In this document: positions 1 to 64,000 of the stretch, one piece after another | How positions within the stretch are numbered: position 1 is the stretch's first letter | Layout: each line of letters begins with the position of its first letter | From: Adhaeribacter swui | GTDB lineage: Bacteria > Bacteroidota > Bacteroidia > Cytophagales > Hymenobacteraceae | Length of the DNA: 64,000 nt | Assembly: GCF_014217805.1 (NCBI RefSeq) | Contig: NZ_CP055156.1 | Location: 1,802,585-1,866,584 of the forward strand | Direction of reading: 5' to 3' | The notes under the pieces: generated by a model | What the model was told of the DNA's origin: nothing | The model's input: the letters and a program-made list of their open reading frames with translations, nothing else | Database searches by the model: none | Position numbers and translations under genes: made by a program

Positions 1-237
1 AGAACATTAGGTCCACTGACAACCCTATGGCAGTGTACTTTCAGAATTTTTAATTTTTTAAATTTTTAAGGATTTAACTACCCGTAACGGCTTACTTGTT
101 ACTTGTTGAATAGTAGTTCATCACAAGAATATCTTTTTAATCTTTACCACCCGGTACCCAAACAAAAATGCCTAACTCCAACTGTATTGGAGCTAGGCAT
201 TTTTAAATAAAATAAGTTAAGGCCGGATAAAGAAGAT

Positions 238-744
238 TTACTTAGCCCGGTTAAAAACAAATAAATCTTTGAACACCCACTTGCCATCTTGCTGGTTCCC
301 GCGGGCAATCACAAACTGGTTAGCCGAACGCTTTTCGTACAAAATGCGGAGGTCTTCGCCTTCTTTTTGAAAAATAGCTTTGTCTTTGCTGGCTTCCACA
401 AAGTTGTAACGGTCTTGTTTGTCTTTTTCTTCATGGCCAATTAAGCCGGGTGCAAAGTGTTTCACCAGCGACACTAAACCTTGCGGCGTTTGCTCATAAA
501 CGAGTATTTCGTACATGTCGGCTTTGCCGCCTTTCATCATGCGCATAGAGCCCATAATGTTGCCGTTCTCCGGCGCTACCCACACGCCATCAATGCTTCT
601 GCCATCAGCGGTAGTGGCTTTCCAGTTACCTTGAATAAAGCTTACATCGGCCACCGAACCACCTTTGGGTTGGCTCTGAGCATACACTTGCGGCAACAAG
701 CCCGCGAAAACAAAAAAGGATAACAAAGCAAAAATGCGTTTCAT
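238..744 (-). CDS. hypothetical secreted protein (N-terminal signal peptide)
   Basis: 168-aa ORF; N-terminal hydrophobic signal-like segment MKRIFALLSFFVFAGLLPQVYAQ; no catalytic motif recognised. Confidence 0.55.
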   Translation of the reverse strand: MKRIFALLSFFVFAGLLPQVYAQSQPKGGSVADVSFIQGNWKATTADGRSIDGVWVAPENGNIMGSMRMMKGGKADMYEILVYEQTPQGLVSLVKHFAPGLIGHEEKDKQDRYNFVEASKDKAIFQKEGEDLRILYEKRSANQFVIARGNQQDGKWVFKDLFVFNRAK

Positions 745-887
745 AGAAGCAGAAATTTGGTTTAAATTTTTAAAATTTAAATATACAAAATGGTTTTAAG
801 TAAATGAACTCTAGTATTAGGATGTTAAAGCCAGGGCTTTTAATCAATCTATTAATTCAGTAATGGAATACTTTTCAAAGTAAATGA

Positions 888-1090
888 CTATGGCGCGGAA
901 GTTACTTCCGTTACTTTTGATTTAAAAAATTATCGTTCGCATAGCTGACTGAGTAGCTTTATTGCTTAGTGGAACTGTTTTATTGCTCGCTTCTTGTTCT
1001 TTTTGTCTTGACACAAAAAGAACCAAAAAAGTCAAGACGCTAAAAACTCGCTGAACGCTCGAACAGTTTAGCGTCAAACCTTGCACCTGG
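888..1090. repeat. structured ~200-bp intergenic repeat (family B/C), copy 1
   Basis: Begins with palindrome CTATGGCGCGGAAGTTACTTCCG. Contains nested inverted repeats gttctttttgtcttgacacaaaaagaac and gacgctaaa...tttagcgtc. Reverse-complement copy at 55730-55937. Confidence 0.8.
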
Positions 1091-1310
1091 CAGATGCTAT
1101 TTGTTGCATCGCTGGCTAGGATAATTTAAAGTTTTACAATTTAAAAGTCTTTGTCATTCAGAAGGAACCTATTTTGCTACGCAGCAGAACAAGTTCCATT
1201 AGTAACAGCCATTACATGTTAATCTTCGCCTCTTTAAAGGCCGTTAAGTTCCATTTCTATCGCGAGCGTGGACGCTCGCGGCAGAAGTTTTTTTAATTTT
1301 TAGCTAATTC

Positions 1311-1356
1311 ACAACCTTCCAACCTTCCAACCTTCCAACCTTTCAACCTTCCAACC
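1311..1356. repeat. tandem octamer repeat (CAACCTTC)x~5.5
   Basis: caaccttccaaccttccaaccttccaacctttcaaccttccaacc lies directly 3' of the stop of the 1360..2466 gene. Confidence 0.85.
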
Positions 1357-1359
1357 ACA

Positions 1360-2466
1360 TCAAACCGTAAGCGCCACCCGTTTGCCGGTTTCGGCGGATT
1401 TGTAGATAGCTTCTACAATCCGGATGTCGCGGAGACCTTCTTCGCCGCCAACGGGCATGGGTTTGCCTTGCATGATGGTGCGCGCGTCATCGTCCATTTG
1501 GTTGGCTTGCTGCCACGGGTTTTTGTATGGGTGGTTGATTTCGCCAAGGGGGCTGCTGCCTTTTACCCCATCGTAGGCCGAGTAAGGTTCCATCTTAATT
1601 TCGCCTTTGGCACATTTAATCGTTAAAAAATTTACGTTTTCGCCGAAGCTCGTTTTAATATCGGCCAGCACGCCGCCCGGAAACTCCAGGGTAGCTACAG
1701 CGGTTTCGGCTAATCCGTTTTTATAAATTTCCGGCCGGGTAGTTGAGGTTTTAGCCATAGCTACAGCAATCGGTTCCATGCCCGTTCCCATGCGGGCTCC
1801 TTGGATGGCATAAACGCCCATGTCGTGCATGACGCCGCCGCCCATTTCTTTCTTCTGCTTCCAGTGGTCGGTGCGGTTATCTTGGTAGCCGGCGGCGCAT
1901 TTCACGCTTTGTACTTTGCCTAAAAGCTGTTTTTGTACAATGTTGCGGTATTCTTTGGTGTTAGGTTCGTGCTGCAGGCGGTAACCAATCGCTAACGATC
2001 TTTTGTTTTTCTTACAAGCGGCAATCATGGCCTGGCATTCCTGGGAGGTGACAGCCATGGGTTTTTCGCACCATACGTGTTTACCGGCATTGGCAGCCCG
2101 TTCCACGTACTCCCGGTGCATAGATGGCGGCAATACTACGTACACCACGTCAATATCGGGGTTATTGGCAATGGTGTCGAAGTTCTGGTAGTTATAAATG
2201 TTTTTGTCCGGAATGTTATACTTTTTCTTCCACGTTTCGGCTTTTTCCGGCGAACCGGTTACAATACCAGCCAGGTAACAATTTTTGGTTTGCTGCAAAG
2301 CAGGCGCCAGCAAATCGGTGCTGTAATAACCCAGACCCACCAGTGCTACGCCTAATCGGTCTTTTTGCGGCCGGGTAGCTGCCAGCAAGGTGTTCGGCGA
2401 AAAAATGGCAGTAGCACTACCCAAAACAATTGTTTTTAAGACGTCTCGGCGAGTTGTAGAAGACAT
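1360..2466 (-). CDS. Gfo/Idh/MocA family oxidoreductase, Tat-signal (periplasmic)
   Basis: N-terminal twin-arginine motif TRRDVLK; Rossmann motif GVALVGLGYY; EKP motif (WCEKPMA) typical of the GFO/IDH/MocA family. Confidence 0.85.
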   Translation of the reverse strand: MSSTTRRDVLKTIVLGSATAIFSPNTLLAATRPQKDRLGVALVGLGYYSTDLLAPALQQTKNCYLAGIVTGSPEKAETWKKKYNIPDKNIYNYQNFDTIANNPDIDVVYVVLPPSMHREYVERAANAGKHVWCEKPMAVTSQECQAMIAACKKNKRSLAIGYRLQHEPNTKEYRNIVQKQLLGKVQSVKCAAGYQDNRTDHWKQKKEMGGGVMHDMGVYAIQGARMGTGMEPIAVAMAKTSTTRPEIYKNGLAETAVATLEFPGGVLADIKTSFGENVNFLTIKCAKGEIKMEPYSAYDGVKGSSPLGEINHPYKNPWQQANQMDDDARTIMQGKPMPVGGEEGLRDIRIVEAIYKSAETGKRVALTV

Positions 2467-2755
2467 ATTTTTAAATTTTTAAAGTTTAAAGCTATAATAA
2501 ATTAGTTTTTCTTATGTAAGACCAGCTTTAGGAAACCGGCCCGATTGAGATACATTTTAAAATAATTGCAATCAAAATATGCCAAGATAAGTATTTTGCG
2601 CCTTTTCCCTATATTTAAATTAAATAAACTTATTCCCGCCAACCGTAATTGTTTTTATCCATTTAAAACCCTCTAAACAAGCACGGGAAATGGTTTTAAT
2701 TAATTCTGTACCTTCGGACTTTAATTGATACGCTTAAATAACGCTGATTAATTGC

Positions 2756-4309
2756 ATGAAAAAACAACTTCAATTATTTCTTCTCTCCTTGGTGCTGTTA
2801 CCGGGCAGTGTAGCCATGGCGCAAACCAAAGATCCGGTGGTAGATGCTATTGTGAAAGAAGCGAACGAGAACTCGCAACTCGAAAAATTAGGCCACGAGT
2901 TAATGGACGTGATCGGTCCCCGGCTGGTAGGTACCCCGCAAATGAAACAAGCCGGCGACTGGGCCGTGGCTAAATACAAAGATTGGAATATTAGCGCCCG
3001 CAATGAAAACTGGGGCGAGTGGCGCGGTTGGGAACGCGGTATTTCGCACATTGATTTAGTTTACCCACGCACCGAATCGCTGGAAGGTATGCAATTGGCC
3101 TGGAGTCCCGGCATGAAAAAAGCCGTTACGGCGGAGCTGATTATTATTCCGGACGTAGCAGATTCTATGGAATTTAAAAAATGGTTACCCGCCGTAAAAG
3201 GTAAGTTCGTGCTCATCTCCATGAACCAGCCCACCGGCCGACCCGATTATAACTGGCAGGAATTCGCCAGGAAAGAATCTTTCGAGAAAATGAAAGCCGA
3301 CCGCACCGCGCAAACCGAAGCCTGGCGCAACCGCTTAAGTAAAACCGGCCGGACTACGCGCAACTTGCCCATTGCCCTGGAAAAAGCTGGAGCCGCCGGG
3401 GTGGTTACCTGTAACTGGTCGAATGGCTTTGGGGTGAATAAAATCTTTGCTGCTTACACTAAAAAAATCCCGACCATTGATATGTCGCTGGAAGATTATG
3501 GGTTGCTTTACCGCCTCACCGAATCGGGCCATAAACCTAAAATACGGGTGCAAACTGAGTCGAAGGAAAAAGGCGTTGTACCTACTTTTAACACCATTGC
3601 CGAAATTAAAGGCTCCGAGAAACCCAATGAGTACGTGATCTTGTCGGCGCACTTTGATTCCTGGGACGGCGGCACCGGCGCCACCGATAATGGTACCGGC
3701 ACCCTAACCATGATGGAAGCCATGCGCATTTTAAAGAAAGTATACCCGAACCCGAAGCGTACCATTCTGGTGGGCCACTGGGGCAGCGAAGAGCAAGGCT
3801 TAAACGGCTCCCGCGCTTTTGTGGCGGATCATCCGGAAATTGTGCAGAACGTGCAGGCGGTATTTAACCAGGATAACGGTACCGGCCGCGTGGTAAACTT
3901 GGCGGGACAAGGATTTTTAAATTCTTATGAATATTTGGGCCGTTGGCTAACCCAGGTGCCCGAAGAAATCCGTTCTCAGATTCAAACCAGCTTTCCGGGT
4001 TCGCCGGGTACCGGTGGTTCTGATTTTGCTTCGTTTGTGGCGGCCGGCGCACCTGCTTTTTCCTTGAGTTCTTTAAATTGGTCGTATGGCACTTATACCT
4101 GGCATACCAACCGCGATACCTATGATAAGATTGTGTTTGATGATGTGCGGAGCAACGCGATTTTAACGGCTATTCTGGCGTATATGGCCAGCGAAGATCC
4201 GAATAAGACTTCCCGGGATAAGATTGTATTGCCGGTAAATCCGCAAACGGGGCAACCGGGTATCTGGCCGGAGCCGCGGCAGCCTACGCGAAAAGGTGGT
4301 TTAGATTAA
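2756..4309 (+). CDS. M28 family metallopeptidase (aminopeptidase-like), secreted
   Basis: Signal peptide; PA-like insert; zinc-binding region SAHFDSWDGGTGATDNGTG and HWGSEEQGLNGS typical of peptidase M28. Confidence 0.85.
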   Translation: MKKQLQLFLLSLVLLPGSVAMAQTKDPVVDAIVKEANENSQLEKLGHELMDVIGPRLVGTPQMKQAGDWAVAKYKDWNISARNENWGEWRGWERGISHIDLVYPRTESLEGMQLAWSPGMKKAVTAELIIIPDVADSMEFKKWLPAVKGKFVLISMNQPTGRPDYNWQEFARKESFEKMKADRTAQTEAWRNRLSKTGRTTRNLPIALEKAGAAGVVTCNWSNGFGVNKIFAAYTKKIPTIDMSLEDYGLLYRLTESGHKPKIRVQTESKEKGVVPTFNTIAEIKGSEKPNEYVILSAHFDSWDGGTGATDNGTGTLTMMEAMRILKKVYPNPKRTILVGHWGSEEQGLNGSRAFVADHPEIVQNVQAVFNQDNGTGRVVNLAGQGFLNSYEYLGRWLTQVPEEIRSQIQTSFPGSPGTGGSDFASFVAAGAPAFSLSSLNWSYGTYTWHTNRDTYDKIVFDDVRSNAILTAILAYMASEDPNKTSRDKIVLPVNPQTGQPGIWPEPRQPTRKGGLD

Positions 4310-4360
4310 GGTTAATTGTTAGGACTGAACCAAAAAAGCTGTGGTTAGCTGCATTACTTG

Positions 4361-4537
4361 GAACCGGTTCCCGTCTCCATGCACAAGTTCCATCTTATTG
4401 GATACGGCTGAGTTTGCCTCATGGCCGGCGGGCCTCGTTCGGCTCTTTCGGGCTGTTTAGCGAACCTTGGCTCGTTGCACTGCGCCATGCTGCTGCGCAG
4501 CACCGGAACGCTAAAAGGCCCTCAATAGCCAAACTGG
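4361..4537 (+). repeat. ~150-170 bp structured intergenic repeat (family A), copy 1
   Basis: Shares 5' arm gttccatct..gggctgagtttgcctcatggccggcgggcctcgtt and 3' arm accggaacgctaaaaggccctcaatagccaaactgg with copies at 11782-11957 (rc), 40461-40580 (rc, 5'-truncated) and 55353-55503. Confidence 0.85.
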
Positions 4538-4624
4538 TATTAGTTGCGAGTAGCTACTTTTATTGGTAAAATTACCACAAGTTACTAAAGGGCTAATTTT
4601 GTAAGCTCTATTTAGCCCTAAACT

Positions 4625-4728
4625 TTATGGCGCGGAAGTTACTTCCGTGCCTTTCTAAATTCTTAAGATGGACTAGCGGTTTAATTGGAATAAGTATAAT
4701 AGTCACGGAAGTAACTTCCGCGCCATAG
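4625..4728. repeat. pair of inverted 25-bp perfect palindromes (ATGGCGCGGAAGTTACTTCCGTG / rc) flanking 54 bp
   Basis: ttatggcgcggaagttacttccgtg at 4625-4649 and cacggaagtaacttccgcgccatag at 4704-4728. The same palindrome occurs at 888-912 and 55911-55935. Confidence 0.8.
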
Positions 4729-4786
4729 TTTTTAAGTATGCCATGCTTATCAAGGATAATTTGAGGCTTTTAATCAACTTAACATT

Positions 4787-4818
4787 AAAAAAGCGGCCTT
4801 TGAGAAGGCCGCTTTTTT
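4787..4818. terminator. bidirectional rho-independent terminator (fumC / M28 peptidase)
   Basis: aaaaaagcggcctt-tgagaa-ggccgcttttttaaa: GC hairpin flanked by A-run and T-run. Confidence 0.8.
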
Positions 4819-4891
4819 AAATAACTCTATATCTGTGAACTCTCAACCATGGTCTAGTTTTTTCTAAGGACTATGGACTATGGACTATCAA

Positions 4892-6292
4892 CTAACTCTT
4901 CAAGCTGCCAGTCATATCCTCCGGACGTACCCATTCGGTGAATTGCTCGTCGGTTACATAGCCGGTGGCAATGGCGGCCTGGCGTAAAGTAGTGCCTTCT
5001 TTATGGGCTTTTTTGGCGATTTCGGCGGCTTTGTAGTAACCAATGTGCGGGTTCAGGGCCGTTACCAGCATTAACGAGTTTTCCAGGTGGCGCTGAATAA
5101 TTTCGTGGTTGGCTTTAATACCATCGGAACAATTCACGGTAAACGATACGCAGGCATCGCCTAATAACCTCGCGGATTGCAATACATTTGCCGCAATTAG
5201 TGGTTTAAATACGTTCAGTTCAAAATGACCCAAGGAGCCTCCTACGGATACAGCCACGTCATTGCCCATAACCTGGGCGCAAACCATGGTTAAAGCTTCG
5301 GGTTGGGTCGGGTTTACTTTACCCGGCATAATAGACGAACCCGGTTCGTTGTCCGGAATAATGATTTCGCCGATACCACTGCGTGGGCCGGAAGAAAGCA
5401 TGCGAATATCGTTTCCTACTTTCATGAGCGCTACCGCCGTGCGTTTTAAAGCACCGGATAATTCTACCATGGCATCGTGGGCCGCCAAAGCCTCGAACTT
5501 ATTAGGAGCCGTTACAAATGGGTAACCAGTAAAATCCGCAATTTTCTGCGCTACCAGTACATCGTAGCCTTGTGGGGTGTTTAAACCAGTCCCTACGGCG
5601 GTGCCACCCAGAGCCAATTCTTTTACAACTTCTAAAGCGTTTTTAATGGCGCGAATGCTGTTGTCAATCTGCTGCACGTAACCCGAAAACTCCTGGCCTA
5701 ATGTAAGTGGCGTGGCATCCATAAAGTGCGTACGGCCGGTTTTAACCACGTCTTTAAATTCTTCTACTTTACGTTGCAGGGAGTCGCGCAGGGTTTGCAG
5801 GCCTGGCAAGGTAATTTCGGCTACTTGCTTGTAAGCCGCAATGTGCATAGCCGTCGGGAACGTATCGTTCGACGATTGCGATTTGTTTACGTCGTCGTTG
5901 GGGTTAATTTGTTTTTTTTCGTCGTTTAAAGAACCACCCAGTAACACATGTGCGCGGTTGGCAACTACCTCGTTTACGTTCATGTTGCTTTGGGTACCCG
6001 AACCGGTTTGCCAGATAACCAACGGAAATTCGCTGTCGTGCTGACCGGCTAAAATTTCATCGCAAACTTGGCTGATAATATCGCATTTATCTTGCGGCAA
6101 TACACCTAGTTCCAGGTTGGCGTGCGCGGCGGCTTTTTTAAGGTAAGCAAAGGCATACACAATTTCCCGGGGCATACTGCCTTCCGGACCAATTTTAAAG
6201 TTGTTGCGCGAACGCTCGGTTTGTGCGCCCCAGTATTTATCGGCGGGCACGTTTACCGGACCCATGGTATCTTTTTCTACGCGAAATTCCAT
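4892..6292 (-). CDS. fumC: fumarate hydratase class II
   Basis: 466 aa; N-terminus [23 protein letters not shown]; lyase-1 signature [16 protein letters not shown]. An aspartase (AspA) paralog cannot be fully excluded without a database search. Confidence 0.85.
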
Positions 6293-6476
6293 ATTGTTTT
6301 TCTAAAAATGTAAGTTTTACAAAACGGCTCGAAAGTAAAGAATAAATTTTCGAAAGCAGAGCGAAAAATATTTAAAATATGCAGATTGATATAAACAGCA
6401 TTACCCGATTTTTAAACAAACGATGCTGTTCAAAAATCGGGTAATCTAATTAAACTAAATTTAAAGCTTTCATAAG

Positions 6477-6724
6477 GGTTGGTTGTGAAGACACAACCAA
6501 CGGCGGAACTAATCTAAGACTTCACAAAAGTTGTAAATAATAACACCGATTAATGAGCCTTGCTGCCGATTGTGTGTCCGCAACTAATTTTTTGCCCGTT
6601 GGTTGTGTTTTCACAACCAACCGTAATAACCTTTTGGCTTAACCCAGAAAATTTTAAAACTTTTAATTTCTGGTAAGTTTGAAATAAAGATTCACTGCCG
6701 TTGGTTGTGTCTTCACAACCAACC
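6477..6724. repeat. three spaced ~27-bp palindromes GTTGGTTGTG(W)WGACACAACCAAC
   Basis: Copies at 6477-6506, 6595-6623 and 6698-6724; each is a 10-bp-stem hairpin; spacing ~100-120 bp; lies between the fumC start and the end of the 6762..7334 gene. Confidence 0.8.
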
Positions 6725-6761
6725 TTGGTAACCTTTTAACTAAAGTATTTTTTGCTGTTTT

Positions 6762-7334
6762 TTACAAATAATTGAGCAACAGTAAAACCAAACCTACAAT
6801 TACAATTAAACCGCCTAAACCGCCCAGCACAGGTACGATTAAGCCTAACAGTGCCACAATTAAACCCAGAATAATAACCTTAATAGCTACATCGTTGGTT
6901 ACCGGGCCTTCGGCTACTTTTTTACCTTCTTTTATTTTTTTAATTTCTTTTTTAGCCGTTTTAATTTCTTTCTTCACTGCTTTTAAAGCCGTAACTTTTT
7001 CACGGAAAGTAGCTTTTTGGGTAGGAGCAACAGTCGTTTTTTCAAGAGCGGTTTTTACGGCTTCGTTCCGGCGAATTTCGGCAGTTAGTTCTTCTTGCTT
7101 CGCCTGCTCCGGCGATAAAATAGCGGTGGGCGCTTCGGCAGCGTTGGCGGTTACAGGAGCAATTTCGGGCGTAGCTACTTTTGCGGTAGCGTTCTCCACT
7201 CGTTTAAATTCTGTGGGGTGATTCGAGAACAGAAGACGTTGCGGCTCCTGCGAGCAAGAACTTACCAGAACGGCTAAAAACAAAGCAAAAATAGCGTTTA
7301 CCCAGCGGGCGGAAGAAGAGATAATGTTTTTCAT
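6762..7334 (-). CDS. hypothetical lipoprotein/membrane protein, Lys-rich coiled-coil with C-terminal TM
   Basis: Lipobox-like LVSSCS after the signal peptide; K/E-rich middle; C-terminal hydrophobic GLIVALLGLIVPVLGGLGGLIVIVGLVLLLL. Confidence 0.55.
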   Translation of the reverse strand: MKNIISSSARWVNAIFALFLAVLVSSCSQEPQRLLFSNHPTEFKRVENATAKVATPEIAPVTANAAEAPTAILSPEQAKQEELTAEIRRNEAVKTALEKTTVAPTQKATFREKVTALKAVKKEIKTAKKEIKKIKEGKKVAEGPVTNDVAIKVIILGLIVALLGLIVPVLGGLGGLIVIVGLVLLLLNYL

Positions 7335-7782
7335 ATAAGTTGGCGTAATAAATAATTTAAAAAAGATATACTGCTACTTTCCTAAAAAAGATGTGTTTTT
7401 TAATATTCTTAATGTGGTTTCCTGCAAAATAAAGTAATTTTCAAGTAACTAAAATCTATGGCTGATTAGGCGGTTTATTAAATCTGCCGCAAATTTATAA
7501 GTATAAATATTACTTACGAAAGCAATGTCGCTATAATTGCACCAACCAGATGCTTAAAAAATCTGGATTAAAAAGACGGAATTATGCCAAAAATTGATTT
7601 CATTTGTTCAGAGCAGGTAAATTTTTAAAATTTTAAAAAATCTAATTCCTAAAATTTTGCTTGTGGTTTTTTGGCCAGTGTACCAGAATACTTTGATATT
7701 GTCCGGAATAACTTGTTTAAAATAGAAGAATATAACTTAAAGAAGACCAGCCCCACCGGACTGGTTTTCGCGTTTCTAATGT

Positions 7783-9027
7783 ATGATAACAACCTCCTCT
7801 CCTACGCCACCTTCTAAGCTAAAACAACTGCTGCAAATTCCCGTGATTGTTGCGGCCTTGGGTTATTTCGTGGATATCTACGACTTGTTGCTGTTTAGCA
7901 TTGTGCGGGTGCCCAGTTTAAAATCCATGGGCTTATCCGGCGACCAATTACTCGAAGACGGCTTTTTCCTGATTAATACCCAAATGGCCGGTATGTTGGT
8001 GGGAGGCGTACTCTGGGGCATTCTGGGCGATAAAAAAGGACGGCTCTCGGTATTATTTGGGTCTATTTTGCTGTACTCGCTGGCTAATATTGCCAATGGT
8101 TTTGCTACCAGTGTTACCCAATACGCTTTGCTGCGCTTTATTGCCGGTATTGGTTTAGCCGGGGAACTGGGTGCCGGTATAACTTTAGTAGCCGAAATCT
8201 TACCCAAGGAAATCCGGGGTTACGGTACGTCGTTAGTAGCCTCGGTGGGTATTTTGGGAGCGGTGCTGGCGTACTTTATGGCCGATTTATTCGACTGGCG
8301 CATTGCTTACTTTATTGGCGGGGGCCTGGGTTTATTGTTACTGGTGCTGCGGTTTAGCGTGTTTGAATCCGGAATGTTTACCAACGTAAAAGAGCAGGAA
8401 GTAGCGCGGGGTAACTTTTTCCAATTATTTTCTTCGGGTCGCACCTTTGTTAAATACTTGCGCTGCATTTTCATTGGTTTACCCATCTGGTTTGTGATTG
8501 GGGTGCTGGTTACTTTTTCGCCGGAATTTGCGGTTGCTATGGGTGTTTCGGAGCCGGTGCAGGCGGGTAAATCCGTGATGTTTGCTTATCTGGGTTTATC
8601 GGTCGGCGATTTAAGCTCCGGTATTATCAGCCAGTATTTCCGGAGCCGGAAAAAAGTGGTGTTGGGCTTTATTTTACTGAACGTGGTCTGCGTGTTATGC
8701 TACCTGCTCATCGATCTGCCTTCGGCCGAATCGGTTTATTTTACTTGTATGGCGCTGGGTTTTTCTATTGGCTACTGGGCTTTGTTTGTAACCATTGCCG
8801 CCGAACAATTTGGCACCAACATTCGGGCTACGGTAGCTACTACGGTGCCTAATTTTGTGCGGGGCAGCTTAATTCCGGTTATCTGGCTATTCGATTATTT
8901 TAAAACGCATACCGGATTAATGCAGAGCGCCTTACTGGTAGGTACGCTCACGTTTATTATTGCCTTGGTAGCACTTTGGGGCATGTCCGAAACCTTTGGT
9001 AAAGATTTAGATTTTGTGGAGCGCTAA
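7783..9027 (+). CDS. MFS transporter
   Basis: 414 aa, ~12 predicted TM segments, MFS motif-like GDKKGRLSVLFGS. Confidence 0.8.
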   Translation: MITTSSPTPPSKLKQLLQIPVIVAALGYFVDIYDLLLFSIVRVPSLKSMGLSGDQLLEDGFFLINTQMAGMLVGGVLWGILGDKKGRLSVLFGSILLYSLANIANGFATSVTQYALLRFIAGIGLAGELGAGITLVAEILPKEIRGYGTSLVASVGILGAVLAYFMADLFDWRIAYFIGGGLGLLLLVLRFSVFESGMFTNVKEQEVARGNFFQLFSSGRTFVKYLRCIFIGLPIWFVIGVLVTFSPEFAVAMGVSEPVQAGKSVMFAYLGLSVGDLSSGIISQYFRSRKKVVLGFILLNVVCVLCYLLIDLPSAESVYFTCMALGFSIGYWALFVTIAAEQFGTNIRATVATTVPNFVRGSLIPVIWLFDYFKTHTGLMQSALLVGTLTFIIALVALWGMSETFGKDLDFVER

Positions 9028-9156
9028 TTAAAAGGTTATGCTGCAAACCGGCAACATTTAATACTTTTAAGAGTTACTTATAAAAGAACTATTAATTATT
9101 AACTCCATAAAGTTTTCGGAGTAAGTATAATAGTTATGTTTCATTAAAAATTATCC

Positions 9157-9783
9157 GTGTTTATGGATCCATATTACGCCAATAAAATGGCGAACAAGAC
9201 CGAATTGGAGTTGTTGGAATACTTTAATAACCACCAAAAATACGTACCGGTAGCAGTATTAGCGGCCGTAGCCGAGTTGCAGAAGCGGGGCCGTACTTTT
9301 TCTGAAACCGAACTGGCTACCCTGGAGCCCGAACGCCAGGCCGTAAGACAAGCTTATCAAGCCGAGATGGCGGCAAAAGCAGCAGAAACGGACAACGATG
9401 AAGAAGCCGAAGAAGTATCGCAGTTATACACGCCTAATGCCATTGTGGGGTTCTCTATTTTTTTTAGTTTGCTGTTTGGGGCCATGTTGTTGGTTACCAA
9501 TATCCGCGAACTTGGCAACCGCAAAGGCAGTTGGATTGTAGTTGGTTTTGGTATTGCTTATATGGCCCTGGAAGTAGTTCTTTTTCAGTTATACCGCAGC
9601 TCTACTTTAACTTTGGGTTTAAACTTAATTGGGGCTTTAATTTTAAATTTTTACTTCTGGCCCAAATACATCGGGTTTAATCAAGGCTACGAAGCCAAAC
9701 CAATCTGGCGGGCTTTGCTGATTTCTATTTTAATTGTATTGCCTTTAATCATTATTGCCAGCTTGCTTCCGCAACCAGAATAA
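9157..9783 (+). CDS. hypothetical membrane protein
   Basis: 208 aa; acidic N-terminal soluble part, then 4 hydrophobic segments. Confidence 0.5.
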   Translation: MFMDPYYANKMANKTELELLEYFNNHQKYVPVAVLAAVAELQKRGRTFSETELATLEPERQAVRQAYQAEMAAKAAETDNDEEAEEVSQLYTPNAIVGFSIFFSLLFGAMLLVTNIRELGNRKGSWIVVGFGIAYMALEVVLFQLYRSSTLTLGLNLIGALILNFYFWPKYIGFNQGYEAKPIWRALLISILIVLPLIIIASLLPQPE

Positions 9784-9999
9784 GCCTTTTTTACTTTTAG
9801 CTTTTGGGTTGATTTCAATGGTTTTTTAGACGCTCTAACCCCAAGGCTACTATCCATAACTTTTCAGAATTTATAATTCTTTTGGGATAAAAAACGCGGT
9901 TATCTTTGTTGTAAAAAGATGGCTTATACCGAGCCGTCCGGCTGAATTTTGCTTTTTACCAAAAAATTTCAGCTAGTTGTCTATCCGATAAATGAATAA

Positions 10000-11376
10000 A
10001 TGGCGAAAATAAAAACCTCTTACTTCTGCCAGAGTTGTGGGGCGCAATCCGCAAAATGGATTGGTCGTTGCCCAGCTTGTGGCGAATGGAATACCTACGT
10101 AGAAGAAGTACTGCAACGCGAAGAAGCAGCCGGACCAGCTTCCTGGAAATCCTCTTCGTCGCTGCAAATAGCAAACAAACCCCGGCCTATTGCCGAAATC
10201 AGCTACTCCGAAGAATTGCGCCTGGATACCCGCGACCAGGAATTAAACCGGGTTTTAGGCGGCGGCATTGTGCCGGGCTCCATGGTTTTAATTGGCGGCG
10301 AACCGGGCATTGGTAAATCTACTTTAATGCTGCAGATTGCCTTAAATTTAAAAAATCAGCGGGTACTCTACATTTCCGGCGAAGAAAGCGAACAGCAAAT
10401 AAAAATGCGGGCCGAACGCCTCGGTGCGCAACACCCCAACTGCTTTATTTTAACCGAAACCGGCACCCAAAATATATTCAAGCAAATTGAGCAACTGCAG
10501 CCCGAAGTATTAATCATCGACTCCATCCAAACTTTGCATTCGGCTTTTATCGAAAGTGGAGCGGGTAGTATTTCGCAGGTGCGGGAATGTACCGCCGAGT
10601 TGTTAAAATACGCTAAAGAAAGCGGTACGCCGGTGTTTTTAATCGGCCATATAACCAAAGAAGGTAACCTGGCCGGCCCTAAAATTCTGGAGCACATGGT
10701 AGATACCGTATTGCAGTTCGAAGGCGACCGCCACATGACTTACCGCATTTTACGTACCACGAAAAATCGTTTCGGTTCTACTTCCGAATTGGGCATTTAC
10801 GAGATGCTGGGTACTGGTTTGCGGCAGGTTAGTAATCCTTCGGAGATATTAATTTCGCAGCGCGAAGAAAACTTTAGCGGCATTACCATTGGCGCCACTC
10901 TAGAAGGCAATCGCCCTTTATTAATTGAAGTGCAAAGTTTGGTTAGCCCGGCTACCTACGGTACGCCGCAGCGTTCCAGTACTGGTTACGATGCCAAACG
11001 GTTAAATATGTTGCTGGCCGTATTGGAAAAACGCAGTGGTTTTAAGTTAGGCTTGCAAGACGTATTTTTAAACATTGCAGGTGGCATTAAAGTAGAAGAT
11101 CCGGCTATTGATTTAGCCGTGTGTGCTTCCATCCTGTCGTCGTTTGAGGATTTAGCTATTCCGCATACTACCTGCTTTGCCGCCGAGGTAGGCTTAAGTG
11201 GCGAGATCCGGGCCGTAAACCGCATCGACAACCGCATCAGCGAAGCCGAAAAGCTGGGTTTTAAAGAAATTTACATTTCTAAGTTTAATTTAAAAGGCAT
11301 CGACCAGAAGAAATTAGGTATAAAAGTAAACGCGGTAAGTAAACTGGAGGAAGTTTTAAGTTCTCTTTTTGGATAA
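10000..11376 (+). CDS. radA: DNA repair protein RadA/Sms
   Basis: N-terminal C4 zinc finger CQSCGAQSAKWIGRCPACGEWNT; Walker A GGEPGIGKST; KNRFG motif; C-terminal Lon-like domain. Confidence 0.9.
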   Translation: MAKIKTSYFCQSCGAQSAKWIGRCPACGEWNTYVEEVLQREEAAGPASWKSSSSLQIANKPRPIAEISYSEELRLDTRDQELNRVLGGGIVPGSMVLIGGEPGIGKSTLMLQIALNLKNQRVLYISGEESEQQIKMRAERLGAQHPNCFILTETGTQNIFKQIEQLQPEVLIIDSIQTLHSAFIESGAGSISQVRECTAELLKYAKESGTPVFLIGHITKEGNLAGPKILEHMVDTVLQFEGDRHMTYRILRTTKNRFGSTSELGIYEMLGTGLRQVSNPSEILISQREENFSGITIGATLEGNRPLLIEVQSLVSPATYGTPQRSSTGYDAKRLNMLLAVLEKRSGFKLGLQDVFLNIAGGIKVEDPAIDLAVCASILSSFEDLAIPHTTCFAAEVGLSGEIRAVNRIDNRISEAEKLGFKEIYISKFNLKGIDQKKLGIKVNAVSKLEEVLSSLFG

Positions 11377-11781
11377 ATAAAAGAAATTCACTTGGTTTTG
11401 GTTAGATAGGAGTATAAAAATCAAAAACTTAGGGTAAAATTACTGATTGTATTACAGGAATTTTTAAATTAGGCCGTACACACAACACTATTTTACCCGG
11501 GATTAATAAGTAGCCGTACACCAGCGGCATACCTGTACAAGAACTTTTATACATAAATAATTAATCCAATCCGACCTAAGCCCTGGTTTCCATCGCGCGA
11601 AGCCAGGGCAATTTCATATTAATGCGAAGCTTGCAACAAGAAAATGCATTTTTTAAAATTTTAGTTGAGCTTAAAGCTAGCGCAGCGTTCTAAGTAATTT
11701 TTGCAAAGCCAATTTTTAATTAGCTTTTGTAAAGCGCTATTGCGCCAAATGGGGAGCAGCAGTAGCTAAGCGCAATAGATA

Positions 11782-11957
11782 CTAGTTTGGCTGTTGAGGA
11801 CCTTTTAGCGTTCCGGTGCCGACGCAGGAGGCATGGCGCAGTGCAACGAGCCAAGGTTCGCTAAACCGTCCGAGAGAGCCAAACGAGGCCCGCCGGCCAT
11901 GAGGCAAACTCAGCCCGTTCAAATACGATGGAACCAGTAAATGGAGACGGGAACCGG
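11782..11957 (-). repeat. family A intergenic repeat, copy 2 (reverse orientation)
   Basis: Reverse complement aligns along its full length with 4361-4537. Confidence 0.85.
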
Positions 11958-12220
11958 CTCCAAGTAAATACGGAAACAAACTAAATTTTTAAAAATTTAC
12001 TTTTTAGCAGCTTGATAAAGCCGATGCAGGTTCCGGCTTTTAACCGGAGTAAAGTCACAGACTTTAACTTATAGATAGGCACAAGTTTGAAAACTTGCCC
12101 CAGAGAATGGGGAACAAGGAAACGGGAACCGGCGCCAAAACAAACAATAAAAAGTCCGTATCAAATATTTCATACCAATATTATATTGTTACTTTGTTTT
12201 ATAGAGTAACGCTTTTGTAA

Positions 12221-13249
12221 ATGGCCGTAACCGGAAAACTAACCGATGCTTTTAATTTGCTTTCTAAACTTACCTGGCAACGGGCGGGTAATATGGGGCA
12301 AGTGGTAAGCAGCTACATCTTATCGAAGCTTACCCAAAAAGCCACGCACTGGGGTAGCCCCATCAGTATTTCGTTTGAGCCTACTACCTCGTGTAATTTG
12401 CGTTGCCCCGAGTGCCCCAGCGGTTTGCGTTCGTTTACCCGACCTACCGGCATGCTGCCTGATGAGTTATTCCGGAATACCATCGACCAACTGCATCAGA
12501 AATTATTGTACTTAATTTTTTACTTTCAGGGCGAACCTTATTTGCATCCCCGCTTCCTGGAAATGGTACAGTATGCTTCTAAAAGAAAAATATACACAGC
12601 CACTTCTACCAATGCGCATTACCTTACCGAAGAAAACGCCCGCAAAACCGTAGAATCGGGTCTGGATCGGTTGATTATTTCCATCGACGGTACCAGCCAA
12701 GAAACTTACCAGGCTTACCGCGTAGGTGGCAACTTAAATAAAGTAATCGAAGGCACCCGCAACCTGATCAAGTGGAAGAAAGAGTTAAAATCCAAAACCC
12801 CTTTCGTGATTTTTCAATTTTTGGTGGTGCGGCCCAACGAACACCAGATAGCCGATGTTAAAAAACTGGCGGCGGAGTTAGGCGTAGACGATGTGTGGTT
12901 TAAAACAGCGCAAATTTACGATTATGCGCAAGGTTCGCCGTTAATACCTACTATAGATTATTACTCGCGGTACCAGAATACCGGCAACGGTACGTATCAG
13001 ATTAAAAATAAATTGCTTAATCATTGCTGGCGCATGTGGCATTCCTGCGTTATAACCTGGGACGGCCTGGTAGTACCCTGTTGTTTTGACAAAGACGCCG
13101 AATACCGCATGGGTGATTTAAAAACCGAAAGTTTCCGGGCTTTGTGGCGCGGCACGCATTATCAGAAATTCCGGGGAGCCGTTTTAAAATCGCGGAGCCA
13201 GGTAGAAATGTGCCGGAATTGCACCGAAGGCACCAAGGTGTGGGGATAA
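12221..13249 (+). CDS. radical SAM protein with C-terminal SPASM-like Cys cluster
   Basis: CxxxCxxC motif CNLRCPEC within SFEPTTSCNLRCPECPSG; C-terminal Cys-rich CW..C..W.G..VPCCFD...CRNC consistent with SPASM/twitch auxiliary cluster. Confidence 0.7.
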   Translation: MAVTGKLTDAFNLLSKLTWQRAGNMGQVVSSYILSKLTQKATHWGSPISISFEPTTSCNLRCPECPSGLRSFTRPTGMLPDELFRNTIDQLHQKLLYLIFYFQGEPYLHPRFLEMVQYASKRKIYTATSTNAHYLTEENARKTVESGLDRLIISIDGTSQETYQAYRVGGNLNKVIEGTRNLIKWKKELKSKTPFVIFQFLVVRPNEHQIADVKKLAAELGVDDVWFKTAQIYDYAQGSPLIPTIDYYSRYQNTGNGTYQIKNKLLNHCWRMWHSCVITWDGLVVPCCFDKDAEYRMGDLKTESFRALWRGTHYQKFRGAVLKSRSQVEMCRNCTEGTKVWG

Positions 13250-13336
13250 AAAGGTAACTAGCCGCCGGATTTTTAAAAATTTAAAAATAACTTACCTGGC
13301 CTTTTCAGCAGTTGAGCGGCTTAACAGCTTTTATCC

Positions 13337-13756
13337 ATGGATCCTAAATTAATTACCATTGCTACTTTTCCGGATGCTTTAAAGGCCCAGATCATGCGCG
13401 GTCGTTTAGAAGCCGAAGGTATTCCGGCTTTTATTGCCGATGAACATACCATTACCAACCAGCCCTTTTTGTACATGGCTTACGGCGGCGTGCGCCTGCA
13501 GGTAACGGAACAAGACCGCGATCGTGCCCTAACCGTATTAAATACCAGTGAGGCCTTTGCGGTAGAAAATACACCGGAGTACTTCCCGGATCAATGCCCC
13601 AACTGCCATTCCGATAAAGTAAAAGAAACAACCTCGGCAGCAAAGCCATCGTTATTAACTTTTCTCCGCAATGCACTTACTGCCCGTCCCAGCCAGCCTT
13701 TGGTCCGGCGGTTTACCTGTCAAAATTGCGGTTACAAATGGATCATGGAAAATTAA
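13337..13756 (+). CDS. DUF2007-like (putative signal-transducing) protein with C-terminal zinc ribbon
   Basis: N-terminal ~70 aa resembles DUF2007; C-terminus has CPNC...CQNC zinc-ribbon pairs. Confidence 0.55.
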   Translation: MDPKLITIATFPDALKAQIMRGRLEAEGIPAFIADEHTITNQPFLYMAYGGVRLQVTEQDRDRALTVLNTSEAFAVENTPEYFPDQCPNCHSDKVKETTSAAKPSLLTFLRNALTARPSQPLVRRFTCQNCGYKWIMEN

Positions 13757-13760
13757 CTAA

Positions 13761-14717
13761 ATGACCGAATTGGAAGAAGCGCTCAGTCTGTTAATTAAAA
13801 AGCTGGAAATTTGGATGAAGCAACTGGTTTTGATGTTGCCTAATCTGATTATTGCTTTAGTGCTATTAGTAATTACTTTTTACGTAGCCCGGCAAATGCG
13901 CCGGTTTTCCGAAAAATTACTGACTCGGGTATCGCACAGTGCAGCGCTTAATAATTTGTTTGCTACCATGGTGCAAACGGGGGCTTTGTTGCTGGGTATT
14001 TTCTTTGTGCTTACTATTTTAAAGCTCGACAAAACCGTTACTACCATGCTGGCTGGGGTAGGTATTATTGGGTTAGCCTTGGGTTTAGCTTTTCAGGATA
14101 TTGCTACCAATTTTATTTCGGGGGTAATTATAGCGGTGCGTAAGCCCTTTACCGTAGGCGATGTAATTGAAACCAACGAGTACTTTGGCACCATCGAACG
14201 CATTAACATGCGCACCATTGATTTGCGCCGCGTAACCGGCGAATTAGTGAAAGTGCCTAACCGGAAAGTGTTCGAAAGTGTAATGGTTAACTTCACGTAC
14301 TACGGCATCCGGCGTATTGATATTAAAATGCGTGTTTCGTACGCCGAAGATTTAGAACGGGTGCAGGCGTTGGTAAAAGCTTGTGTAACCGGTATTAAAG
14401 GCATGATTGAGAACCGCGAGGTAGAAGTAGTTTACGAAGAGTTCGGGGATAGCTCGGTTAACTTTTTGGTGCGGTTCTGGATTCAGTACAAACGCCAAAC
14501 CGATTATGTGCACGCCCGTAGCGCGGCCATTATTAAAATCAAAAAAGCTTTCGACGATAATCACATTCAAATTCCGTTTCCGATCCGTACCCTGGATTTT
14601 GCTGGCAAAGCGGGCGAAACTCTAAATCAGCAGTTAAAAGAAACCCTGGAAGAAGTTCGCGAAAGTAGCCGGAATAAAGCTTCGCAAAATGGCAAAAAAG
14701 AAGCGGAAGATTCATGA
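13761..14717 (+). CDS. mechanosensitive ion channel family protein (MscS-like)
   Basis: 3 N-terminal TM helices, then MscS beta-domain VAVRKPFTVGDVIE..GTIERINMRTIDLR..GELVKVPN. Confidence 0.85.
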   Translation: MTELEEALSLLIKKLEIWMKQLVLMLPNLIIALVLLVITFYVARQMRRFSEKLLTRVSHSAALNNLFATMVQTGALLLGIFFVLTILKLDKTVTTMLAGVGIIGLALGLAFQDIATNFISGVIIAVRKPFTVGDVIETNEYFGTIERINMRTIDLRRVTGELVKVPNRKVFESVMVNFTYYGIRRIDIKMRVSYAEDLERVQALVKACVTGIKGMIENREVEVVYEEFGDSSVNFLVRFWIQYKRQTDYVHARSAAIIKIKKAFDDNHIQIPFPIRTLDFAGKAGETLNQQLKETLEEVRESSRNKASQNGKKEAEDS

Positions 14718-14735
14718 ACCTGCCGCTTTTTAAAA
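14701..14735 (+). terminator. possible weak terminator after MscS gene
   Basis: aagcgg-N18-ccgcttttttaaaaaa overlapping the stop codon. Confidence 0.35.
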
Positions 14736-14815
14736 AATCAGTACTGTTACTAATTTATACTAGTTTTATTTTGACTATTAGCATGGAATAAGAAATAACA
14801 AATTTCTTCTGACAA

Positions 14816-15178
14816 TTACGTTGTTTTATCCAGCTTCTTGCCTAGGTTTTCTACTTCTACTAAAAAGGCATCTACTTCCGAGTCGGCCATGGGGCCATAC
14901 GAGTTACTGATCGTGCCTTTGGTGCCATCGTTGCATTCAATAGCGTACAAAATAGACATGTCATCCGGATCGGTTTCGCCCTCAAAGCGGAAGAAATTGA
15001 CGATGCGCACGTCTTCTACTCCGTAGGTTTTATCGCTGTTGAGTAAACATAAACGACCATCCGATACCCGGAAATCTTCGGTAAAGCCTTCGCTGTTTAA
15101 ACGGGCTTCTACTTTAACCATGGTAGTTAATTCTTCTTTATCTTGCATAAGTTTATAATTTTTAAATTTATAGGCCAA
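14816..15178 (-). CDS. hypothetical protein
   Basis: 120-aa ORF with plausible upstream AT-rich region; no motif recognised. Confidence 0.5.
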   Translation of the reverse strand: MAYKFKNYKLMQDKEELTTMVKVEARLNSEGFTEDFRVSDGRLCLLNSDKTYGVEDVRIVNFFRFEGETDPDDMSILYAIECNDGTKGTISNSYGPMADSEVDAFLVEVENLGKKLDKTT

Positions 15179-15390
15179 TTAAAAAATAGAGATAGACGCT
15201 ATACGCAAAAACCAGAATTTGTTCTATGGCGCCTATGGTTTTTTCAAAGGTAATGGTAAAATTACGGGTACTTAGCTCTATTAATGGTCAGTAATCTTAT
15301 TTGCTACTTACGTACTACCGGTTTTTTGTATGCGTAATTTTCACAGAAATTAAAAATAAATTAAAATTTAGCGTGCCTTTATTTATAGTT

Positions 15391-15840
15391 ATGCAGCATA
15401 AAATACTTTATCTTTTACTTAGTCTGTTGCCCTGGAGCAGTGCTCTGGCTCAAAATAACCAAATAGATACTACTGGTTCGGCGGCCGTTTTGCAGGTATT
15501 GAGCAACCAGGTAGCCGCCTGGAATAAAGGCGATATTAATAACTTTATGCGCACCTACTGGAATTCGCCGGATTTGGTTTTTGTGTCGGGTACTACAGTA
15601 ACCAAAGGCTGGGAACCAACTTTGGCGCGTTATAAGCGAGTATACGATTCGCGGGCTAAAATGGGAACGCTACAATTTACTAATCTAAAGGTAAGTGCGT
15701 TAGCTGGTGATTCGGCTACGGTTTTAGGTAACTGGGCTTTAACACGGGCCAACGATCACCCAAACGGCGAGTTTATTTTAAAATTCCGGAAGATAAATGA
15801 CCAATGGTTCATTGTGCGCGATCAAACCAAGCAATATTAA
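15391..15840 (+). CDS. secreted SnoaL-like/DUF4440-like (NTF2 fold) protein
   Basis: Start moved to the internal Met (MQHKILYLLLSLLPWSSALAQ signal peptide). The track ORF start at 15301 is upstream of the signal peptide. Confidence 0.6.
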   Translation: MQHKILYLLLSLLPWSSALAQNNQIDTTGSAAVLQVLSNQVAAWNKGDINNFMRTYWNSPDLVFVSGTTVTKGWEPTLARYKRVYDSRAKMGTLQFTNLKVSALAGDSATVLGNWALTRANDHPNGEFILKFRKINDQWFIVRDQTKQY

Positions 15841-15922
15841 TTACCAAGGGAGCTTTAACGCAAAAGGAATAACCGCTTTTTGTAAGCAAAGGGTTAAATG
15901 AAAAAAGTAAAAATTTAAAAAA

Positions 15923-16111
15923 TTATCGGAGCGAGGTAGATTTGGTTTCCAGGTCTTTTTTAATTTTTTCGAAATCGATGGAAGAACAGGCGCCGCCGCA
16001 ACCTTTGGCGCAACCCCCACCCGCTTTCGGCCGGAAATTAGCGATAACCAAGCGGATAACGTACGCGGCAGCTAAAGCAAAAACAATAAATATAATAATC
16101 TCCTGTACCAT
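15923..16111 (-). CDS. FeoB-associated Cys-rich small membrane protein family
   Basis: 62 aa: one TM helix followed by GGGCAKGCGGAC Cys-Gly cluster, matching the FeoB-associated Cys-rich membrane protein pattern; no feoB adjacent. Confidence 0.55.
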   Translation of the reverse strand: MVQEIIIFIVFALAAAYVIRLVIANFRPKAGGGCAKGCGGACSSIDFEKIKKDLETKSTSLR

Positions 16112-16324
16112 TAATAAGTAAGCTGTTGTAAGTACTAGGTGGTTGTAAAGTGATAACTAATTTTTGCTACTATCTTATTTATATTTAGAAGCAACACCTT
16201 CCCTACCTGAAACGTGCTTTCTTATTAACTAATTGCCTCCCCAAAAAGTTTAGCAGTAGTTTATGAAAGATTGTAGCCCATTATGTAAGAGCTATAAAAA
16301 CTCATAACTTTTAACTTATAATAA

Positions 16325-17116
16325 CTACCAATACTGGGCAATTACCTGCAGCATTTCGCCGTGAACCCGGCCGTTGCTGGCTACTATTTCGCGGTCGAAT
16401 ACCGGGTCGCCGTTGTTGTCGGTAAACATACTTACGTAACCTCCGGCCTCGCGTACCAAAATTACGCCCGCAGCCACATCGTACGAATTTAAATTAAATT
16501 CAAAAAAACCTTCGAAAATACCTTTGGCCACGTAGGCTAAATCAATAGCGGCAGAACCCAACCGACGTACTCCGTGTGATTGCTGCATGTAGGCTTTTAA
16601 AATTTGCAGGTAGGTGTCGGTTTTGCCGAAATCAGTATACGGATAGCCCGTTACAATCAACGAATCCGATAATTTTTCTACGCCGGATACGTGGATGGGA
16701 CGGTCGTTACAAAAAGCTCCTCCTCCTTTGGTAGCGTAAAAACATTCGTCGTGGCTTACCTCGTAAATTACGCCCAGCACAATCTCAGAATGCTGCATTA
16801 ATCCAATGCTGATGGAGAAAAGTGGCAAACCGTGCATAAAGTTGGTAGTGCCATCCAGGGGGTCGATGATCCAGTTGTATTCGGCGCCCCGTTCGGTTAC
16901 GGTACCTTCTTCGGTAATAAAACCAGCTTCGGGTAAAATTTGCTGCAATTCTTTCACTAATTGCTCTTCGGCTTGCTTATCTACGTACGATACCAAATCG
17001 TTTAAACCTTTGTGCTCAATCTTGCTGCGGTCGAAAGACTGGGCTTCGGCCCGGATAAAAGCCCCGGTGGTTTTGGTAATAGCAATTACTTTTTGGCAAA
17101 GTTCAGAAAGCTGCAT
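16325..17116 (-). CDS. inositol monophosphatase family protein (SuhB-like)
   Basis: WIIDPLDGTTNFMHGLP and metal-binding EEG..DP motifs of the IMPase family. Confidence 0.85.
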   Translation of the reverse strand: MQLSELCQKVIAITKTTGAFIRAEAQSFDRSKIEHKGLNDLVSYVDKQAEEQLVKELQQILPEAGFITEEGTVTERGAEYNWIIDPLDGTTNFMHGLPLFSISIGLMQHSEIVLGVIYEVSHDECFYATKGGGAFCNDRPIHVSGVEKLSDSLIVTGYPYTDFGKTDTYLQILKAYMQQSHGVRRLGSAAIDLAYVAKGIFEGFFEFNLNSYDVAAGVILVREAGGYVSMFTDNNGDPVFDREIVASNGRVHGEMLQVIAQYW

Positions 17117-17215
17117 ACAACAAATATTTTAAAAATTTAAAAAACAAACTAAGTGAAAGAATTACTGCGAAGCGGTGCAAAGGTTATGAATACTCCGGAA
17201 TATTTTGGTATCGGG

Positions 17216-18430
17216 CTACAAATTTGTTTTAAGTTGTTTTCTTTTCTCCTGATAGTAAATAAAAGCCGCCCGTACTCCCAACAATAACACCAAAGGAAAA
17301 AACGCCGGGTGGTACTCCTGGGGCAGCCAACGCCACGTTATTAGTAACAAGGCCATTAAACCGGCAGTTAATAAAAAGTAAATTTTTAAAAAATGCGGCG
17401 TTTTTCTCCGGAGTAAGAGCAAAGCTACGGGTAAGTGCAGAGGTATAGTCCAGAGTAAATTTAAATTTTGCGCAAAAGCTTTGTAATCGCTGCTTGTCGT
17501 CAGAAACAGTATCACGCAGCCTAACACCCCCACTACGCTGAAAAGAACTACATCAAAACTATAATCCGGGCGTTTCTGCCGCCATTGATAGCCGGTAAGC
17601 ACGACTCCAAACACCAGTAAAGCCCAGCAAATAATACCTGGCCGAAGGGGTACTGGTACTTCCGTAGGTGGATTAGCTTTAAACAGAGTAGCAACAGGTT
17701 GCGCAAATGGGGCATTGCCGCTCTGGCCTTGCAAGGTGGCTTTGGCAAAGCCTTCCTGCAAATAATCCGGGATAAACATGTATTCGGTGGCAGAGGCTTT
17801 CCGGTCGCTGGTGGCGCCCATGGCTAAATCCACCCCAAAATCGGCCCACGGCAAAGGGCTTTGGTAAATGCCTACAATTTGCCGGAAGCTTAGCTGTTTT
17901 TGATTTAAAGCCGGATTAAACCGCAAACTATCGCCCAAGGTTTTCTGAAATACATCGCGGATGCGGGTGGCGCAGTTATCAAAAAAGAAATCGTAATAAT
18001 ACTCGCGGTTTTCGGGTAAATAGTTGGTTTGTAAAAATTGAAAAACCGCATTTTTCTGCGGCAAGGTTAAGTTTAATACCTGCTCGTACACCGACCGGTT
18101 ATAATATTGGTAAGCGGCTAAAAAATCGGAAAAGTTAGATACAGCTAGCTTGTATTTTAATTTACCCATTACAAATTTAGGGTAAAAGTTGGGCGTGCTA
18201 AAGTCGAAAGTGCCGTAGTTAAAAACGTAGTCTATGCCATAACTGGGGTCATTGATCCGGATGGCGCTGTGCCCGTACATGGAGTATAACTCGTCGCCGG
18301 GCGAGCAGGTAATTAAGCTAATACGCGCCTGCGGCGATAAACTTTGCGCCTGACCCGGAACCAAGCCGAAACCAAAAAATACCAAAATAACTAGTAGCCA
18401 CTTGTTTATAAAAAAGCACGAAGCAGTCAT
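17216..18430 (-). CDS. DUF4105 domain (Lnb N-terminal periplasmic domain)-like membrane protein
   Basis: ISLITCSPGDELYSMYGHSAIRIND motif typical of DUF4105; C-terminal multi-TM region. Confidence 0.6.
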   Translation of the reverse strand: MTASCFFINKWLLVILVFFGFGLVPGQAQSLSPQARISLITCSPGDELYSMYGHSAIRINDPSYGIDYVFNYGTFDFSTPNFYPKFVMGKLKYKLAVSNFSDFLAAYQYYNRSVYEQVLNLTLPQKNAVFQFLQTNYLPENREYYYDFFFDNCATRIRDVFQKTLGDSLRFNPALNQKQLSFRQIVGIYQSPLPWADFGVDLAMGATSDRKASATEYMFIPDYLQEGFAKATLQGQSGNAPFAQPVATLFKANPPTEVPVPLRPGIICWALLVFGVVLTGYQWRQKRPDYSFDVVLFSVVGVLGCVILFLTTSSDYKAFAQNLNLLWTIPLHLPVALLLLRRKTPHFLKIYFLLTAGLMALLLITWRWLPQEYHPAFFPLVLLLGVRAAFIYYQEKRKQLKTNL

Positions 18431-18553
18431 GAATAAATTTTAAAATTGTAAACGTAAAAGAGCGAAAATAAATGTAAAAATACGCTTTGTTAATTCAACC
18501 TACCGGAACAAGCGGGTAAAGTTATTATGGGCTTTTACCTTTTTGCTTAGAGC

Positions 18554-19618
18554 TTACCTGATTTTATGATGCGCTTTCACTTTTTTCAAAAATACGGTTA
18601 AATCCTGGATAAACTGTTGCGGGCTTTCATAATGGATGTTATGTCCGGTATCGGGATATATTTTATGAGTAATAAACGCCGGATGCTGCTTTTGCAAAGC
18701 GCTATTTTCTTCTTCAAAAGGCATAAAATCGTTTTCACTCACCGGATCTAGAATTAAAACAGGCACATTTAAATTACGATACACAATTTTAGGCTCCAGT
18801 ATCGACATAGACTCCGCAAAAAGAGGCGCCCGCGTAAAACGAAGAATATTATTAGACCATTGTTTGGCAAAGCGCATATGAAACAAATCTATAACTCCCG
18901 GACTGATAGCCCAACGGTCTTTCCTGTTTTTCGTGATCCAAGCCAGTAAGTTAAATTGATTACCACCCGAGCTAGTATCGTAATTAGCATAGTAAGCTTC
19001 CAATTCGCTGGCATAGGAAGTATCGGCGGGCCAATCTTTTTCGATTTTCCGTAAAGTACTATCTAACTTCTCCGGACTCATTTGGTGGTAATAGGTATTC
19101 ATGTTTACCGATCCCCCATCTTCTAATACTAAACCCAGAACCCGGTTAGGATAAGCATCATAAAAAGCCGTGCTGATATAGCCACCCCGGGACCACCCGC
19201 CTACAATCGCTTTTTCGATTTTTAGCTTATCCATTAATTCTTTTAAATCGTCGGCGATGTGGTATAAGGATACTTCGTGCGGCGGAATGGGGGTTTGCCC
19301 GTGCCCATAATAATCAATAGCAATAACGTAATAACCGGCTTTTACCAGGTTGGGCGCCACATCAAAAAGTTCGTAACCGTTCGTTAAACTACCATGCGAC
19401 CAGATGAGAGGGGTACCGGATGCATTGCCCCAGGTTAGATAGTGCATCCGGGTATTTTTAGTTTGAATAAATGCTCCGTGTTCTTTTTCGAAGCGCGTAA
19501 ATTCGGCTTTGGCTTCTTTATACAGGGCTTTAGCTCGCTCCAGAATAGGCGTTTTATTTTGAGCATTTAATACGAATGCGGGCAACAGGAGTAGCAAGGC
19601 AAAGAAACAAAATCTCAT
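18554..19618 (-). CDS. secreted alpha/beta hydrolase
   Basis: Signal peptide; nucleophile elbow GGWSRGG; HG oxyanion-like IWSHGS. Confidence 0.75.
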   Translation of the reverse strand: MRFCFFALLLLLPAFVLNAQNKTPILERAKALYKEAKAEFTRFEKEHGAFIQTKNTRMHYLTWGNASGTPLIWSHGSLTNGYELFDVAPNLVKAGYYVIAIDYYGHGQTPIPPHEVSLYHIADDLKELMDKLKIEKAIVGGWSRGGYISTAFYDAYPNRVLGLVLEDGGSVNMNTYYHQMSPEKLDSTLRKIEKDWPADTSYASELEAYYANYDTSSGGNQFNLLAWITKNRKDRWAISPGVIDLFHMRFAKQWSNNILRFTRAPLFAESMSILEPKIVYRNLNVPVLILDPVSENDFMPFEEENSALQKQHPAFITHKIYPDTGHNIHYESPQQFIQDLTVFLKKVKAHHKIR

Positions 19619-19715
19619 GGGCAGGATAGCGAATTTTGTTCAACAGGAAGGGCTGTTTTTTAAAATTTAACAGCATTCATGATTTAAATAAACCCTGATT
19701 TTTTCGTATCAAAAT

Positions 19716-20402
19716 TTACTTTAGACCTTCCAGCACCAGCACAAATTCGCCTTTAATGGCTTTTTGTTGAAAAATTGCGATCACTTCCTGTAGCGATCCG
19801 GTTATGGTTTCTTCAAACATTTTGGTAAGCTCACGCGAAACCGATACCTGCCGTTCCTCTCCAAAAATTTCTTTAAACTGCTCCAAGGTTTTGAGTAAGC
19901 GGTGCGGCGATTCGTAAAAAATCATCGTGCGTTCTTCGGCGGCCAAGCTTTGCAGGCGGGTTTGCCGGCCCTTTTTAATAGGTAAAAACCCTTCGAAGGT
20001 AAACCGCTCTGAGCTAAAACCTGATTTTACCAGTGCCGGCACAAAAGCTGTGGGGCCGGGCAAACATTCTACGGCTACCCCATTTTTCAAGCATTCACGC
20101 ACCAGTAAAAAACCTGGGTCCGAAATAGCAGGCGTACCCGCATCCGAAACTAAGGCCATTTTCTCGCCATCGAGCATGCGTTGCACTAAGTGCGCGGCAG
20201 CTTTGTGTTCGTTGTGCAGGTGGTGGCTGTGCATGCGTTTTTCAATACCCAAGTGCTGCAATAATTTGCCGCTGGTACGAGTGTCTTCGGCCAGAATCGT
20301 GTCTACTTCTTTTAAAATGCGAATAGCCCGCAAGGTAATATCTTCGAGGTTGCCGATGGGCGTTGGCACCAGGTACAACCTGGTTTCGTGGGTAGTTGCC
20401 AT
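19716..20402 (-). CDS. rsmI: 16S rRNA (cytidine1402-2'-O)-methyltransferase
   Basis: LYLVPTPIGNLEDITLRAIRILKEVDTILAEDTR tetrapyrrole-methylase-like RsmI N-terminus. Confidence 0.85.
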   Translation of the reverse strand: MATTHETRLYLVPTPIGNLEDITLRAIRILKEVDTILAEDTRTSGKLLQHLGIEKRMHSHHLHNEHKAAAHLVQRMLDGEKMALVSDAGTPAISDPGFLLVRECLKNGVAVECLPGPTAFVPALVKSGFSSERFTFEGFLPIKKGRQTRLQSLAAEERTMIFYESPHRLLKTLEQFKEIFGEERQVSVSRELTKMFEETITGSLQEVIAIFQQKAIKGEFVLVLEGLK

Positions 20403-20773
20403 ACTTCAAAGGTAGGTATTTTGGTTTAAGTAAGTGGAGGAACAGGTTATTGTTTGAAGATTATTTCTCTTTCAGGTTTTCTTTGGCCCTAATTCCGGTT
20501 ACCCAACCCCGAGTTATTTGGTTTATGGGTGTTGGGTTTTCCTTTCTGTCTGAGGCACCGTGCCTAAAACAGGGATAAGGATGCGGCAATTCCTTTCTCC
20601 ATTCTTATGTTTTTATACTGTAACGTTGAAATTGAGAAAATTTAAAAATTCTACCATTTCGTAATGTCAACCACCCCTGCCCTTCCTTAGATAAGGAGGA
20701 GCATGGGTGGTTAAATTTTGTGGAGAATCGCTGATTTTTTTAAATTTTCTACTAATTGGTCAACCTCGAAAGC

Positions 20774-22678
20774 TCAATCTTTATCGGTTTTACCTTTTAC
20801 CTCCGTTACGGGGCTATCCAGCAACTGCGTCGTTTTTACTAAACGAATAAATTCGGCGCGGTAGCCTTCGCTGTCATTACCTTTAGCATTTTCCGCGAGA
20901 TGAAGCACGCCAGCGTAAGTAGCTTGCCCTTTATGTTCGGAGTCGCGGAGCAGCATGCCAAATGCGGCAACGGCTGCCGCAAAGCGCAAGTTCTCCGAAG
21001 GGTTAGCGGTTAGCGTAGGGTATACTACGTGTTCGAGTAACTGGCTAGTATTACTTGTAGGTTTTTTGTAGCGCAACTTTAGGGTTAGCAGTTCGCCAGA
21101 GAAGTTGTTTTTATCCGCGTTTTTAACGGGTTGGTATTTAAGTGGATCAGCCTCCGCTACGTTCTTTTTACTAGTGGCCGGCACAATTTCGTAGAGCGCC
21201 GTTACGGTGTGGCCGGCGCCTAAATCGCCGGCGTCTTTCTTGTCATTTTTAAAATCTTCGTCGGCTAGCTGCCGGTTTTCGTAGCCAATTAAGCGGTAGG
21301 CTTTTACGTGGGTTGGGTTAAACTCGAGTTGTAGTTTTACATCTTTGGCGATGGTAAATAAAGTACCGCCAAATTCATTCACAAAAACTTTCTTCGCTTC
21401 TTGGATATTATCCACGTAGGCGTAGTTGCCATTTCCTTTGTCGGCTAGTTTTTCCATGCGGCTGTCTTTGATGTTGCCGGTACCAAAACCCAGCACTGTT
21501 AAAAATACGCCGCTTTCTCGTTTTTCTTCTATGAGCCTTTCCAGCTCCGATGTGCTGGATACGCCCACGTTAAAGTCGCCGTCGGTAGCCAGTATTACCC
21601 GGTTATTGCCATTTTTTAAAAAATTCTCCTGTGCCACGTTGTAGGCCAGTTTTATGCCTTCACCGCCCGCCGTTGAACCACCGGCTTGCAGCCGGTCTAA
21701 TGCCGCTAGAATTACTTCTTTTTGGTTTCCTGCGGTTGGTGGCAGTACCAAACCCGCTGATCCGGCATAAACCGTTATGGCTACTTTATCTTGCGGCCGC
21801 AATTGGTTTACCAGTAACTTAAATCCGGCAATTACCAAAGGTAATTTATCCGGCGAATCCATCGAACCCGACACATCAATCAGGAAAACCAGGTTAGCCG
21901 GTGGTAAATTACCCGTAGCAATGTTCTTGCCTTGTAAGGCAATATGCAGTAGTTGATTATCCTGGTTCCAGGGGCAAGCCGCCAGTTCAGTTATTACGGC
22001 AAACGGATCTTCGGGTGTGGGTTGCGGATAATTGTATTTAAAATAATTGACCATTTCTTCTATGCGCACGGCATCTTTGGGAGGTTTTTGACCATTATTT
22101 AAAAAACGGCGCACGTTGCTGTACGAAGCCGCATCTACGTCAATGGAAAACGTAGAAAGCGGGTGACGCTTGGTAGCTAAAAAATTGTTGTCTTCAATGC
22201 GGTCGTATTCTTCGGTATTAAAACGTGGCTGGGAATAATAATCAATGGGCATACTCATCCGGCGGGTTTCACGGGAAACATTTCCTCTTATTCGAACGCC
22301 GCTTACTACTCCGGCTACTTTCCCGGCTAAACTTTGCACGTTGCTATAACCCGTTACCACTACTTCCTCCAATGCCTGATTATTGGGCTGTAGAGCTACT
22401 TTTATCGTATTAGCCGCATTCAGTTTTACTTCTTGAGTAGTAAAGCCTATATAATTAAAAACCAGGGTTTGGGTAGTATGGGGCACTTCCAACTTAAATT
22501 TTCCTGAAGTGTCTGTAACCGTACCAATGGAAGTACCTTTAGCCGTAACCGTAACTCCGGGCAAAGGTTGAAGGGTAGCGGCATCGGTAACTTGTCCGGA
22601 AACTATCCGGGTTTGGGCTAAATTGGAAAAAGCCGTTAGAAAAAAGAAAAGAACGAGTAAGTAGCAGTAGTTTTTCAT
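20774..22678 (-). CDS. von Willebrand factor A domain protein with N-terminal CarboxypepD_reg-like domain (YfbK-like)
   Basis: Signal peptide; CarboxypepD_reg-like GQVTDAATLQPLPGVTVTAKG..DTSGKFKL; vWA MIDAS LVFLIDVSGSMDSPDKLPL. Confidence 0.8.
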   Translation of the reverse strand: MKNYCYLLVLFFFLTAFSNLAQTRIVSGQVTDAATLQPLPGVTVTAKGTSIGTVTDTSGKFKLEVPHTTQTLVFNYIGFTTQEVKLNAANTIKVALQPNNQALEEVVVTGYSNVQSLAGKVAGVVSGVRIRGNVSRETRRMSMPIDYYSQPRFNTEEYDRIEDNNFLATKRHPLSTFSIDVDAASYSNVRRFLNNGQKPPKDAVRIEEMVNYFKYNYPQPTPEDPFAVITELAACPWNQDNQLLHIALQGKNIATGNLPPANLVFLIDVSGSMDSPDKLPLVIAGFKLLVNQLRPQDKVAITVYAGSAGLVLPPTAGNQKEVILAALDRLQAGGSTAGGEGIKLAYNVAQENFLKNGNNRVILATDGDFNVGVSSTSELERLIEEKRESGVFLTVLGFGTGNIKDSRMEKLADKGNGNYAYVDNIQEAKKVFVNEFGGTLFTIAKDVKLQLEFNPTHVKAYRLIGYENRQLADEDFKNDKKDAGDLGAGHTVTALYEIVPATSKKNVAEADPLKYQPVKNADKNNFSGELLTLKLRYKKPTSNTSQLLEHVVYPTLTANPSENLRFAAAVAAFGMLLRDSEHKGQATYAGVLHLAENAKGNDSEGYRAEFIRLVKTTQLLDSPVTEVKGKTDKD

Positions 22679-22791
22679 GGCGGTATTGTTAAGATTTGTT
22701 CCATGATGGTTTAACCGCCGGATTTACACAGGAGAAAAGGTATTATTTTCAAAATAAATTCTTTTATTTAAGTAAGAATTATACGGCTAAC

Positions 22792-23388
22792 ATGTTCCTT
22801 AAACTATTCTCCAAAACACCCAAACCGCCCTCCGACCTGGAACTGGTACAACGCTATCAGGAAACGGGTGATTTGGCTTACATAGGAGAATTATTTGAAC
22901 GCTATACCGAAATAGTGTTCCTGGTTTGCCGCAAGTACCTGCCCGACGAAGATTCCAGCAAAGACGCCACCATGCAGGTATTTGAGCAACTCATTCAATC
23001 GTTGAAAAAACACCAGATTACTAATTTTAAAAGTTGGCTGCACGTTACCGCTAAAAACCATTGTTTAATGCAGCTACGGGCCCAAAAGAGTAAGCCTACC
23101 TTTTCTTTGGATGCCGAACCTAATTTGCATGTGCAATTCAGTAACAGTTTGCATCATAGCAACGGCGAAACCGAGGCCCGGGAACAAGAATGGCAATTAC
23201 TCGAAAAAGCCTTGGATGGATTGCCGCCGGAACAACGTTTTTGCCTGGAGTTGTTTTACCTGCAGGAAAAAAGTTACAGCCAGATTGCCGAACAAACCGG
23301 CTACGATGTAAACCGGGTGCGCAGTTATATTCAGAACGGGCGGAGAAATTTAAAAATTTACGTGGAGAAGCACCATGATGCAACCTGA
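22792..23388 (+). CDS. RNA polymerase ECF-type sigma-70 factor
   Basis: Start trimmed to internal ATG at 22792; region 2 (LVQRYQETGD...FERY) and region 4 HTH (SYSQIAEQTGYDVNRVRSYIQNGRRNL). Confidence 0.8.
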   Translation: MFLKLFSKTPKPPSDLELVQRYQETGDLAYIGELFERYTEIVFLVCRKYLPDEDSSKDATMQVFEQLIQSLKKHQITNFKSWLHVTAKNHCLMQLRAQKSKPTFSLDAEPNLHVQFSNSLHHSNGETEAREQEWQLLEKALDGLPPEQRFCLELFYLQEKSYSQIAEQTGYDVNRVRSYIQNGRRNLKIYVEKHHDAT

Positions 23389-24733
23389 TACTTCCAAATG
23401 GCTTTTGCCCACCGACGGACATCCTTCGCTGGAGCAGCTGCGGCTGTATCAGCAGGAAGAAGAATTATCTGCGCGCAGCCGGCATCAGGTAGAAAAACAC
23501 CTGTTGGATTGTGAATTATGTTCGGATATTTTGGCTGGCATGGCGCTTAGCAACCAGGCGCAAACGCAAGCGGCTTTAAACCAGATAAGCAAGCGGGTAA
23601 ACAACCGCGTGCAGCAGGAATCAACCAAGAAAGTACGCCCCATGTACGGCCCGATGCTGGGAATAGCGGCGACACTGGTTATTTTGTTAGTAAGCGTGGG
23701 ACTATTCCGCTACCTGCAACAACCCGATTCGGCACCGATTACTCGCGAAAATACCGTGGCTAAAAGTTCGCCAGCACCTACTCAATCTGTTCCGGTTTTA
23801 CCCGAAGCCCCAATTATTAAACCCGCTGAACCGCAAGTAGAAATAAATCCTAAAGAAATAAGGAAAGCGCCAATTATAGCCCAGCGTAAGGTAAAGGTAA
23901 GTAAACCAGAAAAAGCCGTTGCAGTTACTACCGATAAACCACAAGAACTATCTTTCCCAATTGATACGGCCGCCGTGCTGGATGCTTTCGCAATAAAAAC
24001 TGAAGACACGCCGCGTGCTGGTTATACAAGTTCTACGCCGCAAGGGAATGCCAGTAAGGTAGATTTAACGGGAGCTTTAAATAAAGTAGCCTCGTCGTTA
24101 GCGGGTAAGCAAATGGGAATAGCCTTGCGGCGAACCGGAACATTTACCGGCCAACGGGTAACCGGTCAGGTTACTGATTCTGAAGGAGAACCTATTGCAG
24201 GAGCCAACGTGGTGGTAAGCGGCACTACCACCGGCACTACCACCGATGCCGCCGGCAAGTTTTCATTGAACGTACCCGCCGGGAAAGATGCCCTTACCTT
24301 TAATTACATCGGGTACCAATCGCAGGAGCAAAAAATTAAGGAGGAAACTACTCTGGCCGTAAAATTAAGAGAGGACCCGAACAGTTTGCAGGAAGTAGCG
24401 GTGCTTTCCTATAGTCAGCCCCGCAACATTGCCGTGGAAGTAACCCGGGCTAAACCGCAAAACGGACGTAAAGAATTTAATCAATACATCCGCGAAAATC
24501 TGCAATATCCCGTCGAAGCCCGGCAGCAAAAGCAGGAAGGGAGGGTAGACGTTGGTTTTACCGTAACGGAGCATGGCGCTTTAACAAATTTTAAAATTTT
24601 AAAAAGTTTGAGCCCCGCCTGCGACGCCGAAGCTATCCGGTTGATTAAAGAAGGTCCGGCCTGGCAACCCACCGTTATGCAGGGCCAGCCCCAACCAGAA
24701 AACGTGCAGGTAAGCGTACGTTTTAAGCTGTAA
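23375..24733 (+). CDS. anti-sigma factor with zinc-finger, TM, CarboxypepD_reg-like and TonB C-terminal domains
   Basis: 14-nt overlap with the sigma gene; HLLDCELCSD zinc-binding anti-sigma motif; single TM; CarboxypepD_reg-like GQVTDSEGEPIAGANVVVSG; C-terminal TonB-like domain. Confidence 0.7.
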   Translation: MMQPDTSKWLLPTDGHPSLEQLRLYQQEEELSARSRHQVEKHLLDCELCSDILAGMALSNQAQTQAALNQISKRVNNRVQQESTKKVRPMYGPMLGIAATLVILLVSVGLFRYLQQPDSAPITRENTVAKSSPAPTQSVPVLPEAPIIKPAEPQVEINPKEIRKAPIIAQRKVKVSKPEKAVAVTTDKPQELSFPIDTAAVLDAFAIKTEDTPRAGYTSSTPQGNASKVDLTGALNKVASSLAGKQMGIALRRTGTFTGQRVTGQVTDSEGEPIAGANVVVSGTTTGTTTDAAGKFSLNVPAGKDALTFNYIGYQSQEQKIKEETTLAVKLREDPNSLQEVAVLSYSQPRNIAVEVTRAKPQNGRKEFNQYIRENLQYPVEARQQKQEGRVDVGFTVTEHGALTNFKILKSLSPACDAEAIRLIKEGPAWQPTVMQGQPQPENVQVSVRFKL

Positions 24734-24967
24734 ACGCAGGCGGTAGCTGTTAAGCTATAATCCGCTGCGGTAAGTTTTTAATTATTATCTTGTTTTGAGT
24801 AGAATAATCCGCCAATTTACCTCAGCGTTTCGGGTTCGTTCTGATGTATTTTTAATTGGCAAAACAGAATTTATCGTACCTGAGCAGCATTAAAATGCAA
24901 ATCAGAATAACTCGAATAAGCTTCAGGTACAACTGTCCATTCCATTTCTAAATTAAGTATATCTACT

Positions 24968-25333
24968 ATGGCCAACGTCTTAAATTATTTACCCGAACTG
25001 GAAGCCGACGAGATGGCTTTTGTGCAAGGCTTTTTTCAAAATTTTAACGAGCAGCAAGCCCAGCAATTCACGGACATTTACCGTTTGCGCCGGAAAAGAC
25101 CTGAGCTTATTCTGTTTACTGCCCTGCTCGGTTTTGTCGGGTTTGCGGGTATTCAGCGCTTTGTGGTGGGTGATATTGGGTTGGGAATTCTGTATTTCTT
25201 TACGGCCGGACTCTGCTTTATTGGTACCATTGTGGATGTAATTAAATATCGCGGTATAGCGTTTAATGCCAATATAAAAGAAGCCCAACGCACCAATATT
25301 CTAGTGATGGGGCAAGCAGGGAATGGTTTTTAA
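24968..25333 (+). CDS. TM2 domain-containing protein
   Basis: 121 aa, two TM helices with ALLGFVGFAGIQRFVVGDIGLGILYFF pattern typical of the TM2 domain. Confidence 0.6.
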   Translation: MANVLNYLPELEADEMAFVQGFFQNFNEQQAQQFTDIYRLRRKRPELILFTALLGFVGFAGIQRFVVGDIGLGILYFFTAGLCFIGTIVDVIKYRGIAFNANIKEAQRTNILVMGQAGNGF

Positions 25334-25369
25334 TGTACTCCCACCGGAGGAAGAAAATTTTAAAAAATA

Positions 25370-25409
25370 AAAAGATAGCGCAGGCATCTTGCTTCCGCTA
25401 TCTTTTTAT
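25370..25409. terminator. bidirectional rho-independent terminator
   Basis: aaaagatagcg-caggcatcttgcttc-cgctatctttttatg between convergent genes. Confidence 0.75.
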
Positions 25410-25442
25410 GCTACATGCCTTGTTCCAGTCTAACTGTAAATT

Positions 25443-28400
25443 TTAAAAATCAGCGGCTGCTACTTTATCCTGACTAAATTGGCCGAGTACTTCTTTAATG
25501 CCGCTTAAACCAGCCGCGATACTTTCCATTTGCGCCAGTACCTGCCCCACCTGGTTGTCTGCACCAAAAGTTTTTAATTTTAAGTTACGGCTAAAGGTTT
25601 CTTTAATGGCTTCCCAGCGTTGTAATTCTGCAGCATTAGCAAATCCGGTAAGTTCTTTAAACTTTAATAAGTTAGCTTCCGCGCCGGTGGCTAGGGTTTG
25701 TGCTTCGGCTTCGTAGTGCGCTAAAATCAAGGTTTCCAGTTCCTGGTCGTTCATCACCGGATTTACTTTTTCGGCCAGCTTGTTCATGTTGCGGTAAGAG
25801 CCTTGCAGTTTAAACGCCGGCTCGGTGCGGTACTCTTCGGCCTGTGCAGCCGAATAGATGTACGCGGTATTTACCCTTAGAATGACATCCCGGATTCTGA
25901 GTAACTTTTGAAATACTCTCACTAATTCGTTTATTTCTTCGGCAGCGTAATTGCCTTCCAGTTCTAAGCTTTCCTTTTCGCCGGTTTCGGCTACCCGGAT
26001 TAAGGTATATATATCTTGCTGGCTTTTGCTGGTGAGTTGGGCCAATGTAACGTTAGAGGTAAGGGCATTTTCCAGGTAACTCAATTTAAAAACTGCTTCG
26101 GTATCGCCGATGATGTCGCCTAAGTTGTAAATATCGGCCCGGTTCGCGAGCATGTCGGGTATCCGGAATTTTTCGCCGGTTTCGGTGTACGGGTTACCAG
26201 CCATAACCACGCATACTTTTTTACCCCGAAAATCGTAGGTTTTGGTTTTACCTTTGTACGTGCCTTCAATTTTGCGTTGGGCATCGCATAACGAAATAAA
26301 CTTTTGCAAGAATTCCGGATTACAATGCTGAATATCGTCCAGGTAAATCATGACGTTATCGCCCATCTCGAAAGCTAAGTTCAGCTTGCCTAATTCTTCG
26401 CGGGCTGCGGCATTCGGCGCTTCGCTGGGGTCTAAAGAAGTAACCTGGTGGCCAATGGCGGGGCCGTTAATTTTCATAAAAATCACGCCCAACCGGTTGG
26501 CAATGTACTCCATCAGTGTGGTTTTACCGTAACCCGGCGGCGAGAGCAGCAATAACATTCCCATCAGGTCGGTGCGTTTAGTATCGCCGGCCGTACCCAT
26601 TTGTTTCGCTAAGTTGGCGCCGATTAAAGGCAAATAAACCTGATCAATTAATTTGTTCCGCACAAACGAGGATAACACCCGGGGCTTAAATTCTGATAAG
26701 CGCAATTCTTCGGCAAAGGCCTGGGTTAAGCCTCTTTTTAGCTCGTTGAATTGTGTAAACCGGGGTGCTACCGTAGTGGCGTAGCTGGTTAATTTTTCCT
26801 GAAACGCGTGAAAATCTAGACGGTATTGCTGCTTTTGAACCAATGGGTGCGCGCCCTGCATACTCGTTACAATCTCGGTTAAAGCCGCGTGATGCACGCG
26901 TTGCAAATTAAAATCATGGGTAAACAAAAGTACTGCGGCTTCTGCTACATAATCGGGGTTAAAGCTACTACCAGCCTGCTGTAAAAAGGCTTTCAGCCAA
27001 TGCTGAATTAACTTAAACTGCTGTACCGGGTTGTTAGCAAAAGCTGCTACAGAAGTATCGTATGTACTTATAACTTTTTTATCTGTTAAATATTGCTGAA
27101 AACCCTGGTACAAGGCCGCAGCCTGGTCCGAGATAATAAAATGGTTCGGGCGAATTAATTCGTAAAACAAGTACTCGCCCGCCTTTTCACTGTTAGCGTT
27201 AGCGCACAACCCGGTTTCGTTTACAAACGCCTGGATACCTAGTTGCAATTCCTGAATAACAGCTTCGAACTGCCGGGTTTCGGGGAAAACCTGTAAAATA
27301 GCGCTTATTCCTTGTAACTGGTTGGTTAGTATTTCTTTCTGATCTTCGGCGATAAAAGCTTTCCAGAATAACTGCGTTGCTGCCCGGTCCAGGGGAGCGT
27401 AGCGCAACAGATCGGCGGTTTTTAAAAATCGAACCAGCACCGTTAACAACTGAGTTGCGTCCTGGTCGTGCACCCCTTTAATGTACCCTTCGTTGAAGCG
27501 CGCCGCCATAAATTTTTGCGTGTACTCCAACAGTTCGGCAGCGGTCAGCTTATGCAAATCATTCACCGACAAATAAGCGAAACCTTCGCTTGAAGCAAAG
27601 TCCGAGGCGCTTTGAGCAGCCTGCAAAATTTGAAAAGCCAGGTACTCGGCCCGGTACACCGTATTATTTTCGGATACCAGCGTTTGTTCCCAAATTGGCT
27701 GATAACTCAAAAAATGCGGGTCGGTTATTTTTTCAAAAAAGTTGGTGCCGGTAAGGTGGTAATACATGGCGTTGTCGCGCAGTACTACGCTTAAATCCAG
27801 CGGTTGGGTATTTACCGTAAAAGCATGCGGCCCAAATTGAATGATGTTCGAACCCACCACAAAAAGCTCGTTTTTGTCTTTTAGCTGCCTTACCGTGTCT
27901 TCTTTTAAGGCTTTTAAACGGCTTTGGATCGTATCGGCTTTCACGGTGTCGCCGATGTGCAATAACTCCACCACGGTATTCCGGACTTTTTCCACCATTA
28001 AATCCGCGGCAAAATACCCGTTTATATCGTTTACCGTGGTAAGTTTGGCTACCCGACCCTGCATGGCTTTTAAAATACGCTCAGCCGTTTGTTGCAGGTT
28101 AGTAGCACGTTTGTTTTGAGCTTCCTGTAAGGCGGCTTTTCTGGATTCAAAAGCGCTGTAAATTTCCTCGCGCTTGTGGCTAATCTGGTCGGTAAACTCG
28201 TCGAAATCCGTGAACTTGCCTTCCAGTTCTTCCAACTGCACCATTACTTTGGCCAGGTATTCTTCGCATTTAGCCGGCGTATCGCAAACATCCAGGTAAT
28301 TAATAACGCTTTGGCTGATAAGCTTGATCTGGGAGTTAAATTCGGCTTTGCCTTCCTGGCTTACTAGTTCTAAACGCTTGCGTTTTAAACCGGCTTTGGT

Positions 28401-30392
28401 TTGATTGAAAGTGGCGTAAATAGCCGAAATAGTATCTACAATCCTAGTGGTTTGGGTGGCGTCTTCTACTTTTAAATTACTGACCACATCAAGGAGCATC
28501 TCCAGCTCACCGGCTATGGCCGCAATGCTTTTCTCGGTAGCATCCGCTTCTACTACTTTCTCAATTTTTTGAATATCAGCTTGGATGTTCCGGATGCGTT
28601 GCTCGTAAGGTGTAAGGGCATCGGGTTGCAGCAGGAAAGTAATGCTGGCATTGGCGGTTTGCTGGGTATATTCCTGTATTTGTTGTTCGTAAGTGTCGAT
28701 TAAAGCCAGGTCAGCGTAGCGCAAATCTTTTAACGAGATCATTTCGCCACGCACCGAACGCAGTTCCGCCAGGTACTTCACGAAATCCAGAATAGCCGTG
28801 GGCTTCTGAATTTTTAAATTTTTAATTAAATCCTCAGCTTTTGCAATTACCTTGGTTACCTGCTCGCGGGTGCTTTTTTTAATGCGCAGTACCTTTTCGT
28901 ATTCTTCTACCGCCGCCGTAGCGCTTTGCCGGATTGCGCTGATGGGTTCCGCCAGGTTATAAGTTTCCGTACGATTCAGCCAGTGGTAAGTATCCAGCAA
29001 ATCGGTGCTCAGCTTGATTAAATCGAGGTATAAATTCCCGTACGAATCTTCTTTTTGTAACAAGGTCAACACCTCGGTGCTTTCGGCCATGGCCCGCACA
29101 ATATCTTTGTTGCCTACTTTATACAGGTAAGAATCCAGGGTTACGGGTATGGCGTAATTGCTGCCAATATAAGGCGTTTGCCAGATTTGGATAGCGTGGT
29201 GTTTTTTGGCTTCGGCATCGGCTTTAAAATAACATAACTCGCCATTTTCAAAAATTGCGTAGCCGTGGCAAACAATCGGGTTTTCTATTTTCTGCGTGAT
29301 TACATTGTACGATAGCAGCAAGTACACGCCGTTGGCTTTGTTGTAAAAGACGAACAGATAATCTTCGCCGTTGGGCGAGGCAATCCGTTTTTCAAAAAGC
29401 ATATCCGCCAAGCCATTGTCAAATTCTTTAAACTCGCCGGTTTGCAGATAATAGCCGTACGCGTAAATAATGCCTTGATTTTCCGGAAGCAGCACGCAGC
29501 AGTTTTCGAGGGCATCGATGCGGCGCACTTCGCGCAACTTCGCGTTAAAAACCAGGTAGCGATACTTGATCTCTTTGTAAGGCCGTATTTTTAAAATTAT
29601 AATGTTGCCGATAATGGCGTAGTAGATTTCCGAATCATCCAGCGTTTGGTCTTTGTCCTCCACGGGTTCGGCGTAAATACCCAAGCCAGTTTCCGTGTTA
29701 TCTTCTACTTTTATGGTGAGGTCGCCGTGGGTGGTTTCTACAAATACTTTGTCTTCGATGGAAACGTGCGGGAACTTGCCTTTGCGTTGGGCTTCCCGTA
29801 CGGTGCGCTTCCAGGCAAAATCATGCTGGTTCGGGAATACAAATTCGTGATCGCTACGATTGTCCACGTAAGTCAGGGAGTTTTCCTTGATCAGCCACTT
29901 AAACGTTTTAATATCGTTTACGCCTTTGCCAATCCGGAACACCATGTACAGGTGCGTACCCATTACCGCAAATTTTACGAACTGGGTGTTCTTGTAATAA
30001 CGATACAGTTTTTTAAAATCATCCAGAAATACCGCGTCCGAAAGTAACGTTAAGGTCTGCTGCTGAAAAGTCCGGTTCTGGTAATTGTAAATACTAAATA
30101 CATCCGCCAGTTCTATCTCCGCTTTTAATCCCAGATGCACGTTATAGCCAAAAATAAAAGAATTTCCCACGGGCACCATGTCCCAAGGAATGCAATTATT
30201 ATCGGTAGTTACGCGTTCCGTAGCCAGCAAAGTGGTAGCGATAGCACCAAAAACCTGCTTGCGTTCCTGGTTTAACTGATTTAAGCGATTACGTAAATCT
30301 TGTCCGCTTTTTTGCAGCCGGCCCCTTAGTATGTCGTAAGTACCGCCTTCTAATTGTACATTTTGGGCAGCTGGTGTATTGTTTTCGGCCAT
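25443..30392 (-). CDS. giant (1649 aa) coiled-coil-rich protein with C-terminal classical AAA+ ATPase module; function unknown
   Basis: Walker A LLLSPPGYGKTTLM (GPPGTGKT-like); Walker B VMIYLDDIQH ~60 aa later; sensor-1 region VCVVMAGNPYTE; ~1200 aa N-terminal region rich in heptad-like coiled-coil stretches. Confidence 0.8.
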   Translation of the reverse strand: MAENNTPAAQNVQLEGGTYDILRGRLQKSGQDLRNRLNQLNQERKQVFGAIATTLLATERVTTDNNCIPWDMVPVGNSFIFGYNVHLGLKAEIELADVFSIYNYQNRTFQQQTLTLLSDAVFLDDFKKLYRYYKNTQFVKFAVMGTHLYMVFRIGKGVNDIKTFKWLIKENSLTYVDNRSDHEFVFPNQHDFAWKRTVREAQRKGKFPHVSIEDKVFVETTHGDLTIKVEDNTETGLGIYAEPVEDKDQTLDDSEIYYAIIGNIIILKIRPYKEIKYRYLVFNAKLREVRRIDALENCCVLLPENQGIIYAYGYYLQTGEFKEFDNGLADMLFEKRIASPNGEDYLFVFYNKANGVYLLLSYNVITQKIENPIVCHGYAIFENGELCYFKADAEAKKHHAIQIWQTPYIGSNYAIPVTLDSYLYKVGNKDIVRAMAESTEVLTLLQKEDSYGNLYLDLIKLSTDLLDTYHWLNRTETYNLAEPISAIRQSATAAVEEYEKVLRIKKSTREQVTKVIAKAEDLIKNLKIQKPTAILDFVKYLAELRSVRGEMISLKDLRYADLALIDTYEQQIQEYTQQTANASITFLLQPDALTPYEQRIRNIQADIQKIEKVVEADATEKSIAAIAGELEMLLDVVSNLKVEDATQTTRIVDTISAIYATFNQTKAGLKRKRLELVSQEGKAEFNSQIKLISQSVINYLDVCDTPAKCEEYLAKVMVQLEELEGKFTDFDEFTDQISHKREEIYSAFESRKAALQEAQNKRATNLQQTAERILKAMQGRVAKLTTVNDINGYFAADLMVEKVRNTVVELLHIGDTVKADTIQSRLKALKEDTVRQLKDKNELFVVGSNIIQFGPHAFTVNTQPLDLSVVLRDNAMYYHLTGTNFFEKITDPHFLSYQPIWEQTLVSENNTVYRAEYLAFQILQAAQSASDFASSEGFAYLSVNDLHKLTAAELLEYTQKFMAARFNEGYIKGVHDQDATQLLTVLVRFLKTADLLRYAPLDRAATQLFWKAFIAEDQKEILTNQLQGISAILQVFPETRQFEAVIQELQLGIQAFVNETGLCANANSEKAGEYLFYELIRPNHFIISDQAAALYQGFQQYLTDKKVISTYDTSVAAFANNPVQQFKLIQHWLKAFLQQAGSSFNPDYVAEAAVLLFTHDFNLQRVHHAALTEIVTSMQGAHPLVQKQQYRLDFHAFQEKLTSYATTVAPRFTQFNELKRGLTQAFAEELRLSEFKPRVLSSFVRNKLIDQVYLPLIGANLAKQMGTAGDTKRTDLMGMLLLLSPPGYGKTTLMEYIANRLGVIFMKINGPAIGHQVTSLDPSEAPNAAAREELGKLNLAFEMGDNVMIYLDDIQHCNPEFLQKFISLCDAQRKIEGTYKGKTKTYDFRGKKVCVVMAGNPYTETGEKFRIPDMLANRADIYNLGDIIGDTEAVFKLSYLENALTSNVTLAQLTSKSQQDIYTLIRVAETGEKESLELEGNYAAEEINELVRVFQKLLRIRDVILRVNTAYIYSAAQAEEYRTEPAFKLQGSYRNMNKLAEKVNPVMNDQELETLILAHYEAEAQTLATGAEANLLKFKELTGFANAAELQRWEAIKETFSRNLKLKTFGADNQVGQVLAQMESIAAGLSGIKEVLGQFSQDKVAAADF

Positions 30393-30441
30393 AAGCGGCA
30401 GTAAACTAAAGTAATTTATGATTGAATGTTAAACGGCATTA

Positions 30442-30861
30442 TTACCCCCATTTGGTTCGGAGCAATTCCAGGTTGTTATCCAGCAAAGCCTTAATAGCTA
30501 GCAGGGCATCGTACTTGGTTTGGTTGGTTCGGCCAGTGAAGTATTTTTCGTTCAGTTTTTGAAAAAGTCCGAAGAAGTATTTTTTAATTTTTGGGCGTTT
30601 ATAGAAGATGTAAAACTCATAATCTTCTACATCGCCCACAATCGAAATACTCACGCCATGTTTGTTATAGGTATTTTCTATTTCCAGAGAAGGCGAAAAG
30701 TAAATTTTATCGCCTTTGGTCTCGGCTACGTTTACTTCGTTTAGCAGTTTCAGCCAGGGCACTTCGTTGAAAATATAAAAATAATCCTTGCGCTCCATAA
30801 TGGTTAGTTCCACGGCCTCGGGCTCGCAGGGCTTGCAAATACTATATCTGAAAGAAGACAT
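30442..30861 (-). CDS. hypothetical soluble protein (139 aa) in flotillin/AAA+ operon
   Basis: Same-strand ORF with 49-bp and 52-bp gaps to its neighbours; no TM or known motif. Confidence 0.55.
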   Translation of the reverse strand: MSSFRYSICKPCEPEAVELTIMERKDYFYIFNEVPWLKLLNEVNVAETKGDKIYFSPSLEIENTYNKHGVSISIVGDVEDYEFYIFYKRPKIKKYFFGLFQKLNEKYFTGRTNQTKYDALLAIKALLDNNLELLRTKWG

Positions 30862-30913
30862 AAAATTAAAAAATAGGGATTAGCTGCGCTTGGCAGACGC
30901 AGCTAACCCATTT

Positions 30914-33088
30914 TTAAACTAATTCCATACTTCTAACTAGTTTATCCGAGATGCCCATGGAAGTGGCAGTTTGCGTGAGTTCCTTCAGCAAACCGGTGGT
31001 GTTTTCGTCGGCGCTCTTCTGAATCATTTTCAGTAATAAAGCCGAGACACTCAGGTTGCGCACATCTTCTGACTTCATCCCGAACTGATTTAGGAAATAC
31101 TGCAGATTATCGCGGAACTGTACTTTACCGTTTCCGTTAGTATGGAAAAAAGTATCTTTCACAGTGCCCAAAACCTGGCTGTTATCCACTACCCGGTCCA
31201 CGGATTTACCTTTGGTAATCGAACCAATAATCTGGTCGAAGAACATAGTTTCGCCACCCACGATATCGATTTTGGCGGCTTTTAGAGCTTCGGCAATTAC
31301 TTCGGCCTGCGACGCAGCAATGTCTTTCTGTATGTTAATCTGCGCCAGTTCAATGGATTTATCTTTATCTAGGCGAAGTTTAAATTCTTCGTGGTCTTTG
31401 CCCACACCATCTAATTTGCGCATGGCTTCGGCTTTACTTTCAATGCCTTTGGCATCTACGGTAAATTTCTCGCTGTTTACGCGGGCTTCGGCTAGGCCTT
31501 TTTTCTCTTCGGCAATGGCTAAGTTCTCAATTACGTCGGCATCTGCTAAGCCTTTTTCTTTGGCTACTTTGGCAGCTATTAAGCCTACCTTTTCGTCTGC
31601 TTCGGCCTGCGCCTCGGCTTTTACTTTGGTGGCTTTGGCGGCCGCTACGGCTTGGCGTTCGGTTACTACCGCTTCCGCTTCTCCTTCTTTCTGGCGGGCC
31701 AAGGCTTTGGCTTCCATAACCTGGGCTTCGGATAAACCAAGGGCGGCAGCCTGGGTAGCTTCGGCTTCGGCCATTACTTTTAATGCCTGGGCACGGTTAG
31801 CCGCAGAAGCTTGCTGCGCTTCCGAATCAATGAGTAATTGTTTAGCTCGGAACTCGGCGGCCTGGCGGGCGGCTTCGGCGCCTTTAATTTCTTTCACTAA
31901 GGCGGCTTGCGCTACTTGCTCGGCGTTGGTAATGGCAACGGCTTTAACTCGCTCGGCTTCAGCAAAGGCGCGGGTATCTTTAATTTTTTCTTCTTCTTCG
32001 ACTACCGCTTTTTCTACGGTAACCCGCTCCCGGATAATACCCTGAATGTTTTTACGCTCTTCTTCAATGGCTTTTTCTTTTTCAATCTGAGCCAAGGCTA
32101 CAATGCGTTCTTTTTCGTTGGCTTCGAGTAAACGGGCCTGTTCTACGCGTTCAGTTTCCACGGCATCGGTGCGTTGTTTGCTGCGCTCGGCTACTAAAAT
32201 CTGGCGGTCGCGGTTTTGTTCGGCAATTTTTAATTCTTCGTCGGTGGCAATCTTAGCTTTTTCGGCTTTCAGGCGTTCTTCCTGACGTACTTTTTCGGCT
32301 TCGGCAAATTCCCTGGCTTTAATATTGGCAATCTCGCGACGTTGTTTTTCTTCGTTTTCGGCGAGCTGGCGTTCCAGTTCCAGAATGGTTTCCTGCGCTT
32401 CTACGTTTTGTTTTTTAATCGTTTTTTCTTTTTCGCGCTCAATTAAGTTCGATTGTATTTTCTGGCGGGCGGTTAAGTCAATAATTTTTTTAATTCCTTC
32501 GGCATCCAGAATGTTGTTTTCGTTGAGGTTAGTTAGTGGGGTTTGCTCCAGGTAATCAATAGCGCAGTCGTCGAGTACGTAGCCGTTTAAATCGGTGCCG
32601 ATGGTTTGTAAAATCTGGCGTTTAAAGTCGTCGCGGCTTTGGTATAAATCCACAAAATCGAAATGCTTGCCTACGGTTTTTAAAGCTTCGGAGAACTTGG
32701 CATCGAACAAACCTTCCAGGGCGGTATGGTCCGAAGCGCGTTTACAACCAATGGCTTGCGCTACTTGCACCACGTCTTCGGGCGTTTTATTTACCCGTAA
32801 AAAGAAGTTTACTTTAATGTCGGCCCGGAGATTGTCTTTACAAATCAAGCCTTCGGGCCCGGTGCGGGAAATAACGATGGTTTTTAAGGTGATATCCATT
32901 ACCTCTAATTTGTGGATAATGGGTACCACAAAAATGCCGGAGAAGGAAACTTTAGTATCGCCTAAACCCGTCCGGACCATGGCTTCGCCTTGAATGGCTT
33001 TTTGGTACATGCGGATAACAATGGCGATAAAACCAAAAAGTACAACCGCCAGAATAGCAAGAATAGACCAGGATAATTGTGCAATCAT
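30914..33088 (-). CDS. flotillin family / SPFH (band 7) domain protein, YqiK-like, with long coiled-coil tail
   Basis: N-terminal TM; SPFH core (GEAMVRTGLGDTKVSF...VISRTGPEGLICKDNLRADIKVNFFLRV); ~400 aa Ala/Glu/Lys-rich coiled-coil. Confidence 0.85.
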   Translation of the reverse strand: MIAQLSWSILAILAVVLFGFIAIVIRMYQKAIQGEAMVRTGLGDTKVSFSGIFVVPIIHKLEVMDITLKTIVISRTGPEGLICKDNLRADIKVNFFLRVNKTPEDVVQVAQAIGCKRASDHTALEGLFDAKFSEALKTVGKHFDFVDLYQSRDDFKRQILQTIGTDLNGYVLDDCAIDYLEQTPLTNLNENNILDAEGIKKIIDLTARQKIQSNLIEREKEKTIKKQNVEAQETILELERQLAENEEKQRREIANIKAREFAEAEKVRQEERLKAEKAKIATDEELKIAEQNRDRQILVAERSKQRTDAVETERVEQARLLEANEKERIVALAQIEKEKAIEEERKNIQGIIRERVTVEKAVVEEEEKIKDTRAFAEAERVKAVAITNAEQVAQAALVKEIKGAEAARQAAEFRAKQLLIDSEAQQASAANRAQALKVMAEAEATQAAALGLSEAQVMEAKALARQKEGEAEAVVTERQAVAAAKATKVKAEAQAEADEKVGLIAAKVAKEKGLADADVIENLAIAEEKKGLAEARVNSEKFTVDAKGIESKAEAMRKLDGVGKDHEEFKLRLDKDKSIELAQINIQKDIAASQAEVIAEALKAAKIDIVGGETMFFDQIIGSITKGKSVDRVVDNSQVLGTVKDTFFHTNGNGKVQFRDNLQYFLNQFGMKSEDVRNLSVSALLLKMIQKSADENTTGLLKELTQTATSMGISDKLVRSMELV

Positions 33089-33160
33089 GTTTTAGAAAGT
33101 AATTGTAGAAATGCTTTTTAAATTTTGAGAATTGAGTAAGTCTGTTTTTTAAAAATTTTA

Positions 33161-33781
33161 CTAGCTAGCAAGACTTTGGTAAGGCTCTATGAGGTAGAAT
33201 TGCTTGGCCGCGTTGTAATCAATAATTAACCCGGTTTCACCTTTTTTAAGGTAAGCCCCCGATGTAGCTTTCACATTCAGGAGCAGCAGCGATCCGGTGG
33301 TCCGGACGGTAGCCTGCCCCATTTCGGTGGCGGTAACGGGCAAAGTAACCGTGCAAACCCGTCCAATAACCGAGGCTTTGGAATCATGCTCTTTTTCGAG
33401 GGCGGCAAATATTTTAACAAACGGATAGGTTAATACTTTGGAAGCAAGCAGGCTGAAGATGAAAAGGGGTATTAGCAGCACAAAGCCAACCAAACTTTCG
33501 CCGGTATTTAAATAATAGTTAAGGAGTATAGATGCGGCCCAAAAAGGCAAAGCCACAAAACTGAAAAAGATCATGAATGGGATTTTGCCCACGTTAAAGA
33601 AGCCCAAAGCATGATTTAACCAGACGATCGCGTCGGAGCTATCCATTTCCAGATCCATGTCCAGCATGTCTAAATCCAGAATACCCAGGATTACCACTGC
33701 CCAATAAAGCAGGGCAAATAGCAAAAGGATGCTAGGAATGATGTTGACGCTGGCACTAGCCGCCTGTAAAAACTCCGACAT
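33161..33781 (-). CDS. NfeD-like / YqiJ-like membrane protein (DUF1449-like) with C-terminal OB-fold
   Basis: Multi-TM N-terminus, C-terminal soluble beta-rich segment; gene order with flotillin mirrors E. coli yqiJ-yqiK. Confidence 0.65.
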   Translation of the reverse strand: MSEFLQAASASVNIIPSILLLFALLYWAVVILGILDLDMLDMDLEMDSSDAIVWLNHALGFFNVGKIPFMIFFSFVALPFWAASILLNYYLNTGESLVGFVLLIPLFIFSLLASKVLTYPFVKIFAALEKEHDSKASVIGRVCTVTLPVTATEMGQATVRTTGSLLLLNVKATSGAYLKKGETGLIIDYNAAKQFYLIEPYQSLAS

Positions 33782-34029
33782 AAAGGTATTTAATATACAC
33801 GATTGTAAATATATTAAATAACTAATATAAAATAAAATAAGTTTCTGATTTTTGCTTTATATTTAAAGAGAAATAGAGCTGGGTGGCACCAGATTATTTG
33901 ATTCTTCATAAAAGAAGAGTTAAAGGCTTTATTGACGATCAGAAAGTTAATTTTTTTAAATTTTTGTAATTCTGGAATCTGTAATCAGAGACTCTATTTT
34001 AGCCTAACATATCAACAATTGTTATTAGT

Positions 34030-34497
34030 ATGTCGCTTTTCAGCAAATCCGAGAAAGTAACGCAGGCAGTATATTTTAGTCCGGGAACGGAGTGCTTAGA
34101 TGCCATACTGGAGCAAATAGAGGCGGCGCGTACGTCGCTCAAAATATGTGTATTTACCATTAGCGACGACCGGATTACCCGGGCTATTTTACAGGCGCAC
34201 CGCCGCGGCATTAAAGTAAAAATTGTGACCGATAACGAAAAGCTTTACGACCAAGGTTCAGATATCCGGCAATTAGCGCAAGCGGGCATTCCGGTACGGA
34301 TAGATAATACGCCCAATCACATGCACCACAAGTTTGCCATTGTAGATAACACGGTAGTGGTAACTGGCTCCTACAACTGGACCCGCAGTGCTGCCCTGTA
34401 TAATCATGAAAATATTGTACTAACCTCGGCTAAACCAATTGTAGCCGGGTTCTGTGAAGAGTTTGATCGCTTGTGGGCAGAGATGGAGGCATTGTAA
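34030..34497 (+). CDS. phospholipase D-family (HKD) Nuc-like endonuclease, cytoplasmic
   Basis: Single HKD motif HMHHKFAIVDN...GSYNWT; size (155 aa) and layout like Nuc/PLD-nucleases; no signal peptide. Confidence 0.8.
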   Translation: MSLFSKSEKVTQAVYFSPGTECLDAILEQIEAARTSLKICVFTISDDRITRAILQAHRRGIKVKIVTDNEKLYDQGSDIRQLAQAGIPVRIDNTPNHMHHKFAIVDNTVVVTGSYNWTRSAALYNHENIVLTSAKPIVAGFCEEFDRLWAEMEAL

Positions 34498-34578
34498 AAA
34501 TACCACTGGACTTGGTTTAATAAAAGGCTAGGAAGCTACACCAACGGCAGGGCGTCCAGATTTTTTAAATTTAAAAAA

Positions 34579-34980
34579 TTATTCAACCTCACCCCAGGTA
34601 CCGCGGAACAATATTACCCGCCAACCATCCGGATCTTCGAAAGTGAATGATTTATCTTGCCAGTAAGGGTTTTCGGGAGCAACCGGGAAATAACCCAAGT
34701 TTTGTAAGCGCTCTACCGCGCTGCTTAGCTCAATTGGGTGTGGAATATAAAACACGAGTAAGTTGTCTTTCGTTGGGGCGGTACCAGGGCTGCCGGCTTC
34801 GTACTGGGTAAATTCCAAATGGTATTCCCGGTGAGGTAAACCTACCATTACGTCGCTGTACCCGGCATGGTCCGTAAATGAACTTAACTGCGGCAAACCT
34901 ACCCCTTCGGTATAAAATTGAATGACTTTGGTGAGTTGGTTCGTGGGCCGGGCAATCCGGACCTGCGTAAAGGAAAGCAT
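34579..34980 (-). CDS. VOC (glyoxalase/bleomycin-resistance fold) family protein
   Basis: 133 aa with two beta-alpha-beta-beta-beta halves; YycE-like. Confidence 0.65.
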   Translation of the reverse strand: MLSFTQVRIARPTNQLTKVIQFYTEGVGLPQLSSFTDHAGYSDVMVGLPHREYHLEFTQYEAGSPGTAPTKDNLLVFYIPHPIELSSAVERLQNLGYFPVAPENPYWQDKSFTFEDPDGWRVILFRGTWGEVE

Positions 34981-35059
34981 AAGTGCTAGTAAGGTAAAAA
35001 TTTAAAAAGTAGGCTCAATCACTGATTTAAATGCCCCAAGGTAATAGCTGTAAGTTTAA

Positions 35060-36376
35060 TTAAGGATTGGTTGATTTGAGTTGCGAATAATCCAGCACTA
35101 GGTTACACATCGCTTTCACGCCCAGCTTAAAACCACTTTCGTCGATGAAAAAATCTGGGGTGTGGTGTGAGGGTGCTTCCAGGCGGTTTTTACCTTTGGG
35201 CATGCCACCCAGAAAAATAAACAAACCGGGTACTTTCTCCTGAAAAAATGAAAAATCTTCGCCGCCGGTTACGGCCGGACGCAATTCTACGTTCTCCGAT
35301 CCGGCGGTGCGCTGCAAAGTGGGTAGCATTTTTTCGGTTAAAGCCAGATTGTTAAACGTTACCGGGTAACGCATACTCAGCGGAATTTGCACGTCGGCGG
35401 TGGCTCCGGCACTTTCGGCGGTTTTGGTGGCAATTTGCTTTACGCGGGAGATCAGCATTTTTTCGTCATCGGCACTTAAGGCCCGTAAGGTACCCGTCAT
35501 TTCTACCTGCTCCGGAATAATATTCGAGCGGTTACCGCCCTGAATGGTGCCAATGGTTACGATGCCTGGGTTTTCAGTAACATTTAAATTGCGGCTCACA
35601 ATGGTTTGTAAATTATTGATGATTTGCGCCGATACCACAATCGGATCGACGGATGACCAAGGATAAGCGCCGTGGGCCTGTTTGCCTTTTACAGTAATTT
35701 TCATGTCGTTGACGCTGGCCATGGTGCCGCCCGGTCGGTAGGTAATTTTACCTACTTCGGTTTGCGAATTTATGTGCAGACCAAAGGCCACGTCTACTTT
35801 CGGGTTATCCAATACGCCTTCTTTTACCATTAATTCGGCGCCGCCTTGTTCGCCAAAAGGTGGCCCTTCTTCGGCCGGCTGAAAAATAAATTTAACAGTG
35901 CCGCTTAACTCGTTTTTCATGCCCGCCAATACTTCGGCTACGCCCATTAAAATAGCCACGTGCGAGTCGTGGCCGCAAGCGTGCATCACGCCTACTGGCT
36001 GTCCGTTGTAAGTAGATTTTACTTTAGAAGCAAAAGGCAGCGGTACCCGTTCGGTAACAGGTAAAGCATCCATATCGGCGCGTAAAGCTATAACGGGGCC
36101 GGGTTTGCCGCCCTTTAAAATACCCACTACACCGGTTTTAGCTACGCCAGTTTTTACTTCTATACCCAAGGCTTTTAAATGTTTGGCCACGATAGCGGCC
36201 GTTCTTTTCTCGTGGTTGCCTAGTTCCGGGTTCTGGTGAAAGTCGCGGCGCCAGGTAATTACCTTTTGTTCTACTTTATTGGCAGCCTGGTCTACTTGGG
36301 AAGTTAAAGTGGTTTGCTGAGCTACTGCCGGAATAGTTAATAGCGTACCCAGTATCAGCGGGTAAATATTTTTCAT
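35060..36376 (-). CDS. M20D family amidohydrolase (aminoacylase/hippurate hydrolase-like), secreted
   Basis: Signal peptide; metal-binding MHACGHDSHVAILMG motif of the M20D/amidohydrolase family. Confidence 0.85.
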   Translation of the reverse strand: MKNIYPLILGTLLTIPAVAQQTTLTSQVDQAANKVEQKVITWRRDFHQNPELGNHEKRTAAIVAKHLKALGIEVKTGVAKTGVVGILKGGKPGPVIALRADMDALPVTERVPLPFASKVKSTYNGQPVGVMHACGHDSHVAILMGVAEVLAGMKNELSGTVKFIFQPAEEGPPFGEQGGAELMVKEGVLDNPKVDVAFGLHINSQTEVGKITYRPGGTMASVNDMKITVKGKQAHGAYPWSSVDPIVVSAQIINNLQTIVSRNLNVTENPGIVTIGTIQGGNRSNIIPEQVEMTGTLRALSADDEKMLISRVKQIATKTAESAGATADVQIPLSMRYPVTFNNLALTEKMLPTLQRTAGSENVELRPAVTGGEDFSFFQEKVPGLFIFLGGMPKGKNRLEAPSHHTPDFFIDESGFKLGVKAMCNLVLDYSQLKSTNP

Positions 36377-36959
36377 GAAGTAAGTTCTGGATTTGTTTAA
36401 AAGTTAAAGTAGCAATAAGTAAGGCAAAAGACAATTCTGGAGTAATTTGATTACAGCCGGAAGAAGGTTGAGAAACTAAATTAACCCTTACGGACACTCC
36501 CAAAACAAGAATTTTGATTAATGAAATTTTAAAAATTTAAAAAATGAGTTTAGCGCGAGCTAAGGAAAAGCTGTTCTCCGCAAGTTTTCATTTCTTTCTA
36601 AAACTGTTATCAGCTAATGAAACAACTAATTCCCAATATACATGCTGACCTGATTCTTATGAAATTTAAAAATTACCGGGAAGTACGTATTTCGTTGCTT
36701 GATTATTCCTTGTAAAATTGCCGCATCAAATAGATGCTAATTTAATTGATTAACAGGCTTTTATTACTGGTAAGCACCTGGTCTAAATTCAAGTTTTCGG
36801 TACTAGATAGTAGGTTTTTAATAACCGGGCAATATTGGTAAAAGCAAAACACGACCCTTCGATGAGCGCACCTAGTAAATTTAAACTCTGAGCGCTTTAG
36901 CTCCGCAACAGTCCCATCATCTTAAACATGTAACAATTCATCAAAATTCTTTACTAACT

Positions 36960-39900
36960 ATGAAATACCTTTTAGCTTCCCTTATCCGGGAAAATACTTT
37001 CGGAGGAAGCTTCTTGCCACATTGGTTGATTAATAACCGATTTAATACCTTTTTCACGCCCCGATTAGTACCAATCCGAGTAGTTGCAGTATTGCTTTTA
37101 TTATTTACCGCTATGCAAGCCCAGGCTCAAGAAGTTTTGTTAGGACTCACGTCGGATTATGGTCCGCAAGGTGGCGGCACGGCCTTTTCTATTAAAACCA
37201 ATGGGAATGATTTTGCTGTTCATAAAACTTTTACCAAACTAGGTTCAAACCCGGGCGGCGAGCTGATTCAGGGCAAAGATGGTAACTTTTACGGGATGAC
37301 TGCCCGGGGAGGTGCCAGTGATTTCGGAACCATTTTTAGAATGACGCCGGCTGGTACAATTACTATTATGCATCATTTTGCCGGTTTCGATGGCAATGCG
37401 CCGGGTAGTAATAATCTTATACAAGCTGCCGACGGTAACTTTTACGGTATGACCTCTTCTGGCGGTATGAATAATAATGGAGCGGAACCTGGCATTGCTT
37501 TTAGAATAACTCCTGGCGGGGAGTATAAGGTAATTTACAACTTTACGCGTAATGAAGGTTACCGTCCTTACGGCGATTTACTGCAAGGCCCGGATGGCAA
37601 CTTTTACGGCATGACGTATTATGGCGGTACTTTTGATAAAGGTACGGTTTTTAAATTAACGCCATCAGGCACCTATACCGTATTGCATCATTTTAATGGT
37701 ACGTCCCGGGGTGGCTGGCCTACCGGCAATTTAGTGCTAGGAAACGATGGCAATTATTACGGCGTTACTACCAGTGCTGGCGCCAACCAGTTAGGTACTA
37801 TTTTTAAAATAACCACCGCTGGCACTTTTACTTTGTTACATACTTTTGAATTAGCTACTGGTGGTACTCCGGTGGGTAGCTTGGTAAAGGGTAAAGACGG
37901 GAACTTCTATGGCGTAACTACCGCGGGCGGCGATAATTATAGCGGTACTATTTTCCGAATAACGGCCAATGGCGATTACAAAGTACTGCACCATTACGGC
38001 TTCGATGCCATAGGAAATACTCCAAAAAGAAGTTTGATTTTGGGAAAAGATGGAAACCTGTACGGTACCACCATGAACGGCGGAGACTGGTTTAATGGAA
38101 CCATTTACAAAGTAACGCCGAGTGGTATTGTAAGTGCTTTACATGCCTTTTCACCTTCGGAGGATGGTGGCCGGGCAAGCGGTCTAATGCAAGCTGCTGA
38201 TGGTTATTTATACGGTATGAACGAAATTGGCGGGCCTCAAGGTGATGGTGTTATCTATCGTATTTTACCCAATGGTACCAATTTTAAAAAATTAGTAGAT
38301 CTGCCCGGTTCTTTTGGCGGAGTAGCTCCCCGGGGTGGGTTGGTACAAGGCCCCGATGGCTTTTTCTACGGCATGACCGAATGGGGCGGTGAGTATAATC
38401 ACGGTACTATTTTTAGGTTGTGCTCCGATGGCTCTTATAAAATCTTACGGTCACTGGATGATGTAAACGATGGAGGATATCCCCGGGGTGACTTGCTGCT
38501 GGGGAAAGACGGCAATCTTTACGGTTTAACCAGCCATGGTGGAGTTAATGGCAGTGGTACGTATTTCCGGATAACACCCCAAGGTAATTTTACGGTCTTG
38601 TATTCCTTCCAAAACGACGATACCGGCTACTCGCCCTGGGGAACTTTACTGGATGGCAACGATGGTTATTATTATGGCATGACCAATGCCGGAGGCGAGT
38701 TATTATCCGGCGTTATCTTTCGGGTTACCCCCACTGGTGATTATACCGTATTACACAGCTTTGATAATTATGAGGATGGTTCTTCGCCCCAAGGTAATTT
38801 AATTAAAGGTAAAGACGGTAATTTTTACGGCCTTACCAACGTAGGCGGCGATTACAATACCGGTACTTTTTTTAAAATGGCACCCGATGGCACCGTTACC
38901 AAACTGCATTCTTTCTACCAGTTCGAAGATGGCGATAAACCATCTGGTAGTCTGGTGCAAGGCAAAGACGGTAATTTTTACGGGATGGCTGCCCGGGGAG
39001 GTAAGAATGGGCATGGTACTATTTTCCGTTTTACACCAACCGGAAAAATAACCGTTCTGAAGTTTATGACGGATGAAATCTCGGATGGTGCTAACCCCCA
39101 TGGTAGTCTGGTAATGGATAAGGAAGGCAATTTTTATGGTTTAACCTGGGGTGGTGGGCATAACTTTAGCGGTGTTATTTTTAAAATTACGCCCAAAGGG
39201 AATTATACCGTTCTGCACCATTTAGATGGACCCAAAGAAGGCAGAAGCGCTTTCGGTAGTTTAATTTTCCAGAAGGCTAATCCAACGGCATACGCGCAGC
39301 GTGTTACCACAGCCGTGAACACGGCTAAAGTTATTACCCTAAAAGGAACTGGTGGTAGTCCGCTGGTCTACGAAATTATATCCCAACCAAAGAATGGTAC
39401 CCTAAGTGGTTCCGGCGCCAAACGTACCTACACGCCTAAATCTGATTTTAGTGGTACAGATAGCTTTACTTACCGGGTAAACTGGGGCTGCCAAAGTTCT
39501 ACGGTTGCAACCATTACCATTCAGGTAGGTACCCCGGTTGCCACTGCTATCCGGATTAATGCCGGTGGAAATGCTTTAACTACCACGCAAGGTAACTTTA
39601 GCGCCGATGCTTATTTTACCGGGGCAACTACTGTTTCTACTACGGCTGCTACCATTGCCAATACCGCTGATCCTGGCCTATACCAGGATAACCGTCGGGC
39701 GAGTGCAAACAACGGCAGCTTCCAGTATGCTATTCCGGTAACCAACGGGCAGTACACCGTAAAGCTGCATTTTGCCGAAACTTTCCATACTACTGCCGGA
39801 AAACGCCAATTTAACGTTACCGCTGAAGGGAGTAGTTGGCTCAACAATTATGATATCTACGTCGCTGCCGGAGGTGCCCGCCAAGCCATAGTAGCTACCC

Positions 39901-40286
39901 GCAATGTAACGGTAAGCGATGGAACCCTAGATTTAAACTTCATTTCCAAGGTAGATAAAGCTTGTGTATCCGCGATTGAAGTATTACCCGCTTCCGGAAC
40001 CGAACAAATTGAAGCAGCTACGCCAACAAAAGAAGAGACAGGTTTGGTAACTCGCTTATATCCTAATCCGGTTACTGACCAATTTACCGTAGAACTAAAA
40101 GTACCCGCCGAGCAAGTTAGTTTCTCGATTATAGATGCTTCAGGGATAACCGTAAAAACTCATATTTCAACCCGGGCCCAAGCTGATAAACTGGAGTTCC
40201 TGGTGGACCAACTGCAACCAGGCTTGTATACTTTGCTGGTACATGCCAATAACAATCAGCAGGTTTTGCGTTTTTTAAAAAATTAG
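36960..40286 (+). CDS. T9SS-secreted repeat protein: GloVer-like ~50-aa tandem repeats, Ig-like domain, malectin-like domain, Por C-terminal sorting domain
   Basis: ~14 repeats of GxDGNFYGMT..GG..xGTIF(R/K)xTPxG; Ig-like domain near aa 780-860; malectin-like IRINAGG...YTVKLHFAE; C-terminal LYPNPVTDQFTVELK...VLRFLKN T9SS type A signal. Start codon uncertain because of a long pre-signal extension. Confidence 0.75.
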   Translation: MKYLLASLIRENTFGGSFLPHWLINNRFNTFFTPRLVPIRVVAVLLLLFTAMQAQAQEVLLGLTSDYGPQGGGTAFSIKTNGNDFAVHKTFTKLGSNPGGELIQGKDGNFYGMTARGGASDFGTIFRMTPAGTITIMHHFAGFDGNAPGSNNLIQAADGNFYGMTSSGGMNNNGAEPGIAFRITPGGEYKVIYNFTRNEGYRPYGDLLQGPDGNFYGMTYYGGTFDKGTVFKLTPSGTYTVLHHFNGTSRGGWPTGNLVLGNDGNYYGVTTSAGANQLGTIFKITTAGTFTLLHTFELATGGTPVGSLVKGKDGNFYGVTTAGGDNYSGTIFRITANGDYKVLHHYGFDAIGNTPKRSLILGKDGNLYGTTMNGGDWFNGTIYKVTPSGIVSALHAFSPSEDGGRASGLMQAADGYLYGMNEIGGPQGDGVIYRILPNGTNFKKLVDLPGSFGGVAPRGGLVQGPDGFFYGMTEWGGEYNHGTIFRLCSDGSYKILRSLDDVNDGGYPRGDLLLGKDGNLYGLTSHGGVNGSGTYFRITPQGNFTVLYSFQNDDTGYSPWGTLLDGNDGYYYGMTNAGGELLSGVIFRVTPTGDYTVLHSFDNYEDGSSPQGNLIKGKDGNFYGLTNVGGDYNTGTFFKMAPDGTVTKLHSFYQFEDGDKPSGSLVQGKDGNFYGMAARGGKNGHGTIFRFTPTGKITVLKFMTDEISDGANPHGSLVMDKEGNFYGLTWGGGHNFSGVIFKITPKGNYTVLHHLDGPKEGRSAFGSLIFQKANPTAYAQRVTTAVNTAKVITLKGTGGSPLVYEIISQPKNGTLSGSGAKRTYTPKSDFSGTDSFTYRVNWGCQSSTVATITIQVGTPVATAIRINAGGNALTTTQGNFSADAYFTGATTVSTTAATIANTADPGLYQDNRRASANNGSFQYAIPVTNGQYTVKLHFAETFHTTAGKRQFNVTAEGSSWLNNYDIYVAAGGARQAIVATRNVTVSDGTLDLNFISKVDKACVSAIEVLPASGTEQIEAATPTKEETGLVTRLYPNPVTDQFTVELKVPAEQVSFSIIDASGITVKTHISTRAQADKLEFLVDQLQPGLYTLLVHANNNQQVLRFLKN

Positions 40287-40320
40287 AATTTGAATAATCA
40301 AGATAACTAATTCTAATAAA

Positions 40321-40360
40321 ATAAGCCGGTTGCCCTTAGGAGTAACCGGCTTATTTTTTA
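40321..40360 (+). terminator. rho-independent terminator after T9SS repeat-protein gene
   Basis: ataagccggtt-gcccttaggagt-aaccggcttattttttaaattttt. Confidence 0.8.
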
Positions 40361-40460
40361 AATTTTTGTTAGTAAAGTTACTCCCGATGAAACACCCTAG
40401 TAGCGTAAATATGTCACATTCATGCTACTAAGTAGAGCAAGTAGCTACTGGCAACTGACA

Positions 40461-40580
40461 CCAGTTTGGCTATTGAGGGCCTTCTAAGGTTCCGGTGCGC
40501 AGCATTCCGCAGCGGAGCGAGGAAAGGAAGCTTAGACCAGCCCGAAAGAGCCAAACGAGGCCCGCCGGCCACGAGGCAAA
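40461..40580 (-). repeat. family A intergenic repeat, copy 3 (reverse, 5'-truncated)
   Basis: rc matches the 3' two-thirds of 55353-55503, including tctaagcttcctttcctcgctccgctgcggaat. Confidence 0.8.
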
Positions 40581-40679
40581 ACTTGAAACTAACAAGTTAG
40601 ATAGCACCGCAGCATGAAAGCTTGAAAAGCTTTCACGACAACCGCTAAAACTTTTTAAGCTGCATTTTTTAATTTCAAA

Positions 40680-42059
40680 TTAAAAAAACATCGTCTTATT
40701 CAACGCTACAACCGCCGCTTTAAAATCTTCGCGGGCCACTACAAACTGCACATTTACTTTCCGGAGCGAGAAGCCGGCACTCTTGATATTAATACTATTT
40801 TCGGCTAAAGCCCCGGCAGCTTTCGCCAATACCCCTGGCTGATCGATGTTGGAGCCAATCATGCACACAATGGCTACTTCTTCCACGGTTACTTCCTGGA
40901 ACTGGGTTTCCAAGGCTTGTTTTAAATCCGGTTTATAATCTTTGGCCCAGATAACCATAGAAATGCTGTTAGCGCTGGTAGCTTTAAAAATATAACTGAT
41001 GCCAAACTGCTGGAAAGCCTGCATCACGGCAAAGTCGGAACCTACGGTGCCCACCATTAAAGGATCGTAAATATCCAGGATAATCACTTTGTTGGTGCCG
41101 GTAATTACCTCTACGCGCTTGTTGGGCCACACGTAGTCGCGGGTAATTAAAGTGCCCGGATGGTCGGGTTCAAAGGTATTTTTAATGCGCAGATTAATGC
41201 CATTTATTTCCAAAGGTTTGCTGGCCTTCGGGTGAATAGCTTCCATGCCCACATCGGCTAGTTGGTCGGCCACATCGTAATTAGTATTTACTACCGGCAC
41301 GCAGTTTTCCAGGCCCACCAAAGCCGGGTCGGCGGAAGATAAGTGGTATTCTTTGTGAATAATGGCTTCCTGCGGTTTTAAGGCCACGGCTATTTTACAA
41401 AAGGTTACTTCGGAATAACCCCGGTCGAATTCCCGCATAATGCCTTCGGTGCCTTTGGTATAGCCAGTAACGATGGTAATGGTTTTTTCAAAATCAATGC
41501 CTTGCAGCGAATGCGCAATGCGCTCATCAATGGTATACGGCTCGTGGTCGTGGAACCCGCTTAAATCTACCAGAGTAGCGTTCACGCCCTGGTTCTGTAG
41601 GATATTCACAAAATTAAAAGCCGAATGCGCTTCGCCGATGGAGGCTAAAATCTCGCGGGCCGCTTGTAAAATGCTTTCGGCGCTTACGTAACCGGAGGCC
41701 AGCACATTAACTAGGTTTTCCAGGAATTGCTGTGCTTCGTGTAAACGCTGCCGGATAAAATTATTGGCTACTTCTACGTTTAGGCCCAGGTGCTCGTAGC
41801 TTTTATTAATTTCTTGTAGCTTTTCGGATACCAGGTTTAACGACTGGTGAAAATCTTTGTGCCCCACAATATGGTGGTAAACGCCGGGTTCACCGGTTTT
41901 TTTATTTTCGAGGAGCAAATTGGTAACTCCGGCAAAAGCCGATACCACAAATACCCGGTTGTAGAGCTGGTCACCGGTACGACCATGATAAATGATATTT
42001 TCTAAAACTTTGTCCAGCGCACTCATACTAGTGCCGCCAATTTTTTCAATAGTAAGCAT
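40680..42059 (-). CDS. lysC: aspartate kinase
   Basis: Start trimmed to MLTIEKIGGTSMS (KxGGTS signature); C-terminal tandem ACT domains. Confidence 0.85.
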   Translation of the reverse strand: MLTIEKIGGTSMSALDKVLENIIYHGRTGDQLYNRVFVVSAFAGVTNLLLENKKTGEPGVYHHIVGHKDFHQSLNLVSEKLQEINKSYEHLGLNVEVANNFIRQRLHEAQQFLENLVNVLASGYVSAESILQAAREILASIGEAHSAFNFVNILQNQGVNATLVDLSGFHDHEPYTIDERIAHSLQGIDFEKTITIVTGYTKGTEGIMREFDRGYSEVTFCKIAVALKPQEAIIHKEYHLSSADPALVGLENCVPVVNTNYDVADQLADVGMEAIHPKASKPLEINGINLRIKNTFEPDHPGTLITRDYVWPNKRVEVITGTNKVIILDIYDPLMVGTVGSDFAVMQAFQQFGISYIFKATSANSISMVIWAKDYKPDLKQALETQFQEVTVEEVAIVCMIGSNIDQPGVLAKAAGALAENSINIKSAGFSLRKVNVQFVVAREDFKAAVVALNKTMFF

Positions 42060-42540
42060 GTTTATTAAAGTGGATTCTATTTCCAGTTTTTGTTTTGTTC
42101 CGGCCAAAGCACCAGCCCATAATTCTTAATTACCTGCCCGGCTTACCGTTATTTTTTTAAATTTTTTACCTGCTGCGCCGTTGTAATAAGCTATTTTTTT
42201 AAAATTTCTGATTTTTAGATACCATCAGAAGCCAGCTGCGCTTTTATTTCAAACTTCAAACTTACTAAAATGAGAGTAAGCATGCCAAAATGAAGCAGTT
42301 ATTTTACCAGAAGTGGTAAATTTTTTCTAAGGTTACTTCTTTAAACCTGAGTGCAAAAACTTACCTACACCAACCATAATTAGCCGTATAAATCAAATTA
42401 GAAAAGTAATTTCTATCCCATTTCCCAGTTTATTACCGTCATTCTGAAAGAATAGCTCATTTTTGAATTTATTCTTTTCTTGTCTCGAACTCCCATTTTA
42501 CAAGCCGAGCAACGAACAACTAAAAACGAACAACTATCCA

Positions 42541-43884
42541 CTATAACTGGTATTCCTGAATTTTCCGGTAAAGCGTGGTTAAACCAATGTGCAGCAGACG
42601 AGCCGTTTCAGTTTTATTGCCGTGGGTTTGTTGCAGGATTTTAGCAATATGATTGCGTTCCACGGTACTCAGGGCAGTTTCGCTGATTTCAGAAGCTGGT
42701 AGCGGCGTGAACTGCTGAAACTCCGGGGGCAACAAGGGGAGAGTTAGCGTATCACTATCGGCCAGAATAACGGCGCGTTCTATCACATTTTTTAATTCGC
42801 GGATGTTGCCCTGCCAGGGATATTCCTGCAGCTTTTGCAGAAAAGCCGCATCCATTTTGTTAATACGTCGGGTTAGTTTAGCCGCGTAGCGGTTCATGAA
42901 AAAAGTAGCAATGTCCGGAATATCGGCTTTCCGGTCGCGGAGTGGGGGTACTGTAATTTTAAAACTAGACAGGCGGTAGTATAAATCCAGGCGAAAATGC
43001 CCGGCTTCGGCTTCTTGTTGCAGGTTCCGGTTAGTGGCCGCGATAATGCGCACATTTACTTGCACCGGCTTGGTATCGCCGATCTTGGTAAAAGTCTGGG
43101 ATTCCAGTACCCGCAGAAACTTCGCCTGCAATTCTAAAGGCAGTTAGCCGATTTCGTCTAAAAACAATGTGCCCCCGTGGGCTTCTTCAAACAAGCCTTT
43201 TTTATCGGTGAGCGCACCGGAAAAAGCGCCTTTGCGGTAGCCAAATATTTCGGATTCGAGTAAATCTTTCGGGAAAGCGCTGCAGTTTACCGCCACAAAG
43301 GGTTTTGTATTACGGCTACTGCCGCCATGGATGGCCTGGGCAAATAATTCTTTCCCGGAGCCGGTTTCGCCCTCTAATAAAACCGTGGAATTGGTAGGCG
43401 CTACCCGGCCGGCCAGGTCTTTAGCTTGTTTAATGGCCGCCGAATGCCCCAAAATGGCCTCAAAACTGTATTGTCGGCTCACCTGCTTTTCCAGCTCTAA
43501 TACGCGTTGCTGCAAAGCGGCTTTTTCCATGGCTCGGCTAACCAGCGGAATAATTTTATCGTTATCGTCGCCTTTAATTAAATAATCAAAAGCCCCGTTT
43601 TTCATGGCAGTTACCCCATCTGCAATAGTACCATACGCGGTGAGTACAATAATTTCGATGGCTGGGTAAAGTGCTTTTATTTTGGCGGTAAGTTCTATGC
43701 CGTTGCTATCCGGCAGTTTTACGTCGCTGAGGACCAATTGAATGGGTTCTTTTTCGAGTAAACGCAAACCGGCTTTGCCCGTGGGAGCTTCAAAAACCTG
43801 GTAGCCTTCTAAGCCAATAATGCGGGCCAGTAAACCGCGCAGCTTATCTTCGTCGTCGATAATTAATATATTTCCGTTGGTCAT
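42541..43884 (-). pseudogene. sigma-54-dependent Fis-family response regulator (NtrC-like) interrupted by an in-frame TAA
   Basis: 43144..43884 encodes REC + start of sigma-54 AAA domain (GETGSGKE Walker A, GAFSGA motif) ending ...[11 protein letters not shown]. The same frame continues LPLELQAKFLRVLESQ... (42541..43143) through the Fis HTH. The TAA occupies the position of the conserved Glu in DEIGELPLELQ, so it is a GAA-to-TAA change. Confidence 0.75.
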
Positions 43885-43910
43885 TTTTTAAATTTTTGCC
43901 CATTTGTTGC

Positions 43911-46900
43911 TTACCGGCGCGGTCGTACAATATGCCTTTCCTGGCGGATTAAGGTGCCGGTTCGGAGTGAGTCTTCCACCAGCAAATCTATCTGTTCCCG
44001 GAACTCATCGGTGAGCCGGGGAAAGCCGAACAGCTTACTGGTAGCAGGCGCAATGTCTTCAGCGTTGATGCCGTACGATTCGGTAATTACTTTTTGAATG
44101 ACCAGCTTTATTTCTTCCGGGGCAATTACATCCAGGTCCCGGGCAGACGCGGGTAATTGGCTGCGGTCGCGTGGTTCCGGTTGCTTCATGGAGGGAAGCC
44201 ATAAAAAATCACCTTGTCGCTGGTAAGCATTTTGTTGCAAGCCAAAATTGATGGCAGCTTCCAGGGCGGCTTTTATCCGGGGACCAACTTTAGGTACTTC
44301 GGCGGCTTCGGTTATCCGCCGGCTTACTTCCGTTACGTGTACCGGACTTTCTACCTGCACTACCTGCCACACCCACTGGGCCAAAGTAGCTACAGGTACT
44401 TCGGGTAAGGGCATATTTATATTTTTAATCGGAAGGTTAGCTACCTGGTACAGGGGCAAACCCGTTTTTTGCTCCGGGCTTGCAGCCGTATGCCGGCTAA
44501 CCAAGGCATCTTCTGGCTTTAATTTGGCCGACGAACCAGGCGTTTTAGACGCGGAAGATTTACCCATAGCTTGTTCTATGGCAGCTACTAGTCGGTTTAG
44601 TTCAGCTTCGGGGTTCCGGAACCAATCAGTGCTCCAGACGTGGTACAGATTCCAGCCCAAACTTTCCAGCACCGACTGACGTAAGCGGTCCCGGTCGCGG
44701 GCCGAGCGGGCACTGTAATACGTAGCGCCGTCGCATTCAATGCCGAGTACATATCTGCCCGGTTCCTGCGGGTCAACCACGGCAAAATCCACGTAAAATC
44801 CGGCGGAGCCTACTTTTGGTTTTAATTGATAACCTAATTTCGTCAAGGCCTGGTAAACGATTTCTTCGAAGGGCGCCGCCTCATCTTCTGATGCAATAAT
44901 GTTTTCCCCGGTTGTTAAATGGCCGTTCTGTGCGTAGGTTAAAAAAGTTTTAAAGGCTTGCACCCCGCGCGCAGGCGTGCGGTTTAAGTCAATATCGTCG
45001 GGAGATAGGTTGGTAAATATTTCACAGCGCAGGCGGGCGCGGGTAATAAGTACGTTTAAACGACGTTCGCCACCGGTGCTGTTTAAAGGGCCAAAGTTCA
45101 TGGTTAAGTTACCTTCGGCGGTGCGGCCGTAGCCGGTACTGATAAAAATTACATCGCGCTCATCGCCCTGCACGTTTTCTAAATTTTTTACAAAAAACGG
45201 TTCGTTGGGGTGGGCCTGAAAATAGGCTTCGGCTTCCGGATCGGTTTTGCGTAAGGTTTCGAGTTGGTTGATAATGGCCTGCATCTGCGCCATGCTGAAA
45301 GCAGCCACGCCTAAGGTTAGTTCGGGCATGGTGCGGGCGTGCTGCATAATAGCTTGAGCTACGGTTTCGGCTTCCTGCGGATTGGTGCGCGTTTTGCCGC
45401 GGTCGTAAAAGGTATGGGGCAGGTGATGGTAAATTAAACCAATTTCCTGGCGGCCCGCATCCGGGCTCGGGAAAATAACCAAGCGGTTTTCGTAAAATTC
45501 CTGGTTAGATACGGCAATCAGCGATTCGTGGCGGCTGCGGTAATGCCAGCGCAACATGCGCTGCGGAGCGCCCTGGGCCGCGAACAAACCCAGAATACTT
45601 TCTACATCCGTAGTAATATTTTCTTCTTCTACTTCTTCCTCGTTTACCAGCGAATCAAAGAAACTGGTGGGCGGCATTTGTTTGCTATCGCCCACTACCA
45701 CGGCTTGTTTAGCGCGCATAATAGCCCCAAACGCATCTACGGGCTTTACCTGACTGGCTTCGTCGAAAATAACCAAATCAAATTGCAAGCACTCGGGCGG
45801 AAGAAAGTTAGCAATGGAAAGCGGTCCCATCATAAATACCGGTTTTATCGCCTGAATGGCGTTCCCGGCTTTAGTCATTAGTTGCCGGATAGGTAAATGA
45901 CGCGCTTTTTTCTCAAATTCGCGACGCAGAATACCTAACTGGCCCCCGGCTTGGTGCTGGGGCAATCTTTGCCAATGCGCTAGCGCGAGCTTAGCCCGGT
46001 TATACGCCAGCATTAAAGCATCTAGTTCGTTAAATTTTAAGATTACCTCTTCGTGGCCAGCCCGTTGAAACTGCTGCAAAGCCGGGCGTTCGGCGTAGGC
46101 TTTTTCCAGCAACGCTTCGAGCCAGGTTTGTCGGAAAGCGGGGTACAGGTAAGCGCCAGCTTCCGGCCAGGTTAAGGTCTGGTTTACTATTTCTTGCAGG
46201 CCTTCTTGTTGTAAGCGAGTTGTTAAATTATTCCAGCTTACCAGCTGGTGCAACTCGGGTAAATGAGTTTGCCATTGTTCCAGTAAAGAAACCTGATTGG
46301 TGAATGGTAAGGCATCCAGATAATTTTCTTCACCAAAACGGAGAATTTCATCCAGTACCAGCAACTGTTTTACTTCGGCTAGGCGGGCGCGATGGTTTAA
46401 CAAATGTTGCTCCAGTTGCCGGGCGTGTGGTTGGAGAGAAGCTAAATTAGGCTCCCCGGCCAAATAATCGAGTAGGGTTGCCGGTACTGTCTGGTTGGTT
46501 ACATCCTGATGCCAATCGGTAAGCCAGTTTTTTAAAATATTTAGATGCGGCCAATCGGAGCGTTCCGCCCGCCATTGTTTCCCGAAAATGGTTTGCCCAA
46601 ATTCCTGATATTGCTGGATAACTTTTTGCTGCCGGTTAGCTTCCAGTATGGCATCGATTAATTTTAATTGTTCATTGGTACTCTCGGGCAAAACGGTTTT
46701 GCTCCAACCAGCTAGCTTTTTTTTGCTCCGGCGGTAAGCACTAGATAAGAAACGCCACCATTTCTCCCCGTAGGTCATTAAGTTCTCCCGCACTTCCAGC
46801 GCTTCGGTAGTAGCGTCCCAGGCTTCGGGCAGCAGCTTATCCTGGAATTGATCCTGGATAGTGGCGTAGGCTTTTCCGGCAGTTAGTAATTGTTCCAGCT

Positions 46901-48653
46901 CAGCTTGTTGGTGCAACCAGCTACTTGATTTTACCGCTACCCCAGCGTAATCAGGGCTATTTAGCAAACGATTTACCAGGGCACTTAAAGCCGTGGTTTC
47001 GGAGCGGTTAGTGGGCAATTCTACCGAAATAATTAAAGCTAATTGTTGCGCGGTTGGCTGCAGCACCATTATTGCCTGGCGGGCTGCAGTTAAAGCCTGC
47101 GCTATTTGGTTTTCTTCGGCGGGCAGTAATTGCTGGCGCTGGCTTCCCCAGAATAATAGTTTAGTAGGTTCGCCTGTTTGTTTTAAGCGGGCCTGTAATT
47201 CCTGAACCAACGCATCGCGCCGGCGAAATTCATCGCGCGACCAGTTCAATAGGGTTGGTAAAGCAAATCGGGGTAAGTCTGTCTGCGGGTACTGTTGCCG
47301 CAATTGCAGCAATTCGCCATATACATCGTACGTGGTTAAATCGCTTTGGGCAATGGGTTTGTTTACGGCTTCGCAGTAGCTGTTCAGGCGTTCGCGCAAT
47401 TGCAAGAGTAAGTTTAGTTCGCTTTCCTGTTCTTTCACCTTGGGCTTTCCTAAGTTCAGGGTACGGGCGAGTTCTTTGGTTACTTCTTTTTTATTTGTTT
47501 TATGGCTGTGCAATTCCAGACAGGCTTCACCCAAGCCAACTTTATCCAATCGGCGTTTTACCACTTCCAAAGCCGCCATTTTTTCGGCCACGAACAACAC
47601 CGTTTTGCCTTGCCCGATGGCTTCCGAAATAAGATTAGTAATGGTTTGCGATTTACCGGTACCAGGAGGGCCTTGAATAATTAAATTGCGACCTTGGTTT
47701 ACATCCAGAATGGCCAGCGTTTGCGACGAATCGGCATCTACAACCTGACGTACTTCGGTGGGGTTTAAATGCGGGTCGAGGTGGTCTTCGTCGGAGATGA
47801 GCGGAGCTGGTTCCTGAAAGCCGTTTTCGTGCAGCAAGGCTTGCAGCAAAGGGTGCCGCGCAGGACCTTTTTCATCAGACCAATTAGCGGCATCCAGGTC
47901 GTTGTACATCATAAATTTCCCGAAAGAGAAGAAGCCCAGCGCAATTGCCGTAGAATTAATCAGCCAACCTTTACGCCCCACAATTTCTTTCCAGACTTCA
48001 TCAAAATAACCGGTAACATCTACTTCTTCGGTATCAGGCAGTTCCGGAATATGAAGGTCAAAATCGGCTTTCATCTTGGCAATCAATGATAAATTTTCGC
48101 CTACTTCGCCGCCGGTATACCGCAATTGAAACCGCTCCCGCGCCGAGGATCGCACTAGTTCAACGGGTATTAATAAGAGCGGCGCCTGTCTTGCATCCTC
48201 GGTGTTGCTGGCTTCGTACCAAGTAAGCGTGCCTAGGGCCAGGTACAGTATATTTATGCCTTGTTCTTCCACAAACAGCCGGGAGGCATGATAGGTCTGC
48301 AATAGGCGGTTTTCCAGTTTGGCCGTGGTTTCGCGGGTTTGCAGCTTATTGTCGGTTTGGGCCGGGGTAATGGTTATCGTTTCGCCGGGGCTTTTTCTAT
48401 CTGCCAATGGGTTTTGGATGGTATCCAGGATGCTGTTGGCCGTTTTGCTATCCAGAGCCAGGAAGGTCATGGCTTTGCCTTCGGTCACCAGCAAGCGGTA
48501 CACTTCGGCGGGTACTTCGTTTACAATTTCTACTCCTTTGGCTTGCAAGGGCCGGTAGTTCAGGAGGGGATTACGTAAACTTAAATCGAGTAAATCGCGG
48601 CGCGAAGCTTCCAAACGGGTACTTACTTGGGATACGGCAGTCATGGGCAACAT
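43911..48653 (-). CDS. DUF4011-type large Upf1-like SF1 helicase with C-terminal DUF559/PD-(D/E)xK-like endonuclease and DUF3320-like tail
   Basis: 1580 aa. N-terminal LLDLSLRNPLLNYRP region (DUF4011-like). Helicase motif I IIQGPPGTGKSQTITNL, motif II VIFDEASQV, later motifs present. C-terminal GFYVDFAVVD...GIECDGATYYS...D..R...LGW..YHVW (Vsr/DUF559-like). Terminal ~200 aa DUF3320-like. Confidence 0.8.
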   Translation of the reverse strand: MLPMTAVSQVSTRLEASRRDLLDLSLRNPLLNYRPLQAKGVEIVNEVPAEVYRLLVTEGKAMTFLALDSKTANSILDTIQNPLADRKSPGETITITPAQTDNKLQTRETTAKLENRLLQTYHASRLFVEEQGINILYLALGTLTWYEASNTEDARQAPLLLIPVELVRSSARERFQLRYTGGEVGENLSLIAKMKADFDLHIPELPDTEEVDVTGYFDEVWKEIVGRKGWLINSTAIALGFFSFGKFMMYNDLDAANWSDEKGPARHPLLQALLHENGFQEPAPLISDEDHLDPHLNPTEVRQVVDADSSQTLAILDVNQGRNLIIQGPPGTGKSQTITNLISEAIGQGKTVLFVAEKMAALEVVKRRLDKVGLGEACLELHSHKTNKKEVTKELARTLNLGKPKVKEQESELNLLLQLRERLNSYCEAVNKPIAQSDLTTYDVYGELLQLRQQYPQTDLPRFALPTLLNWSRDEFRRRDALVQELQARLKQTGEPTKLLFWGSQRQQLLPAEENQIAQALTAARQAIMVLQPTAQQLALIISVELPTNRSETTALSALVNRLLNSPDYAGVAVKSSSWLHQQAELEQLLTAGKAYATIQDQFQDKLLPEAWDATTEALEVRENLMTYGEKWWRFLSSAYRRSKKKLAGWSKTVLPESTNEQLKLIDAILEANRQQKVIQQYQEFGQTIFGKQWRAERSDWPHLNILKNWLTDWHQDVTNQTVPATLLDYLAGEPNLASLQPHARQLEQHLLNHRARLAEVKQLLVLDEILRFGEENYLDALPFTNQVSLLEQWQTHLPELHQLVSWNNLTTRLQQEGLQEIVNQTLTWPEAGAYLYPAFRQTWLEALLEKAYAERPALQQFQRAGHEEVILKFNELDALMLAYNRAKLALAHWQRLPQHQAGGQLGILRREFEKKARHLPIRQLMTKAGNAIQAIKPVFMMGPLSIANFLPPECLQFDLVIFDEASQVKPVDAFGAIMRAKQAVVVGDSKQMPPTSFFDSLVNEEEVEEENITTDVESILGLFAAQGAPQRMLRWHYRSRHESLIAVSNQEFYENRLVIFPSPDAGRQEIGLIYHHLPHTFYDRGKTRTNPQEAETVAQAIMQHARTMPELTLGVAAFSMAQMQAIINQLETLRKTDPEAEAYFQAHPNEPFFVKNLENVQGDERDVIFISTGYGRTAEGNLTMNFGPLNSTGGERRLNVLITRARLRCEIFTNLSPDDIDLNRTPARGVQAFKTFLTYAQNGHLTTGENIIASEDEAAPFEEIVYQALTKLGYQLKPKVGSAGFYVDFAVVDPQEPGRYVLGIECDGATYYSARSARDRDRLRQSVLESLGWNLYHVWSTDWFRNPEAELNRLVAAIEQAMGKSSASKTPGSSAKLKPEDALVSRHTAASPEQKTGLPLYQVANLPIKNINMPLPEVPVATLAQWVWQVVQVESPVHVTEVSRRITEAAEVPKVGPRIKAALEAAINFGLQQNAYQRQGDFLWLPSMKQPEPRDRSQLPASARDLDVIAPEEIKLVIQKVITESYGINAEDIAPATSKLFGFPRLTDEFREQIDLLVEDSLRTGTLIRQERHIVRPRR

Positions 48654-48752
48654 TTCAGATTCTATGCGAATCTAAACGTTTTCCGGCAACAAAACCGGTA
48701 TTTTTCCGGAGCAGCCCTCCTGGTTTTCTTTTTGGCTAAACAGCCAAGTTTT

Positions 48753-48794
48753 TAGGGGCGCATATTTTTTAATTTTTTAAAAATCTGCGCCCCT
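48753..48794. promoter_or_regulatory. inverted repeat aggggcgca-N24-tgcgcccct enclosing the TTTTTTAATTTTTTAAAAA motif, upstream of helicase gene
   Basis: Perfect 9-bp arms around the AT motif, ~60-100 bp upstream of the 48653 start codon. Confidence 0.4.
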
Positions 48795-49052
48795 AAAAGG
48801 CTAAAAATATTTAATTCATTTACGATTATAAACTTAAGGCCAGCGCGAGCGCCCTCACTTGTGTCTAACCAGTGGTAAGCCTCTGGCCGGGCGAACAAAT
48901 AAACTTAAATTAAAAGTTAATCAGCAACTATTCCCAACCGGCTATAGACCAGACGATAAGCATCACGAGTGTGGACGCTTGCAACATAAAAAGAAATTAA
49001 CACCTCAGGTATATAACGCAGGTTGGTTTACTAGATTAAATGAAGTCGCGGT

Positions 49053-50084
49053 TTAGTGAATGGTTGCTAGGGCTCTTTCCAATACCCGGTCCTTGCCGCC
49101 AAGTACTTCGGCTTTGGTGTTTTTTACCAGGACATCCGGAGCAATACCGATTCCTTCGTAGCTTTTACCATCGGCGGGCCTAATGTCGTTTACACTGATG
49201 GTGTAGTACCAGCCGTTCGGTAGCTCGCGGCGGGCTTGGTCGGAGTAGCAACCCAAGGTAGTATCGCCAATTTGCACAAAGGGTTTTCCGGCTTTTAAAG
49301 CCCACAGCAGAATTTCTCCGGAACTGGCTGTCCAGCGGTTGGTTAATACTACTAGTGGCTTGGTGTACTGGCTTTTGCCTTCGGGTTGTACGTACCATTT
49401 TACCGGAGCTGTAAAGTCGGTATGATTAGGGCCGTTGCGTTTGCGCGAGGTCATAAAAAAGTTTTTTGAGGTAGCAAACCGGCCGGCAATATAGGCACTA
49501 CTTTTATCGTAACCGCCCTCAAAATCGCGCAGATCCAGTACTAAACCGTCGGTATTTTTCATATAATCTAATAGGGTATCCATGGCTTTAGCGTAGTACT
49601 TTTCATCTAACCCGGAATCACGCAAATGGATATAACCTAGCTCGGGGGAGAGTTTGCCGTAAGTAATGGATTGGCTGTAATCTTTTACTTCGGTGAGATA
49701 CTGATCTTTTACTACCTGCAACGAGAAATCGTCGTGCTGTAATTGGCTTACAATGCCCCCATCGTAGCGCATGGGGTTTGGGCCCGGCGCCATTATGGTA
49801 AGATGGCCGTCGTTAAAATGCGCCAACATATCCGAGAAAATTTTAAATAATTCGGCATCGGTGGTAGTGGGTTTTACCTGCGGGCGGTACTGTTGATAAA
49901 GTGCGTTCCAGTCTACGTTTTTAACCGAGATAAAAGCCGATAAGCGGTCGTACTCGTGCCACAAAGTTTCAAAATTTTGCTCCGGGTTATTAGGGGTAGT
50001 TGGTCCCACCAGCGTTTCTTCGCAAGCGGTTAGATTGAGAAGCAGAATTAAAAATAGCAGCGGTTTTATGATTAAATTTTTCAT
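49053..50084 (-). CDS. S41 family peptidase (C-terminal processing/tail-specific protease-like), lipoprotein
   Basis: Start trimmed to MKNLIIKPLLFLILLLNLTAC (lipobox). The longer track ORF would overlap the upstream gene. S41 core LVVLTNRWTASSGEILLWALK. Confidence 0.75.
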   Translation of the reverse strand: MKNLIIKPLLFLILLLNLTACEETLVGPTTPNNPEQNFETLWHEYDRLSAFISVKNVDWNALYQQYRPQVKPTTTDAELFKIFSDMLAHFNDGHLTIMAPGPNPMRYDGGIVSQLQHDDFSLQVVKDQYLTEVKDYSQSITYGKLSPELGYIHLRDSGLDEKYYAKAMDTLLDYMKNTDGLVLDLRDFEGGYDKSSAYIAGRFATSKNFFMTSRKRNGPNHTDFTAPVKWYVQPEGKSQYTKPLVVLTNRWTASSGEILLWALKAGKPFVQIGDTTLGCYSDQARRELPNGWYYTISVNDIRPADGKSYEGIGIAPDVLVKNTKAEVLGGKDRVLERALATIH

Positions 50085-50101
50085 GTTTAACAGATAGTGA
50101 C

Positions 50102-50935
50102 TTAAAACAGGTAATTGCATTGTAGATGGGCGGCATGGGAATAAGCCGTAATAGCTTGCGGATTCTGGGCGTGCAGCCATTGAAAGTCGTAAGCAACTCC
50201 TGTTTGCCAATGGCGGCCCAACCGGTACTGATAAGCTGCTCCTAATGAAATTTTTTGAAATTCATGGATAAAAGCCAGGTTCGTGCCTTCTTTAAAAAAA
50301 GCGCGGAAATTGCTGTGCTCCGGGTCCGAAATAACGTTGCTGTAAGGCAACCGCGAAACCAGGGCTACTACCGGCATGGCTCCTTTAAACTGAATTTGCT
50401 GTTTGGCGTTGAGCTTTTTTTCGTATTGAACAGCAGCATTCAGGGTAGCAAAACTGTTGGCCCAGGTACTCCACATGCCAATGTTGTCGGAGTAACCCAA
50501 CCATTCTTGCAAGACAATACCCGCAAACATTTCTTTGGTGCCGCCAGTCCGGAGCTTTCGTAAGTACCCCGCTTCTAATTGTCCGAGGTACAGGGTAGGA
50601 GCATGCACAAACTGGCTCGACGTAGTTTCGCCGGAGAAGTTGGTGCTGGTAAAAGTGTACGTACGGGCACCCAATCCTTTCGGCAAGGCAGTTCCGGTTT
50701 GCGCCTGCACATTTACAAACGACCGGGATTTGATACCAGCGTGTTCATAACCAATGCTTACCCCGTTTAAATTGGCCTGGTAGATATTAGGGGAGGCTTG
50801 CTTATCCAGGAAGTGGAAACTGCTGCGTTTATAAGCCAAGGTAAGTTTCGATAATTTCAGGTCCTGAGCCTGAGTTTTTACGCTGCAGCACAACCATACT
50901 AGGGCGGCAAAAGCAGTAATATAAATTTGTTTCAT
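50102..50935 (-). CDS. hypothetical secreted/outer-membrane beta-barrel-like protein
   Basis: Signal peptide; alternating amphipathic beta-strand pattern; terminal aromatic residue (..CNYLF). Confidence 0.5.
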   Translation of the reverse strand: MKQIYITAFAALVWLCCSVKTQAQDLKLSKLTLAYKRSSFHFLDKQASPNIYQANLNGVSIGYEHAGIKSRSFVNVQAQTGTALPKGLGARTYTFTSTNFSGETTSSQFVHAPTLYLGQLEAGYLRKLRTGGTKEMFAGIVLQEWLGYSDNIGMWSTWANSFATLNAAVQYEKKLNAKQQIQFKGAMPVVALVSRLPYSNVISDPEHSNFRAFFKEGTNLAFIHEFQKISLGAAYQYRLGRHWQTGVAYDFQWLHAQNPQAITAYSHAAHLQCNYLF

Positions 50936-51042
50936 GTAGGTTAATGATTAGGCAATAAGATACCAGCCTGGCTGGAAGCCAGATTTTTAAAAATTTTAAA
51001 AAATGAGAGTTGATTTAGCCTGGAGAACCCAGGCTGGGAGGT

Positions 51043-52560
51043 TTATTTGTTAGCGGCCGAGCTTAACTTTTTTTTACGGATTAAATCCAGGGTAAAATCC
51101 ATTTCGGCATCGCGCTGTTGCAGAACATCGTCGATGGTAGGAATCACTTCGTGGTCGGGTAATACGCCCCGATCTTTGTAAGGATAACCCGATACCGCCA
51201 TGTGGTAATCCCATTGCGGCGTGGCTACTTCTATACCGGTGTTCGGTAACACCGCCACCACAAAAAAACCGCTGGTATTACCGTAATACCCCCCGCCGGT
51301 TTCGCGGCCCACAAACGTAGCGCGCTTATTATAATGGGCAATAGCGGCAAATTCCGAAGTTACTGAAAAGCTGTAGCCATCCGTTAACACGTACACGTCG
51401 CCTTTAAACGGATTACGCTGGGGCTTTTGCTCTTTTAAAGTTTTCTTGAAGGAAAAGGTATAATGCCCGTCTTTGCTTTTGGTAATAAAAAAGCGGCGGT
51501 AAAGCGAGAACATCTTAGGCACCCAGGCAATGTGTTCGGCAAAGCTGAATTTCTTCTTTTGAGCTACCCGCACCTTATTGTAATACCGGAACGGCTTTGG
51601 CGTGAGATACGAATACAGCAAAGAACCCCAACGATCAATCCCCCCTTCGTTGCCCCGCACATCGATAATCAGGTTTTGAATGTTCTTTGCATTTATCTGC
51701 CAGAAAGCATCGCGGTAAAACTTTTTTACATCCATCTGGTCTTTGTAAATATTAAAATTATCGATGCGCAGGACGGCGGTGCTATGGTCTTTGTACGCCA
51801 AACGCATGGGCAATTGCTTCGGCTTCTGGCTTTCTTTTTCTTTTTCGAGTTGCTGAATGGTAGCCAAAGTAATGGCGGGCACCTCCGCCGTTTTTACTTC
51901 GCCAGTAGAGTTTCGTTCCCGGTAAGTAATGGTATAACGGGCAGATGCCCCAATGTAAGTACCGTAGTAAAAAGGGAAAAAGTTGGTTAAGGATTGGTAC
52001 TTAATCGCCTGGCTATTCCCGTCGGCAAAATACACGGTGGGCAACAGCTTAGTTATGAGATCGGCTATGGGTTGGCCGTTGATAGCAACGATTTCGGCTC
52101 CCAAAGGAATGTTATTCAGGCCAGCATTATTCCGGACCAGGTGCGCTTGTTTGCCGGTAAAGTACAGGTCCAGGGGGAAAAGCTGATCCAGATTGTAATA
52201 ATATTGCCAGTGTTGGCGCTCGTGGGGCATGTACTTAATGTGGCCTTCTTTGATAGCCGCAATAATGGGCGTAGCCGCAACATAAAATTCCTGCTGGGTC
52301 ATGGGCCGGTTCAGGGTATTACCGATGCTATCGAAGAGTACATCGAACCGTTCTTTGGAGGTATAGCGGTAAAAGCCCGGGTGCGACTCATCCAGTATGG
52401 TGCGCATGAGTTTTAAATCGGCCTGCAATTGCGCGGGGGTAAATTGTTTCGTCGGGTCCGGTACCGGGGTGGAGTGGGTGGTCTGGCTCAGGCCTTGGTA
52501 CGAGCCCAGGGCAAACAGCGAAGAGAATAAACAGCGTTTCAAGTAGGTTAAAAGTTTCAT
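51043..52560 (-). CDS. S41 family peptidase, secreted
   Basis: Signal peptide; S41-like VYVLTDGYSFSVTSEFAAIAHYNKRATFVGRETGG. Confidence 0.7.
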   Translation of the reverse strand: MKLLTYLKRCLFSSLFALGSYQGLSQTTHSTPVPDPTKQFTPAQLQADLKLMRTILDESHPGFYRYTSKERFDVLFDSIGNTLNRPMTQQEFYVAATPIIAAIKEGHIKYMPHERQHWQYYYNLDQLFPLDLYFTGKQAHLVRNNAGLNNIPLGAEIVAINGQPIADLITKLLPTVYFADGNSQAIKYQSLTNFFPFYYGTYIGASARYTITYRERNSTGEVKTAEVPAITLATIQQLEKEKESQKPKQLPMRLAYKDHSTAVLRIDNFNIYKDQMDVKKFYRDAFWQINAKNIQNLIIDVRGNEGGIDRWGSLLYSYLTPKPFRYYNKVRVAQKKKFSFAEHIAWVPKMFSLYRRFFITKSKDGHYTFSFKKTLKEQKPQRNPFKGDVYVLTDGYSFSVTSEFAAIAHYNKRATFVGRETGGGYYGNTSGFFVVAVLPNTGIEVATPQWDYHMAVSGYPYKDRGVLPDHEVIPTIDDVLQQRDAEMDFTLDLIRKKKLSSAANK

Positions 52561-52655
52561 AGTTTGGATTGATTGAACGCTGCAAAACTATATGCTCCGG
52601 CAAGGCGAGTCGTCTTACCCGCTAAGTTCAGACGCTTTTTTTGGTAATTACAGGC

Positions 52656-53906
52656 CTAATCCGCTAAGTTCGGACGGTTCTGATGCTGGTTTTTCACGTA
52701 TTCCGAAGGTGTTTGGCCGGTCTGTTTTTTAAAAACGGCGTTAAAAGTAGCTTTAGAATTAAACCCGGCTTCTTCGGCCACGGCCAGGTTGGTGAGGTGC
52801 CGGTATTTGGGATCTACCAATAACAATTGCGCTTCGGCTACCCGGTATTGGTTGATAAAGTCGTAAAAATTTTTGCCCAGCCGCTCATTAATTACTTGCG
52901 ATAAATGGTGCTTCGGCATCTGCATGGTATCAGCCAGTTCCTGAATGGTTAGGTTACTTTGCCGGTAAGGCTTTTCCTGCTCCATATATTCCAATAATTG
53001 ATTGAGGTACAACTGGCTATCCTCGGGCTTTAACACCGATTTCTGGTATTTTGAATTCGCTGGTGCGGGCGTTTCTGAAGCTTGTATTATTATTGGCTCT
53101 TTTTCCTTCATCGGAGCAGCTAGCACTGGGGCGGTTTCCAGCAGAATAGCTGCGTTTTTTGGTTTAGCACTGGGCTTATCTAAAAAAATGCGCGGCTGCG
53201 ACAAGGTTTTGTAACCCACCCAGTAAATCAGGAAGACTACGCCGAAGTAGTGCAGGTGGTATTTATAGATAATGGTTAAAACCGGCAAACCCCATTTCTG
53301 CGCGTAAAAAGCCACCGATGCCACAAACAGAATGCTGAGTAAGGCATAGATAAACTGCCGCAGCCATTGTAACCGGATTTGCTCCACTTCCGAAAAGGTA
53401 TTTTCTATTTTGTGCCGGTATTTTTTTAATTCCCATAACGACAGCGCCAGGTAGAGCAAGATCAGGAACAAGGTAATTTGCCCTAAAAAGCCAAAGTCGT
53501 CTTTGCGGGCCAGTTCAAAATTGCTGAGATATGCTATTTTTTCGGCGGTAGATTTTAGAAAATAGGGCAATAAGTAAACAAACGTTAATAAAAACGGGAG
53601 AAAATGAACGCCATCTACCGGTTTAATCCTTGGGCGTTTAGCCGTTAGTTTTTGAATGAACAAGTAAATGAGCGGGGCGAACAGCGTAGGCAGCAACCAC
53701 CCTACTTTGCTTAAATGCGGAAATGCCAGAAAAAACTCGCGGGTATCAAAAGCCACTAACACCGATTGTGCCGAAATAAGCAAGATAAGCGCCGCTAATA
53801 ACTTATTAGCTAATTGGTTGGCCTTCCGGGTAGCTAATAAAAAGGCGAGGCAAACGCCTTGCAGCGCACCTCCCACCAAGATATATTGAACCGCCTGAAC
53901 AGACAT
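52656..53906 (-). CDS. membrane-anchored AraC-family transcriptional regulator
   Basis: ~6 N-terminal TM helices; C-terminal AraC HTH (TIQELADTMQMPKHHLSQVINE...TNLAVAEEAGFNSKATFNAVFKKQTGQTPSEY). Confidence 0.75.
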   Translation of the reverse strand: MSVQAVQYILVGGALQGVCLAFLLATRKANQLANKLLAALILLISAQSVLVAFDTREFFLAFPHLSKVGWLLPTLFAPLIYLFIQKLTAKRPRIKPVDGVHFLPFLLTFVYLLPYFLKSTAEKIAYLSNFELARKDDFGFLGQITLFLILLYLALSLWELKKYRHKIENTFSEVEQIRLQWLRQFIYALLSILFVASVAFYAQKWGLPVLTIIYKYHLHYFGVVFLIYWVGYKTLSQPRIFLDKPSAKPKNAAILLETAPVLAAPMKEKEPIIIQASETPAPANSKYQKSVLKPEDSQLYLNQLLEYMEQEKPYRQSNLTIQELADTMQMPKHHLSQVINERLGKNFYDFINQYRVAEAQLLLVDPKYRHLTNLAVAEEAGFNSKATFNAVFKKQTGQTPSEYVKNQHQNRPNLAD

Positions 53907-54155
53907 AAGCCAAACACTAAACGTATCAACAAAAATAAGTAATTCCGGCAGGTAGCAGTTGAATTAACTTAGAAATATAAAGCCAATACAAAGCTGATTT
54001 TTTAAATTTTTACATTTTACAAGTCTTTGTTTAGCTGGTCGTCGCTTTGTTTCGATAAACTTTAAAGAAGTTGATTTACCAGAGTTTAAAAGAAAAATCC
54101 CATCGGCTGTGCATGTAAACAGCCAATGGGATTATCAAAAGGAATTATCTTAAAT

Positions 54156-55268
54156 TTAAGCCAGCGTAAAATCCGGCAAAGGAATTATTTCGCCACCTTT
54201 CATGGCGGATTCGTGGGCCAGAATACCCACGCAGGTAATGTTAGCGGATTGCTGCGCATTGGGGTAAGGCTCGCGGTTTTCGACTAAGGCGGTTAAGAAC
54301 TCGTGTACCAGGTGCGGGTGCGAGCCACCGTGGCCGGAACCTTGAATAAAAGACAAATGCTGGTTGTCGCCGGAGTCGTACACACCTTGCTGGGTGAACG
54401 ACTGAATTTCTGCTGGCAGTAAATGTGCGTAATCCGGGGTTTTTACTCTTTCGGGGGTTTCGCCAGTATGGATTACGTTGTCTTCGTGTTCAATTAAGGT
54501 CCATTCAAACGTTTTCTTCGAACCGTACACGTCAAAGCTTTCGCGGTATTGGCGAGCCGTATTAAACAAAGAACGGGTTACTTCAGCGCTTAAATCGGAA
54601 TCTTTTAACTTGATGTGGCAGGACTCGATGGCAAACGGAGAACCGTATTTCGAAATTAAGTTTTCGTCGATGCGGCCGGAACCAAAGCACGATACGTATT
54701 CGGCCTGGGCTTTCGGCAAAGCCAATACCGGACCCACGCAATGGGTAGCGTAGTGCATGGGTGGCAAGCCTTCCCAGTACCCCGGCCAACCGGCCATTTC
54801 CTGTTGGTGCGAAGCCCGGATGAATTGCAGTTTACCTAATTCACCTTTTTCGTACATTTCTTTCACGAACAAAAATTCGCGGCTGTAGATCACCGTTTCC
54901 ATCATCATGTAGGTTTTGCCGGTTTCTTTTACGGCTTCTACAATCTGGCGGCATTCTTCTACGGTAGTGGCCATGGGTACGGTACAAGCTACGTGCTTGC
55001 CGGCCCGTAAAGCTGCCAGCGATTGCTCTGCGTGGCTTTGAATAGGGGTGTTAATATGTATAGCATCTACTTCCGTGTCTTTTAACAACTCGGCGTAATC
55101 GGTGTAGCGTTTTTCTATGCCAAAGGCGTCGCCTATTTCGTTCAGCTTTTCTTCGTTCCGCTGGCAAATGGCGTACATAATGGCGTTCGGATGCTTCTGG
55201 TAAATCGGAATAAATTCGGCACCGAAGCCCAATCCGACTATGGCTACTTTGATTTTTTGTTGGGTCAT
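54156..55268 (-). CDS. Gfo/Idh/MocA family oxidoreductase
   Basis: Start trimmed to MTQQKIKVAIVGLGFGAEF (Rossmann). The track ORF's N-terminal extension runs into repeat family A. Confidence 0.8.
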   Translation of the reverse strand: MTQQKIKVAIVGLGFGAEFIPIYQKHPNAIMYAICQRNEEKLNEIGDAFGIEKRYTDYAELLKDTEVDAIHINTPIQSHAEQSLAALRAGKHVACTVPMATTVEECRQIVEAVKETGKTYMMMETVIYSREFLFVKEMYEKGELGKLQFIRASHQQEMAGWPGYWEGLPPMHYATHCVGPVLALPKAQAEYVSCFGSGRIDENLISKYGSPFAIESCHIKLKDSDLSAEVTRSLFNTARQYRESFDVYGSKKTFEWTLIEHEDNVIHTGETPERVKTPDYAHLLPAEIQSFTQQGVYDSGDNQHLSFIQGSGHGGSHPHLVHEFLTALVENREPYPNAQQSANITCVGILAHESAMKGGEIIPLPDFTLA

Positions 55269-55352
55269 AGTTTTTATAATTTTTGAAATTAGTACGTTTT
55301 TGATTAAGTTCTTTTGGCTGTGCCTGGAGTCTGTTCCAGCCTCCAGGCACAG

Positions 55353-55503
55353 GTTCCATCTTGATTGAACGGGCTGAGTTTGCCTCATGGCCGGCGGGCC
55401 TCGTTTGACTCTTTCGGGCTGTCTAAGCTTCCTTTCCTCGCTCCGCTGCGGAATTCTGCTACGCAGAACCAGAACCTTAGAAGGTCCTCAATAGCCGAAC
55501 TGG
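55353..55503 (+). repeat. family A intergenic repeat, copy 4
   Basis: 5' arm identical to copy 1; middle identical to copy 3. Confidence 0.85.
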
Positions 55504-55729
55504 CGTCTTTGCTTTTAGCTCCGGCTTTTCTGATCAAAAAGAAAGAACGAACCTTCCTATATTGCTGCGAATTAAGATATTGCTCTTAAAACCTTTTAAT
55601 TTATTCCGTCATTCAGGAGAAATCTATTTGGCTTCGTAGTAAAATAGGTTCCTCCTGAATGACATCGGAAATAGTATTTTTAAATTTTTTAAATTTTGCC
55701 AATTAACGATGCAACAAGTAGCATTAGTC

Positions 55730-55937
55730 AGGTGCAAGAGTTTGACGCTAAACTGTTCGAGCGTTCAGCGAGTTTTTAGCGTCTTGACTTTTTTGGTTCT
55801 TTTTGTGTCAAGACAAAAAGAACAAATACACTAGCAATGAAACAGCTTCACTCTGAAATCATAGTTATAAAGTGGCTATGCGAACAAGAATCTACTGCTA
55901 GAATAGCAAGTCACGGAAGTAACTTCCGCGCCATAGG
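55730..55937 (-). repeat. structured ~200-bp intergenic repeat (family B/C), copy 2 (inverted relative to 888-1090)
   Basis: rc contains ...gtcaagacaaaaagaac.. and the terminal CTATGGCGCGGAAGTTACTTCCGTG palindrome. Confidence 0.8.
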
Positions 55938-55962
55938 ATGCTACCGTTATGTGAACAAAATA

Positions 55963-56874
55963 TCATCTCCCAACCAAAGCACTTGCTATACCATCTTCAT
56001 GCTTAACCTTTTCTTCCCCTCTGGCCCATTTTTTTAAAAATTGAATACCTTCCGAAGCAAAACCATCCTGGCTTTCGGCTAAGGGGCGCCAGATGCATAC
56101 GGCTCCGGCTAGCTCTTTCACGTTGGGCGTAAAACTTTCGATGGCGACGGCTCCTTGGTAATTAATGGCGGATAAGCCGCGATAGAAAGCATCCCAGCGG
56201 GTTTGGCCAGTGCCCGGTGTACCGCGGTAATTTTCGGATACTTGCACGTGCCGCAGTTTATCGCCTACTAGTAAAATGGCTTGCTCAATATCTGGTTCTT
56301 CAATGTTCATGTGGAAGCCATCCAGGGAAACCTGGGCCGCCGGATGGTTGATGTCACGGATTAATTGCATGACATCGCTGGCATTATTAATTAAGTCGGT
56401 TTCGAAGCGGTTGATAGGTTCCAGCGCAATGGCCTGGCCGTATTGCTCGGCGATAGTGCATACTTTCTGTAAGTTGGTAACGGCCCGGTCCCATTCAATT
56501 TTCTTTTGTTCCAGCGATACCAGCCGGGCTTTGCCTACCGCTGAATACATGGGGCCCGATACAAAGGAGCAGCCAATAGCTTCGGCAATCTGAAAACACT
56601 GGGTAATGTACTCGATGCTGTTGCGGTGGTATTGTTCGTCGTCGTGGGTTAAATCGCGGGTAGTACCAAAGGCGCCGCAAACCAAACCCTCTAGGCCATT
56701 AGTCTCTAAGGCTTCTTTTAACTTGGGCGCATCTATCAGGCCGGGATCTTCTACGGGAATCTCTACGACGTCGTAACCCATTGCTTTGATTTTAGGAAAT
56801 AACGCTAGCGTAGTTGAATCGAACGGAGAGGTCCAGAGCCAGGTGCTTACGCCAAATTTTACGTTTAATGCCAT
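55963..56874 (-). CDS. sugar phosphate isomerase/epimerase (xylose isomerase-like TIM barrel)
   Basis: Start trimmed to MALNVKFGVSTWLW; metal-binding E/D/H pattern of the AP-endonuclease-2/xylose-isomerase-like fold. Confidence 0.75.
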   Translation of the reverse strand: MALNVKFGVSTWLWTSPFDSTTLALFPKIKAMGYDVVEIPVEDPGLIDAPKLKEALETNGLEGLVCGAFGTTRDLTHDDEQYHRNSIEYITQCFQIAEAIGCSFVSGPMYSAVGKARLVSLEQKKIEWDRAVTNLQKVCTIAEQYGQAIALEPINRFETDLINNASDVMQLIRDINHPAAQVSLDGFHMNIEEPDIEQAILLVGDKLRHVQVSENYRGTPGTGQTRWDAFYRGLSAINYQGAVAIESFTPNVKELAGAVCIWRPLAESQDGFASEGIQFLKKWARGEEKVKHEDGIASALVGR

Positions 56875-56953
56875 AAAAATTAAAAAATTTGTGAGAAGTA
56901 AACGCGGTAGCTTTTTCATGCTGCCGCGTTTTTTAAATTTTAAGATTTCCGCC

Positions 56954-59900
56954 TTAGTTGGTTACTTTCATGACCCCGTTCATGATGCGCCAGTGGCCCG
57001 GGAAGGTACACACGTAAGGGTAATCGCCGGTTTTTTGCGGTACTTTAAACCGGATTACCGTCCGGCCTTCGGGATTTACCAGGTCGGTGGCAGCAATTAC
57101 CTCGTTCATTTTAGGCACGTAATTCTTTTCGGCACCTTTGGGGTCGGCGGCCAATTTATCGGCGGCAGCGCCTACTTTATCGGTCATGCCGGTCATTACG
57201 AGTACCCAGTTGTGCTGCATAAAGTCCGGGTTCTCCAGTACCAGTTCTACTACCTGACCGGCTTTTACCGTGAACGATTTTTTATCGAACTGCATCTGGT
57301 CTTTTACCACTTTCAGGTTAATGGTAACATCGGCCTTTTCAGTGGTAGGCACTGCAGTAACTACAATGGAACCTACTTCCAGGAACGTGTTGGATAAGTT
57401 ACCATCGAAGTTAAAATCGTCTTTGTACGGGCCAAACTTCTTGTCGTCTTTTCCTCCTACGCCAATGGCCAAATCAGAAGTAAGTGCTTGTTTAAATAAC
57501 CCGGGCGCTTTGCCTTCGGCTACCGTTTTGCCATCGAGCTGCAAAGCCATTTTCCCATTTTGGGCTAATTGGGCTACCACTTCGAAGCGGTTTTCCTGCG
57601 GTACCGGAGCCGAAATAGAGTACGGTTTACCTTTTTGTTTTACGAGTAGGGTTACTTTATCCTCGTTGATGTACAAGCCATAACCTTGGTTGGTGTCGCC
57701 GTGGGTCATAATAACGCCGCTGGGCTGGCCACTTCTGGGTTTAATAACGGCTGATTTAATGGTAATTTCTTTACCCACTACGTTCGGTGCTTCGGCGGCC
57801 GGCATCCGCGACCATCTTTCCAGCAAACGCACATCTTTATCTAAGCTTTGGGCTATCCGGGGTACTAAACCAGCAGATGCGGATTCCGATTTTTTAGTGT
57901 CTTTTTGCATGGCGCTTTTAAAACCCGCCTGGTGTTTTGTGGTAGCTACAAATAAAGCTTGCGCTAAAGCCGGATCTTTATCGTTATCGGGTGATAAACT
58001 AGCAGTGTAAATAGCCTGACCAATGTCGTCGGAAGTAGGCATTTCGGCAAGGGCCAGAATAGCCGTTAAACGAGTAGGCAGGGCGGAGTCATTAATCAGG
58101 TTAGATTTTAATAAAGCTTGTTTAACCTCCGCGTTTTTAGGTAATACCTGAATAGCTGTTTTGCGAACGCCAGCCGCCGGGTGCGACAAAGCCTTAATGG
58201 CGACCTGCAAAGCTTCTTGGTTAGATTCATCTAGGGCGCCTAAACCGTGCATGGTCCAGAGGGCGTGCACCGCCGGGGCATTTACGCCAATTTCGTCTAC
58301 ACTTTGGTTTGCCGCTATTTTGTACAGCTCCGGTAATACCGATTGGTGTTTACCTTCTACGATTAAACGCTGGGCCGTAGTGCGCCAGAACATGTTATCG
58401 TTGTTTAAAGCCGCTACTAAAGTTTCGGGTTTGTTTTTATCCAGTTTAACCGGGTCGTAAGGTTTCGCATTTTTGTAAACTACGCGGTAAATCCGACCTT
58501 TGTCGTGGTCGCGTAAAGGGTTAATGTAGGCGTTACCTTTCCCATTTTCGGCCTGGTAACCACCCCGATCCGGAGTTGGCGTAGGGTTGTGCTGAATAAT
58601 AAAGTCGTACCAATCGGCTACCCAAACGGCACCATCCGGACCAACTTCGGCGTGCACCGGGCCCATCCATTCATCAGAAGAAGCCATAAAGTTCCAGCCG
58701 TCTTTTTCTACGTAACCGGCGCCGCTCGGCTCCATAATAGCGTTATGCACTACGCGTCCGGTGGGTTCACACACAAAAGCAATGCGGTTCCAGTATTCTT
58801 TCGGGAAGTTTCTGGCGGTGTATAAGTTATGACCAGCCGCCGCGGTAAAACCGCCGTGCACGTCTACCTGGCGCAGGTTCGGCGTCATGGTGTGCATGTC
58901 GTAGTGGCCGTCGATTTTTTTAATTCCCTGAGCACCGCTGCCACCTACCAGCACTCTTTTTAAATTTTTATCGGGCATGTAATAATAAGCGCTGTGCGTA
59001 TTATTAGCCGTAGACAGAAACACGTCAAAGTTTTCGTTGAAGCCTAAGCCCCAGGTGTTGTTACTGGTTTTAGCTAAATATTCCAGGTTTTTACCATCGG
59101 GGTTAAAGCGGTACAAGCCCTGGCTGAAAGCAAGGTTCTGGTTTTCGCCGGTACCTTTAAAAGCCGAGTAACCTACCGTGCCCCAGATTTTATTATCCAG
59201 GCCATATTTTAAATTAGAAGGCCCGGCGTGGGTATCGAATTTTCCCCAGCCATCTATAATAACTTCGCGCACGTCGGCTTTATCGTCGCCGTTGGTATCT
59301 TTTAAGAACATAAATACCGGAGCTTGTGAAATAATAACGCCGCCATTAGCAAAAACAAGGCTGGTGGGGATGTTGAGTTTATCGGCGAAAATAGTAAACT
59401 TATCAGCTTTGCCATCGCCATTAGTGTCTTCGCAAATTTTAATGCGGTCATCGCCCACGCCATCTTCTTCGCGCACTTCGTTCGGGTAGTCTACGGTTTC
59501 AATTACCCATAAACGGCCGCGTTCGTCCCAGGCCATGGAGATCGGGTTGATAATGTCTGGTTCGGCGGCGAATAATTGCAAATCAAAGTCAACGGGTACC
59601 TGAATTAATTTCTGTGACTCGGCGGGGCTTAATGGATTTTGAAATTTCGGGGCCGGATCGCGTTTTTCGTAGTTAGGTACGGCAGCATCTACGTAGGTTA
59701 AAGTGGGTAAAGCCAGTTTTTCTACTTGTTTACTTACTTTATCGCCCACGGCCCATAATACGCCATTGCCAATTAATTTCTGAAAGCCAGGGTTGTTCCA
59801 GGTACGTTCGTCGTGGCCGTAAGCGGTATAAAATACGCGGCCTTTGCCTTGCTCCCGTACCCAGGTCCAGGGCTCTGGTCGGCCGCCTTCGTCGCGGGTC

Positions 59901-60451
59901 ATGAGTACTTTATTATCTGGATTTAACTTATCGTGCACGTAGGTTTCGTCCCAGGTAGAGAACTCGGTGATGTCCTGCATGGTAGGGTGCTTGGCATCTA
60001 TGATTTTAGCGGTGAAGTCGCCGGTTTTGTGGGTTTTAAACTGACCACCTACCATTTTGATGTAGTTCTCGGAGTTCTGGAAACAGAACGAGGCGCAGTG
60101 AATAGGAATAAAGCCTTTGCCGCTTTCTACAAACTCGGTTAAAGCTTGGTCCTGCTCCGGCGCAATTTTTTCGTGGTTTGCATAAATAATTAAACCATCG
60201 TATTTTTTTAAATTTTCTGAATTTAAATCAGCAGGGCTAGTGGTGTACGTGATATTAATGCCTCGGCTGAACAAGGCCGTAGCCAGTGTTGGCGCATACT
60301 TATTCGAATTGTGATGTTCGCTTTCATGGCCCAAAAACAAAACTTCGACCCGCCGGGGAGCCTGACTGGTGTTTTGGCTGGAGTTGGGGTTTTTCACACA
60401 ACTACCTACCAATAACGCCATCAAAAAAATGATAAAAATACTTCGTTGCAT
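56954..60451 (-). CDS. giant lipoprotein: ThuA (trehalose-utilisation) domain + beta-propeller dehydrogenase-like region + HEAT repeats + C-terminal cupredoxin-like domain
   Basis: Lipobox LLVGSC; ThuA-like N-terminus (GKGFIPIHCAS..); HEAT-like VHALWTMHGLGALDESNQEALQVAIKALSHPAAGVRKTAIQVL; C-terminal copper-site-like YVCTFPGHWRIMNGVMKV. Confidence 0.7.
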   Translation of the reverse strand: MQRSIFIIFLMALLVGSCVKNPNSSQNTSQAPRRVEVLFLGHESEHHNSNKYAPTLATALFSRGINITYTTSPADLNSENLKKYDGLIIYANHEKIAPEQDQALTEFVESGKGFIPIHCASFCFQNSENYIKMVGGQFKTHKTGDFTAKIIDAKHPTMQDITEFSTWDETYVHDKLNPDNKVLMTRDEGGRPEPWTWVREQGKGRVFYTAYGHDERTWNNPGFQKLIGNGVLWAVGDKVSKQVEKLALPTLTYVDAAVPNYEKRDPAPKFQNPLSPAESQKLIQVPVDFDLQLFAAEPDIINPISMAWDERGRLWVIETVDYPNEVREEDGVGDDRIKICEDTNGDGKADKFTIFADKLNIPTSLVFANGGVIISQAPVFMFLKDTNGDDKADVREVIIDGWGKFDTHAGPSNLKYGLDNKIWGTVGYSAFKGTGENQNLAFSQGLYRFNPDGKNLEYLAKTSNNTWGLGFNENFDVFLSTANNTHSAYYYMPDKNLKRVLVGGSGAQGIKKIDGHYDMHTMTPNLRQVDVHGGFTAAAGHNLYTARNFPKEYWNRIAFVCEPTGRVVHNAIMEPSGAGYVEKDGWNFMASSDEWMGPVHAEVGPDGAVWVADWYDFIIQHNPTPTPDRGGYQAENGKGNAYINPLRDHDKGRIYRVVYKNAKPYDPVKLDKNKPETLVAALNNDNMFWRTTAQRLIVEGKHQSVLPELYKIAANQSVDEIGVNAPAVHALWTMHGLGALDESNQEALQVAIKALSHPAAGVRKTAIQVLPKNAEVKQALLKSNLINDSALPTRLTAILALAEMPTSDDIGQAIYTASLSPDNDKDPALAQALFVATTKHQAGFKSAMQKDTKKSESASAGLVPRIAQSLDKDVRLLERWSRMPAAEAPNVVGKEITIKSAVIKPRSGQPSGVIMTHGDTNQGYGLYINEDKVTLLVKQKGKPYSISAPVPQENRFEVVAQLAQNGKMALQLDGKTVAEGKAPGLFKQALTSDLAIGVGGKDDKKFGPYKDDFNFDGNLSNTFLEVGSIVVTAVPTTEKADVTINLKVVKDQMQFDKKSFTVKAGQVVELVLENPDFMQHNWVLVMTGMTDKVGAAADKLAADPKGAEKNYVPKMNEVIAATDLVNPEGRTVIRFKVPQKTGDYPYVCTFPGHWRIMNGVMKVTN

Positions 60452-60855
60452 ATACTAATATTACTTTTTATGGTGCAAGAACTTATAATACAATTAAATA
60501 AGCTTACTAAAATTAGGACGCATTTACAAGTTTACTCTATTACTAAATCCAAAACTGCCTGTTTTTTAACTGAAATTTACTGTATATTGACTAGTTTAAG
60601 TCGGGTTTAAAGAAATTTAGGTACAATAAAAGGAGAGGGCTTATAAGCGGGTTGTAAATACCAGACGAAGCAATGGGCTTTTTAAGATTTAGCTGATTTG
60701 CGGATTGGTGTGTGAAGTCCAGTGCAAGTTAAAGATTAGCATTTATTCAGACGGGGTAAGATTACACACATCACTTTGTCTTGGTACTGAATTTCTGATT
60801 TCAAAAATTTTTAAAATTTTGTTATTTTTAAAAATTATCTATTCTCCTTGCCCGT

Positions 60856-61752
60856 ATGAAACCTGTTATCCGGAAGTCAGCTAATCAAACCACGGGGTCT
60901 TTTACCGTAAAGAAACTGCATGATCCGCATTTCGACCCGAACTGGCATTTTCATCCGGAGTATCAGTTATTTTTGGTGCTGGAGGGTACGGGCACCCGAT
61001 TTATCGGGGATTCTATCCAGCATTTTGAAGCGGGTGATTTGGTTTTTACCGGGCCAAATTTGCCCCATTTGTGGCGAAGCGATACGGTTTATTTTAAAGG
61101 CAACCCGGATTGCCAGGTACAAGGCATCGTGGTTTATTTTGATGCGCACTTTTTAGGAACTGATTTTTTTCATAAGCCCGAAATGTTCGCTCTAAAACAC
61201 CTGCTGCAACAATCGGAACGGGGTTTAGAAATACTGGGGTATACCCGCGATATTTTAACGCACCAAATAAAAGCATTGGAGCAATTAACCGGCTTCGACC
61301 GGATTCTGGTTTTGCTGGAGATATTACATACGCTGGCCCGCTCTACGGAGTACAACCTACTATCCAGCAACGGTTTTACCAACACCTTTAAACCTTCGGA
61401 TACCCCCCGGATGCAGCAAGTACACGATTACGTATTAACTAATTTTAAAAATTCGATTTCGCTGGAATCCGTGGCCGAAGTGGCCAATATGAGTCCCTCG
61501 GCTTTTTGCCGGTATTTTAAAGCCAGGGCTAATAAAACTTTTTACGATTTTGTGAGCGAAATCCGGATTGGTTATGCCTGTAAATTACTCATCGAAGAAA
61601 AATGGACCGTTACCCAGATTTGTTACGAAAGCGGGTACAAAACCTTATCTAACTTTAATACCCAATTTAAAGCCATTACGGGTTTAAGTCCTTTGCAGTA
61701 CCAAAAGCAATACCTGAGCAGTAACCTGCCCGAAAATAAAAAAGCCGGATAA
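60856..61752 (+). CDS. AraC-family transcriptional regulator (cupin sensor + HTH)
   Basis: N-terminal cupin-like domain; C-terminal AraC HTH (SLESVAEVANMSPSAFCRYFK...TQICYESGYKTLSNFNTQFKAITGLSPLQY). Confidence 0.8.
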   Translation: MKPVIRKSANQTTGSFTVKKLHDPHFDPNWHFHPEYQLFLVLEGTGTRFIGDSIQHFEAGDLVFTGPNLPHLWRSDTVYFKGNPDCQVQGIVVYFDAHFLGTDFFHKPEMFALKHLLQQSERGLEILGYTRDILTHQIKALEQLTGFDRILVLLEILHTLARSTEYNLLSSNGFTNTFKPSDTPRMQQVHDYVLTNFKNSISLESVAEVANMSPSAFCRYFKARANKTFYDFVSEIRIGYACKLLIEEKWTVTQICYESGYKTLSNFNTQFKAITGLSPLQYQKQYLSSNLPENKKAG

Positions 61753-61766
61753 AATCCGGCTTTTCT
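61738..61766. terminator. bidirectional rho-independent terminator
   Basis: aaaagccggat-aaaa-tccggcttttc between convergent genes. Confidence 0.75.
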
Positions 61767-61767
61767 G

Positions 61768-62694
61768 TTACCAACGGCGGTTATCATCGTCGTTATTGCG
61801 ATCGCGCCAACGGTCGTTGGTCCGGCGGCGGGAGTCATCCTCGTCGGCCCAACGTGGCCCTGATTCGTAGCCCCGGTTAAAATTACGCGGCTCGTTGCGC
61901 CAATTCTGATTTTGTTGATTATTCCGGTTAGTATCCCGTTCGTTCTGTATATCGTCCGGATGCGTAAACGTACGCCAGTCTTCGCGCACCTGGTCTACAA
62001 TACGGCCAAAAAAGCCCCGGTTGTCGTGGTTCCGGTTCTGGTCATGATCATGGTCGTTATCTTGGCCCGGAGTTTCCCAGTGCCGGTTACCGCTGCCGTA
62101 GCGATAGTCTTCGGCGGCAAATTGCTTTCGGTCATCAAACATACGGGGTTCTTCGCCAGCGTAAAAGCGGTTATCACTCTCGGTGTATCGGTCGTAACCG
62201 CGGTTGTCGTTGTTATCGTAGCGGTTATTCTGGTACTGGTTATTTTGCTGGTACCGATTGCCTTGGTTGTACCGGTAATCCTGGTTATAATTATTTTGGT
62301 TCCGGTTATTTTGGTTAAACTGGTTATCGTTCACGCGTTCTTCGTGGCGATAATTTTCCTGACCTCTATCTACCGGCCAGTTTTGCTGGTTCCGCGAATT
62401 GTTTTGCCCGAATGCTTGGTTTTGGTCGTAGTTCTGGTTAGAATTCCGGCGATGGTCCCGATTATCCCCAAAATTTATATCAGCATTCCGGTAAGCGCTG
62501 TTAGGGTCGGCACCGTAATGTTGGTTGCCGCGGTTATTAAAATCCGCATTATTGCGGTAATCGTAATTGTTCCGGTACTGATTGTTAGAATTCTGGTTGC
62601 GGTTATCTTCGGCTATGCGTTTGCCTATCCGTTGATTTTCTTCCAAACGATCGTCCCGATCATCTTGTCTTCTATTATTTTGATAATCTTGCAT
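61768..62694 (-). CDS. extreme low-complexity N/Q/R/D/Y-rich hydrophilic protein (predicted intrinsically disordered)
   Basis: 308-aa ORF almost devoid of hydrophobic residues, repeats of NQN, RNN, DNR, YRN; bounded by a terminator at 61738-61766; coding strand uncertain (see rejected antisense ORF). Confidence 0.45.
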   Translation of the reverse strand: MQDYQNNRRQDDRDDRLEENQRIGKRIAEDNRNQNSNNQYRNNYDYRNNADFNNRGNQHYGADPNSAYRNADINFGDNRDHRRNSNQNYDQNQAFGQNNSRNQQNWPVDRGQENYRHEERVNDNQFNQNNRNQNNYNQDYRYNQGNRYQQNNQYQNNRYDNNDNRGYDRYTESDNRFYAGEEPRMFDDRKQFAAEDYRYGSGNRHWETPGQDNDHDHDQNRNHDNRGFFGRIVDQVREDWRTFTHPDDIQNERDTNRNNQQNQNWRNEPRNFNRGYESGPRWADEDDSRRRTNDRWRDRNNDDDNRRW

Positions 62695-63055
62695 GTTTTT
62701 TCAATTAAGGTAAATGACTGTACGCTCCTTAGTTACAGAGCGTGATCCCCATTTTCTACGAAGACGAAAGTATAGGGTTGATGTTTAGGCATACTTCTCT
62801 TTTAAATTCCTGGTTTGGGGTGTTGCTGGCTGCCAACAAAGAGATAAACCTAAGACTAAAACTCGCTGTATTCACCTGTTTTTATATAGGCTTCCGCTAT
62901 ATTTATTCCTATTTTTAGATAATATTTAACGAGTATATTCTCTATTCAAGTTTGTTTTGGGCATTTATAAGAAATTGAAAAAATTATAATTCCTTTTTTT
63001 TGAAATTTCTGAGATACCTGTAACTTACCAGAATAATCGTTTTTTATTTCACGTC

Positions 63056-63481
63056 ATGACCATTCCAGAGAGCAAGCAATTCTTTGAAGACAAAGGATAC
63101 TTAGTAGGTGATGCAGTACAAATGTACCGCACTGAAGATGACAAACTTTTATTTGCCCGTATGCGCTTTTTACACTTGTTTTTTGAAAGTGGCATTAAAA
63201 AGAATTACGACGAACAATATTTAGAAAAATTATGCCTGTACCTGGATAGCATGTGCAGTTTGGTATTTAATTATAATGTATTGTTTACTGCAGAGCCCGC
63301 AACCCATACTCCTATAAACCAATTGGTATTTTTTGCGCTGCCCAAAGATTTACACGAAATTCTGTTAAACTTACGTTTTCAGGAATTGATTTTTGCGGAG
63401 CTCGAAGAGTATGAAATTTGTGCTAATATCTCGTTTGCCCAACAATGCGTTTTAAACGAAATTGCCCGCAAATCAGAATAA
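63056..63481 (+). CDS. hypothetical protein
   Basis: 141-aa ORF followed by a terminator hairpin. Confidence 0.5.
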   Translation: MTIPESKQFFEDKGYLVGDAVQMYRTEDDKLLFARMRFLHLFFESGIKKNYDEQYLEKLCLYLDSMCSLVFNYNVLFTAEPATHTPINQLVFFALPKDLHEILLNLRFQELIFAELEEYEICANISFAQQCVLNEIARKSE

Positions 63482-63504
63482 GAAAAAGAGCTTAAATAAA
63501 TACT

Positions 63505-63538
63505 AAAAAGGCTGTTTATTTACGAGCAGCCTTTTTAG
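63505..63538. terminator. bidirectional rho-independent terminator
   Basis: aaaaaggctg-tttatttacgag-cagcctttttag. Confidence 0.75.
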
Positions 63539-63559
63539 TATTTTGTTCTTTATAGTTAT

Positions 63560-64000
63560 TTACCGCTTTCTGGGTTGTTGCCCCCCCTCGCCTTCTTCTT
63601 TTAAACCGGCCTGGTTCTCGAGGCTACCGGTGTTTAATTCTTCTTTCCGGTTCTTGCCCGGGGTATTTTGTCCGGGGCTCTGGGTATCATGACCTTGATG
63701 GTTGCCTTTTTGGCCGCTGTGGCCAGGTCCCATGCCGCCCCGGTGTGTGCCGTGGCCGGTATCTTTATCGCTAATGGTGTGGGGCTGCTTGCCGTGTGGG
63801 GTAGGTTCTTTGCCTAAGCCGCTTTTTTCGCCGGGGCCACCGCCCCGCCGGCCTAATACATCGCCGCCACCGTTAAAATCATCGTGCGCCTGGCCTTTAT
63901 CTACTTCTCCGCCCACATCGTTTACATCGTCCAGGTTGCGGTTGTTTTCATCCACATTGGTTACCTCATCTATATTATCAATCTGAGGCGCATTTGGTGT
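63560..64000 (-). CDS. G/H/D/P-rich low-complexity hydrophilic protein (5'-partial; continues beyond window end)
   Basis: The reading frame stays open upstream of the listed Met to the window edge; composition dominated by G, H, D, P, K, Q. Confidence 0.4.
   Translation of the reverse strand, partial: TPNAPQIDNIDEVTNVDENNRNLDDVNDVGGEVDKGQAHDDFNGGGDVLGRRGGGPGEKSGLGKEPTPHGKQPHTISDKDTGHGTHRGGMGPGHSGQKGNHQGHDTQSPGQNTPGKNRKEELNTGSLENQAGLKEEGEGGQQPRKR

Follow-up and report, generated by a model that had tools for sequence, protein, structure and literature searches.

Between the genes of Adhaeribacter swui, the 64,000 nucleotides analysed here (the window; positions 1,802,585 to 1,866,584 of contig NZ_CP055156.1) hold a repeat, Family A, that a sequence-only reading had described as either a MITE-like element or a family of small structured RNAs. 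We ask which of these it is, how far each copy extends, and what keeps its structure.

Four related copies do lie at the places first named, as sequence reading, a repeat finder and a four-way alignment agree. A covariance-model search of the 64-kb window returned exactly four full-length copies (model positions 1-209, 201-215 bits) and no Family A match besides them. The length first given, about 150-170 bp, is too short: in the four-way alignment homology runs past the original coordinates at both sides, and the covariance model puts the element at about 205-211 nt. The copies are as follows.

4353..4561, plus strand: copy 1, type 1 middle segment (cmsearch 214.6 bits, model positions 1-209)
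11758..11968, minus strand: copy 2, type 1 middle segment (cmsearch 210.8 bits)
40437..40641, minus strand: copy 3, type 2 middle segment, full length (cmsearch 201.4 bits)
55319..55526, plus strand: copy 4, type 2 middle segment (cmsearch 208.1 bits)

All four are solo, two on each strand. The division into two kinds of middle segment, one common to copies 1 and 2 (type 1) and another to copies 3 and 4 (type 2), was seen correctly from the start. Copy 3 had been taken for a 5′-truncated copy and is in fact complete (model positions 1-209, 201.4 bits); its 5′ part has diverged in sequence, and the 5′ hairpin is kept by compensatory changes (TGAAAGC...GCTTTCA vs TGGAGCC...GTCTCCA). An 18-mer of the core, TGGCCGGCGGGCCTCGTT, occurs four times in the window where 0.05 occurrences would be expected by chance. 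Copies of one genome are only 75-90% identical.

The copies are strictly intergenic, as had been claimed. The M28 peptidase gene at 2756-4309 (Pfam) is co-oriented with copy 1 and has its stop codon 44 nt before the start of that copy, and copy 3 starts 39 nt past the stop of a co-oriented aspartate kinase gene (40680-42107). Copy 2 lies between radA (10000-11376, plus strand) and a radical SAM/SPASM gene (12221-13249, plus strand), on the strand opposite to both. Copy 4 is overlapped by an ORF at 54156..55388, whose real start is an internal Met at about 55268 (N-terminal translation MTQQKIKVAIVGLG), so this copy too is intergenic; it lies about 51 nt upstream of that start and is divergent from the gene, which encodes a Gfo/Idh/MocA oxidoreductase (Pfam). 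Protein coding by the element itself is ruled out by inter-copy indels of 1, 2, 7, 15 and 22 nt, which are not multiples of three.

Some other genes of the window deserve mention in their own right. A sigma-54-dependent response regulator is split into two adjacent minus-strand ORFs (42541-43131 and 43144-43884), and the break falls at profile positions 103/109 of the Sigma54_activat domain. This points to a pseudogene, by frameshift or nonsense mutation, or to an error of sequencing. Two regions contain large genes of a possible defence or repair type: 25443-33781, with a 1649-aa DUF3686 ATPase followed by three ORFs without a Pfam match, and 43911-48653, with a 1580-aa protein combining DUF4011, an AAA_11/12 helicase and an MTES_1575 nuclease.

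The suggestion that Family A is structured is borne out by strong covariation across the copies. The parts of the element, with coordinates in copy 1, are these.

4359..4379, plus strand: P1 hairpin, TGGAACC GGTTCCC GTCTCCA; 7 of the 8 P1 pairs change on both sides
4413..4439, plus strand: 27-nt core, TTTGCCTCATGGCCGGCGGGCCTCGTT, nearly invariant in full-length copies
4437..4534, plus strand: arm of about 100 nt, with closing stem GTTCGGCT/AGCCAAAC, an internal loop rich in pyrimidines, two more stems, and a junction from which hairpins P-D and P-E branch
4535..4561, plus strand: 27-nt 3′ tail, TGGTATTAGTTGCGAGTAGCTACTTTT, with a conserved TAGCT motif (alignments and tail profile search)

P1 and the core are joined by a variable linker of about 33 nt. 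The two middle sub-variants turn out to be compensatory versions of the same helices in RNAalifold of the four window copies: UUUAGC/GCUAAA against UCUAAG/CUUAGA, and UGGC/GCCA against UUCC/GGAA. A model-based alignment of 25 sequences has double-sided changes in 27 of the 43 predicted pairs, and 95.3% of its cells pair, against 82.5% in column shuffles (the observed value was reached by none of 500 shuffles). Sliding the partners by 1-3 columns leaves only 33-51% of cells pairing. A MAFFT alignment of 20 full-length copies, which was not fitted to the model, still gives double-sided changes at 21 of the 43 pairs. Arm helices 3-7 change on both sides in 20 of 28 pairs, and the P1 stem is wholly different in copy 3, L017 and L027 (L numbers denote the loci and contigs compared). 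In L017 the closing stem GUUUGGCU/AGCCAAAC is swapped for CGGGGCAG/CUGCCCCG, and both L019 copies have an additional hairpin inserted in the P-D loop. The arms of L020 and L026 (minus) differ at five positions, all of them unpaired.

The supported helices in copy 1 include 4359-4379 and the pairing of 4437-4444 with 4527-4534; the complementary stretches originally quoted are not among the helices that covariation supports. The core holds a GGCC-GGCG-GGCC mini-hairpin between two GCCTC boxes and among full-length copies changes only in L023 (plus), L026 (plus) and L027 (plus). Since it hardly varies it shows no covariation, and its pairing (helix 2) stays a prediction only. An all-against-all scan of column pairs for extra helices or pseudoknots gave wobble-driven noise only.

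Judged by comparison of the copies, the fold has three parts: a hairpin at one end, a GC-rich core of 27 nt that hardly varies, and a three-way-junction arm of about 100 nt. Its base pairing is evidently kept up by selection. This makes a single-stranded form, whether a transcript or a single-stranded DNA intermediate, the one that matters.

The strand that folds is harder to name. Mismatches in the supported helices are no more often of the G-U type (10) than of the A-C type (13) or others. The structure conservation index is slightly better on the complement (0.66) than on the strand listed above (0.59). For P1 and for P-E, the loop reads U..C on the listed strand in all but a few copies (about 18-19 of 20-21). 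Read from the complement, these become G..A loops: triloops GAA, GCA, GUA and GGA with a closing C-G pair, and also GUGA and GAAAA. GNA and GNRA loops are stabilising in RNA and DNA alike. Loop composition, which mildly favours the complementary strand as the folding strand, is the only asymmetric result among these tests.

Copies 1 and 3 sit in the 3′ untranslated region of a co-oriented gene. Because they begin 39-44 nt past the stop codon with no terminator in between, and because a terminator scan places bidirectional terminator-like hairpins beyond them (4788-4821 and 40318-40357), the listed strand is very probably transcribed at these two copies. For copies 2 and 4 that strand is opposite to both flanking genes. 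The -7 box consensus of Bacteroidota is TAnnTTTG; at neither side of any copy was there a 6-of-6 match, and scores equalled background, for this general consensus, which may differ in this family. No intrinsic terminator was found by the terminator scan at the element ends.

We found 25 Family A matches in all: the four of the window, two in A. arboris and 19 in metagenomes. A metagenome scan with the core yielded 12 Adhaeribacter-like contigs, on which profile and covariance-model searches were then run; the 19 matches include a diverged full-length copy (L017), one cut by a contig end and one weak antisense match. Decayed copies occur, one 3′-truncated (L028) and one without the whole arm (L027, minus). 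The MurA protein of the L017 contig is 91-92% identical to its A. arboris and A. swui counterparts, which places this copy, the most divergent of Family A, in Adhaeribacter as well. The two A. arboris copies, a and b, lie either side of a DinB gene in the syntenic fumC locus; the window fumarase is 100% identical to that of A. swui and has sister-species counterparts at 97% identity. By Pfam the window genes are of an ordinary chromosomal kind. Density is four copies per 64 kb in the window and two per about 43 kb in A. arboris (two 21-kb loci, the further one without a copy). Family A is absent from the 21-kb loci of A. radiodurans and A. pallidiroseus (syntenic fumC loci), A. aquaticus and A. 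soli, and there was no match in viral contigs, PLSDB plasmids or GenBank phages. A scan of a genome collection with a 21-mer of the core gave chance matches only (high-GC Actinomycetota and others); it is uninformative on distribution because it missed A. arboris despite an exact pattern match in copy b. Family A has so far been seen only in Adhaeribacter.

The genes beside Family A are housekeeping genes with no relation to one another; they include those for a peptidase, fumarase, radA, radical SAM, aspartate kinase, oxidoreductases, murA, 5-oxoprolinase subunits and a glycoside hydrolase. A riboswitch or cis-leader would stand regularly before genes of related function, a pattern that the copies do not show. 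In 14 of 20 cases the gene downstream of a copy is convergent with it. Divergent promoter regions hold only 1-2 of about 21 copies, with an enrichment near gene 3′ ends, and about eight copies are opposite to both flanking genes.

Presence varies between species. The element is absent from the orthologous intergenic region of copy 2 in three sister species, the sites orthologous to A. arboris copy a and to the L017 copy are empty in sister genomes, and none of four sister-genome comparisons showed syntenic conservation. No insertion boundary was recovered at the radA-rSAM, DUF6265-DinB and murA loci, where intergenic DNA is too diverged or a neighbour differs. Where window copy 1 lies, gene content differs in the sister genomes. 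The A. swui M28 peptidase gene and fumC are adjacent and convergent, with only repeats between them (4310-4891); the corresponding segments of A. arboris (L014, 11402-14854) and A. pallidiroseus (L016, 11402-14236) hold a LytTR/histidine-kinase pair and one or two small genes, among which DUF416 is present in A. arboris only. By this difference in gene content the repeat cluster marks a synteny breakpoint.

The same sequence subtypes recur in different species at non-orthologous sites. Candidate orthologous pairs fell away on inspection: copy 3 closely resembles the L024 copy, yet the genes upstream of the two are unrelated, and L018/L023 and L020/L026 have the element and 28-75 nt of flank in common and nothing beyond. 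A flank common to similar copies implies that the copied unit is larger than the conserved core and varies by subfamily; it comprises a core of about 210 nt plus, in some lineages, 30-75 nt of subfamily-specific flank at each side. Six tail-to-tail inverted pairs were found, 116-860 nt apart with unrelated spacers (L014, L018, L019, L021, L023 and L027), and paired copies have private variants in common, such as the L019 insertion and a CCAG/CUGG variant in L021.

The window carries other repeats as well.

870-1190, minus strand, and 55631-55935, plus strand: a second repeat family of about 300 nt, also in L028 (about 1620-1900, minus strand)
876-918, 4619-4652, 4701-4734 and 55904-55935: a REP-like imperfect palindrome, TATGGCGCGGAAGTTACTTCCG(T/C)G
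6472-6503, 6596-6642 and 6698-6744: a hairpin repeat, CCGTTGGTTGTG..CACAACCAACGG, in three copies upstream of fumC

The two window copies of the 300-nt repeat contain a stretch of 86 nt that is 100% identical (994-1079 vs 55740-55825) and hairpins GACGCTAAA...TTTAGCGTC and GTTCTTTTTGT...CAAAAAGAAC; the repeat comes after Family A copy 4, and also after the truncated copy in L028. The imperfect palindrome adjoins Family A copy 1 and both window copies of the 300-nt repeat, and at 4619-4734 forms an inverted doublet 48 nt apart that resembles a REPIN. A palindrome of the window that is separate from Family A, GCGCGGAAGTTACTTCCG, is genuinely REP-like. With at least three further repeat families in the window besides Family A, Adhaeribacter genomes look repeat-rich. 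A short tandem repeat of GGTTGGAA units lies at about 1290-1350, upstream of a Gfo/Idh/MocA gene (1360-2466). About 200 nt downstream of radA, a block at about 11540-11615 with the hairpin GCCCTGGTTTCC...GAAGCCAGGGC is nearly identical in four Adhaeribacter species, whereas the intergenic DNA around it cannot be aligned; the block may represent a small RNA or a terminator that has been conserved.

The tests for a known family or a mobile element were mostly negative. Rfam 15 gave no window matches at gathering thresholds, in keeping with the first impression that this is not a known RNA family. Permissive E-value searches of six loci with other copies gave nothing at the element, and the best permissive match within copy 1 was to Chloroflexi-1 (18.4 bits vs a gathering score of 80, E = 0.33). 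These permissive searches also touched a long near-perfect hairpin in L024 (about 2066-2158), some 80-170 nt past the Family A tail, with spurious microRNA-precursor matches only.

Of the term MITE-like, the dispersed, non-coding and variably present part stands; terminal inverted repeats and target-site duplications were not detected, and the 75-90% identity within a genome also speaks against it. The reverse complement of the 5′ end (TTGGAGCC...) does not match the 3′ end (...TAGCTAC). Target-site duplications, proposed as the mark of a simple MITE, did not emerge: the match between the 5′ flank and the 3′ end of one copy is no better than the match to the ends of other copies or that of shuffled flanks (13.05 vs 12.6 vs 12.1). 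A profile of the tail, searched against 5′ flanks, matched in one flank only. A duplication or tail-like direct repeat at the 5′ flank is suggestive by eye and not significant. TTCT or TTAC stands directly 5′ of P1 in nearly all copies and could equally belong to the element. A search for subterminal hairpins at both ends found only P1 at the 5′ end, and the 3′ tail has no comparable hairpin. No transposase or nuclease, and no TnpA, TnpB or IscB, is found among 38 window proteins and 10 neighbours of metagenome copies (Pfam). By size, about 210 nt with a three-way junction, the element is not a REP unit of 20-40 nt of palindrome.

The reading that we prefer, at a probability of about one half, is that Family A is a non-coding, non-autonomous dispersed structured repeat, akin to REP/BIME, ERIC and bcr1-type elements. 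It would be copied, presumably by transposition, to many intergenic sites by machinery encoded elsewhere, as it carries no gene of its own, and would behave like REP/BIME, ERIC, Correia and bcr1-type repeats. Copies would settle mostly near gene 3′ ends, be co-transcribed into neighbouring untranslated regions in either orientation, and fold into a stable structure whose near-invariant core is a putative binding site for a mobilising or host protein. The dispersal to unrelated sites, the presence or absence between species, the subtypes that cross species, the decayed copies and the inverted pairs all argue for this reading, as do the lack of a detected promoter or terminator and the strict Watson-Crick maintenance without wobble preference. 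We also count in its favour that the element is orientation-independent, given the parity of G-U and A-C mismatches and copies 1 and 3 being co-oriented with genes where copies 2 and 4 are opposite to them. Against it, the identity among copies within a genome would be old for an active element, and no terminal inverted repeats, target duplication or clean pair of filled and empty sites was found. With its several branches and conserved loops, the predicted fold is also more elaborate than the usual hairpins of REP or MITE elements, and resembles a functional RNA more closely.

That last point leads to a serious rival, which we nevertheless consider unlikely: that the copies are paralogous, independently transcribed small structured RNA genes acting in trans, for instance as regulators or by sponging up a protein. 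They would act through the CCUC boxes that recur in the element, which read GAGG or GGA on the opposite strand. Such genes would display a complex fold backed by covariation, a hairpin that tolerates insertion (the additional L019 stem) and conserved unpaired motifs, as Family A does, and copies avoid sites directly upstream of co-oriented genes and have mostly convergent downstream neighbours (the 14 of 20 above). A TATTATTGGGT block that resembles the -7 box TAnnTTTG lies 13-20 nt before P1 in L017, L020 and L026 (minus), and many copies have at the 3′ end a small AGC-UNCN-GCU hairpin with a U-rich stretch after it; however, no full TAnnTTTG match stands at either side, scores being at background, and there is no convincing intrinsic terminator. 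Nor are G-U pairs in excess on either strand. The absence of syntenic conservation across the four sister-genome comparisons, the truncated and deleted copies, and the high density fit poorly with RNA genes, and the short distance of copies 1 and 3 from the preceding stop codon leaves little room for a promoter. Of the original proposal of a family of small RNAs, then, the structure is upheld; the promoter motif, convincing terminator and syntenic conservation were not found.

A role in cis is less supported and in our judgement improbable. Action on neighbouring transcripts, by stabilising their 3′ ends or by insulating convergent or tandem genes from each other, would keep the element in place whatever its origin; such roles have been proposed for REP sequences. 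The enrichment near gene 3′ ends, with so few copies in divergent promoter regions (1-2 of about 21), and the position of copies 1 and 3, past a stop codon and ahead of the next bidirectional terminator-like hairpin (4788-4821, 40318-40357), would suit it. The eight or so copies opposite to both flanking genes would not, no canonical terminator lies within the element, and simple exonuclease blocking needs no invariant 27-nt core.

Quite improbable, in our view, is that Family A is the RNA or single-stranded-DNA part of an undescribed Bacteroidota mobile or RNA-guided system. It might stand alone as a scaffold or guide RNA, or a nuclease or recombinase whose gene lies elsewhere in the genome might use it in trans as a structured recognition module; the 27-nt core would be a putative protein-binding platform, with flanking sequence giving specificity. 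The guide-RNA scaffolds of IS200/IS605 elements (TnpB/IscB omega RNA) are like it in being structured modules of about 150-250 nt in multiple copies, sometimes without the nuclease gene, and in ending at the element boundary.

Also less supported, and very improbable, is descent as a non-autonomous remnant of an insertion sequence that bears a guide RNA or transposes as a single strand, either a palindrome-associated IS200/IS605-type element with a TnpB/IscB guide-RNA scaffold or a rolling-circle-type end: such a remnant would have neither terminal inverted repeats nor a target duplication, a subterminal hairpin 1-3 nt past a conserved flank (TTCT/TTAC 5′ of P1), a scaffold-sized structured body that stops where conservation stops, and, on the complementary strand, GNA triloops closed by C-G (classically stable DNA mini-hairpins), all of which Family A has, but its hairpin is at one end only, the two plus and two minus copies in the window and the common inverted pairs are unlike the strand bias of single-strand transposons, no TnpA, TnpB or IscB gene, nor other nuclease or transposase, lies in the window or next to metagenome copies (the 38 and 10 proteins above), and nothing matched the Rfam HEARO or IS605-orfB models, which we take to have been part of the library searched.

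Returning to the dispersed-repeat reading, the closest known systems each differ from Family A. REP/BIME and REPIN elements are mobilised by REP-associated tyrosine transposases, and their units are simple palindromes of 20-40 nt. Like Family A, REP/BIME elements are intergenic, lie preferentially near gene 3′ ends, pair without a G-U preference and have no terminal repeats or target duplications; they occur singly and as inverted doublets, to which the solo and tail-to-tail paired copies of Family A may correspond. Family A is unlike them in being about 210 nt long, asymmetric and multi-branched, with paired copies 116-860 nt apart. Elements of the bcr1, ERIC and Correia (NEMIS) types are 100-200 nt long and carry terminal inverted repeats, target duplications or both, and their fold is in essence a single long hairpin; for bcr1, compensatory changes have been reported. 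They match the reading given here in being non-coding, dispersed, co-transcribed with neighbours and predicted to fold stably, whereas Family A shows neither terminal repeats nor target duplications, is not one long hairpin and has a near-invariant core that is unpaired or GC-rich.

Lineage-specific multicopy structured RNA motifs whose function is not known (Chloroflexi-1, Solibacter-1 and Rhodopirellula-1) were reportedly described by Weinberg et al. 2010. These Rfam motifs are like Family A in their restriction to one genus, many intergenic copies per genome, a covariation-supported fold and no associated gene; they differ in that neither sequence nor structure matches, and in that Family A has decayed copies and inverted pairs. 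Family A is thus new and not in Rfam, and is of a kind, the lineage-specific multicopy structured intergenic repeat, that is already well known.

A limited literature search on repeats and RNA motifs in Adhaeribacter and Hymenobacteraceae found nothing relevant, and to our knowledge interspersed repeats in Hymenobacteraceae are little described. With this, the unusually clear covariation for a repeat found by eye and the absence of an Rfam match make Family A a clean candidate for a non-coding family not described before, from a soil genus that has been little studied. Should a partner protein come to light, Family A could define a new mobilisation or RNA-protein system; otherwise it is an ordinary lineage-specific repeat. 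Even then it would be of use in annotation, given the spurious ORFs that it gives rise to, and for marking where genomes have been rearranged.

Follow-up and report, generated by a model that had tools for sequence, protein, structure and literature searches.

The closest described relative of the locus reported here is a gene neighbourhood set out by Ravi et al. (2024, mSystems, PMC11237479, section 19) as a comparative-genomics prediction and interpreted in terms of envelope stress. That description covers a beta-propeller AAA+ ATPase, YqiJ/YuaF, band-7/flotillin, CesT/Tir-PspA and an HKD hydrolase, the last of these in some proteobacterial versions, and it explicitly names "abbreviated operons" without PspA. 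The terms DUF3686, YqiJ, PLDc and propeller are absent from the text of the supplement. According to a 2025 review of ESCRT-III-like systems in bacteria (PMC7619361), a Vps4-like ATPase for PspA seems to be missing from bacteria, and the review describes the roles of band-7 partners as undetermined. Our literature search found no experimental work on the flotillin-ATPase system (YqiK/YqiJ, flotillin/MoxR/NfeD), and no paper came up in full-text searches for DUF3686, or for "flotillin" combined with "DNA repair ATPase".

Here we analyse a locus within a window of 64,000 nucleotides from Adhaeribacter swui, the window being the whole stretch of DNA that was studied. An earlier annotation made from the letters and open reading frames, hereafter the sequence-only reading, did not recognise the layout as a characterised system; the layout had in fact already been published as a prediction, and the locus is an abridged version of a gene set that is widespread and already described, not a new discovery. 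The five open reading frames of that reading were all recovered at their coordinates and strands (Table 1), as were its gaps of 49-72 bp (72, 52 and 49 bp for yqiJ-flotillin, flotillin-139-aa gene and 139-aa gene-ATPase on the minus strand) and its divergent region of about 250 bp. A topology scan marks the flotillin and the YqiJ-like protein as membrane proteins, and the ATPase and the PLD enzyme as soluble.

Table 1. Predicted features of the locus, in window positions, with the basis of each assignment
Feature	Position	Strand	Basis
Hairpin + U-run past ATPase stop codon	25367..25409	-	fold
DUF3686/DUF7902/AAA+ ATPase, 1649 aa, soluble	25443..30392	-	Pfam
MoxR-like AAA+ module, ~residues 1270-1470	25983..26585	-	motifs, AF2, Foldseek
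Arg1418 of AAA+ module	26133-26159	-	
Sensor-1 Asn1400	26181-26201	-	
Pre-sensor-1 beta-hairpin, residues 1374-1392	26217-26273	-	AF2 model
Walker B IYLDD, residues 1349-1353	26334-26348	-	
Walker A SPPGYGKT, residues 1284-1291	26520-26543	-	
Helical bundles 422-842 (DUF7902 591-673), small beta domain 850-888, second helical domain 914-1160	26913..29129	-	AF2, Pfam
Beta-propeller domain, residues 54-405	29178..30233	-	AF2 model + Foldseek
Long helix before propeller, residues 16-48	30249-30347	-	AF2 model
139-aa soluble protein	30442..30861	-	family of 116 matches, without Pfam domain
Terminator-like hairpin + U-run, directly past flotillin stop codon	30877..30909	-	best terminator-like site of region
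YqiK-type bacterial flotillin (SPFH2), 724 aa	30914..33088	-	BLASTP + hhalign vs E. coli YqiK
YqiJ/YuaF-type NfeD-like membrane protein, 206 aa	33161..33781	-	BLASTP vs E. coli YqiJ
Divergent spacer yqiJ/PLD gene, AT-rich, 248 bp	33782..34029	.	
Single-HKD PLD-family enzyme, 155 aa, cytoplasmic	34030..34497	+	PLDc_2 E 9e-34
HKD motif, PLD residues 99-106	34324-34347	+	

Pfam misses both membrane proteins, and they were identified by aligning them directly with YqiJ and YqiK of E. coli. The 206-aa protein aligned with YqiJ over its full length at 25% identity (BLASTP, E 5e-6) and has, by hydropathy scan, about three N-terminal transmembrane segments followed by a soluble C-terminal domain; it found no usable match in Pfam, where YqiJ_N reached only E 0.14. 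Against YqiK, the 724-aa protein gave 30% identity across 452 aa (BLASTP, E 8e-43) and an hhalign probability of 99.9%, and its architecture comprises one N-terminal transmembrane segment (residues 1-32), an SPFH domain and a long Ala/Glu-rich coiled coil. Neither Pfam Band_7 (PF01145) nor Flotillin matched it, even at E 10, and the precomputed Pfam field was empty for 120 of its homologs, which carry source names of the type "flotillin family protein/YqiK". The missing match is a failure of model sensitivity, overridden by the direct homology with YqiK. By these alignments both proteins are true homologs of YqiJ and YqiK, which bears out their naming in the sequence-only reading. Searches of Pfam, NCBIfam and PDB sequences with the flotillin, the YqiJ-like and the 139-aa proteins gave nothing usable.

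The ATPase belongs to a large family, with more than 4301 homologs (955 clusters in a library at 50% identity) in at least 588 species genomes and 45-72% identity across phyla; the database protein of A. swui is 100% identical to it. Its strongest Pfam matches are PF12458 (DUF3686, E 1e-188) and PF25472 (DUF7902, E 4e-27), the matches to AAA models being weak (AAA_5, E 2e-5), and a hydropathy scan found no transmembrane segment. The protein had been described as about 75% coiled-coil-rich, but most of it is not coiled coil: helices are confined to about 420-842 and 914-1160 within the non-AAA part, apart from the long N-terminal helix, and residues 54-405 are modelled as a beta-propeller, with pLDDT mostly 75-90 and Foldseek matches in the PDB to WD40, Kelch and POP propellers at probability 1.0 (e.g., the DCAF1 WDR, TMt 0.42). 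Foldseek returned no convincing structural counterpart for the helical region, and the suggestion of a dynein, SMC, dynamin or kinesin stalk found no support in the AF2 and Foldseek comparisons. Matches of the 1-1200 model to dynein heavy chains (TM 0.1 or less, rmsd >45 A) were rejected as artefacts of long helices.

The C-terminal module does carry the Walker A, Walker B and sensor-1 Asn motifs for which it had been called classical AAA+, and these are invariant in 29 diverse homologs. It is nevertheless MoxR-like and not of the classical clade (FtsH, Cdc48, Vps4), which is marked by an aromatic pore loop, a DE Walker B, an SRH with two Arg and no pre-sensor-1 hairpin: the window ATPase does have this hairpin, its Walker B reads DD and its pore-loop position reads GPAIGH. 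Its top Foldseek matches are NorQ and CbbQ, both MoxR AAA+ proteins (TMt 0.54-0.61). Sequence matches to Cdc48 and Rix7 extend over just ~45 residues around the P-loop. As a possible MoxR partner we considered the VWA/YfbK gene at 20774..22678, part of a sigma/anti-sigma cluster, and rejected it: its presence does not follow that of the ATPase, it stays in the ATPase-less A. pallidiroseus, and neighbour clustering found no VWA family among the conserved neighbours of the ATPase.

NCBI labels the family "DNA repair ATPase" and Pfam speaks of an "ATPase involved in DNA repair". A true repair ATPase under SOS-type control, working with an HKD nuclease, would also fit the weak RuvB matches of the P-loop region and the LexA/CI-like HTH_3 + Peptidase_S24 regulator that is divergent from the system in 21 loci, in Bacteroidota. 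The RuvB matches are, however, confined to ~45 residues around Walker A, Pfam and NCBIfam reveal no DNA-binding or repair domain, and no experimental basis for the name was traceable in the full-text literature search. Moreover, the invariant partners of the ATPase are two membrane proteins, followed in a second tier by PspA and CesT, and we regard a role in DNA repair as very unlikely.

Those partnerships emerge from the comparison of loci across genomes. The flotillin gene lies directly upstream of the ATPase gene, on the same strand, in 61 of the 64 loci with enough upstream sequence, and a YqiJ homolog precedes the flotillin on the same strand in 56 of the 64 informative loci; the linked loci come from Bacteroidota, Planctomycetota, Verrucomicrobiota, Desulfobacterota, Clostridia and Fibrobacterota. 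The flotillin-ATPase linkage first seen in one genome thus holds up on the conservation check. Unbiased clustering of neighbours returned a core of AAA (83 loci), flotillin (70) and yqiJ (56) only, with PspA (23), HTH (21) and CesT (21) forming a second tier, and the identities of AAA and flotillin to the window proteins co-vary (r = 0.80). In at least six phyla these three core genes are co-inherited and their order is constant. The PspA link was seen in 21-23 Bacteroidota loci, and Pseudomonas plasmid pQBR103 carries YjfI-PspA-...-YqiJ-SPFH-ATPase in one gene string. The ancestral Bacteroidota form is PLD-HTH/S24 divergent from CesT-PspA-yqiJ-flotillin-(cargo)-AAA+, from which A. swui lost HTH, CesT and PspA. 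BLASTP and tblastn found no homologs of PspA, CesT or HTH-S24 within the 64-kb window, and tblastn found no remnants of HTH, CesT or PspA in the yqiJ/PLD spacer. With these genes gone, the PLD gene is directly divergent from yqiJ, and any PspA link in A. swui would need to act in trans.

The genus Adhaeribacter offers a set of natural genotypes: A. terreus (L088) has the full locus, A. swui is without PspA, CesT and HTH, and A. pallidiroseus, whose sequence aligns colinearly with the window (~86% nucleotide identity), has retained the PLD and 139-aa genes but has no yqiJ, flotillin or ATPase. This last genotype would suit an account in which the functional unit is yqiJ-flotillin-ATPase only, the PLD and 139-aa genes being unrelated to it and adjacent through chance deletions. 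For the 139-aa gene the remaining evidence points the same way. Its family is small (116 matches) and so far restricted to Bacteroidota; it shares the flotillin-to-ATPase slot in L006 and A. terreus, follows the ATPase gene in L008 and is unlinked to the system in Chryseolinea (L004) and Flavobacterium (L005), and in other genomes the slot is filled by many unrelated genes. We therefore drop its proposed membership of the system and, on this distribution, adopt the bystander view for it: it is a variable, lineage-specific cargo or passenger of the slot rather than a core part.

The PLD gene differs. It accompanies the system in just 7 of 83 loci, as the bystander account would have it, yet orthologs at 46-66% identity are linked in L002, L006, L008, L017, L078 and L079, with 63% in L088, in three different arrangements and in both Bacteroidota and Verrucomicrobiota; an HKD hydrolase also occurs in proteobacterial versions (PMC11237479). 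Recurrent, independent linkage makes chance hard to invoke, and the proposal that the PLD is a recurring partner gains from it, so that as an explanation of both genes together the bystander account seems to us rather unlikely. Its retention in A. pallidiroseus without flotillin or ATPase implies that the PLD can persist, and presumably function, alone. The enzyme had been called a nuclease: the single HKD motif and cytoplasmic location stand, but its best PDB sequence match is MitoPLD (1e-33), named "mitochondrial cardiolipin hydrolase" by the depositors of the MitoPLD/Zucchini structure, ahead of Nuc (1e-18) and NucT (6e-11), and it scored at best 59.5 bits on the NCBIfam NucT equivalog, with a cut-off of 297. 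No transmembrane segment was found in its 155 residues. A MitoPLD-like N-terminal membrane anchor was considered for the longer orthologs and rejected, as the additional residues form a helical region that is soluble. Sequence comparison thus suggests a MitoPLD/Zucchini-like enzyme that is an optional accessory of the system.

The same enzyme had prompted a defence interpretation, i.e., an anti-phage or abortive-infection system in which flotillin and ATPase, as a complex, would detect infection at the membrane and the HKD enzyme, as effector, would degrade nucleic acid. DISARM, Dpd and Mokosh-type systems do employ HKD nucleases as effectors, and at domain level the PLD matches the models for DrmC, MkoC and DpdK (PADLOC-DB 2.0, E 4e-13 to 1e-6); the system is patchy, being lost in A. 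pallidiroseus and sometimes plasmid-borne, PspA takes its name from phage shock, and a DUF4011-helicase/REase gene lies 9 kb from the locus. Against this, the flotillin, YqiJ and 139-aa proteins found no match in PADLOC, the P-loop of the ATPase matched mad8 marginally (E 0.005), and the DrmA/B, Dpd and Mko partners are absent from the neighbourhood. Most copies of the system are without the supposed effector, which itself resembles MitoPLD more closely than it does Nuc or NucT. The conservation of the ATPase across phyla is far above that of typical defence proteins and unlike that of arms-race genes, no phage copies of the system were found, and in place of an island context the locus is flanked by genes of housekeeping or envelope type, which encode a sigma/anti-sigma pair, VWA, TM2, glyoxalase, M20 peptidase and aspartate kinase. 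We consider a defence role very unlikely.

The regulatory features of the locus are predicted from its nucleotide sequence. In the divergent spacer, a block at ~33802-33867 is also kept in A. pallidiroseus, and a promoter-like site overlaps it; the segment 33802-33831 matches L087 over 30 nt at 90% identity. The sigma-70-like match at 33831..33802 on the minus strand is of a kind that is, overall, no commoner than chance. The hairpin past the flotillin gene has a 13 bp stem with 7 GC pairs and an MFE of -22.3 kcal/mol (z -5.8 from 200 shuffles, 0/200 as good) and might dampen transcription running on into the ATPase gene. The same strand and short gaps agree with the operon of four genes that had been proposed, but with so strong a terminator-like hairpin between the flotillin and 139-aa genes a single four-gene transcript is not assured. 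Past the ATPase gene, a 14-pair interrupted stem is followed by UUUUUAUUUUUU (z -2.7 for the whole 109-nt spacer), and this hairpin is likely the end of the transcription unit.

Taken as a whole, we favour as on balance probable that the locus represents a reduced version of a PspA-associated YqiJ/YqiK-flotillin/DUF3686-AAA+ envelope module in which the ATPase acts as remodeller. We infer each step of how it might work. The flotillin, with its one transmembrane helix as anchor, would oligomerise together with YqiJ, and the two would build an SPFH cup or microdomain at the inner membrane, on its cytoplasmic side. The C-terminal AAA+ modules of the soluble ATPase would assemble into a MoxR-like ring. 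Its N-terminal beta-propellers, carried on long helical arms, may bind the flotillin assembly, or else PspA/ESCRT-III polymers and their clients, and ATP hydrolysis would assemble, remodel or release membrane-bound scaffolds under envelope stress, much as Vps4 acts on ESCRT-III or MoxR ATPases act on the complexes they partner. A B. subtilis SPFH protein reportedly links PspA to the membrane. The MitoPLD-like HKD enzyme, as an optional add-on, may alter local lipids, e.g., by converting cardiolipin to phosphatidic acid. Given the DD in Walker B and the lack of an evident aromatic pore loop, a threading or unfolding action is doubtful. Several observations count against this envelope module: MoxR ATPases normally act with a VWA partner and there is none in the conserved core, the hairpin may uncouple flotillin transcription from that of the ATPase, the 64-kb window is devoid of PspA, CesT and HTH, and the PLD stands alone in A. 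pallidiroseus.

A bolder form of the envelope reading, which we put forward tentatively and hold to be unlikely as a whole, would make the DUF3686 ATPase the missing ATP-driven remodeller of SPFH/flotillin cages and/or PspA polymers, i.e., a functional counterpart of Vps4, in which a MoxR-type ring would grasp and reshape a membrane-bound scaffold with six propeller-tipped helical arms, and with fusogenic phosphatidic acid made by the MitoPLD-like enzyme, as part of a membrane-repair or fusion machine. The family, strongly conserved and tied to flotillin, is an obvious candidate for the Vps4-like gap in bacteria. The value of the locus lies in its pointing to a system described at prediction level, and in correcting the name "DNA repair ATPase".

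Comparison with known systems places the locus as follows. In E. coli yqiJK and B. subtilis yuaFG(floT) (Hinderhofer et al. 2009, PMC2636767) both proteins are homologous to the window pair and the order is the same, the NfeD-like gene being upstream of flotillin; E. coli yqiJK, however, has no ATPase downstream, and the window flotillin is 170 residues longer and escapes Pfam Band_7. The PLD shares its single HKD motif and fold of ~150 residues with MitoPLD/Zucchini (PLD6) and Nuc/NucT, but is without the N-terminal membrane anchor of MitoPLD. With the MoxR proteins NorQ, CbbQ and RavA the ATPase shares the pre-sensor-1 hairpin and the GNP...G...P..L.NR sensor-1/Arg-finger region; these proteins are ~260-500 aa long and act with a VWA/MIDAS partner, whereas the window ATPase adds ~1270 N-terminal residues of propeller and helical arms, has DD in Walker B and comes from a family without a conserved VWA neighbour. 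HflK/C-FtsH and prohibitin-m-AAA also couple an SPFH scaffold, genetically or physically, to an AAA+ machine, and the sequence-only reading drew this parallel; FtsH is membrane-anchored, of the classical clade and fused to a protease, whereas the window ATPase is soluble, MoxR-like and without a protease domain, and the likeness is one of analogy, not homology.

The nearest counterpart remains the system of Ravi et al. Its beta-propeller AAA+/flotillin feature is present at the window locus, as seen in the DUF3686 match, the AF2 propeller and the synteny, and the HKD/PLD hydrolase is optional in both, although the PLD found here is in Bacteroidota and Verrucomicrobiota and Ravi et al. (PMC11237479) name some Proteobacteria. 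Unlike the full form, the window locus is without the divergent HTH/S24 regulator and the CesT-PspA dyad, and the absence of this dyad from the window fits it to the "abbreviated operon" class of that work, to which it adds a lineage-specific 139-aa gene in the flotillin-to-ATPase slot.

The yqiJ-like, flotillin and DUF3686 ATPase genes form a conserved core. ORFs were called in 83 loci with an ATPase homolog and searched with profiles of every window protein, together with PspA, CesT and HTH-S24 profiles built from relatives' proteins, and linkage was counted only where 3.5 kb or more of upstream sequence was available (64 loci). The surveyed loci came from Bacteroidota, Planctomycetota, Verrucomicrobiota, Desulfobacterota, Clostridia and Fibrobacterota. 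Flotillin lies directly upstream of the ATPase on the same strand in 61/64 loci and yqiJ lies ahead of flotillin in 56/64, so the linkage proposed in the sequence-only reading clearly holds in related genomes. Unbiased clustering of neighbouring ORFs returned the same core (ATPase in 83 loci, flotillin in 70, yqiJ in 56) and a second tier of PspA (23), an HTH_3/Peptidase_S24 regulator (21) and a CesT-like protein (21); PLD, the single-HKD phospholipase-D-family enzyme, was found in 6 loci, and no VWA partner was among the clustered ATPase neighbours of the 83 loci. The identities of ATPase and flotillin to the window proteins co-vary (r = 0.80). Of the five-gene neighbourhood originally envisaged, this core is conserved, PLD is probably an optional associate and the 139-aa gene is regarded as cargo.

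On megaplasmid pQBR103 of Pseudomonas fluorescens SBW25 (L089, record 84437-97641), the YqiJ-SPFH-ATPase triad adjoins a PspA-bearing string (yjfI-pspA-rhomboid-DUF2491-DUF350-DUF1190-glutathionylspermidine-synthase), so that two PspA-linked modules make up a single row of genes. The gene for another, separately placed 'phospholipase D family protein' is 8.6 kb downstream.

Features of the locus (window positions) and of the encoded ATPase (residues)
Feature	Position	Strand	Source or note
yqiJ-like gene, 206 aa	33161..33781	minus	ORF table
Flotillin gene, 724 aa	30914..33088	minus	ORF table
139-aa gene	30442..30861	minus	ORF table
ATPase gene, 1649 aa	25443..30392	minus	ORF table
PLD gene, 155 aa	34030..34497	plus	ORF table
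Hairpin, 13-bp GC-rich stem, then U-run	30909..30877	minus	directly 3' of flotillin stop codon
DUF3686	residues 32-470		Pfam, E 1e-188
DUF7902	residues 591-673		Pfam
AAA/AAA_5, weak	residues 1280-1400		Pfam
Long helix	residues 16-48		AlphaFold2 model
All-beta domain	residues 54-405		AlphaFold2 model
Helical bundles	residues 422-842		AlphaFold2 model
Small beta domain	residues 850-888		AlphaFold2 model
Second helical domain	residues 914-1160		AlphaFold2 model
Pre-sensor-1 beta-hairpin	residues 1374-1392		AlphaFold2 model

The ORF table reproduced exactly the coordinates and strands first read for the five genes. Gaps in the minus-strand row from yqiJ to the ATPase gene are 72, 52 and 49 bp, and 248 bp separate yqiJ from the divergent PLD gene. 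The hairpin after flotillin (-22.3 kcal/mol, z -5.8) is followed by a U-run, as is another 3' of the ATPase gene, and the four genes are therefore perhaps not one transcript. Judging from the sequence, attenuation at the post-flotillin hairpin is plausible and would give much more flotillin than ATPase.

Sequence searches of Pfam, NCBIfam and PDB with the 724-aa and 206-aa proteins gave zero matches, and both were therefore compared directly with the Escherichia coli K-12 yqiJK products. The 724-aa protein aligned with YqiK (E 8e-43, 30% identity, 452 residues; 99.9% probability in profile comparison) and the 206-aa protein with YqiJ from end to end (25% identity, E 5e-6), which confirms the reading as flotillin with an NfeD-like partner. 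A hydropathy scan found one N-terminal TM segment in flotillin, about three in the YqiJ-like protein and none in the ATPase, the 139-aa protein or PLD. The two membrane proteins correspond to the pairing of SPFH2 flotillin and NfeD-like protein described by Hinderhofer et al. 2009 (PMC2636767). Among the matches listed, several Hymenobacter and Pontibacter genomes appear to carry two distinct flotillin paralogs of this type on contigs of equal length (for example P0141/P0145, P0194/P0205, P0182/P0188), which suggests tandem or nearby gene duplication.

The ATPase, 100% identical to an A. swui protein named 'DNA repair ATPase', is a predicted soluble protein in which, according to AlphaFold2 models of residues 1-1200 (mean pLDDT 81) and 1150-1649 (pLDDT 78), a propeller is followed by helical arms and finally by a MoxR-like ring module. 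Foldseek gave the all-beta domain matches at probability 1.0 to propellers of the WD40, Kelch and prolyl-oligopeptidase types, and matched the C-terminal model best to the MoxR-type NorQ and CbbQ (TMt 0.54-0.61). As such, what had been described as about 75% coiled coil is modelled as a beta-propeller followed by helical domains, and the 'classical AAA+' module as MoxR-like with a pre-sensor-1 beta-hairpin. The motifs themselves had been read correctly: Walker A (1284-1291), the Walker B DD (1352-1353), sensor-1 N1400 and also R1418 are unchanged in 29/29 homologs, at identities down to 30%. Dynein-like arms, raised as a candidate for the N-terminal region, were rejected, the Foldseek dynein matches being meaningless at TM <=0.1.

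More than 4301 proteins are ATPase homologs at E <=1e-10, and a library clustered at 50% identity holds 955 clusters at E <=1e-3 and 297 at <=1e-30. Full-length members are mostly 1600-1900 aa, and the family occurs in at least 588 species genomes; 13 records of plasmids or secondary replicons carry it (Pseudomonas, Proteus, Vibrio, Streptomyces, Deinococcus and others). It is a large and conserved family, for which the name 'DNA repair ATPase' is probably a misnomer.

PLD, as first read, is a single-HKD enzyme without signal peptide or TM segment (PLDc_2, E 9e-34; canonical HxK(x)4D...GSxN motif). Its nearest solved structure is MitoPLD/Zucchini, a mitochondrial cardiolipin hydrolase (E 1e-33), more distant ones being Nuc (1e-18) and NucT (6e-11). 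MitoPLD/Zucchini has been assigned two activities, as lipid hydrolase and as ssRNA nuclease. PLD scores far under the equivalog cut-offs for NucT and DrmC. Most loci lack PLD; system-linked orthologs (46-66% identity) adjoin HTH (L002, L006, L008, L088), lie downstream adjoining PspA (L017), or occupy a same-strand downstream position in the Verrucomicrobiota loci L078 and L079, and these three arrangements argue for a real yet optional association. The orthologs of 229-284 aa in L002, L078 and L079, from one Bacteroidota and two Verrucomicrobiota genomes, share a conserved helical extension at the N-terminus, some 75 residues long and free of TM segments, which is missing from the window PLD.

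The sequence-only reading also offered the locus as an anti-phage defence system, which we now consider very improbable. PADLOC gave zero model matches for the flotillin, YqiJ and 139-aa proteins, a marginal P-loop match for the ATPase and domain-level HKD matches for PLD. The neighbours are VWA/YfbK, ECF sigma factor, TonB_C, TM2, glyoxalase, M20 peptidase, T9SS-secreted malectin and aspartate kinase genes, the ATPase retains 45-72% identity from phylum to phylum and was found in no phage record, and the rarity of PLD is likewise against defence.

Elsewhere in the window, a gene unrelated to the flotillin-ATPase locus (43911..48653, minus; 1580 aa) encodes DUF4011, an SF1 helicase (AAA_11/AAA_12), an MTES_1575 restriction-endonuclease-like domain and DUF3320; the sister species A. 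pallidiroseus has a conserved copy, and a role in nucleic-acid surveillance or defence is possible. Two adjacent ORFs, 42541..43131 and 43144..43884 (minus), are the parts of a split sigma-54-dependent response regulator, one with Response_reg and Sigma54_activat positions 1-103, the other with Sigma54_activat positions 109-167, AAA_lid_14 and HTH_8. In A. pallidiroseus the orthologous gene is undivided (447 aa), and a frameshift, a nonsense mutation or a sequencing error probably accounts for the split.

The 139-aa family comprises 116 matches, every identifiable source being Bacteroidota; the protein has no known domain, and homologs in Chryseolinea and Flavobacterium are not linked to flotillin. 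The flotillin-to-ATPase spacer (median 124 bp, up to 3.7 kb) is a variable slot that in other genomes houses genes of the DUF559 endonuclease-like, GxxExxY, lipoprotein and ABC/GPP34 types, and the 139-aa gene is treated as cargo. Small DUF559/MTES_1575-like endonuclease genes occupy locus spacers in Hymenobacter and A. terreus (the flotillin-to-ATPase spacer of L010, L012 and L067; L088 5901-6329), and such spacers are landing sites for small, possibly selfish genes.

The A. terreus arrangement, PLD-HTH/S24 // CesT-PspA-(DUF559)-yqiJ-flotillin-141 aa-ATPase, recurs in a close metagenomic relative and Nibribacter. Searching the window by tblastn with the A. terreus proteins recovered PLD (63% identity), flotillin (83%), ATPase (68%), yqiJ and the small protein, and gave no sign of HTH, CesT or PspA over the full 64 kb; what makes PLD 'divergent from the operon' is solely the loss of these three genes. 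The corresponding A. pallidiroseus region aligns colinearly with the window (about 86% nucleotide identity); its glyoxalase-to-TM2 gene interval holds PLD and the 139-aa gene only, without 3.2 kb (yqiJ and flotillin) and 5.1 kb (ATPase), and no ATPase or flotillin homolog from this species was among the close matches listed. The system is therefore dispensable and its stepwise loss is under way in Adhaeribacter, where PLD and the small gene outlast it.

The same colinear region of A. pallidiroseus lacks a block of about 4 kb (36444..40681), an indel holding ORF 36960..40286 (plus) for a T9SS-secreted 1108-aa Malectin/Big_9/Por_Secre_tail protein plus flanks. Short sequences of about 30-100 nt recur within the window (889-917, 4625-4734, 40457-40530, 55429-55935) and also match A. 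pallidiroseus intergenic DNA (L087 3957-3993, 15328-15945, 17307-17710), a pattern suggestive of a family of dispersed intergenic repeats.

Given the established gene identities, predicted folds, topology and linkage, we propose that flotillin and YqiJ would together form an SPFH assembly at the inner membrane. As a MoxR-like ring, the ATPase would use the propellers on its helical arms to bind this assembly or PspA polymers together with clients, and would remodel them with ATP, while PLD might tune local lipids. Caveats are the Walker B DD, the lack of an evident aromatic pore loop in the ATPase, the lack of a conserved VWA partner, the absence of PspA from the window and the persistence of PLD alone in the sister species. 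The original observation stands with corrections, and its interpretation is partly supported.

Literature searches found no experimental study of this gene system. The layout, which had gone unrecognised in the sequence-only reading, is already known as a published prediction: section 19 of Ravi et al. 2024 (mSystems, PMC11237479) describes a CesT/Tir-PspA dyad combined with three other genes, and the window locus, HKD gene included, is an abbreviated operon of the type set out in that section.

What the first reader, a model, noticed from the sequence alone, without database searches (positions are those of the whole stretch)
43120..43160. Sigma-54 response regulator split by a single in-frame TAA replacing the conserved Glu of the DEIGELPLELQ motif
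Read on the minus strand, ...GTLFLDEIG is followed by TAA and then, in the same frame, LPLELQAKFLRVLESQ... continues through the Fis HTH. A GAA-to-TAA point change therefore separates REC plus half the AAA domain (246 aa) from the rest (196 aa). This could be a recent pseudogenisation, a sequencing error, or a site of stop-codon readthrough. It is an orphan regulator with no adjacent histidine kinase and lies directly downstream of the giant helicase-nuclease.
Basis: seen in the sequence. Interest (0 to 1): 0.55.

Follow-up and report, generated by a model that had tools for sequence, protein, structure and literature searches.

The report
Nonsense-mutated potassium-pump regulator gene
A single G-to-T change has put a stop codon in the middle of an otherwise perfectly preserved sigma-54 response-regulator gene of Adhaeribacter swui (the regulator that in relatives sits next to the Kdp potassium pump), which makes it an ordinary, very young pseudogene or a base-call error rather than a recoding site.

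Summary
On the minus strand, 43884..42541 is a REC / sigma-54 AAA+ / Fis-HTH regulator gene with one in-frame TAA at 43146-43144. It takes the place of exactly one Pfam profile position. That position is GAA or GAG in four orthologous genes, and Glu in 118 and Asp in 2 of 120 homologues.

The window is from Adhaeribacter swui. The gene aligns without gaps to its A. pallidiroseus orthologue (94% aa). dN/dS is 0.02 before the stop and 0.05 after it. The A. swui branch has fewer amino-acid changes after the stop (2) than the intact orthologue's branch (8). The stop is therefore very young, or a base-call error.

TAA ends 30 of 42 genes in the window, and no orthologue carries the stop, so programmed readthrough is not supported.

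New context: 55 of 85 homologous loci have kdpA, usually with kdpB and kdpC, directly downstream. In A. pallidiroseus the regulator lies about 130 kb from kdpFABC-porin-KdpD-kinase. The "orphan" is therefore most likely a displaced Kdp activator. A. swui keeps KdpA and a 68% paralogue.

The truncated product lacks the second half of the ATPase and the DNA-binding domain, so it is a predicted null allele. This is ordinary and of low interest.

The parts
42541..43884 (-). Whole disrupted gene: sigma-54-dependent response regulator (REC, AAA+ sigma-54 interaction domain, AAA lid, Fis-type HTH). It has 447 codon positions plus the terminal TAG and one internal TAA.
   Evidence: Translation; Pfam domains on the two pieces; gap-free alignment to four intact 447-448-aa orthologues; best solved relative is Aquifex NtrC1 4l4u, E 1.2e-102.
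43144..43146 (-). Premature TAA (followed by C) at codon 247, replacing GAA/GAG (Glu), the residue three positions after the Walker B Asp-Glu.
   Evidence: the column is E 118 / D 2 in 120 homologues.
43147..43884 (-). N-terminal piece of 246 aa. It holds REC (residues 6-112, putative phospho-acceptor Asp54), the linker, Walker A GETGSGKE (172-179), the GAFSGA loop (219-224) and Walker B LFLDE (240-244).
   Evidence: Pfam Response_reg 1.8e-25 and Sigma54_activat positions 1-103 of 168; motifs read from the translation.
42541..43143 (-). C-terminal remnant: 200 codons in the same frame plus TAG. It holds the rest of the AAA+ core, the AAA lid and the Fis HTH. The only candidate restart codon is TTG at 43131-43129.
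   Evidence: Pfam Sigma54_activat 105-167, AAA_lid_14 6.9e-25, HTH_8 7e-13; ORF list; dN/dS 0.052 against A. pallidiroseus.

Best explanation
The locus is the Adhaeribacter swui copy of a Bacteroidota NtrC-type (REC, sigma-54 AAA+, Fis HTH) response regulator. In relatives this regulator is encoded directly upstream of the kdpFABC potassium-pump operon. A single G-to-T transversion changed Glu247 (GAA) to UAA. Translation then ends just after Walker B. The 246-aa product keeps the receiver domain, Walker A, the GAFSGA sigma-54 contact loop and Walker B. It lacks the second half of the ATPase core (where sensor I, the arginine fingers and sensor II of this family lie), the lid and the DNA-binding HTH. 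It cannot form an active ATPase ring or bind enhancer sites, so it is a null allele. The lesion is evolutionarily very recent: it is private to this strain or culture, or arose shortly before sequencing.

Shown: the stop; its uniqueness among orthologues; strong purifying selection on both halves up to the present; the kdp association of the family; and the presence of KdpA and of a paralogous regulator in A. swui.

Inferred: that the regulator activates kdp from a sigma-54 promoter when phosphorylated by the KdpD-domain protein and kinase pair; that the truncated product is inactive; and that the paralogue or constitutive K+ uptake makes the loss tolerable.
For: Stop and domain split.

GAA/GAG in four orthologous genes with a gap-free alignment; E 118 / D 2 of 120 homologues.

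Source is A. swui: exact protein matches QNF32732-QNF32740. The numbering M20 32734, [malectin 32735], [aspartate kinase 32736], [helicase 32737], [S41 32738], [277 aa 32739], S41 32740 leaves no accession for this gene. Only the end points are matched accessions; the bracketed ones are assigned by gene order. Neither half is in the 15-billion-protein collection. Both points fit a gene already annotated as a pseudogene.

Constraint: against A. pallidiroseus, dS is 0.86 and dN/dS is 0.022 for the N part and 0.052 for the C part. The two intact orthologues compared with each other give 0.065 and 0.090. Amino-acid changes after the stop, polarised with an outgroup: A. swui branch 2, A. pallidiroseus branch 8 (one search agrees). 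A rough Poisson bound puts any neutral period at less than about 4% of the branch.

Assembly quality: all 14 neighbouring genes shared with A. pallidiroseus are intact and close to the lengths called there; three window ORFs run further upstream to a TTG.

Function: 55 of 85 homologous loci carry kdpA downstream of the regulator, 51 also kdpB and 47 kdpC. These include the metagenomic relatives at 87%, 82% and 80% identity. A. pallidiroseus has kdpF-A-B-C, a BBP2 porin, a KdpD-domain protein and a HAMP-PAS-HisKA kinase about 130 kb from its regulator, beside the same DinB gene that flanks the regulator in L082. A conserved TGGCAY-N5-TTGGC element lies about 255-336 nt upstream of kdpA in 4 of 4 close relatives.

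A. swui has KdpA (QNF33798) and a 68% paralogue (QNF33792).

The closest solved structure is NtrC1, which has the identical [12 protein letters not shown] motif.

Precedent for a response regulator co-cistronic with kdpFABC and a KdpD split into two proteins: Desulfovibrio vulgaris DVU3334-3339 (PMC3333781).
Against: Without reads, a real mutation cannot be told apart from a consensus base error, and the complete absence of any further decay fits either. The kdp link is by gene neighbourhood in relatives only. In A. swui and A. pallidiroseus the gene is not next to kdp. The sigma-54-like element upstream of kdp departs from the canonical TTGC at -12, and a relaxed pattern found it in only 16 of 53 loci. 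The A. swui genome outside the window could not be read, so the arrangement around QNF33792-33798 is inferred from accession numbers alone.
Confidence: 0.72

Rival explanations
1. Sequencing or assembly error. The genome really has GAA, the gene is intact and functional, and the T is a wrong consensus base.
For: The gene is otherwise flawless: there are no gaps against orthologues, dN/dS after the stop is 0.05, and the A. swui branch has fewer changes than the intact orthologue's branch. An error predicts exactly this. Only one assembly of the species was available. No metagenomic contig carries either allele.
Against: The lesion is a substitution in a non-repetitive context (ATCGGCTAACTGCC). 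From general knowledge, residual consensus errors in finished long-read genomes are mostly homopolymer indels. No other gene in the 64-kb window looks broken: 14 of 14 neighbours shared with A. pallidiroseus are intact. A very young real mutation predicts the same pattern.
Confidence: 0.22
2. The interruption is tolerated functionally. Either low-level UAA readthrough restores some full-length activator, or termination followed by re-initiation at TTG 43131 yields two polypeptides that reassemble. Alternatively, the 246-aa REC fragment acts as a phosphate sink or dominant-negative partner.
For: UAA-C is a rare terminator context among the genes here (2 of 30 TAA stops). A TTG lies 13 nt downstream of the stop in frame. 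The downstream half is perfectly preserved.
Against: No orthologue or homologue has a stop here (0 of 124), so nothing indicates a selected recoding site. UAA is the dominant genuine terminator (30 of 42). From general knowledge, known bacterial recoding uses UGA (Sec) or UAG (Pyl). There is no tRNA or known RNA element nearby. The break lies inside the alpha/beta core of the AAA+ domain, just after Walker B. Preservation of the second half is equally explained by the youth of the mutation.
Confidence: 0.04
3. Old, decaying relic. The regulator became useless when it was separated from the kdp operon and has long been a pseudogene.
For: The gene is not adjacent to kdp in either A. swui or A. 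pallidiroseus. A paralogue exists in A. swui close to KdpA by accession number.
Against: dN/dS is 0.036 over a dS of 0.86 since the split from A. pallidiroseus, which shares the displaced arrangement. There is no excess of substitutions on the A. swui branch and there are no indels. The displaced gene was therefore maintained by selection almost up to the present.
Confidence: 0.02

Closest known systems
NtrC-family bacterial enhancer-binding response regulators (for example Aquifex aeolicus NtrC1, PDB 4l4u and 1ny5)
   Same: Same three-domain architecture, REC / sigma-54 AAA+ / Fis HTH. Full-length match to NtrC1 at E 1.2e-102 with an identical [12 protein letters not shown] Walker B segment. 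Pfam domains all well above cut-off.
   Different: The reading frame is interrupted by UAA at the Glu after Walker B. The sigma-54 contact loop reads GAFSGA rather than GAFTGA. No NCBIfam equivalog cut-off is reached; the best is AtoC at 418 bits against a cut-off of 714. It is therefore not one of the named subfamilies.
Response regulator co-cistronic with kdpFABC and a KdpD split into two proteins, as in Desulfovibrio vulgaris DVU3334-3339 (PMC3333781)
   Same: In relatives the regulator is encoded next to kdpFABC. In A. pallidiroseus the operon ends with a separate KdpD-domain protein and a separate histidine kinase, the same split that the paper describes for DVU3336 and DVU3335.
   Different: Different phylum, and orthology was not tested. 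Here the regulator gene has moved away from the operon (about 130 kb in A. pallidiroseus), and in A. swui it carries a stop. Regulation of kdp by this protein has not been tested in any Bacteroidota that I could find in the library.
Ordinary nonsense-mutation pseudogenes in bacterial genomes
   Same: A single disabling point mutation relative to intact orthologues. No protein accession appears to be assigned in the deposited annotation (inferred).
   Different: No secondary decay is visible yet, so it is at the youngest end of the range and cannot be told apart from a base-call error.

Membership tests
NtrC-type sigma-54-dependent response regulator (bEBP) | N-terminal receiver domain with a phospho-acceptor Asp | tested here: met
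   PF00072 E 1.8e-25 over residues 6-112; Asp54 lies in [10 protein letters not shown]. Its assignment as the acceptor rests on alignment with NtrC1.
NtrC-type sigma-54-dependent response regulator (bEBP) | AAA+ sigma-54 interaction domain with Walker A, Walker B and a GAFTGA-type loop | tested here: met
   PF00158 positions 1-103 and 105-167 on the two pieces; [14 protein letters not shown] and LFLDE are read.
NtrC-type sigma-54-dependent response regulator (bEBP) | C-terminal Fis-type HTH | tested here: met
   PF02954 E 7e-13 on the downstream piece.
NtrC-type sigma-54-dependent response regulator (bEBP) | One uninterrupted reading frame encoding all three domains | tested here: not met
   In-frame TAA at 43146-43144. 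It is a disrupted member, that is, a pseudogene of the family.
Kdp-operon-linked sigma-54 regulator of Bacteroidota | Gene adjacent to kdpFABC | tested here: not met
   There is no kdp gene in the 64-kb window. Adjacency holds for 55 of 85 homologous loci, including the 87%, 82% and 80% relatives. The A. pallidiroseus orthologue lies about 130 kb from kdp.
Kdp-operon-linked sigma-54 regulator of Bacteroidota | Sigma-54 type promoter in front of the kdp operon | tested here: inconclusive
   TGGCAY-N5-TTGGC is conserved in 4 of 4 close relatives. A relaxed pattern hits 16 of 53 loci against 3.3% of control segments. The canonical TGGCAC-N5-TTGC is found in only 1 of 54.
Kdp-operon-linked sigma-54 regulator of Bacteroidota | Cognate K+-sensing kinase (KdpD domain plus histidine kinase) in the genome | not testable with these tools
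   It is present at the A. pallidiroseus kdp locus.
Programmed stop-codon readthrough or recoding site | In-frame stop conserved among orthologues | tested here: not met
   Sense codon in 4 of 4 orthologous genes and in 120 of 120 homologous proteins.
Programmed stop-codon readthrough or recoding site | Stop codon reassigned, or accompanied by a dedicated tRNA or RNA element | tested here: not met
   TAA terminates 30 of 42 genes in the window. No tRNA and no Rfam family is in the window. A suppressor elsewhere in the genome was not testable.
Nonsense-mutation pseudogene | Disabling mutation relative to intact orthologues | tested here: met
Nonsense-mutation pseudogene | The mutation is real in the organism's DNA | not testable with these tools
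   This needs reads or resequencing. Metagenome scans for either allele found nothing.

The most novel reading that the evidence does not exclude
The UAA is not a dead end. Either rare readthrough, or termination and re-initiation at the TTG 13 nt downstream, would yield a low level of active regulator from a naturally split AAA+ domain. Alternatively, the REC-plus-half-ATPase fragment may have acquired a role as a phosphate sink that damps the paralogous K+ two-component pathway.
Probability: 0.03. Interest if true: 0.5.

Novelty: already known. Interest (0 to 1): 0.1.

Why it matters
It matters little on its own: a single nonsense mutation in one regulator of one sequenced strain is routine, and the public annotation has most likely already flagged it as a pseudogene. 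The modest value lies in the context. The gene belongs to a widespread but, as far as the searched library shows, experimentally uncharacterised class of Bacteroidota sigma-54 regulators encoded beside kdpFABC. If the mutation is real, A. swui would be a natural knockout for testing whether that class controls the high-affinity K+ pump, and whether the paralogue linked to a Kup transporter can substitute for it.

Tried and rejected
- **Genome scan:** It returned no Adhaeribacter genome, and the cap then prevented a second scan, so the rest of the A. swui genome could not be read.
- **Exact-product look-ups:** These found nothing for the 246-aa fragment, the helicase, the A. swui M20 peptidase, the paralogue P0011 or A. 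arboris P0002. That collection lacks the A. swui assembly.
- **Metagenome scans:** Two scans for the local sequence, with N at the mutated base, found no contig. There is no population evidence for either allele.
- **Sigma-54 promoter in the window:** The canonical pattern gave 1 match with 1 mismatch against 4.76 expected by chance. The kdp-type TGGCA-N6-TTGG pattern gave none. No remnant target promoter lies near the gene.
- **Other local scans:** Rfam found no family and ARAGORN found no tRNA. Promoter and terminator scans around the gene were at background level.
- **Family naming:** NCBIfam reached no equivalog cut-off.
- **Literature:** Searches for sigma-54 control of kdp in Bacteroidota found nothing direct. 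A. swui papers are only community surveys.
- **Old-relic hypothesis:** Rejected on the dN/dS and branch counts.
- **Link to the upstream helicase-nuclease:** Rejected because that neighbourhood is shared only with A. pallidiroseus.

Full report
**1. Observation**

On the minus strand the window reads ...GTLFLDEIG, then TAA (43146-43144), then LPLELQAKFLRVLESQ... in the same frame, down to a TAG that ends at 42541.
- The upstream ORF (43884..43144) encodes 246 aa. The downstream remainder is 200 codons.
- Pfam puts Response_reg (E 1.8e-25) and Sigma54_activat profile positions 1-103 on the first piece. It puts Sigma54_activat 105-167, AAA_lid_14 and HTH_8 on the second. Exactly one profile position is occupied by the stop.
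- The finding is therefore real and at the stated coordinates.

**2. Source and annotation status**

Four neighbouring proteins match Adhaeribacter swui proteins exactly: QNF32732, 32733, 32734 and 32740, from a 5,968,113-bp contig.
- Counting genes between the M20 peptidase (32734) and the 505-aa S41 peptidase (32740) uses up every intervening accession: malectin protein, aspartate kinase, helicase, and two more. None is left for the regulator.
- Neither half of the regulator exists as a protein in the 15-billion-sequence collection.
- I infer that the deposited annotation already treats the gene as a pseudogene. I could not read the record itself.

**3. What the codon was**

The gene aligns over its full length to four intact orthologues. 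There are no gaps apart from one extra codion-sized insertion (three bases) just before the stop in one of them.
- The orthologues are A. pallidiroseus P0001 (94% aa) and metagenomic P0003 (87%), P0004 (82%) and P0005 (80%).
- At the stop position they have GAA, GAA, GAG and GAA, so the lesion is a single G-to-T transversion.
- Across the 120 best homologues the column is Glu in 118 and Asp in 2, within an invariant F-L-D-E-x-G context.
- The closest solved structure, Aquifex NtrC1 (4l4u, E 1.2e-102), has the identical [12 protein letters not shown] segment.

**4. Age of the lesion**

Measured against A. pallidiroseus, dS is 0.86.
- dN/dS is 0.022 for codons 1-246 and 0.052 for codons 248-447.
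- The slightly higher value in the second half is intrinsic. The two intact genes, A. pallidiroseus and P0003, give 0.065 and 0.090 for the same halves.
- Differences were polarised with P0003 as outgroup. After the stop, the A. swui branch carries 2 amino-acid changes and the A. pallidiroseus branch 8. Nucleotide changes are 40 against 42. A five-outgroup version gives the same picture.
- A rough Poisson bound puts any period of neutral evolution after the stop at less than about 4% of the A. swui branch.
- The downstream half has therefore been under purifying selection essentially until now. The stop is either very young or not real.

**5. Real mutation or error**

This cannot be settled without reads.
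- In favour of a real mutation: it is a substitution in a non-repetitive context, and all 14 genes that the window shares with the A. pallidiroseus locus are intact and close to the lengths called there. The assembly does not look error-prone here.
- From general knowledge, residual errors in finished long-read assemblies are mainly homopolymer indels. I could not verify how this genome was sequenced.
- Two metagenome scans for the local sequence with either base found nothing.
- I put a real mutation at about 0.72-0.75 and an error at about 0.2.

**6. Readthrough or recoding**

Nothing supports this.
- TAA terminates 30 of 42 genes in the window, so it is the ordinary stop codon.
- No orthologue or homologue has a stop at this position.
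- The window holds no tRNA and no Rfam family.
- UAA is not the codon used by known bacterial recoding systems (general knowledge).
- The +4 base is C, a context used by only 2 of the 30 TAA terminators. A TTG lies 13 nt downstream in frame. A trace of readthrough or re-initiation cannot be excluded, but a split just after Walker B, inside the alpha/beta core of an AAA+ domain, is unlikely to give an active protein.

**7. What the gene is for**

- Of 85 loci encoding homologues, 55 carry kdpA downstream of the regulator. 51 also have kdpB and 47 have kdpC.
- Within the window's own clade:
  - P0003 lies in DinB, regulator, two genes, kdpA-B-C, BBP2 porin (L082).
  - P0005 lies directly upstream of kdpA (L084).
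  - P0004 lies in regulator, aspartate kinase, kdpA (L085).
- In A. pallidiroseus the regulator sits, as in the window, between the helicase-nuclease and the aspartate kinase, at about 5.40-5.42 Mb. The cluster DinB, kdpF-A-B-C, BBP2 porin, KdpD-domain protein, HAMP-PAS-HisKA-HATPase kinase lies at about 5.54-5.56 Mb on the same contig.
- The regulator, together with the aspartate kinase gene, was therefore moved away from the operon in the common ancestor of A. swui and A. pallidiroseus. It stayed under strong selection afterwards (point 4).
- Upstream of a small ORF and kdpF, the four close relatives share TGGCAY-N5-TTGGC, which resembles a sigma-54 -24/-12 promoter. In more distant loci the motif is variable: 16 of 53 loci match a relaxed pattern against 3.3% of control segments. 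This support is only moderate.
- A precedent exists in Desulfovibrio vulgaris DVU3334-3339: a response regulator co-cistronic with kdpFABC, with KdpD split into a sensor protein and a kinase (PMC3333781).
- A. swui still encodes KdpA (QNF33798, 89% identical to the L082 protein) and a 68% paralogue of the regulator (QNF33792), six accession numbers away.
- In A. aerolatus that paralogue clade sits in a cluster of regulator, BBP2 porin, kinase and Kup K+ transporter.
- The regulator reaches no NCBIfam equivalog cut-off.

**8. Mechanism proposed**

- Normally, the kinase at the kdp locus phosphorylates the receiver (putative acceptor Asp54). The AAA+ domain oligomerises and uses ATP to open the sigma-54 promoter of kdpFABC. 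This step is inferred.
- In A. swui, translation ends after Gly246. The product lacks the second half of the ATPase core, the lid and the HTH, so it should be inactive. The missing parts are shown by the domain map; inactivity is inferred.
- The loss may be tolerated because of the paralogue, or because of K+-replete growth conditions. This is speculative.

**9. Other reader statements**

- "No adjacent histidine kinase" is correct for the window: Pfam scans of the ORFs across all 64 kb found none.
- "Directly downstream of the giant helicase-nuclease" is correct, with a 26-nt gap. That neighbour is shared only with A. pallidiroseus. It is a full-length match to the PADLOC defence candidate PDC-S37. 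I see no functional connection.

**10. Verdict**

The finding is a correctly observed but ordinary nonsense lesion, either a very young pseudogene or a base-call error, in a displaced Kdp-type sigma-54 regulator of A. swui. Interest is low (0.1) and the novelty class is "already known".

Noticed in passing
window 43911-48653 (-): The 1580-aa DUF4011 / SF1 helicase / MTES_1575 nuclease / DUF3320 protein matches the PADLOC phage-defence candidate PDC-S37 over its full length (2059.8 bits) and Hhe in part. It is 88.8% identical and syntenic in A. pallidiroseus.
   Followed up: partly
window 25443-33781 (-): A block of four genes lies between the TM2 and PLD-like genes: a 1649-aa DUF3686/DUF7902/AAA ATPase, then 139-aa, 724-aa and 206-aa proteins with no Pfam, NCBIfam (1649-, 724- and 206-aa proteins only) or PADLOC match. 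A. pallidiroseus has only a single 139-aa gene at that place. It may be an inserted island of unknown function.
   Followed up: partly
window 36960-40286 (+): A 1108-aa Malectin / Big_9 / T9SS-sorting-domain protein lies between the aspartate kinase and the M20 peptidase. At that place A. pallidiroseus has only a 51-aa ORF.
   Followed up: no
window 889-910 (+), 4626-4647 (+) with 4706-4727 (-), 55914-55935 (-); L081 about 9840-9990: The exact 22-mer TATGGCGCGGAAGTTACTTCCG occurs four times in intergenic gaps of the window, against 0 expected. One pair forms a 102-nt unit with perfect terminal inverted repeats. Two other copies share about 110 further bases. In A. pallidiroseus a ~164-nt copy with the same inverted ends is inserted at the very 5' end of the orthologous regulator gene, flanked by a ~26-nt imperfect duplication that includes the ATG. 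This looks like a MITE-like repeat family shared by the two species.
   Followed up: partly
L087 about 9740-10000; also L082, L084, L085 upstream of kdpA: A conserved TGGCAY-N5-TTGGC element is followed by a small conserved ORF of about 30 codons that precedes kdpF. Further upstream there is a conserved hairpin-like ACCCT-ACCAAAATG-AAGGGT segment.
   Followed up: partly
L086 10001-16475 (A. aerolatus); A. swui QNF33792-QNF33798: The paralogous sigma-54 regulator clade (68% identity) sits in a cluster of regulator, BBP2 porin, HAMP-PAS kinase and Kup K+ transporter. In A. swui its accession is six away from KdpA. This suggests two K+-uptake two-component modules side by side.
   Followed up: no
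window 40680-42107 (-); L085 3756-4808: An aspartate kinase gene (NCBIfam PRK09181 equivalog, 646.8 bits) follows the regulator in A. swui and A. pallidiroseus. In metagenomic contig L085 it lies between the regulator and kdpA. It appears to have been inserted into the regulator-kdp junction before the regulator was separated from the operon.
   Followed up: partly

Follow-up and report, generated by a model that had tools for sequence, protein, structure and literature searches.

Does the long minus-strand open reading frame at 43911..48653 encode a single-gene defence enzyme, as the initial annotation guessed from its helicase-nuclease fusion, or an enzyme of housekeeping genome maintenance? 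All positions refer to the window, the 64,000-nucleotide stretch of Adhaeribacter swui DNA that was analysed. The frame has 1580 codons, starts with ATG, ends with TAA (43911-43913) and is uninterrupted over 4.7 kb. It is real and intact, and NCBI has the same protein at 100% identity (1577 aa, starting 3 residues later). Open reading frame and profile matches together describe a 1580-aa DUF4011 / SF1B helicase / Vsr-type nuclease / DUF3320 protein with all the predicted catalytic motifs present. A scan of the locus for promoters and terminators gave the same counts as shuffled sequence.

The initial reading of the domains was borne out by Pfam searches, which matched DUF4011 at residues 21-194 (E 1.8e-40), AAA_11 in two stretches, the first at 308-468, AAA_12 at 1025-1214, MTES_1575 (Vsr-type REase, PF18741) at 1262-1359 (E 4.4e-37) and DUF3320 at 1418-1461 (E 3.1e-10). 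All parts lie on the minus strand. The N-terminal DUF4011 module (residues 1-295, 47769..48653) has an alpha/beta fold. The N-terminal part of helicase domain 1A (residues 296-445, 47319..47768) holds the first AAA_11 stretch and the Walker A motif GPPGTGKS (residues 328-335, 47649-47672), which is invariant in 20 homologues. Domain 1A is split by an all-alpha insertion of ~430 residues (446-873, 46035..47318), the region of lowest conservation in the protein. The second AAA_11 stretch and AAA_12 span the C-terminal part of domain 1A and domain 2A (residues 874-1215, 45009..46034), where the invariant motifs are DEASQ (residues 964-968, 45750-45764), VVGDSKQMPPT, LRWHYRSRHESLI, VQGDERDV and GGERRLNVLITRAR. 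GPPGTGKS and DEASQ had both been recognised before these searches.

The MTES_1575 / Vsr-like PD-(D/E)xK endonuclease (residues 1255-1360, 44574..44891) has conserved residues E1263, D1289, E1306-C-D1308, Y1312 and RDRDR at 1319-1323. E1263, D1289 and E1306 are kept in at least 90% of homologues and D1308 is invariant. It had been called a DUF559/PD-(D/E)xK nuclease; the matching model is PF18741, of the same Vsr-like superfamily, and not PF04480/DUF559. Helicase and nuclease motifs were all invariant in alignments of 20-95 homologues. The C-terminal tail with DUF3320 (residues 1400-1580, 43914..44456) has been described as two winged-helix, DNA-binding domains (Anantharaman et al., 2013, PMC3710099). 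Confident predicted models were available for the DUF4011 module and the helical insert; searches with these folds found no solved structural relative of either, and no specific structural match for the insert.

Walker A, Walker B (DEAS/DEXX), motifs III-VI and the AAA_11 + AAA_12 pair place the helicase with the Upf1-like SF1B enzymes (SMUBP-2/IGHMBP2, Sen1, Upf1, DNA2), which likewise carry AAA_11/AAA_12. The nearest PDB sequences were SMUBP-2 and Sen1 (E 1e-8 to 1e-11). Membership of this superfamily suggests ATP-dependent unwinding in the 5'->3' direction. The motifs in common are GPPGTGKS, DEASQ, GDxxQLPP and RLNVxxTRA, and the similarity is confined to the ATPase core. The insertion in domain 1A lies where Upf1-like helicases carry accessory regulatory 1B/1C domains, but it is much larger and all-helical, and the fusion to a Vsr-type nuclease and DUF4011 is not seen in those enzymes.

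Mokosh and Nhi, to which the initial annotation had likened the protein (Mokosh type II-like, Nhi-like), are phage-defence systems in which an SF1 helicase is likewise combined with a nuclease, by fusion or as a pair. The nucleases differ in type: MkoC has a PLD nuclease, Nhi an N-terminal one and the A. swui protein a Vsr-type domain. Among the PADLOC profiles, MkoA (90 bits) and MkoC (66.8 bits, residues 958-1216) matched the C-terminal half of the helicase only, and the Nhi model gave no match at E<=0.01. With no full-length profile match, identity with Mokosh type II or Nhi was rejected and the likeness is an analogy only; that comparison gives way to a closer one with Hhe.

Two collections already hold the family, so the statement that it has no assigned function is outdated. 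The PADLOC profile PDC-S37 matched with 2059.8 bits over residues 8-1572 (model positions 4-1541 of 1550); length class and five-part architecture agree as well. PDC-S37 was proposed through guilt-by-embedding as a putative defence system of one gene; PDCs are candidates, mostly without experimental validation (PMC12988326), and a full-text literature search found no publication mentioning PDC-S37. The context that defines PDCs, embedding in or next to known defence systems, is seen for the P. aeruginosa homologue and loosely for the Thermicanus copy, but not for the A. swui copy; no defence gene was found flanking it or its three syntenic orthologues.

The NCBIfam equivalog NF058533, "anti-phage protein ProA", matched with 1589.1 bits, just above the curated threshold of 1500 bits. 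Collinearity extends from DUF4011 through to the C-terminus (model positions 354-1903), and the protein begins 7 residues before the matched stretch, leaving the first ~350 model positions without a counterpart (1580 aa vs a 1903-position model). Scores for ten long homologues (1804-2210 aa) fell at 1439-1636 bits; the N-terminus of the model was covered by none of them, long forms included. The assignment to ProA is borderline because relatives fall on both sides of 1500 bits and that N-terminus stays uncovered; ProA proper probably forms a separate and longer subfamily. No paper describing ProA or the origin of its name was found by full-text literature search, and a Klebsiella-derived DNA query of annotated E. 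coli genomes matched only Hhe or generically named DUF4011 genes. The literature searched yielded no experimentally tested member of the short-form subfamily. The marginal ProA score and the scarcity of experimental validation among PDCs are points against a defence reading. By its profile matches, the A. swui protein is a member of a catalogued family of candidate anti-phage proteins; it is real but not new.

Gao et al. reportedly described E. coli Hhe in 2020 as a single-gene defence system. Hhe combines a helicase with a Vsr endonuclease, and the A. swui protein is its collinear paralogue, with the same order of DUF4011, split SF1 helicase and MTES_1575 nuclease. Identity to PGAP-annotated E. 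coli Hhe is 42% over DUF4011 and Walker A, and 46% over the helicase C-half and nuclease, including the IECDG and RDRDR motifs. The two are nevertheless distinct. NCBIfam Hhe (NF042953) gave 1029.1 bits in three stretches, below the curated cut-off of 2000 bits, and PADLOC Hhe gave 746 bits vs 2060 bits for PDC-S37. Hhe is longer (1911 vs 1580 aa), has additional sequence within DUF4011 and a central insert of ~725 residues that does not align with the ~430 residues in A. swui, matches both PF18741 and PF04480/DUF559, and has no DUF3320 match at E<=0.001. Among known tested systems, the nearest to the A. swui protein is, on these alignments and profile scores, Hhe and not Nhi or Mokosh.

One preprint reports activity of Hhe against lambda, T3, T7 and PhiV-1, and loss of defence on a point mutation in the Vsr domain, E1731A (bioRxiv 10.1101/2022.06.16.496414). 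In the alignment the IECDG Glu falls on E1727 of the Hhe sequence used here, probably the mutated residue with a numbering offset of 4. In a second preprint, T7 DNA-metabolism genes and a Bas63 gene acted as triggers of Hhe, and expression of the Bas63 gene was toxic in hhe+ cells only (bioRxiv 10.1101/2024.10.10.617714). A phage gene countering Hhe has also been reported.

Hhe is accessory in E. coli, with a short blastn match in 232 of 5426 genomes and a locus among IS elements and DUF262 genes, whereas the A. swui gene is syntenic and resident. Four Adhaeribacter species have it at one and the same chromosomal position, and full-length orthologues were found in at least six. Its GC3 (0.522) equals that of its neighbours, its codon usage is native, and its identity to the A. 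pallidiroseus orthologue (88.8%) falls inside the neighbours' range of 80-96%. The A. swui copy behaves as a resident chromosomal gene. This synteny, native GC3 and neighbour-like divergence are observations against a defence reading.

Downstream on the minus strand lies an NtrC-type sigma-54 response regulator (42541..43884), a single reading frame broken by one in-frame TAA (DEIG*LP) at a codon that is GAA in the A. pallidiroseus orthologue. The nonsense codon noted in the initial annotation is thus present, while the spacer to the next ATG, given there as 27 bp, is 26 nt (43885-43910). In A. arboris and A. radiodurans the orthologue has no such regulator next to it. Since it is missing from two of the four syntenic genomes it is incidental, and it was ruled out as a functional partner and as part of the system.

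Elsewhere the family was found in other settings. A P. aeruginosa homologue, aligning end to end with the A. swui protein at 42% identity, is flanked by McrC and HsdR within a type I R-M/McrBC operon, with integrases alongside. Copies from Pseudomonas, Aeromonas, Rahnella and Klebsiella share 72-76% identity, a sign of horizontal spread. The Thermicanus copy lies among SLFN_AlbA_2+NB-ARC, FRG and DndB genes. Another member carries an N-terminal Ser/Thr kinase fusion of conflict type, and a conflict-type N-terminal fusion of HEPN and transglutaminase has been described for MTES_1575 (PMC3710099). All-against-all clustering of 80 loci gave no conserved neighbour gene, only synteny within genera; the gene would therefore act singly.

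The loci in Hymenobacter and Chitinophaga are likewise stable within the genus and adjoin transporters, a further observation against a defence reading. So are the ~50% identity across phyla over 1580 residues, which is high for a defence gene, and the mostly non-defence neighbours of 36 diverse loci. The 143 immediate neighbours at these loci gave few strong defence matches and were mostly metabolic or transport genes, in a qualitative census that counts per family, not per locus, and has no matched background control. Only 3 partial matches were found in 50,697 phage records, which rules out a phage gene. The initial annotation had asked whether homologues are uniformly linked to housekeeping genes. 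The outcome is mixed: housekeeping-like in Bacteroidota, with defence islands elsewhere.

The A. swui protein is most likely a single-gene helicase-nuclease defence enzyme. The initial guess to this effect found support at the level of the family, from PDC-S37, the ProA cut-off, paralogy to Hhe and the P. aeruginosa island. We lean, with some confidence, towards a member of the Hhe / PDC-S37 / ProA family that surveys nucleic acids on its own and is present in Adhaeribacter as a chromosomally fixed copy. What follows on its substrate (DNA or RNA), trigger and outcome is our inference. Without infection, the DUF4011 module, the helical insert or both would probably keep the enzyme inactive. Replication of a phage or another invading element would create the nucleic-acid structures on which the enzyme loads; single-stranded DNA, free ends and replication or recombination intermediates are candidates. 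Driven by ATP, it would then move 5'->3' along the nucleic acid while the Vsr-like domain nicks or cuts the DNA being tracked. The invader DNA would be destroyed, or the cell arrested if the enzyme were unrestrained, and no partner protein would be required.

Three other readings were weighed against this one. In one, the enzyme would serve housekeeping genome maintenance by processing the cell's own stalled forks, R-loops and mismatched or damaged DNA, any anti-phage effect of its relatives being secondary or co-opted later. The shared slot in four Adhaeribacter species argues for it, together with the native codon usage and neighbour-like divergence, as do the genus-stable loci beside transporters in Hymenobacter and Chitinophaga, the non-defence majority around 36 loci and the high conservation across phyla. 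The nearest solved helicases, SMUBP-2 and Sen1, are cellular DNA/RNA-processing enzymes, and it was in a repair enzyme that the Vsr fold was originally recognised. Copies also occur in about 100 Ralstonia megaplasmid records, at similar positions among the matches listed. A large DUF4011 gene is reported to be core to all P. aeruginosa isolates (PMC10250203); that gene is placed by its DUF4011 and not by subfamily, and the subfamily copy found here (P0299) belongs to a small cluster of 18 sequences. The DUF4011 module itself was found in only ~6,700 of 1.84 billion protein clusters (E<=1e-10) and is therefore far from universal. None of ~90 loci showed a conserved link to replication or repair genes, the same full-length family occurs within an R-M/McrBC island and moves horizontally in gamma-proteobacteria, and the paralogue Hhe is accessory and surrounded by IS elements. 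On balance a housekeeping role was judged unlikely.

Still less probable, in our estimate, is an enzyme directed at RNA or R-loops, whose helicase would track RNA or RNA:DNA hybrids and whose Vsr/RAP-like domain would cut the RNA or the hybrid. Its targets would be phage transcripts or transcription-replication conflicts, not duplex DNA. SMUBP-2 and Sen1 as best solved helicase relatives, a match to TIGR00376 (IGHMBP2 family) and the matches of the Mokosh helicase components MkoA and MkoC to the helicase C-half are in keeping with it, and RAP domains were the only solved sequences matching the nuclease profile (E 0.004). These matches are all weak, however, and reflect superfamily membership only. 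The nuclease falls in the REase/Vsr family (PF18741, E 4e-37) and the tail is described as winged-helix DNA-binding domains (PMC3710099). The literature consulted places Hhe among the nuclease-containing systems and calls its Vsr domain an endonuclease (bioRxiv 10.1101/2022.06.16.496414). The third reading, an inactive relic of a once-mobile defence gene, decaying like the nonsense-mutated regulator beside it, is extremely improbable. The region does tolerate gene decay, because the adjoining response regulator is a pseudogene, but the 4.7-kb frame is unbroken, every helicase and nuclease motif is intact, full-length orthologues persist in at least six Adhaeribacter species, and divergence from the A. 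pallidiroseus orthologue stays inside the neighbours' range.

The A. swui copy in itself adds little novelty. As a compact short form of 1580 residues, with confident predicted models of two modules, it would be a convenient target for biochemistry or cryo-EM. Several thousand protein clusters, from bacteria and some archaea, make up the DUF4011 helicase-nuclease family (Hhe, ProA, PDC-S37). In Adhaeribacter, Hymenobacter and Chitinophaga it may have turned into a vertically inherited, core-like gene and not be only a mobile defence gene, and it might be a housekeeping surveillance enzyme for aberrant DNA or R-loop structures, with anti-phage activity as one expression of genome integrity; we regard this as rather doubtful. 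The family has two lifestyles, in mobile R-M islands in gamma-proteobacteria and as a stable resident gene in Bacteroidota, and this contrast makes it testable whether single-gene "defence" enzymes also serve the maintenance of their own genome.

The helicase-nuclease gene (43911-48653, minus strand) was read from ATG to TAA as 1580 codons without interruption. The A. swui database record holds the identical protein, three residues shorter (1577 aa), under the name 'DUF3320 domain-containing protein'. Every domain named in the initial annotation was recovered with Pfam: DUF4011 (residues 21-194, E = 1.8e-40), AAA_11 in two stretches (the first at 308-468), AAA_12 (1025-1214), the Vsr-type restriction endonuclease fold MTES_1575 (1262-1359, E = 4.4e-37) and DUF3320 (1418-1461, E = 3.1e-10). 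GPPGTGKS and DEASQ were located at residues 328-335 and 964-968. The prototype MTES_1575 joins an SF1 helicase and a Vsr endonuclease to two winged-helix domains overlapping DUF3320 (Anantharaman et al., 2013, PMC3710099).

Conservation was read from two alignments, one of 95 full-length homologues and one of 20 homologues from several phyla. In both, the helicase motifs GPPGTGKSQTITN, FDEASQV, VVGDxxQxPPT, LRWHYRSxHESLI, VQGDERDV and GGERRLNVLITRA were invariant, and the nuclease residues E1263, D1289, E1306-C1307-D1308, Y1312, R1316 and RDRDR (1319-1323) were invariant or nearly so. By these motifs, the predicted SF1B motor and Vsr-type nuclease are both intact. The segment splitting helicase domain 1A (446-873), the linker at 1361-1400 and the extreme C-terminus were least conserved. 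The nearest solved structures by sequence were the Upf1-like SF1B helicases SMUBP-2 and Sen1, which cover the ATPase core only; a profile of the nuclease plus tail matched only RAP domains, marginally (E = 0.004), and no deposited structure of a family member was detectable by sequence. The two family-specific modules, the N-terminal DUF4011 and the helical insert, were modelled with AlphaFold2, and the predicted models are confident and have no solved structural relative.

The family had been described as lacking an assigned function, yet it is already catalogued, as the PADLOC candidate PDC-S37 and as NCBIfam ProA. The PDC-S37 profile matched end to end at 2059.8 bits, the PADLOC Hhe profile in three pieces at 746 bits, and MkoA and MkoC over the C-terminal half of the helicase only, leaving Hhe a closer comparison than the Nhi and Mokosh systems originally proposed. 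With the 'anti-phage protein ProA' equivalog (NF058533) the score was 1589.1 bits (cut-off 1500), over model positions 354-1903 only; the NCBIfam Hhe equivalog scored 1029 bits, below its cut-off of 2000. ProA scores of 1439-1636 bits were obtained for ten relatives, long forms of 1800-2200 aa among them, and none of the ten covered the N-terminus of the model. The ProA cut-off thus falls inside a broader family, so that the A. swui protein is only a borderline ProA. No paper behind the name ProA was found in a literature search. PDCs are candidates proposed through 'guilt-by-embedding', most of them still to be validated (PMC12988326).

The protein was compared by BLASTP with the PGAP-annotated E. 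coli Hhe (1911 aa). Identity was 42% over DUF4011 and Walker A and 46% over the C-terminal half of the helicase and the nuclease. The central inserts could not be aligned (about 430 residues in A. swui, about 725 in Hhe), and Hhe has no DUF3320 match whereas the A. swui protein has one. From these scores and alignments, the A. swui protein is by sequence a sister of Hhe in a shorter form, and PDC-S37 describes it best.

In A. pallidiroseus the surroundings are syntenic gene for gene. In A. arboris and A. radiodurans the orthologue occupies the same slot, with a GFO/IDH oxidoreductase block on one side and an aspartokinase-like gene on the other, and without the S41 peptidases or the sigma-54 regulator; the A. 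aquaticus copy (62% identity) has a different neighbourhood. GC3 is 0.522 (neighbours 0.49-0.575), and identity to the A. pallidiroseus orthologue is 88.8% (neighbours 80-96%). Given the shared slot, and a GC3 and divergence like those of its neighbours, the gene is resident, passed on vertically and subject to ordinary purifying selection.

The same context makes the downstream regulator, absent beside the A. arboris and A. radiodurans orthologues, an incidental neighbour and not a partner. This NtrC-type sigma-54 response regulator (receiver, sigma-54 AAA+, Fis HTH; 42541-43884, minus strand) follows after a 26-nt spacer and, as initially annotated, carries a premature stop: a single in-frame TAA (DEIG*LP) replaces GAA at 43144-43146. 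A. pallidiroseus has GAA at this codon and an intact regulator of 447 aa. With the TAA seen in one assembly only, the regulator may be a genuine pseudogene or the stop may reflect an error of sequencing. Between the two genes in A. pallidiroseus (locus L001, about 14735-14923) lies a palindromic insert of ~160 bp, flanked by duplicated AAATTTAAAAAATGAC and MITE-like in appearance, which is absent from A. swui.

Other genes of the window were also inspected. At 49053-50935 (minus strand), an S41 peptidase ORF (TTG start at 50210) overlaps an upstream 277-aa ORF by 109 nt; its true start probably lies further downstream, since the peptidase annotated in A. pallidiroseus is shorter (343 aa). Three consecutive genes at 25443-33781 (minus strand) encode a 1649-aa DUF3686 + DUF7902 + AAA+ protein and proteins of 724 and 206 aa, the latter two without a Pfam match and all three without a PADLOC or NCBIfam match. 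Since A. pallidiroseus lacks this block at the syntenic position, it is a variable insert; the helicase gene lies about 10 kb away. A 155-aa PLD-family (NucT-like) nuclease (34030-34497, plus strand) matched DrmC and DpdK models weakly, below cut-offs, and is 89.7% conserved at the same place in A. pallidiroseus. In a 1108-aa secreted protein (36960-40286, plus strand), GloVer repeats were matched in 13 stretches, alongside a malectin domain and a T9SS sorting tail. Its gene has a GC3 of 0.409, where the surroundings have about 0.52; the A. pallidiroseus locus lacks it, but A. radiodurans has it at the corresponding position.

A one-genome-per-species scan placed relatives in at least 598 species of Bacteroidota, Firmicutes, Acidobacteriota, Chloroflexota, Planctomycetota, Proteobacteria and a few archaea. 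The DUF4011 profile matched 6,677 protein clusters (E ≤ 1e-10) among 1.84 billion, mostly of about 1560-1600 aa. Clustering of neighbours at 80 loci yielded no conserved partner gene; synteny did not extend beyond the genus and was seen within Hymenobacter, Chitinophaga and Pedobacter. The conserved adjoining genes in the first two were transporters. Among 143 immediate neighbours at 36 diverse loci (raw counts without background control), strong defence matches were few (PglZ, BrxA, HEC-01A/B, PDC-S44, type II methyltransferase, mad3 and PtuA-like ATPases; 1-3 proteins each), and most neighbours were metabolic, transport or signalling genes. Plasmid-borne copies were mostly on chromids and megaplasmids, with few on true plasmids, and phage-borne copies were essentially absent.

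A full-length P. aeruginosa homologue, alignable end to end including insert and tail (42% identity), lies between McrC and HsdR in a type I R-M/McrBC operon (L089/L090, 10001-14767; HsdM-HsdS-McrB-McrC-[helicase-nuclease]-HsdR-SNF2, then two integrases). Among gamma-proteobacteria, the copies of Pseudomonas, Aeromonas, Rahnella and Klebsiella share 72-76% identity, which points to horizontal transfer. A large DUF4011 gene, which may or may not belong to this subfamily, is reported to be core in every P. aeruginosa isolate and to flank a defence hotspot (Johnson et al., 2023, PMC10250203). The Thermicanus copy sits among SLFN_AlbA_2+NB-ARC, FRG and DndB genes, the Singulisphaera copy among ordinary genes. 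One metagenomic relative (1888 aa) carries, N-terminal to the DUF4011-helicase-nuclease body, a Ser/Thr kinase domain resembling PknB, the MADS kinase (MAD6) and the BREX kinase (PglW). In E. coli SCEC020023 (L088, 7698-13433), hhe is surrounded by IS3/IS21/IS256 fragments, two DUF262 genes, a disrupted N-6 methylase gene and a group II intron. By a short blastn match, which gives a lower bound, hhe is present in at least 232 of the 5426 complete genomes of E. coli.

For the paralogue Hhe, defence has been reported against lambda, T3, T7 and PhiV-1, and it is abolished by the Vsr-domain point mutation E1731A (bioRxiv 10.1101/2022.06.16.496414). There is also a report of a phage-encoded countermeasure to Hhe. 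Several genes of T7 DNA metabolism behave as triggers of Hhe, as does a Bas63 gene whose expression is toxic only in hhe+ cells (bioRxiv 10.1101/2024.10.10.617714). The A. swui protein is somewhat more probably than not a defence enzyme of this kind: autoinhibited in uninfected cells, it would load on nucleic-acid structures made by the invader's replication and translocate 5'->3', and its Vsr-like domain would nick or cut the DNA. A housekeeping role in genome maintenance would suit the high conservation and the resident, syntenic behaviour in Bacteroidota, but no repair or replication linkage was seen at the loci compared and there are mobile, R-M-embedded relatives; we consider this role unlikely. 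A version of this machine directed at RNA or R-loops is less probable again, and a decaying relic very improbable.

The architecture first noted is thus confirmed and its interpretation partly supported. The single-gene defence guess fits the family, though the catalogues had it before; Hhe, not Nhi or Mokosh, is the best comparison, and the sigma-54 regulator is irrelevant. The modest interest of the locus lies in the contrast it offers between resident and mobile copies of the Hhe/PDC-S37 family, and in its two confidently modelled modules without a solved structural relative.
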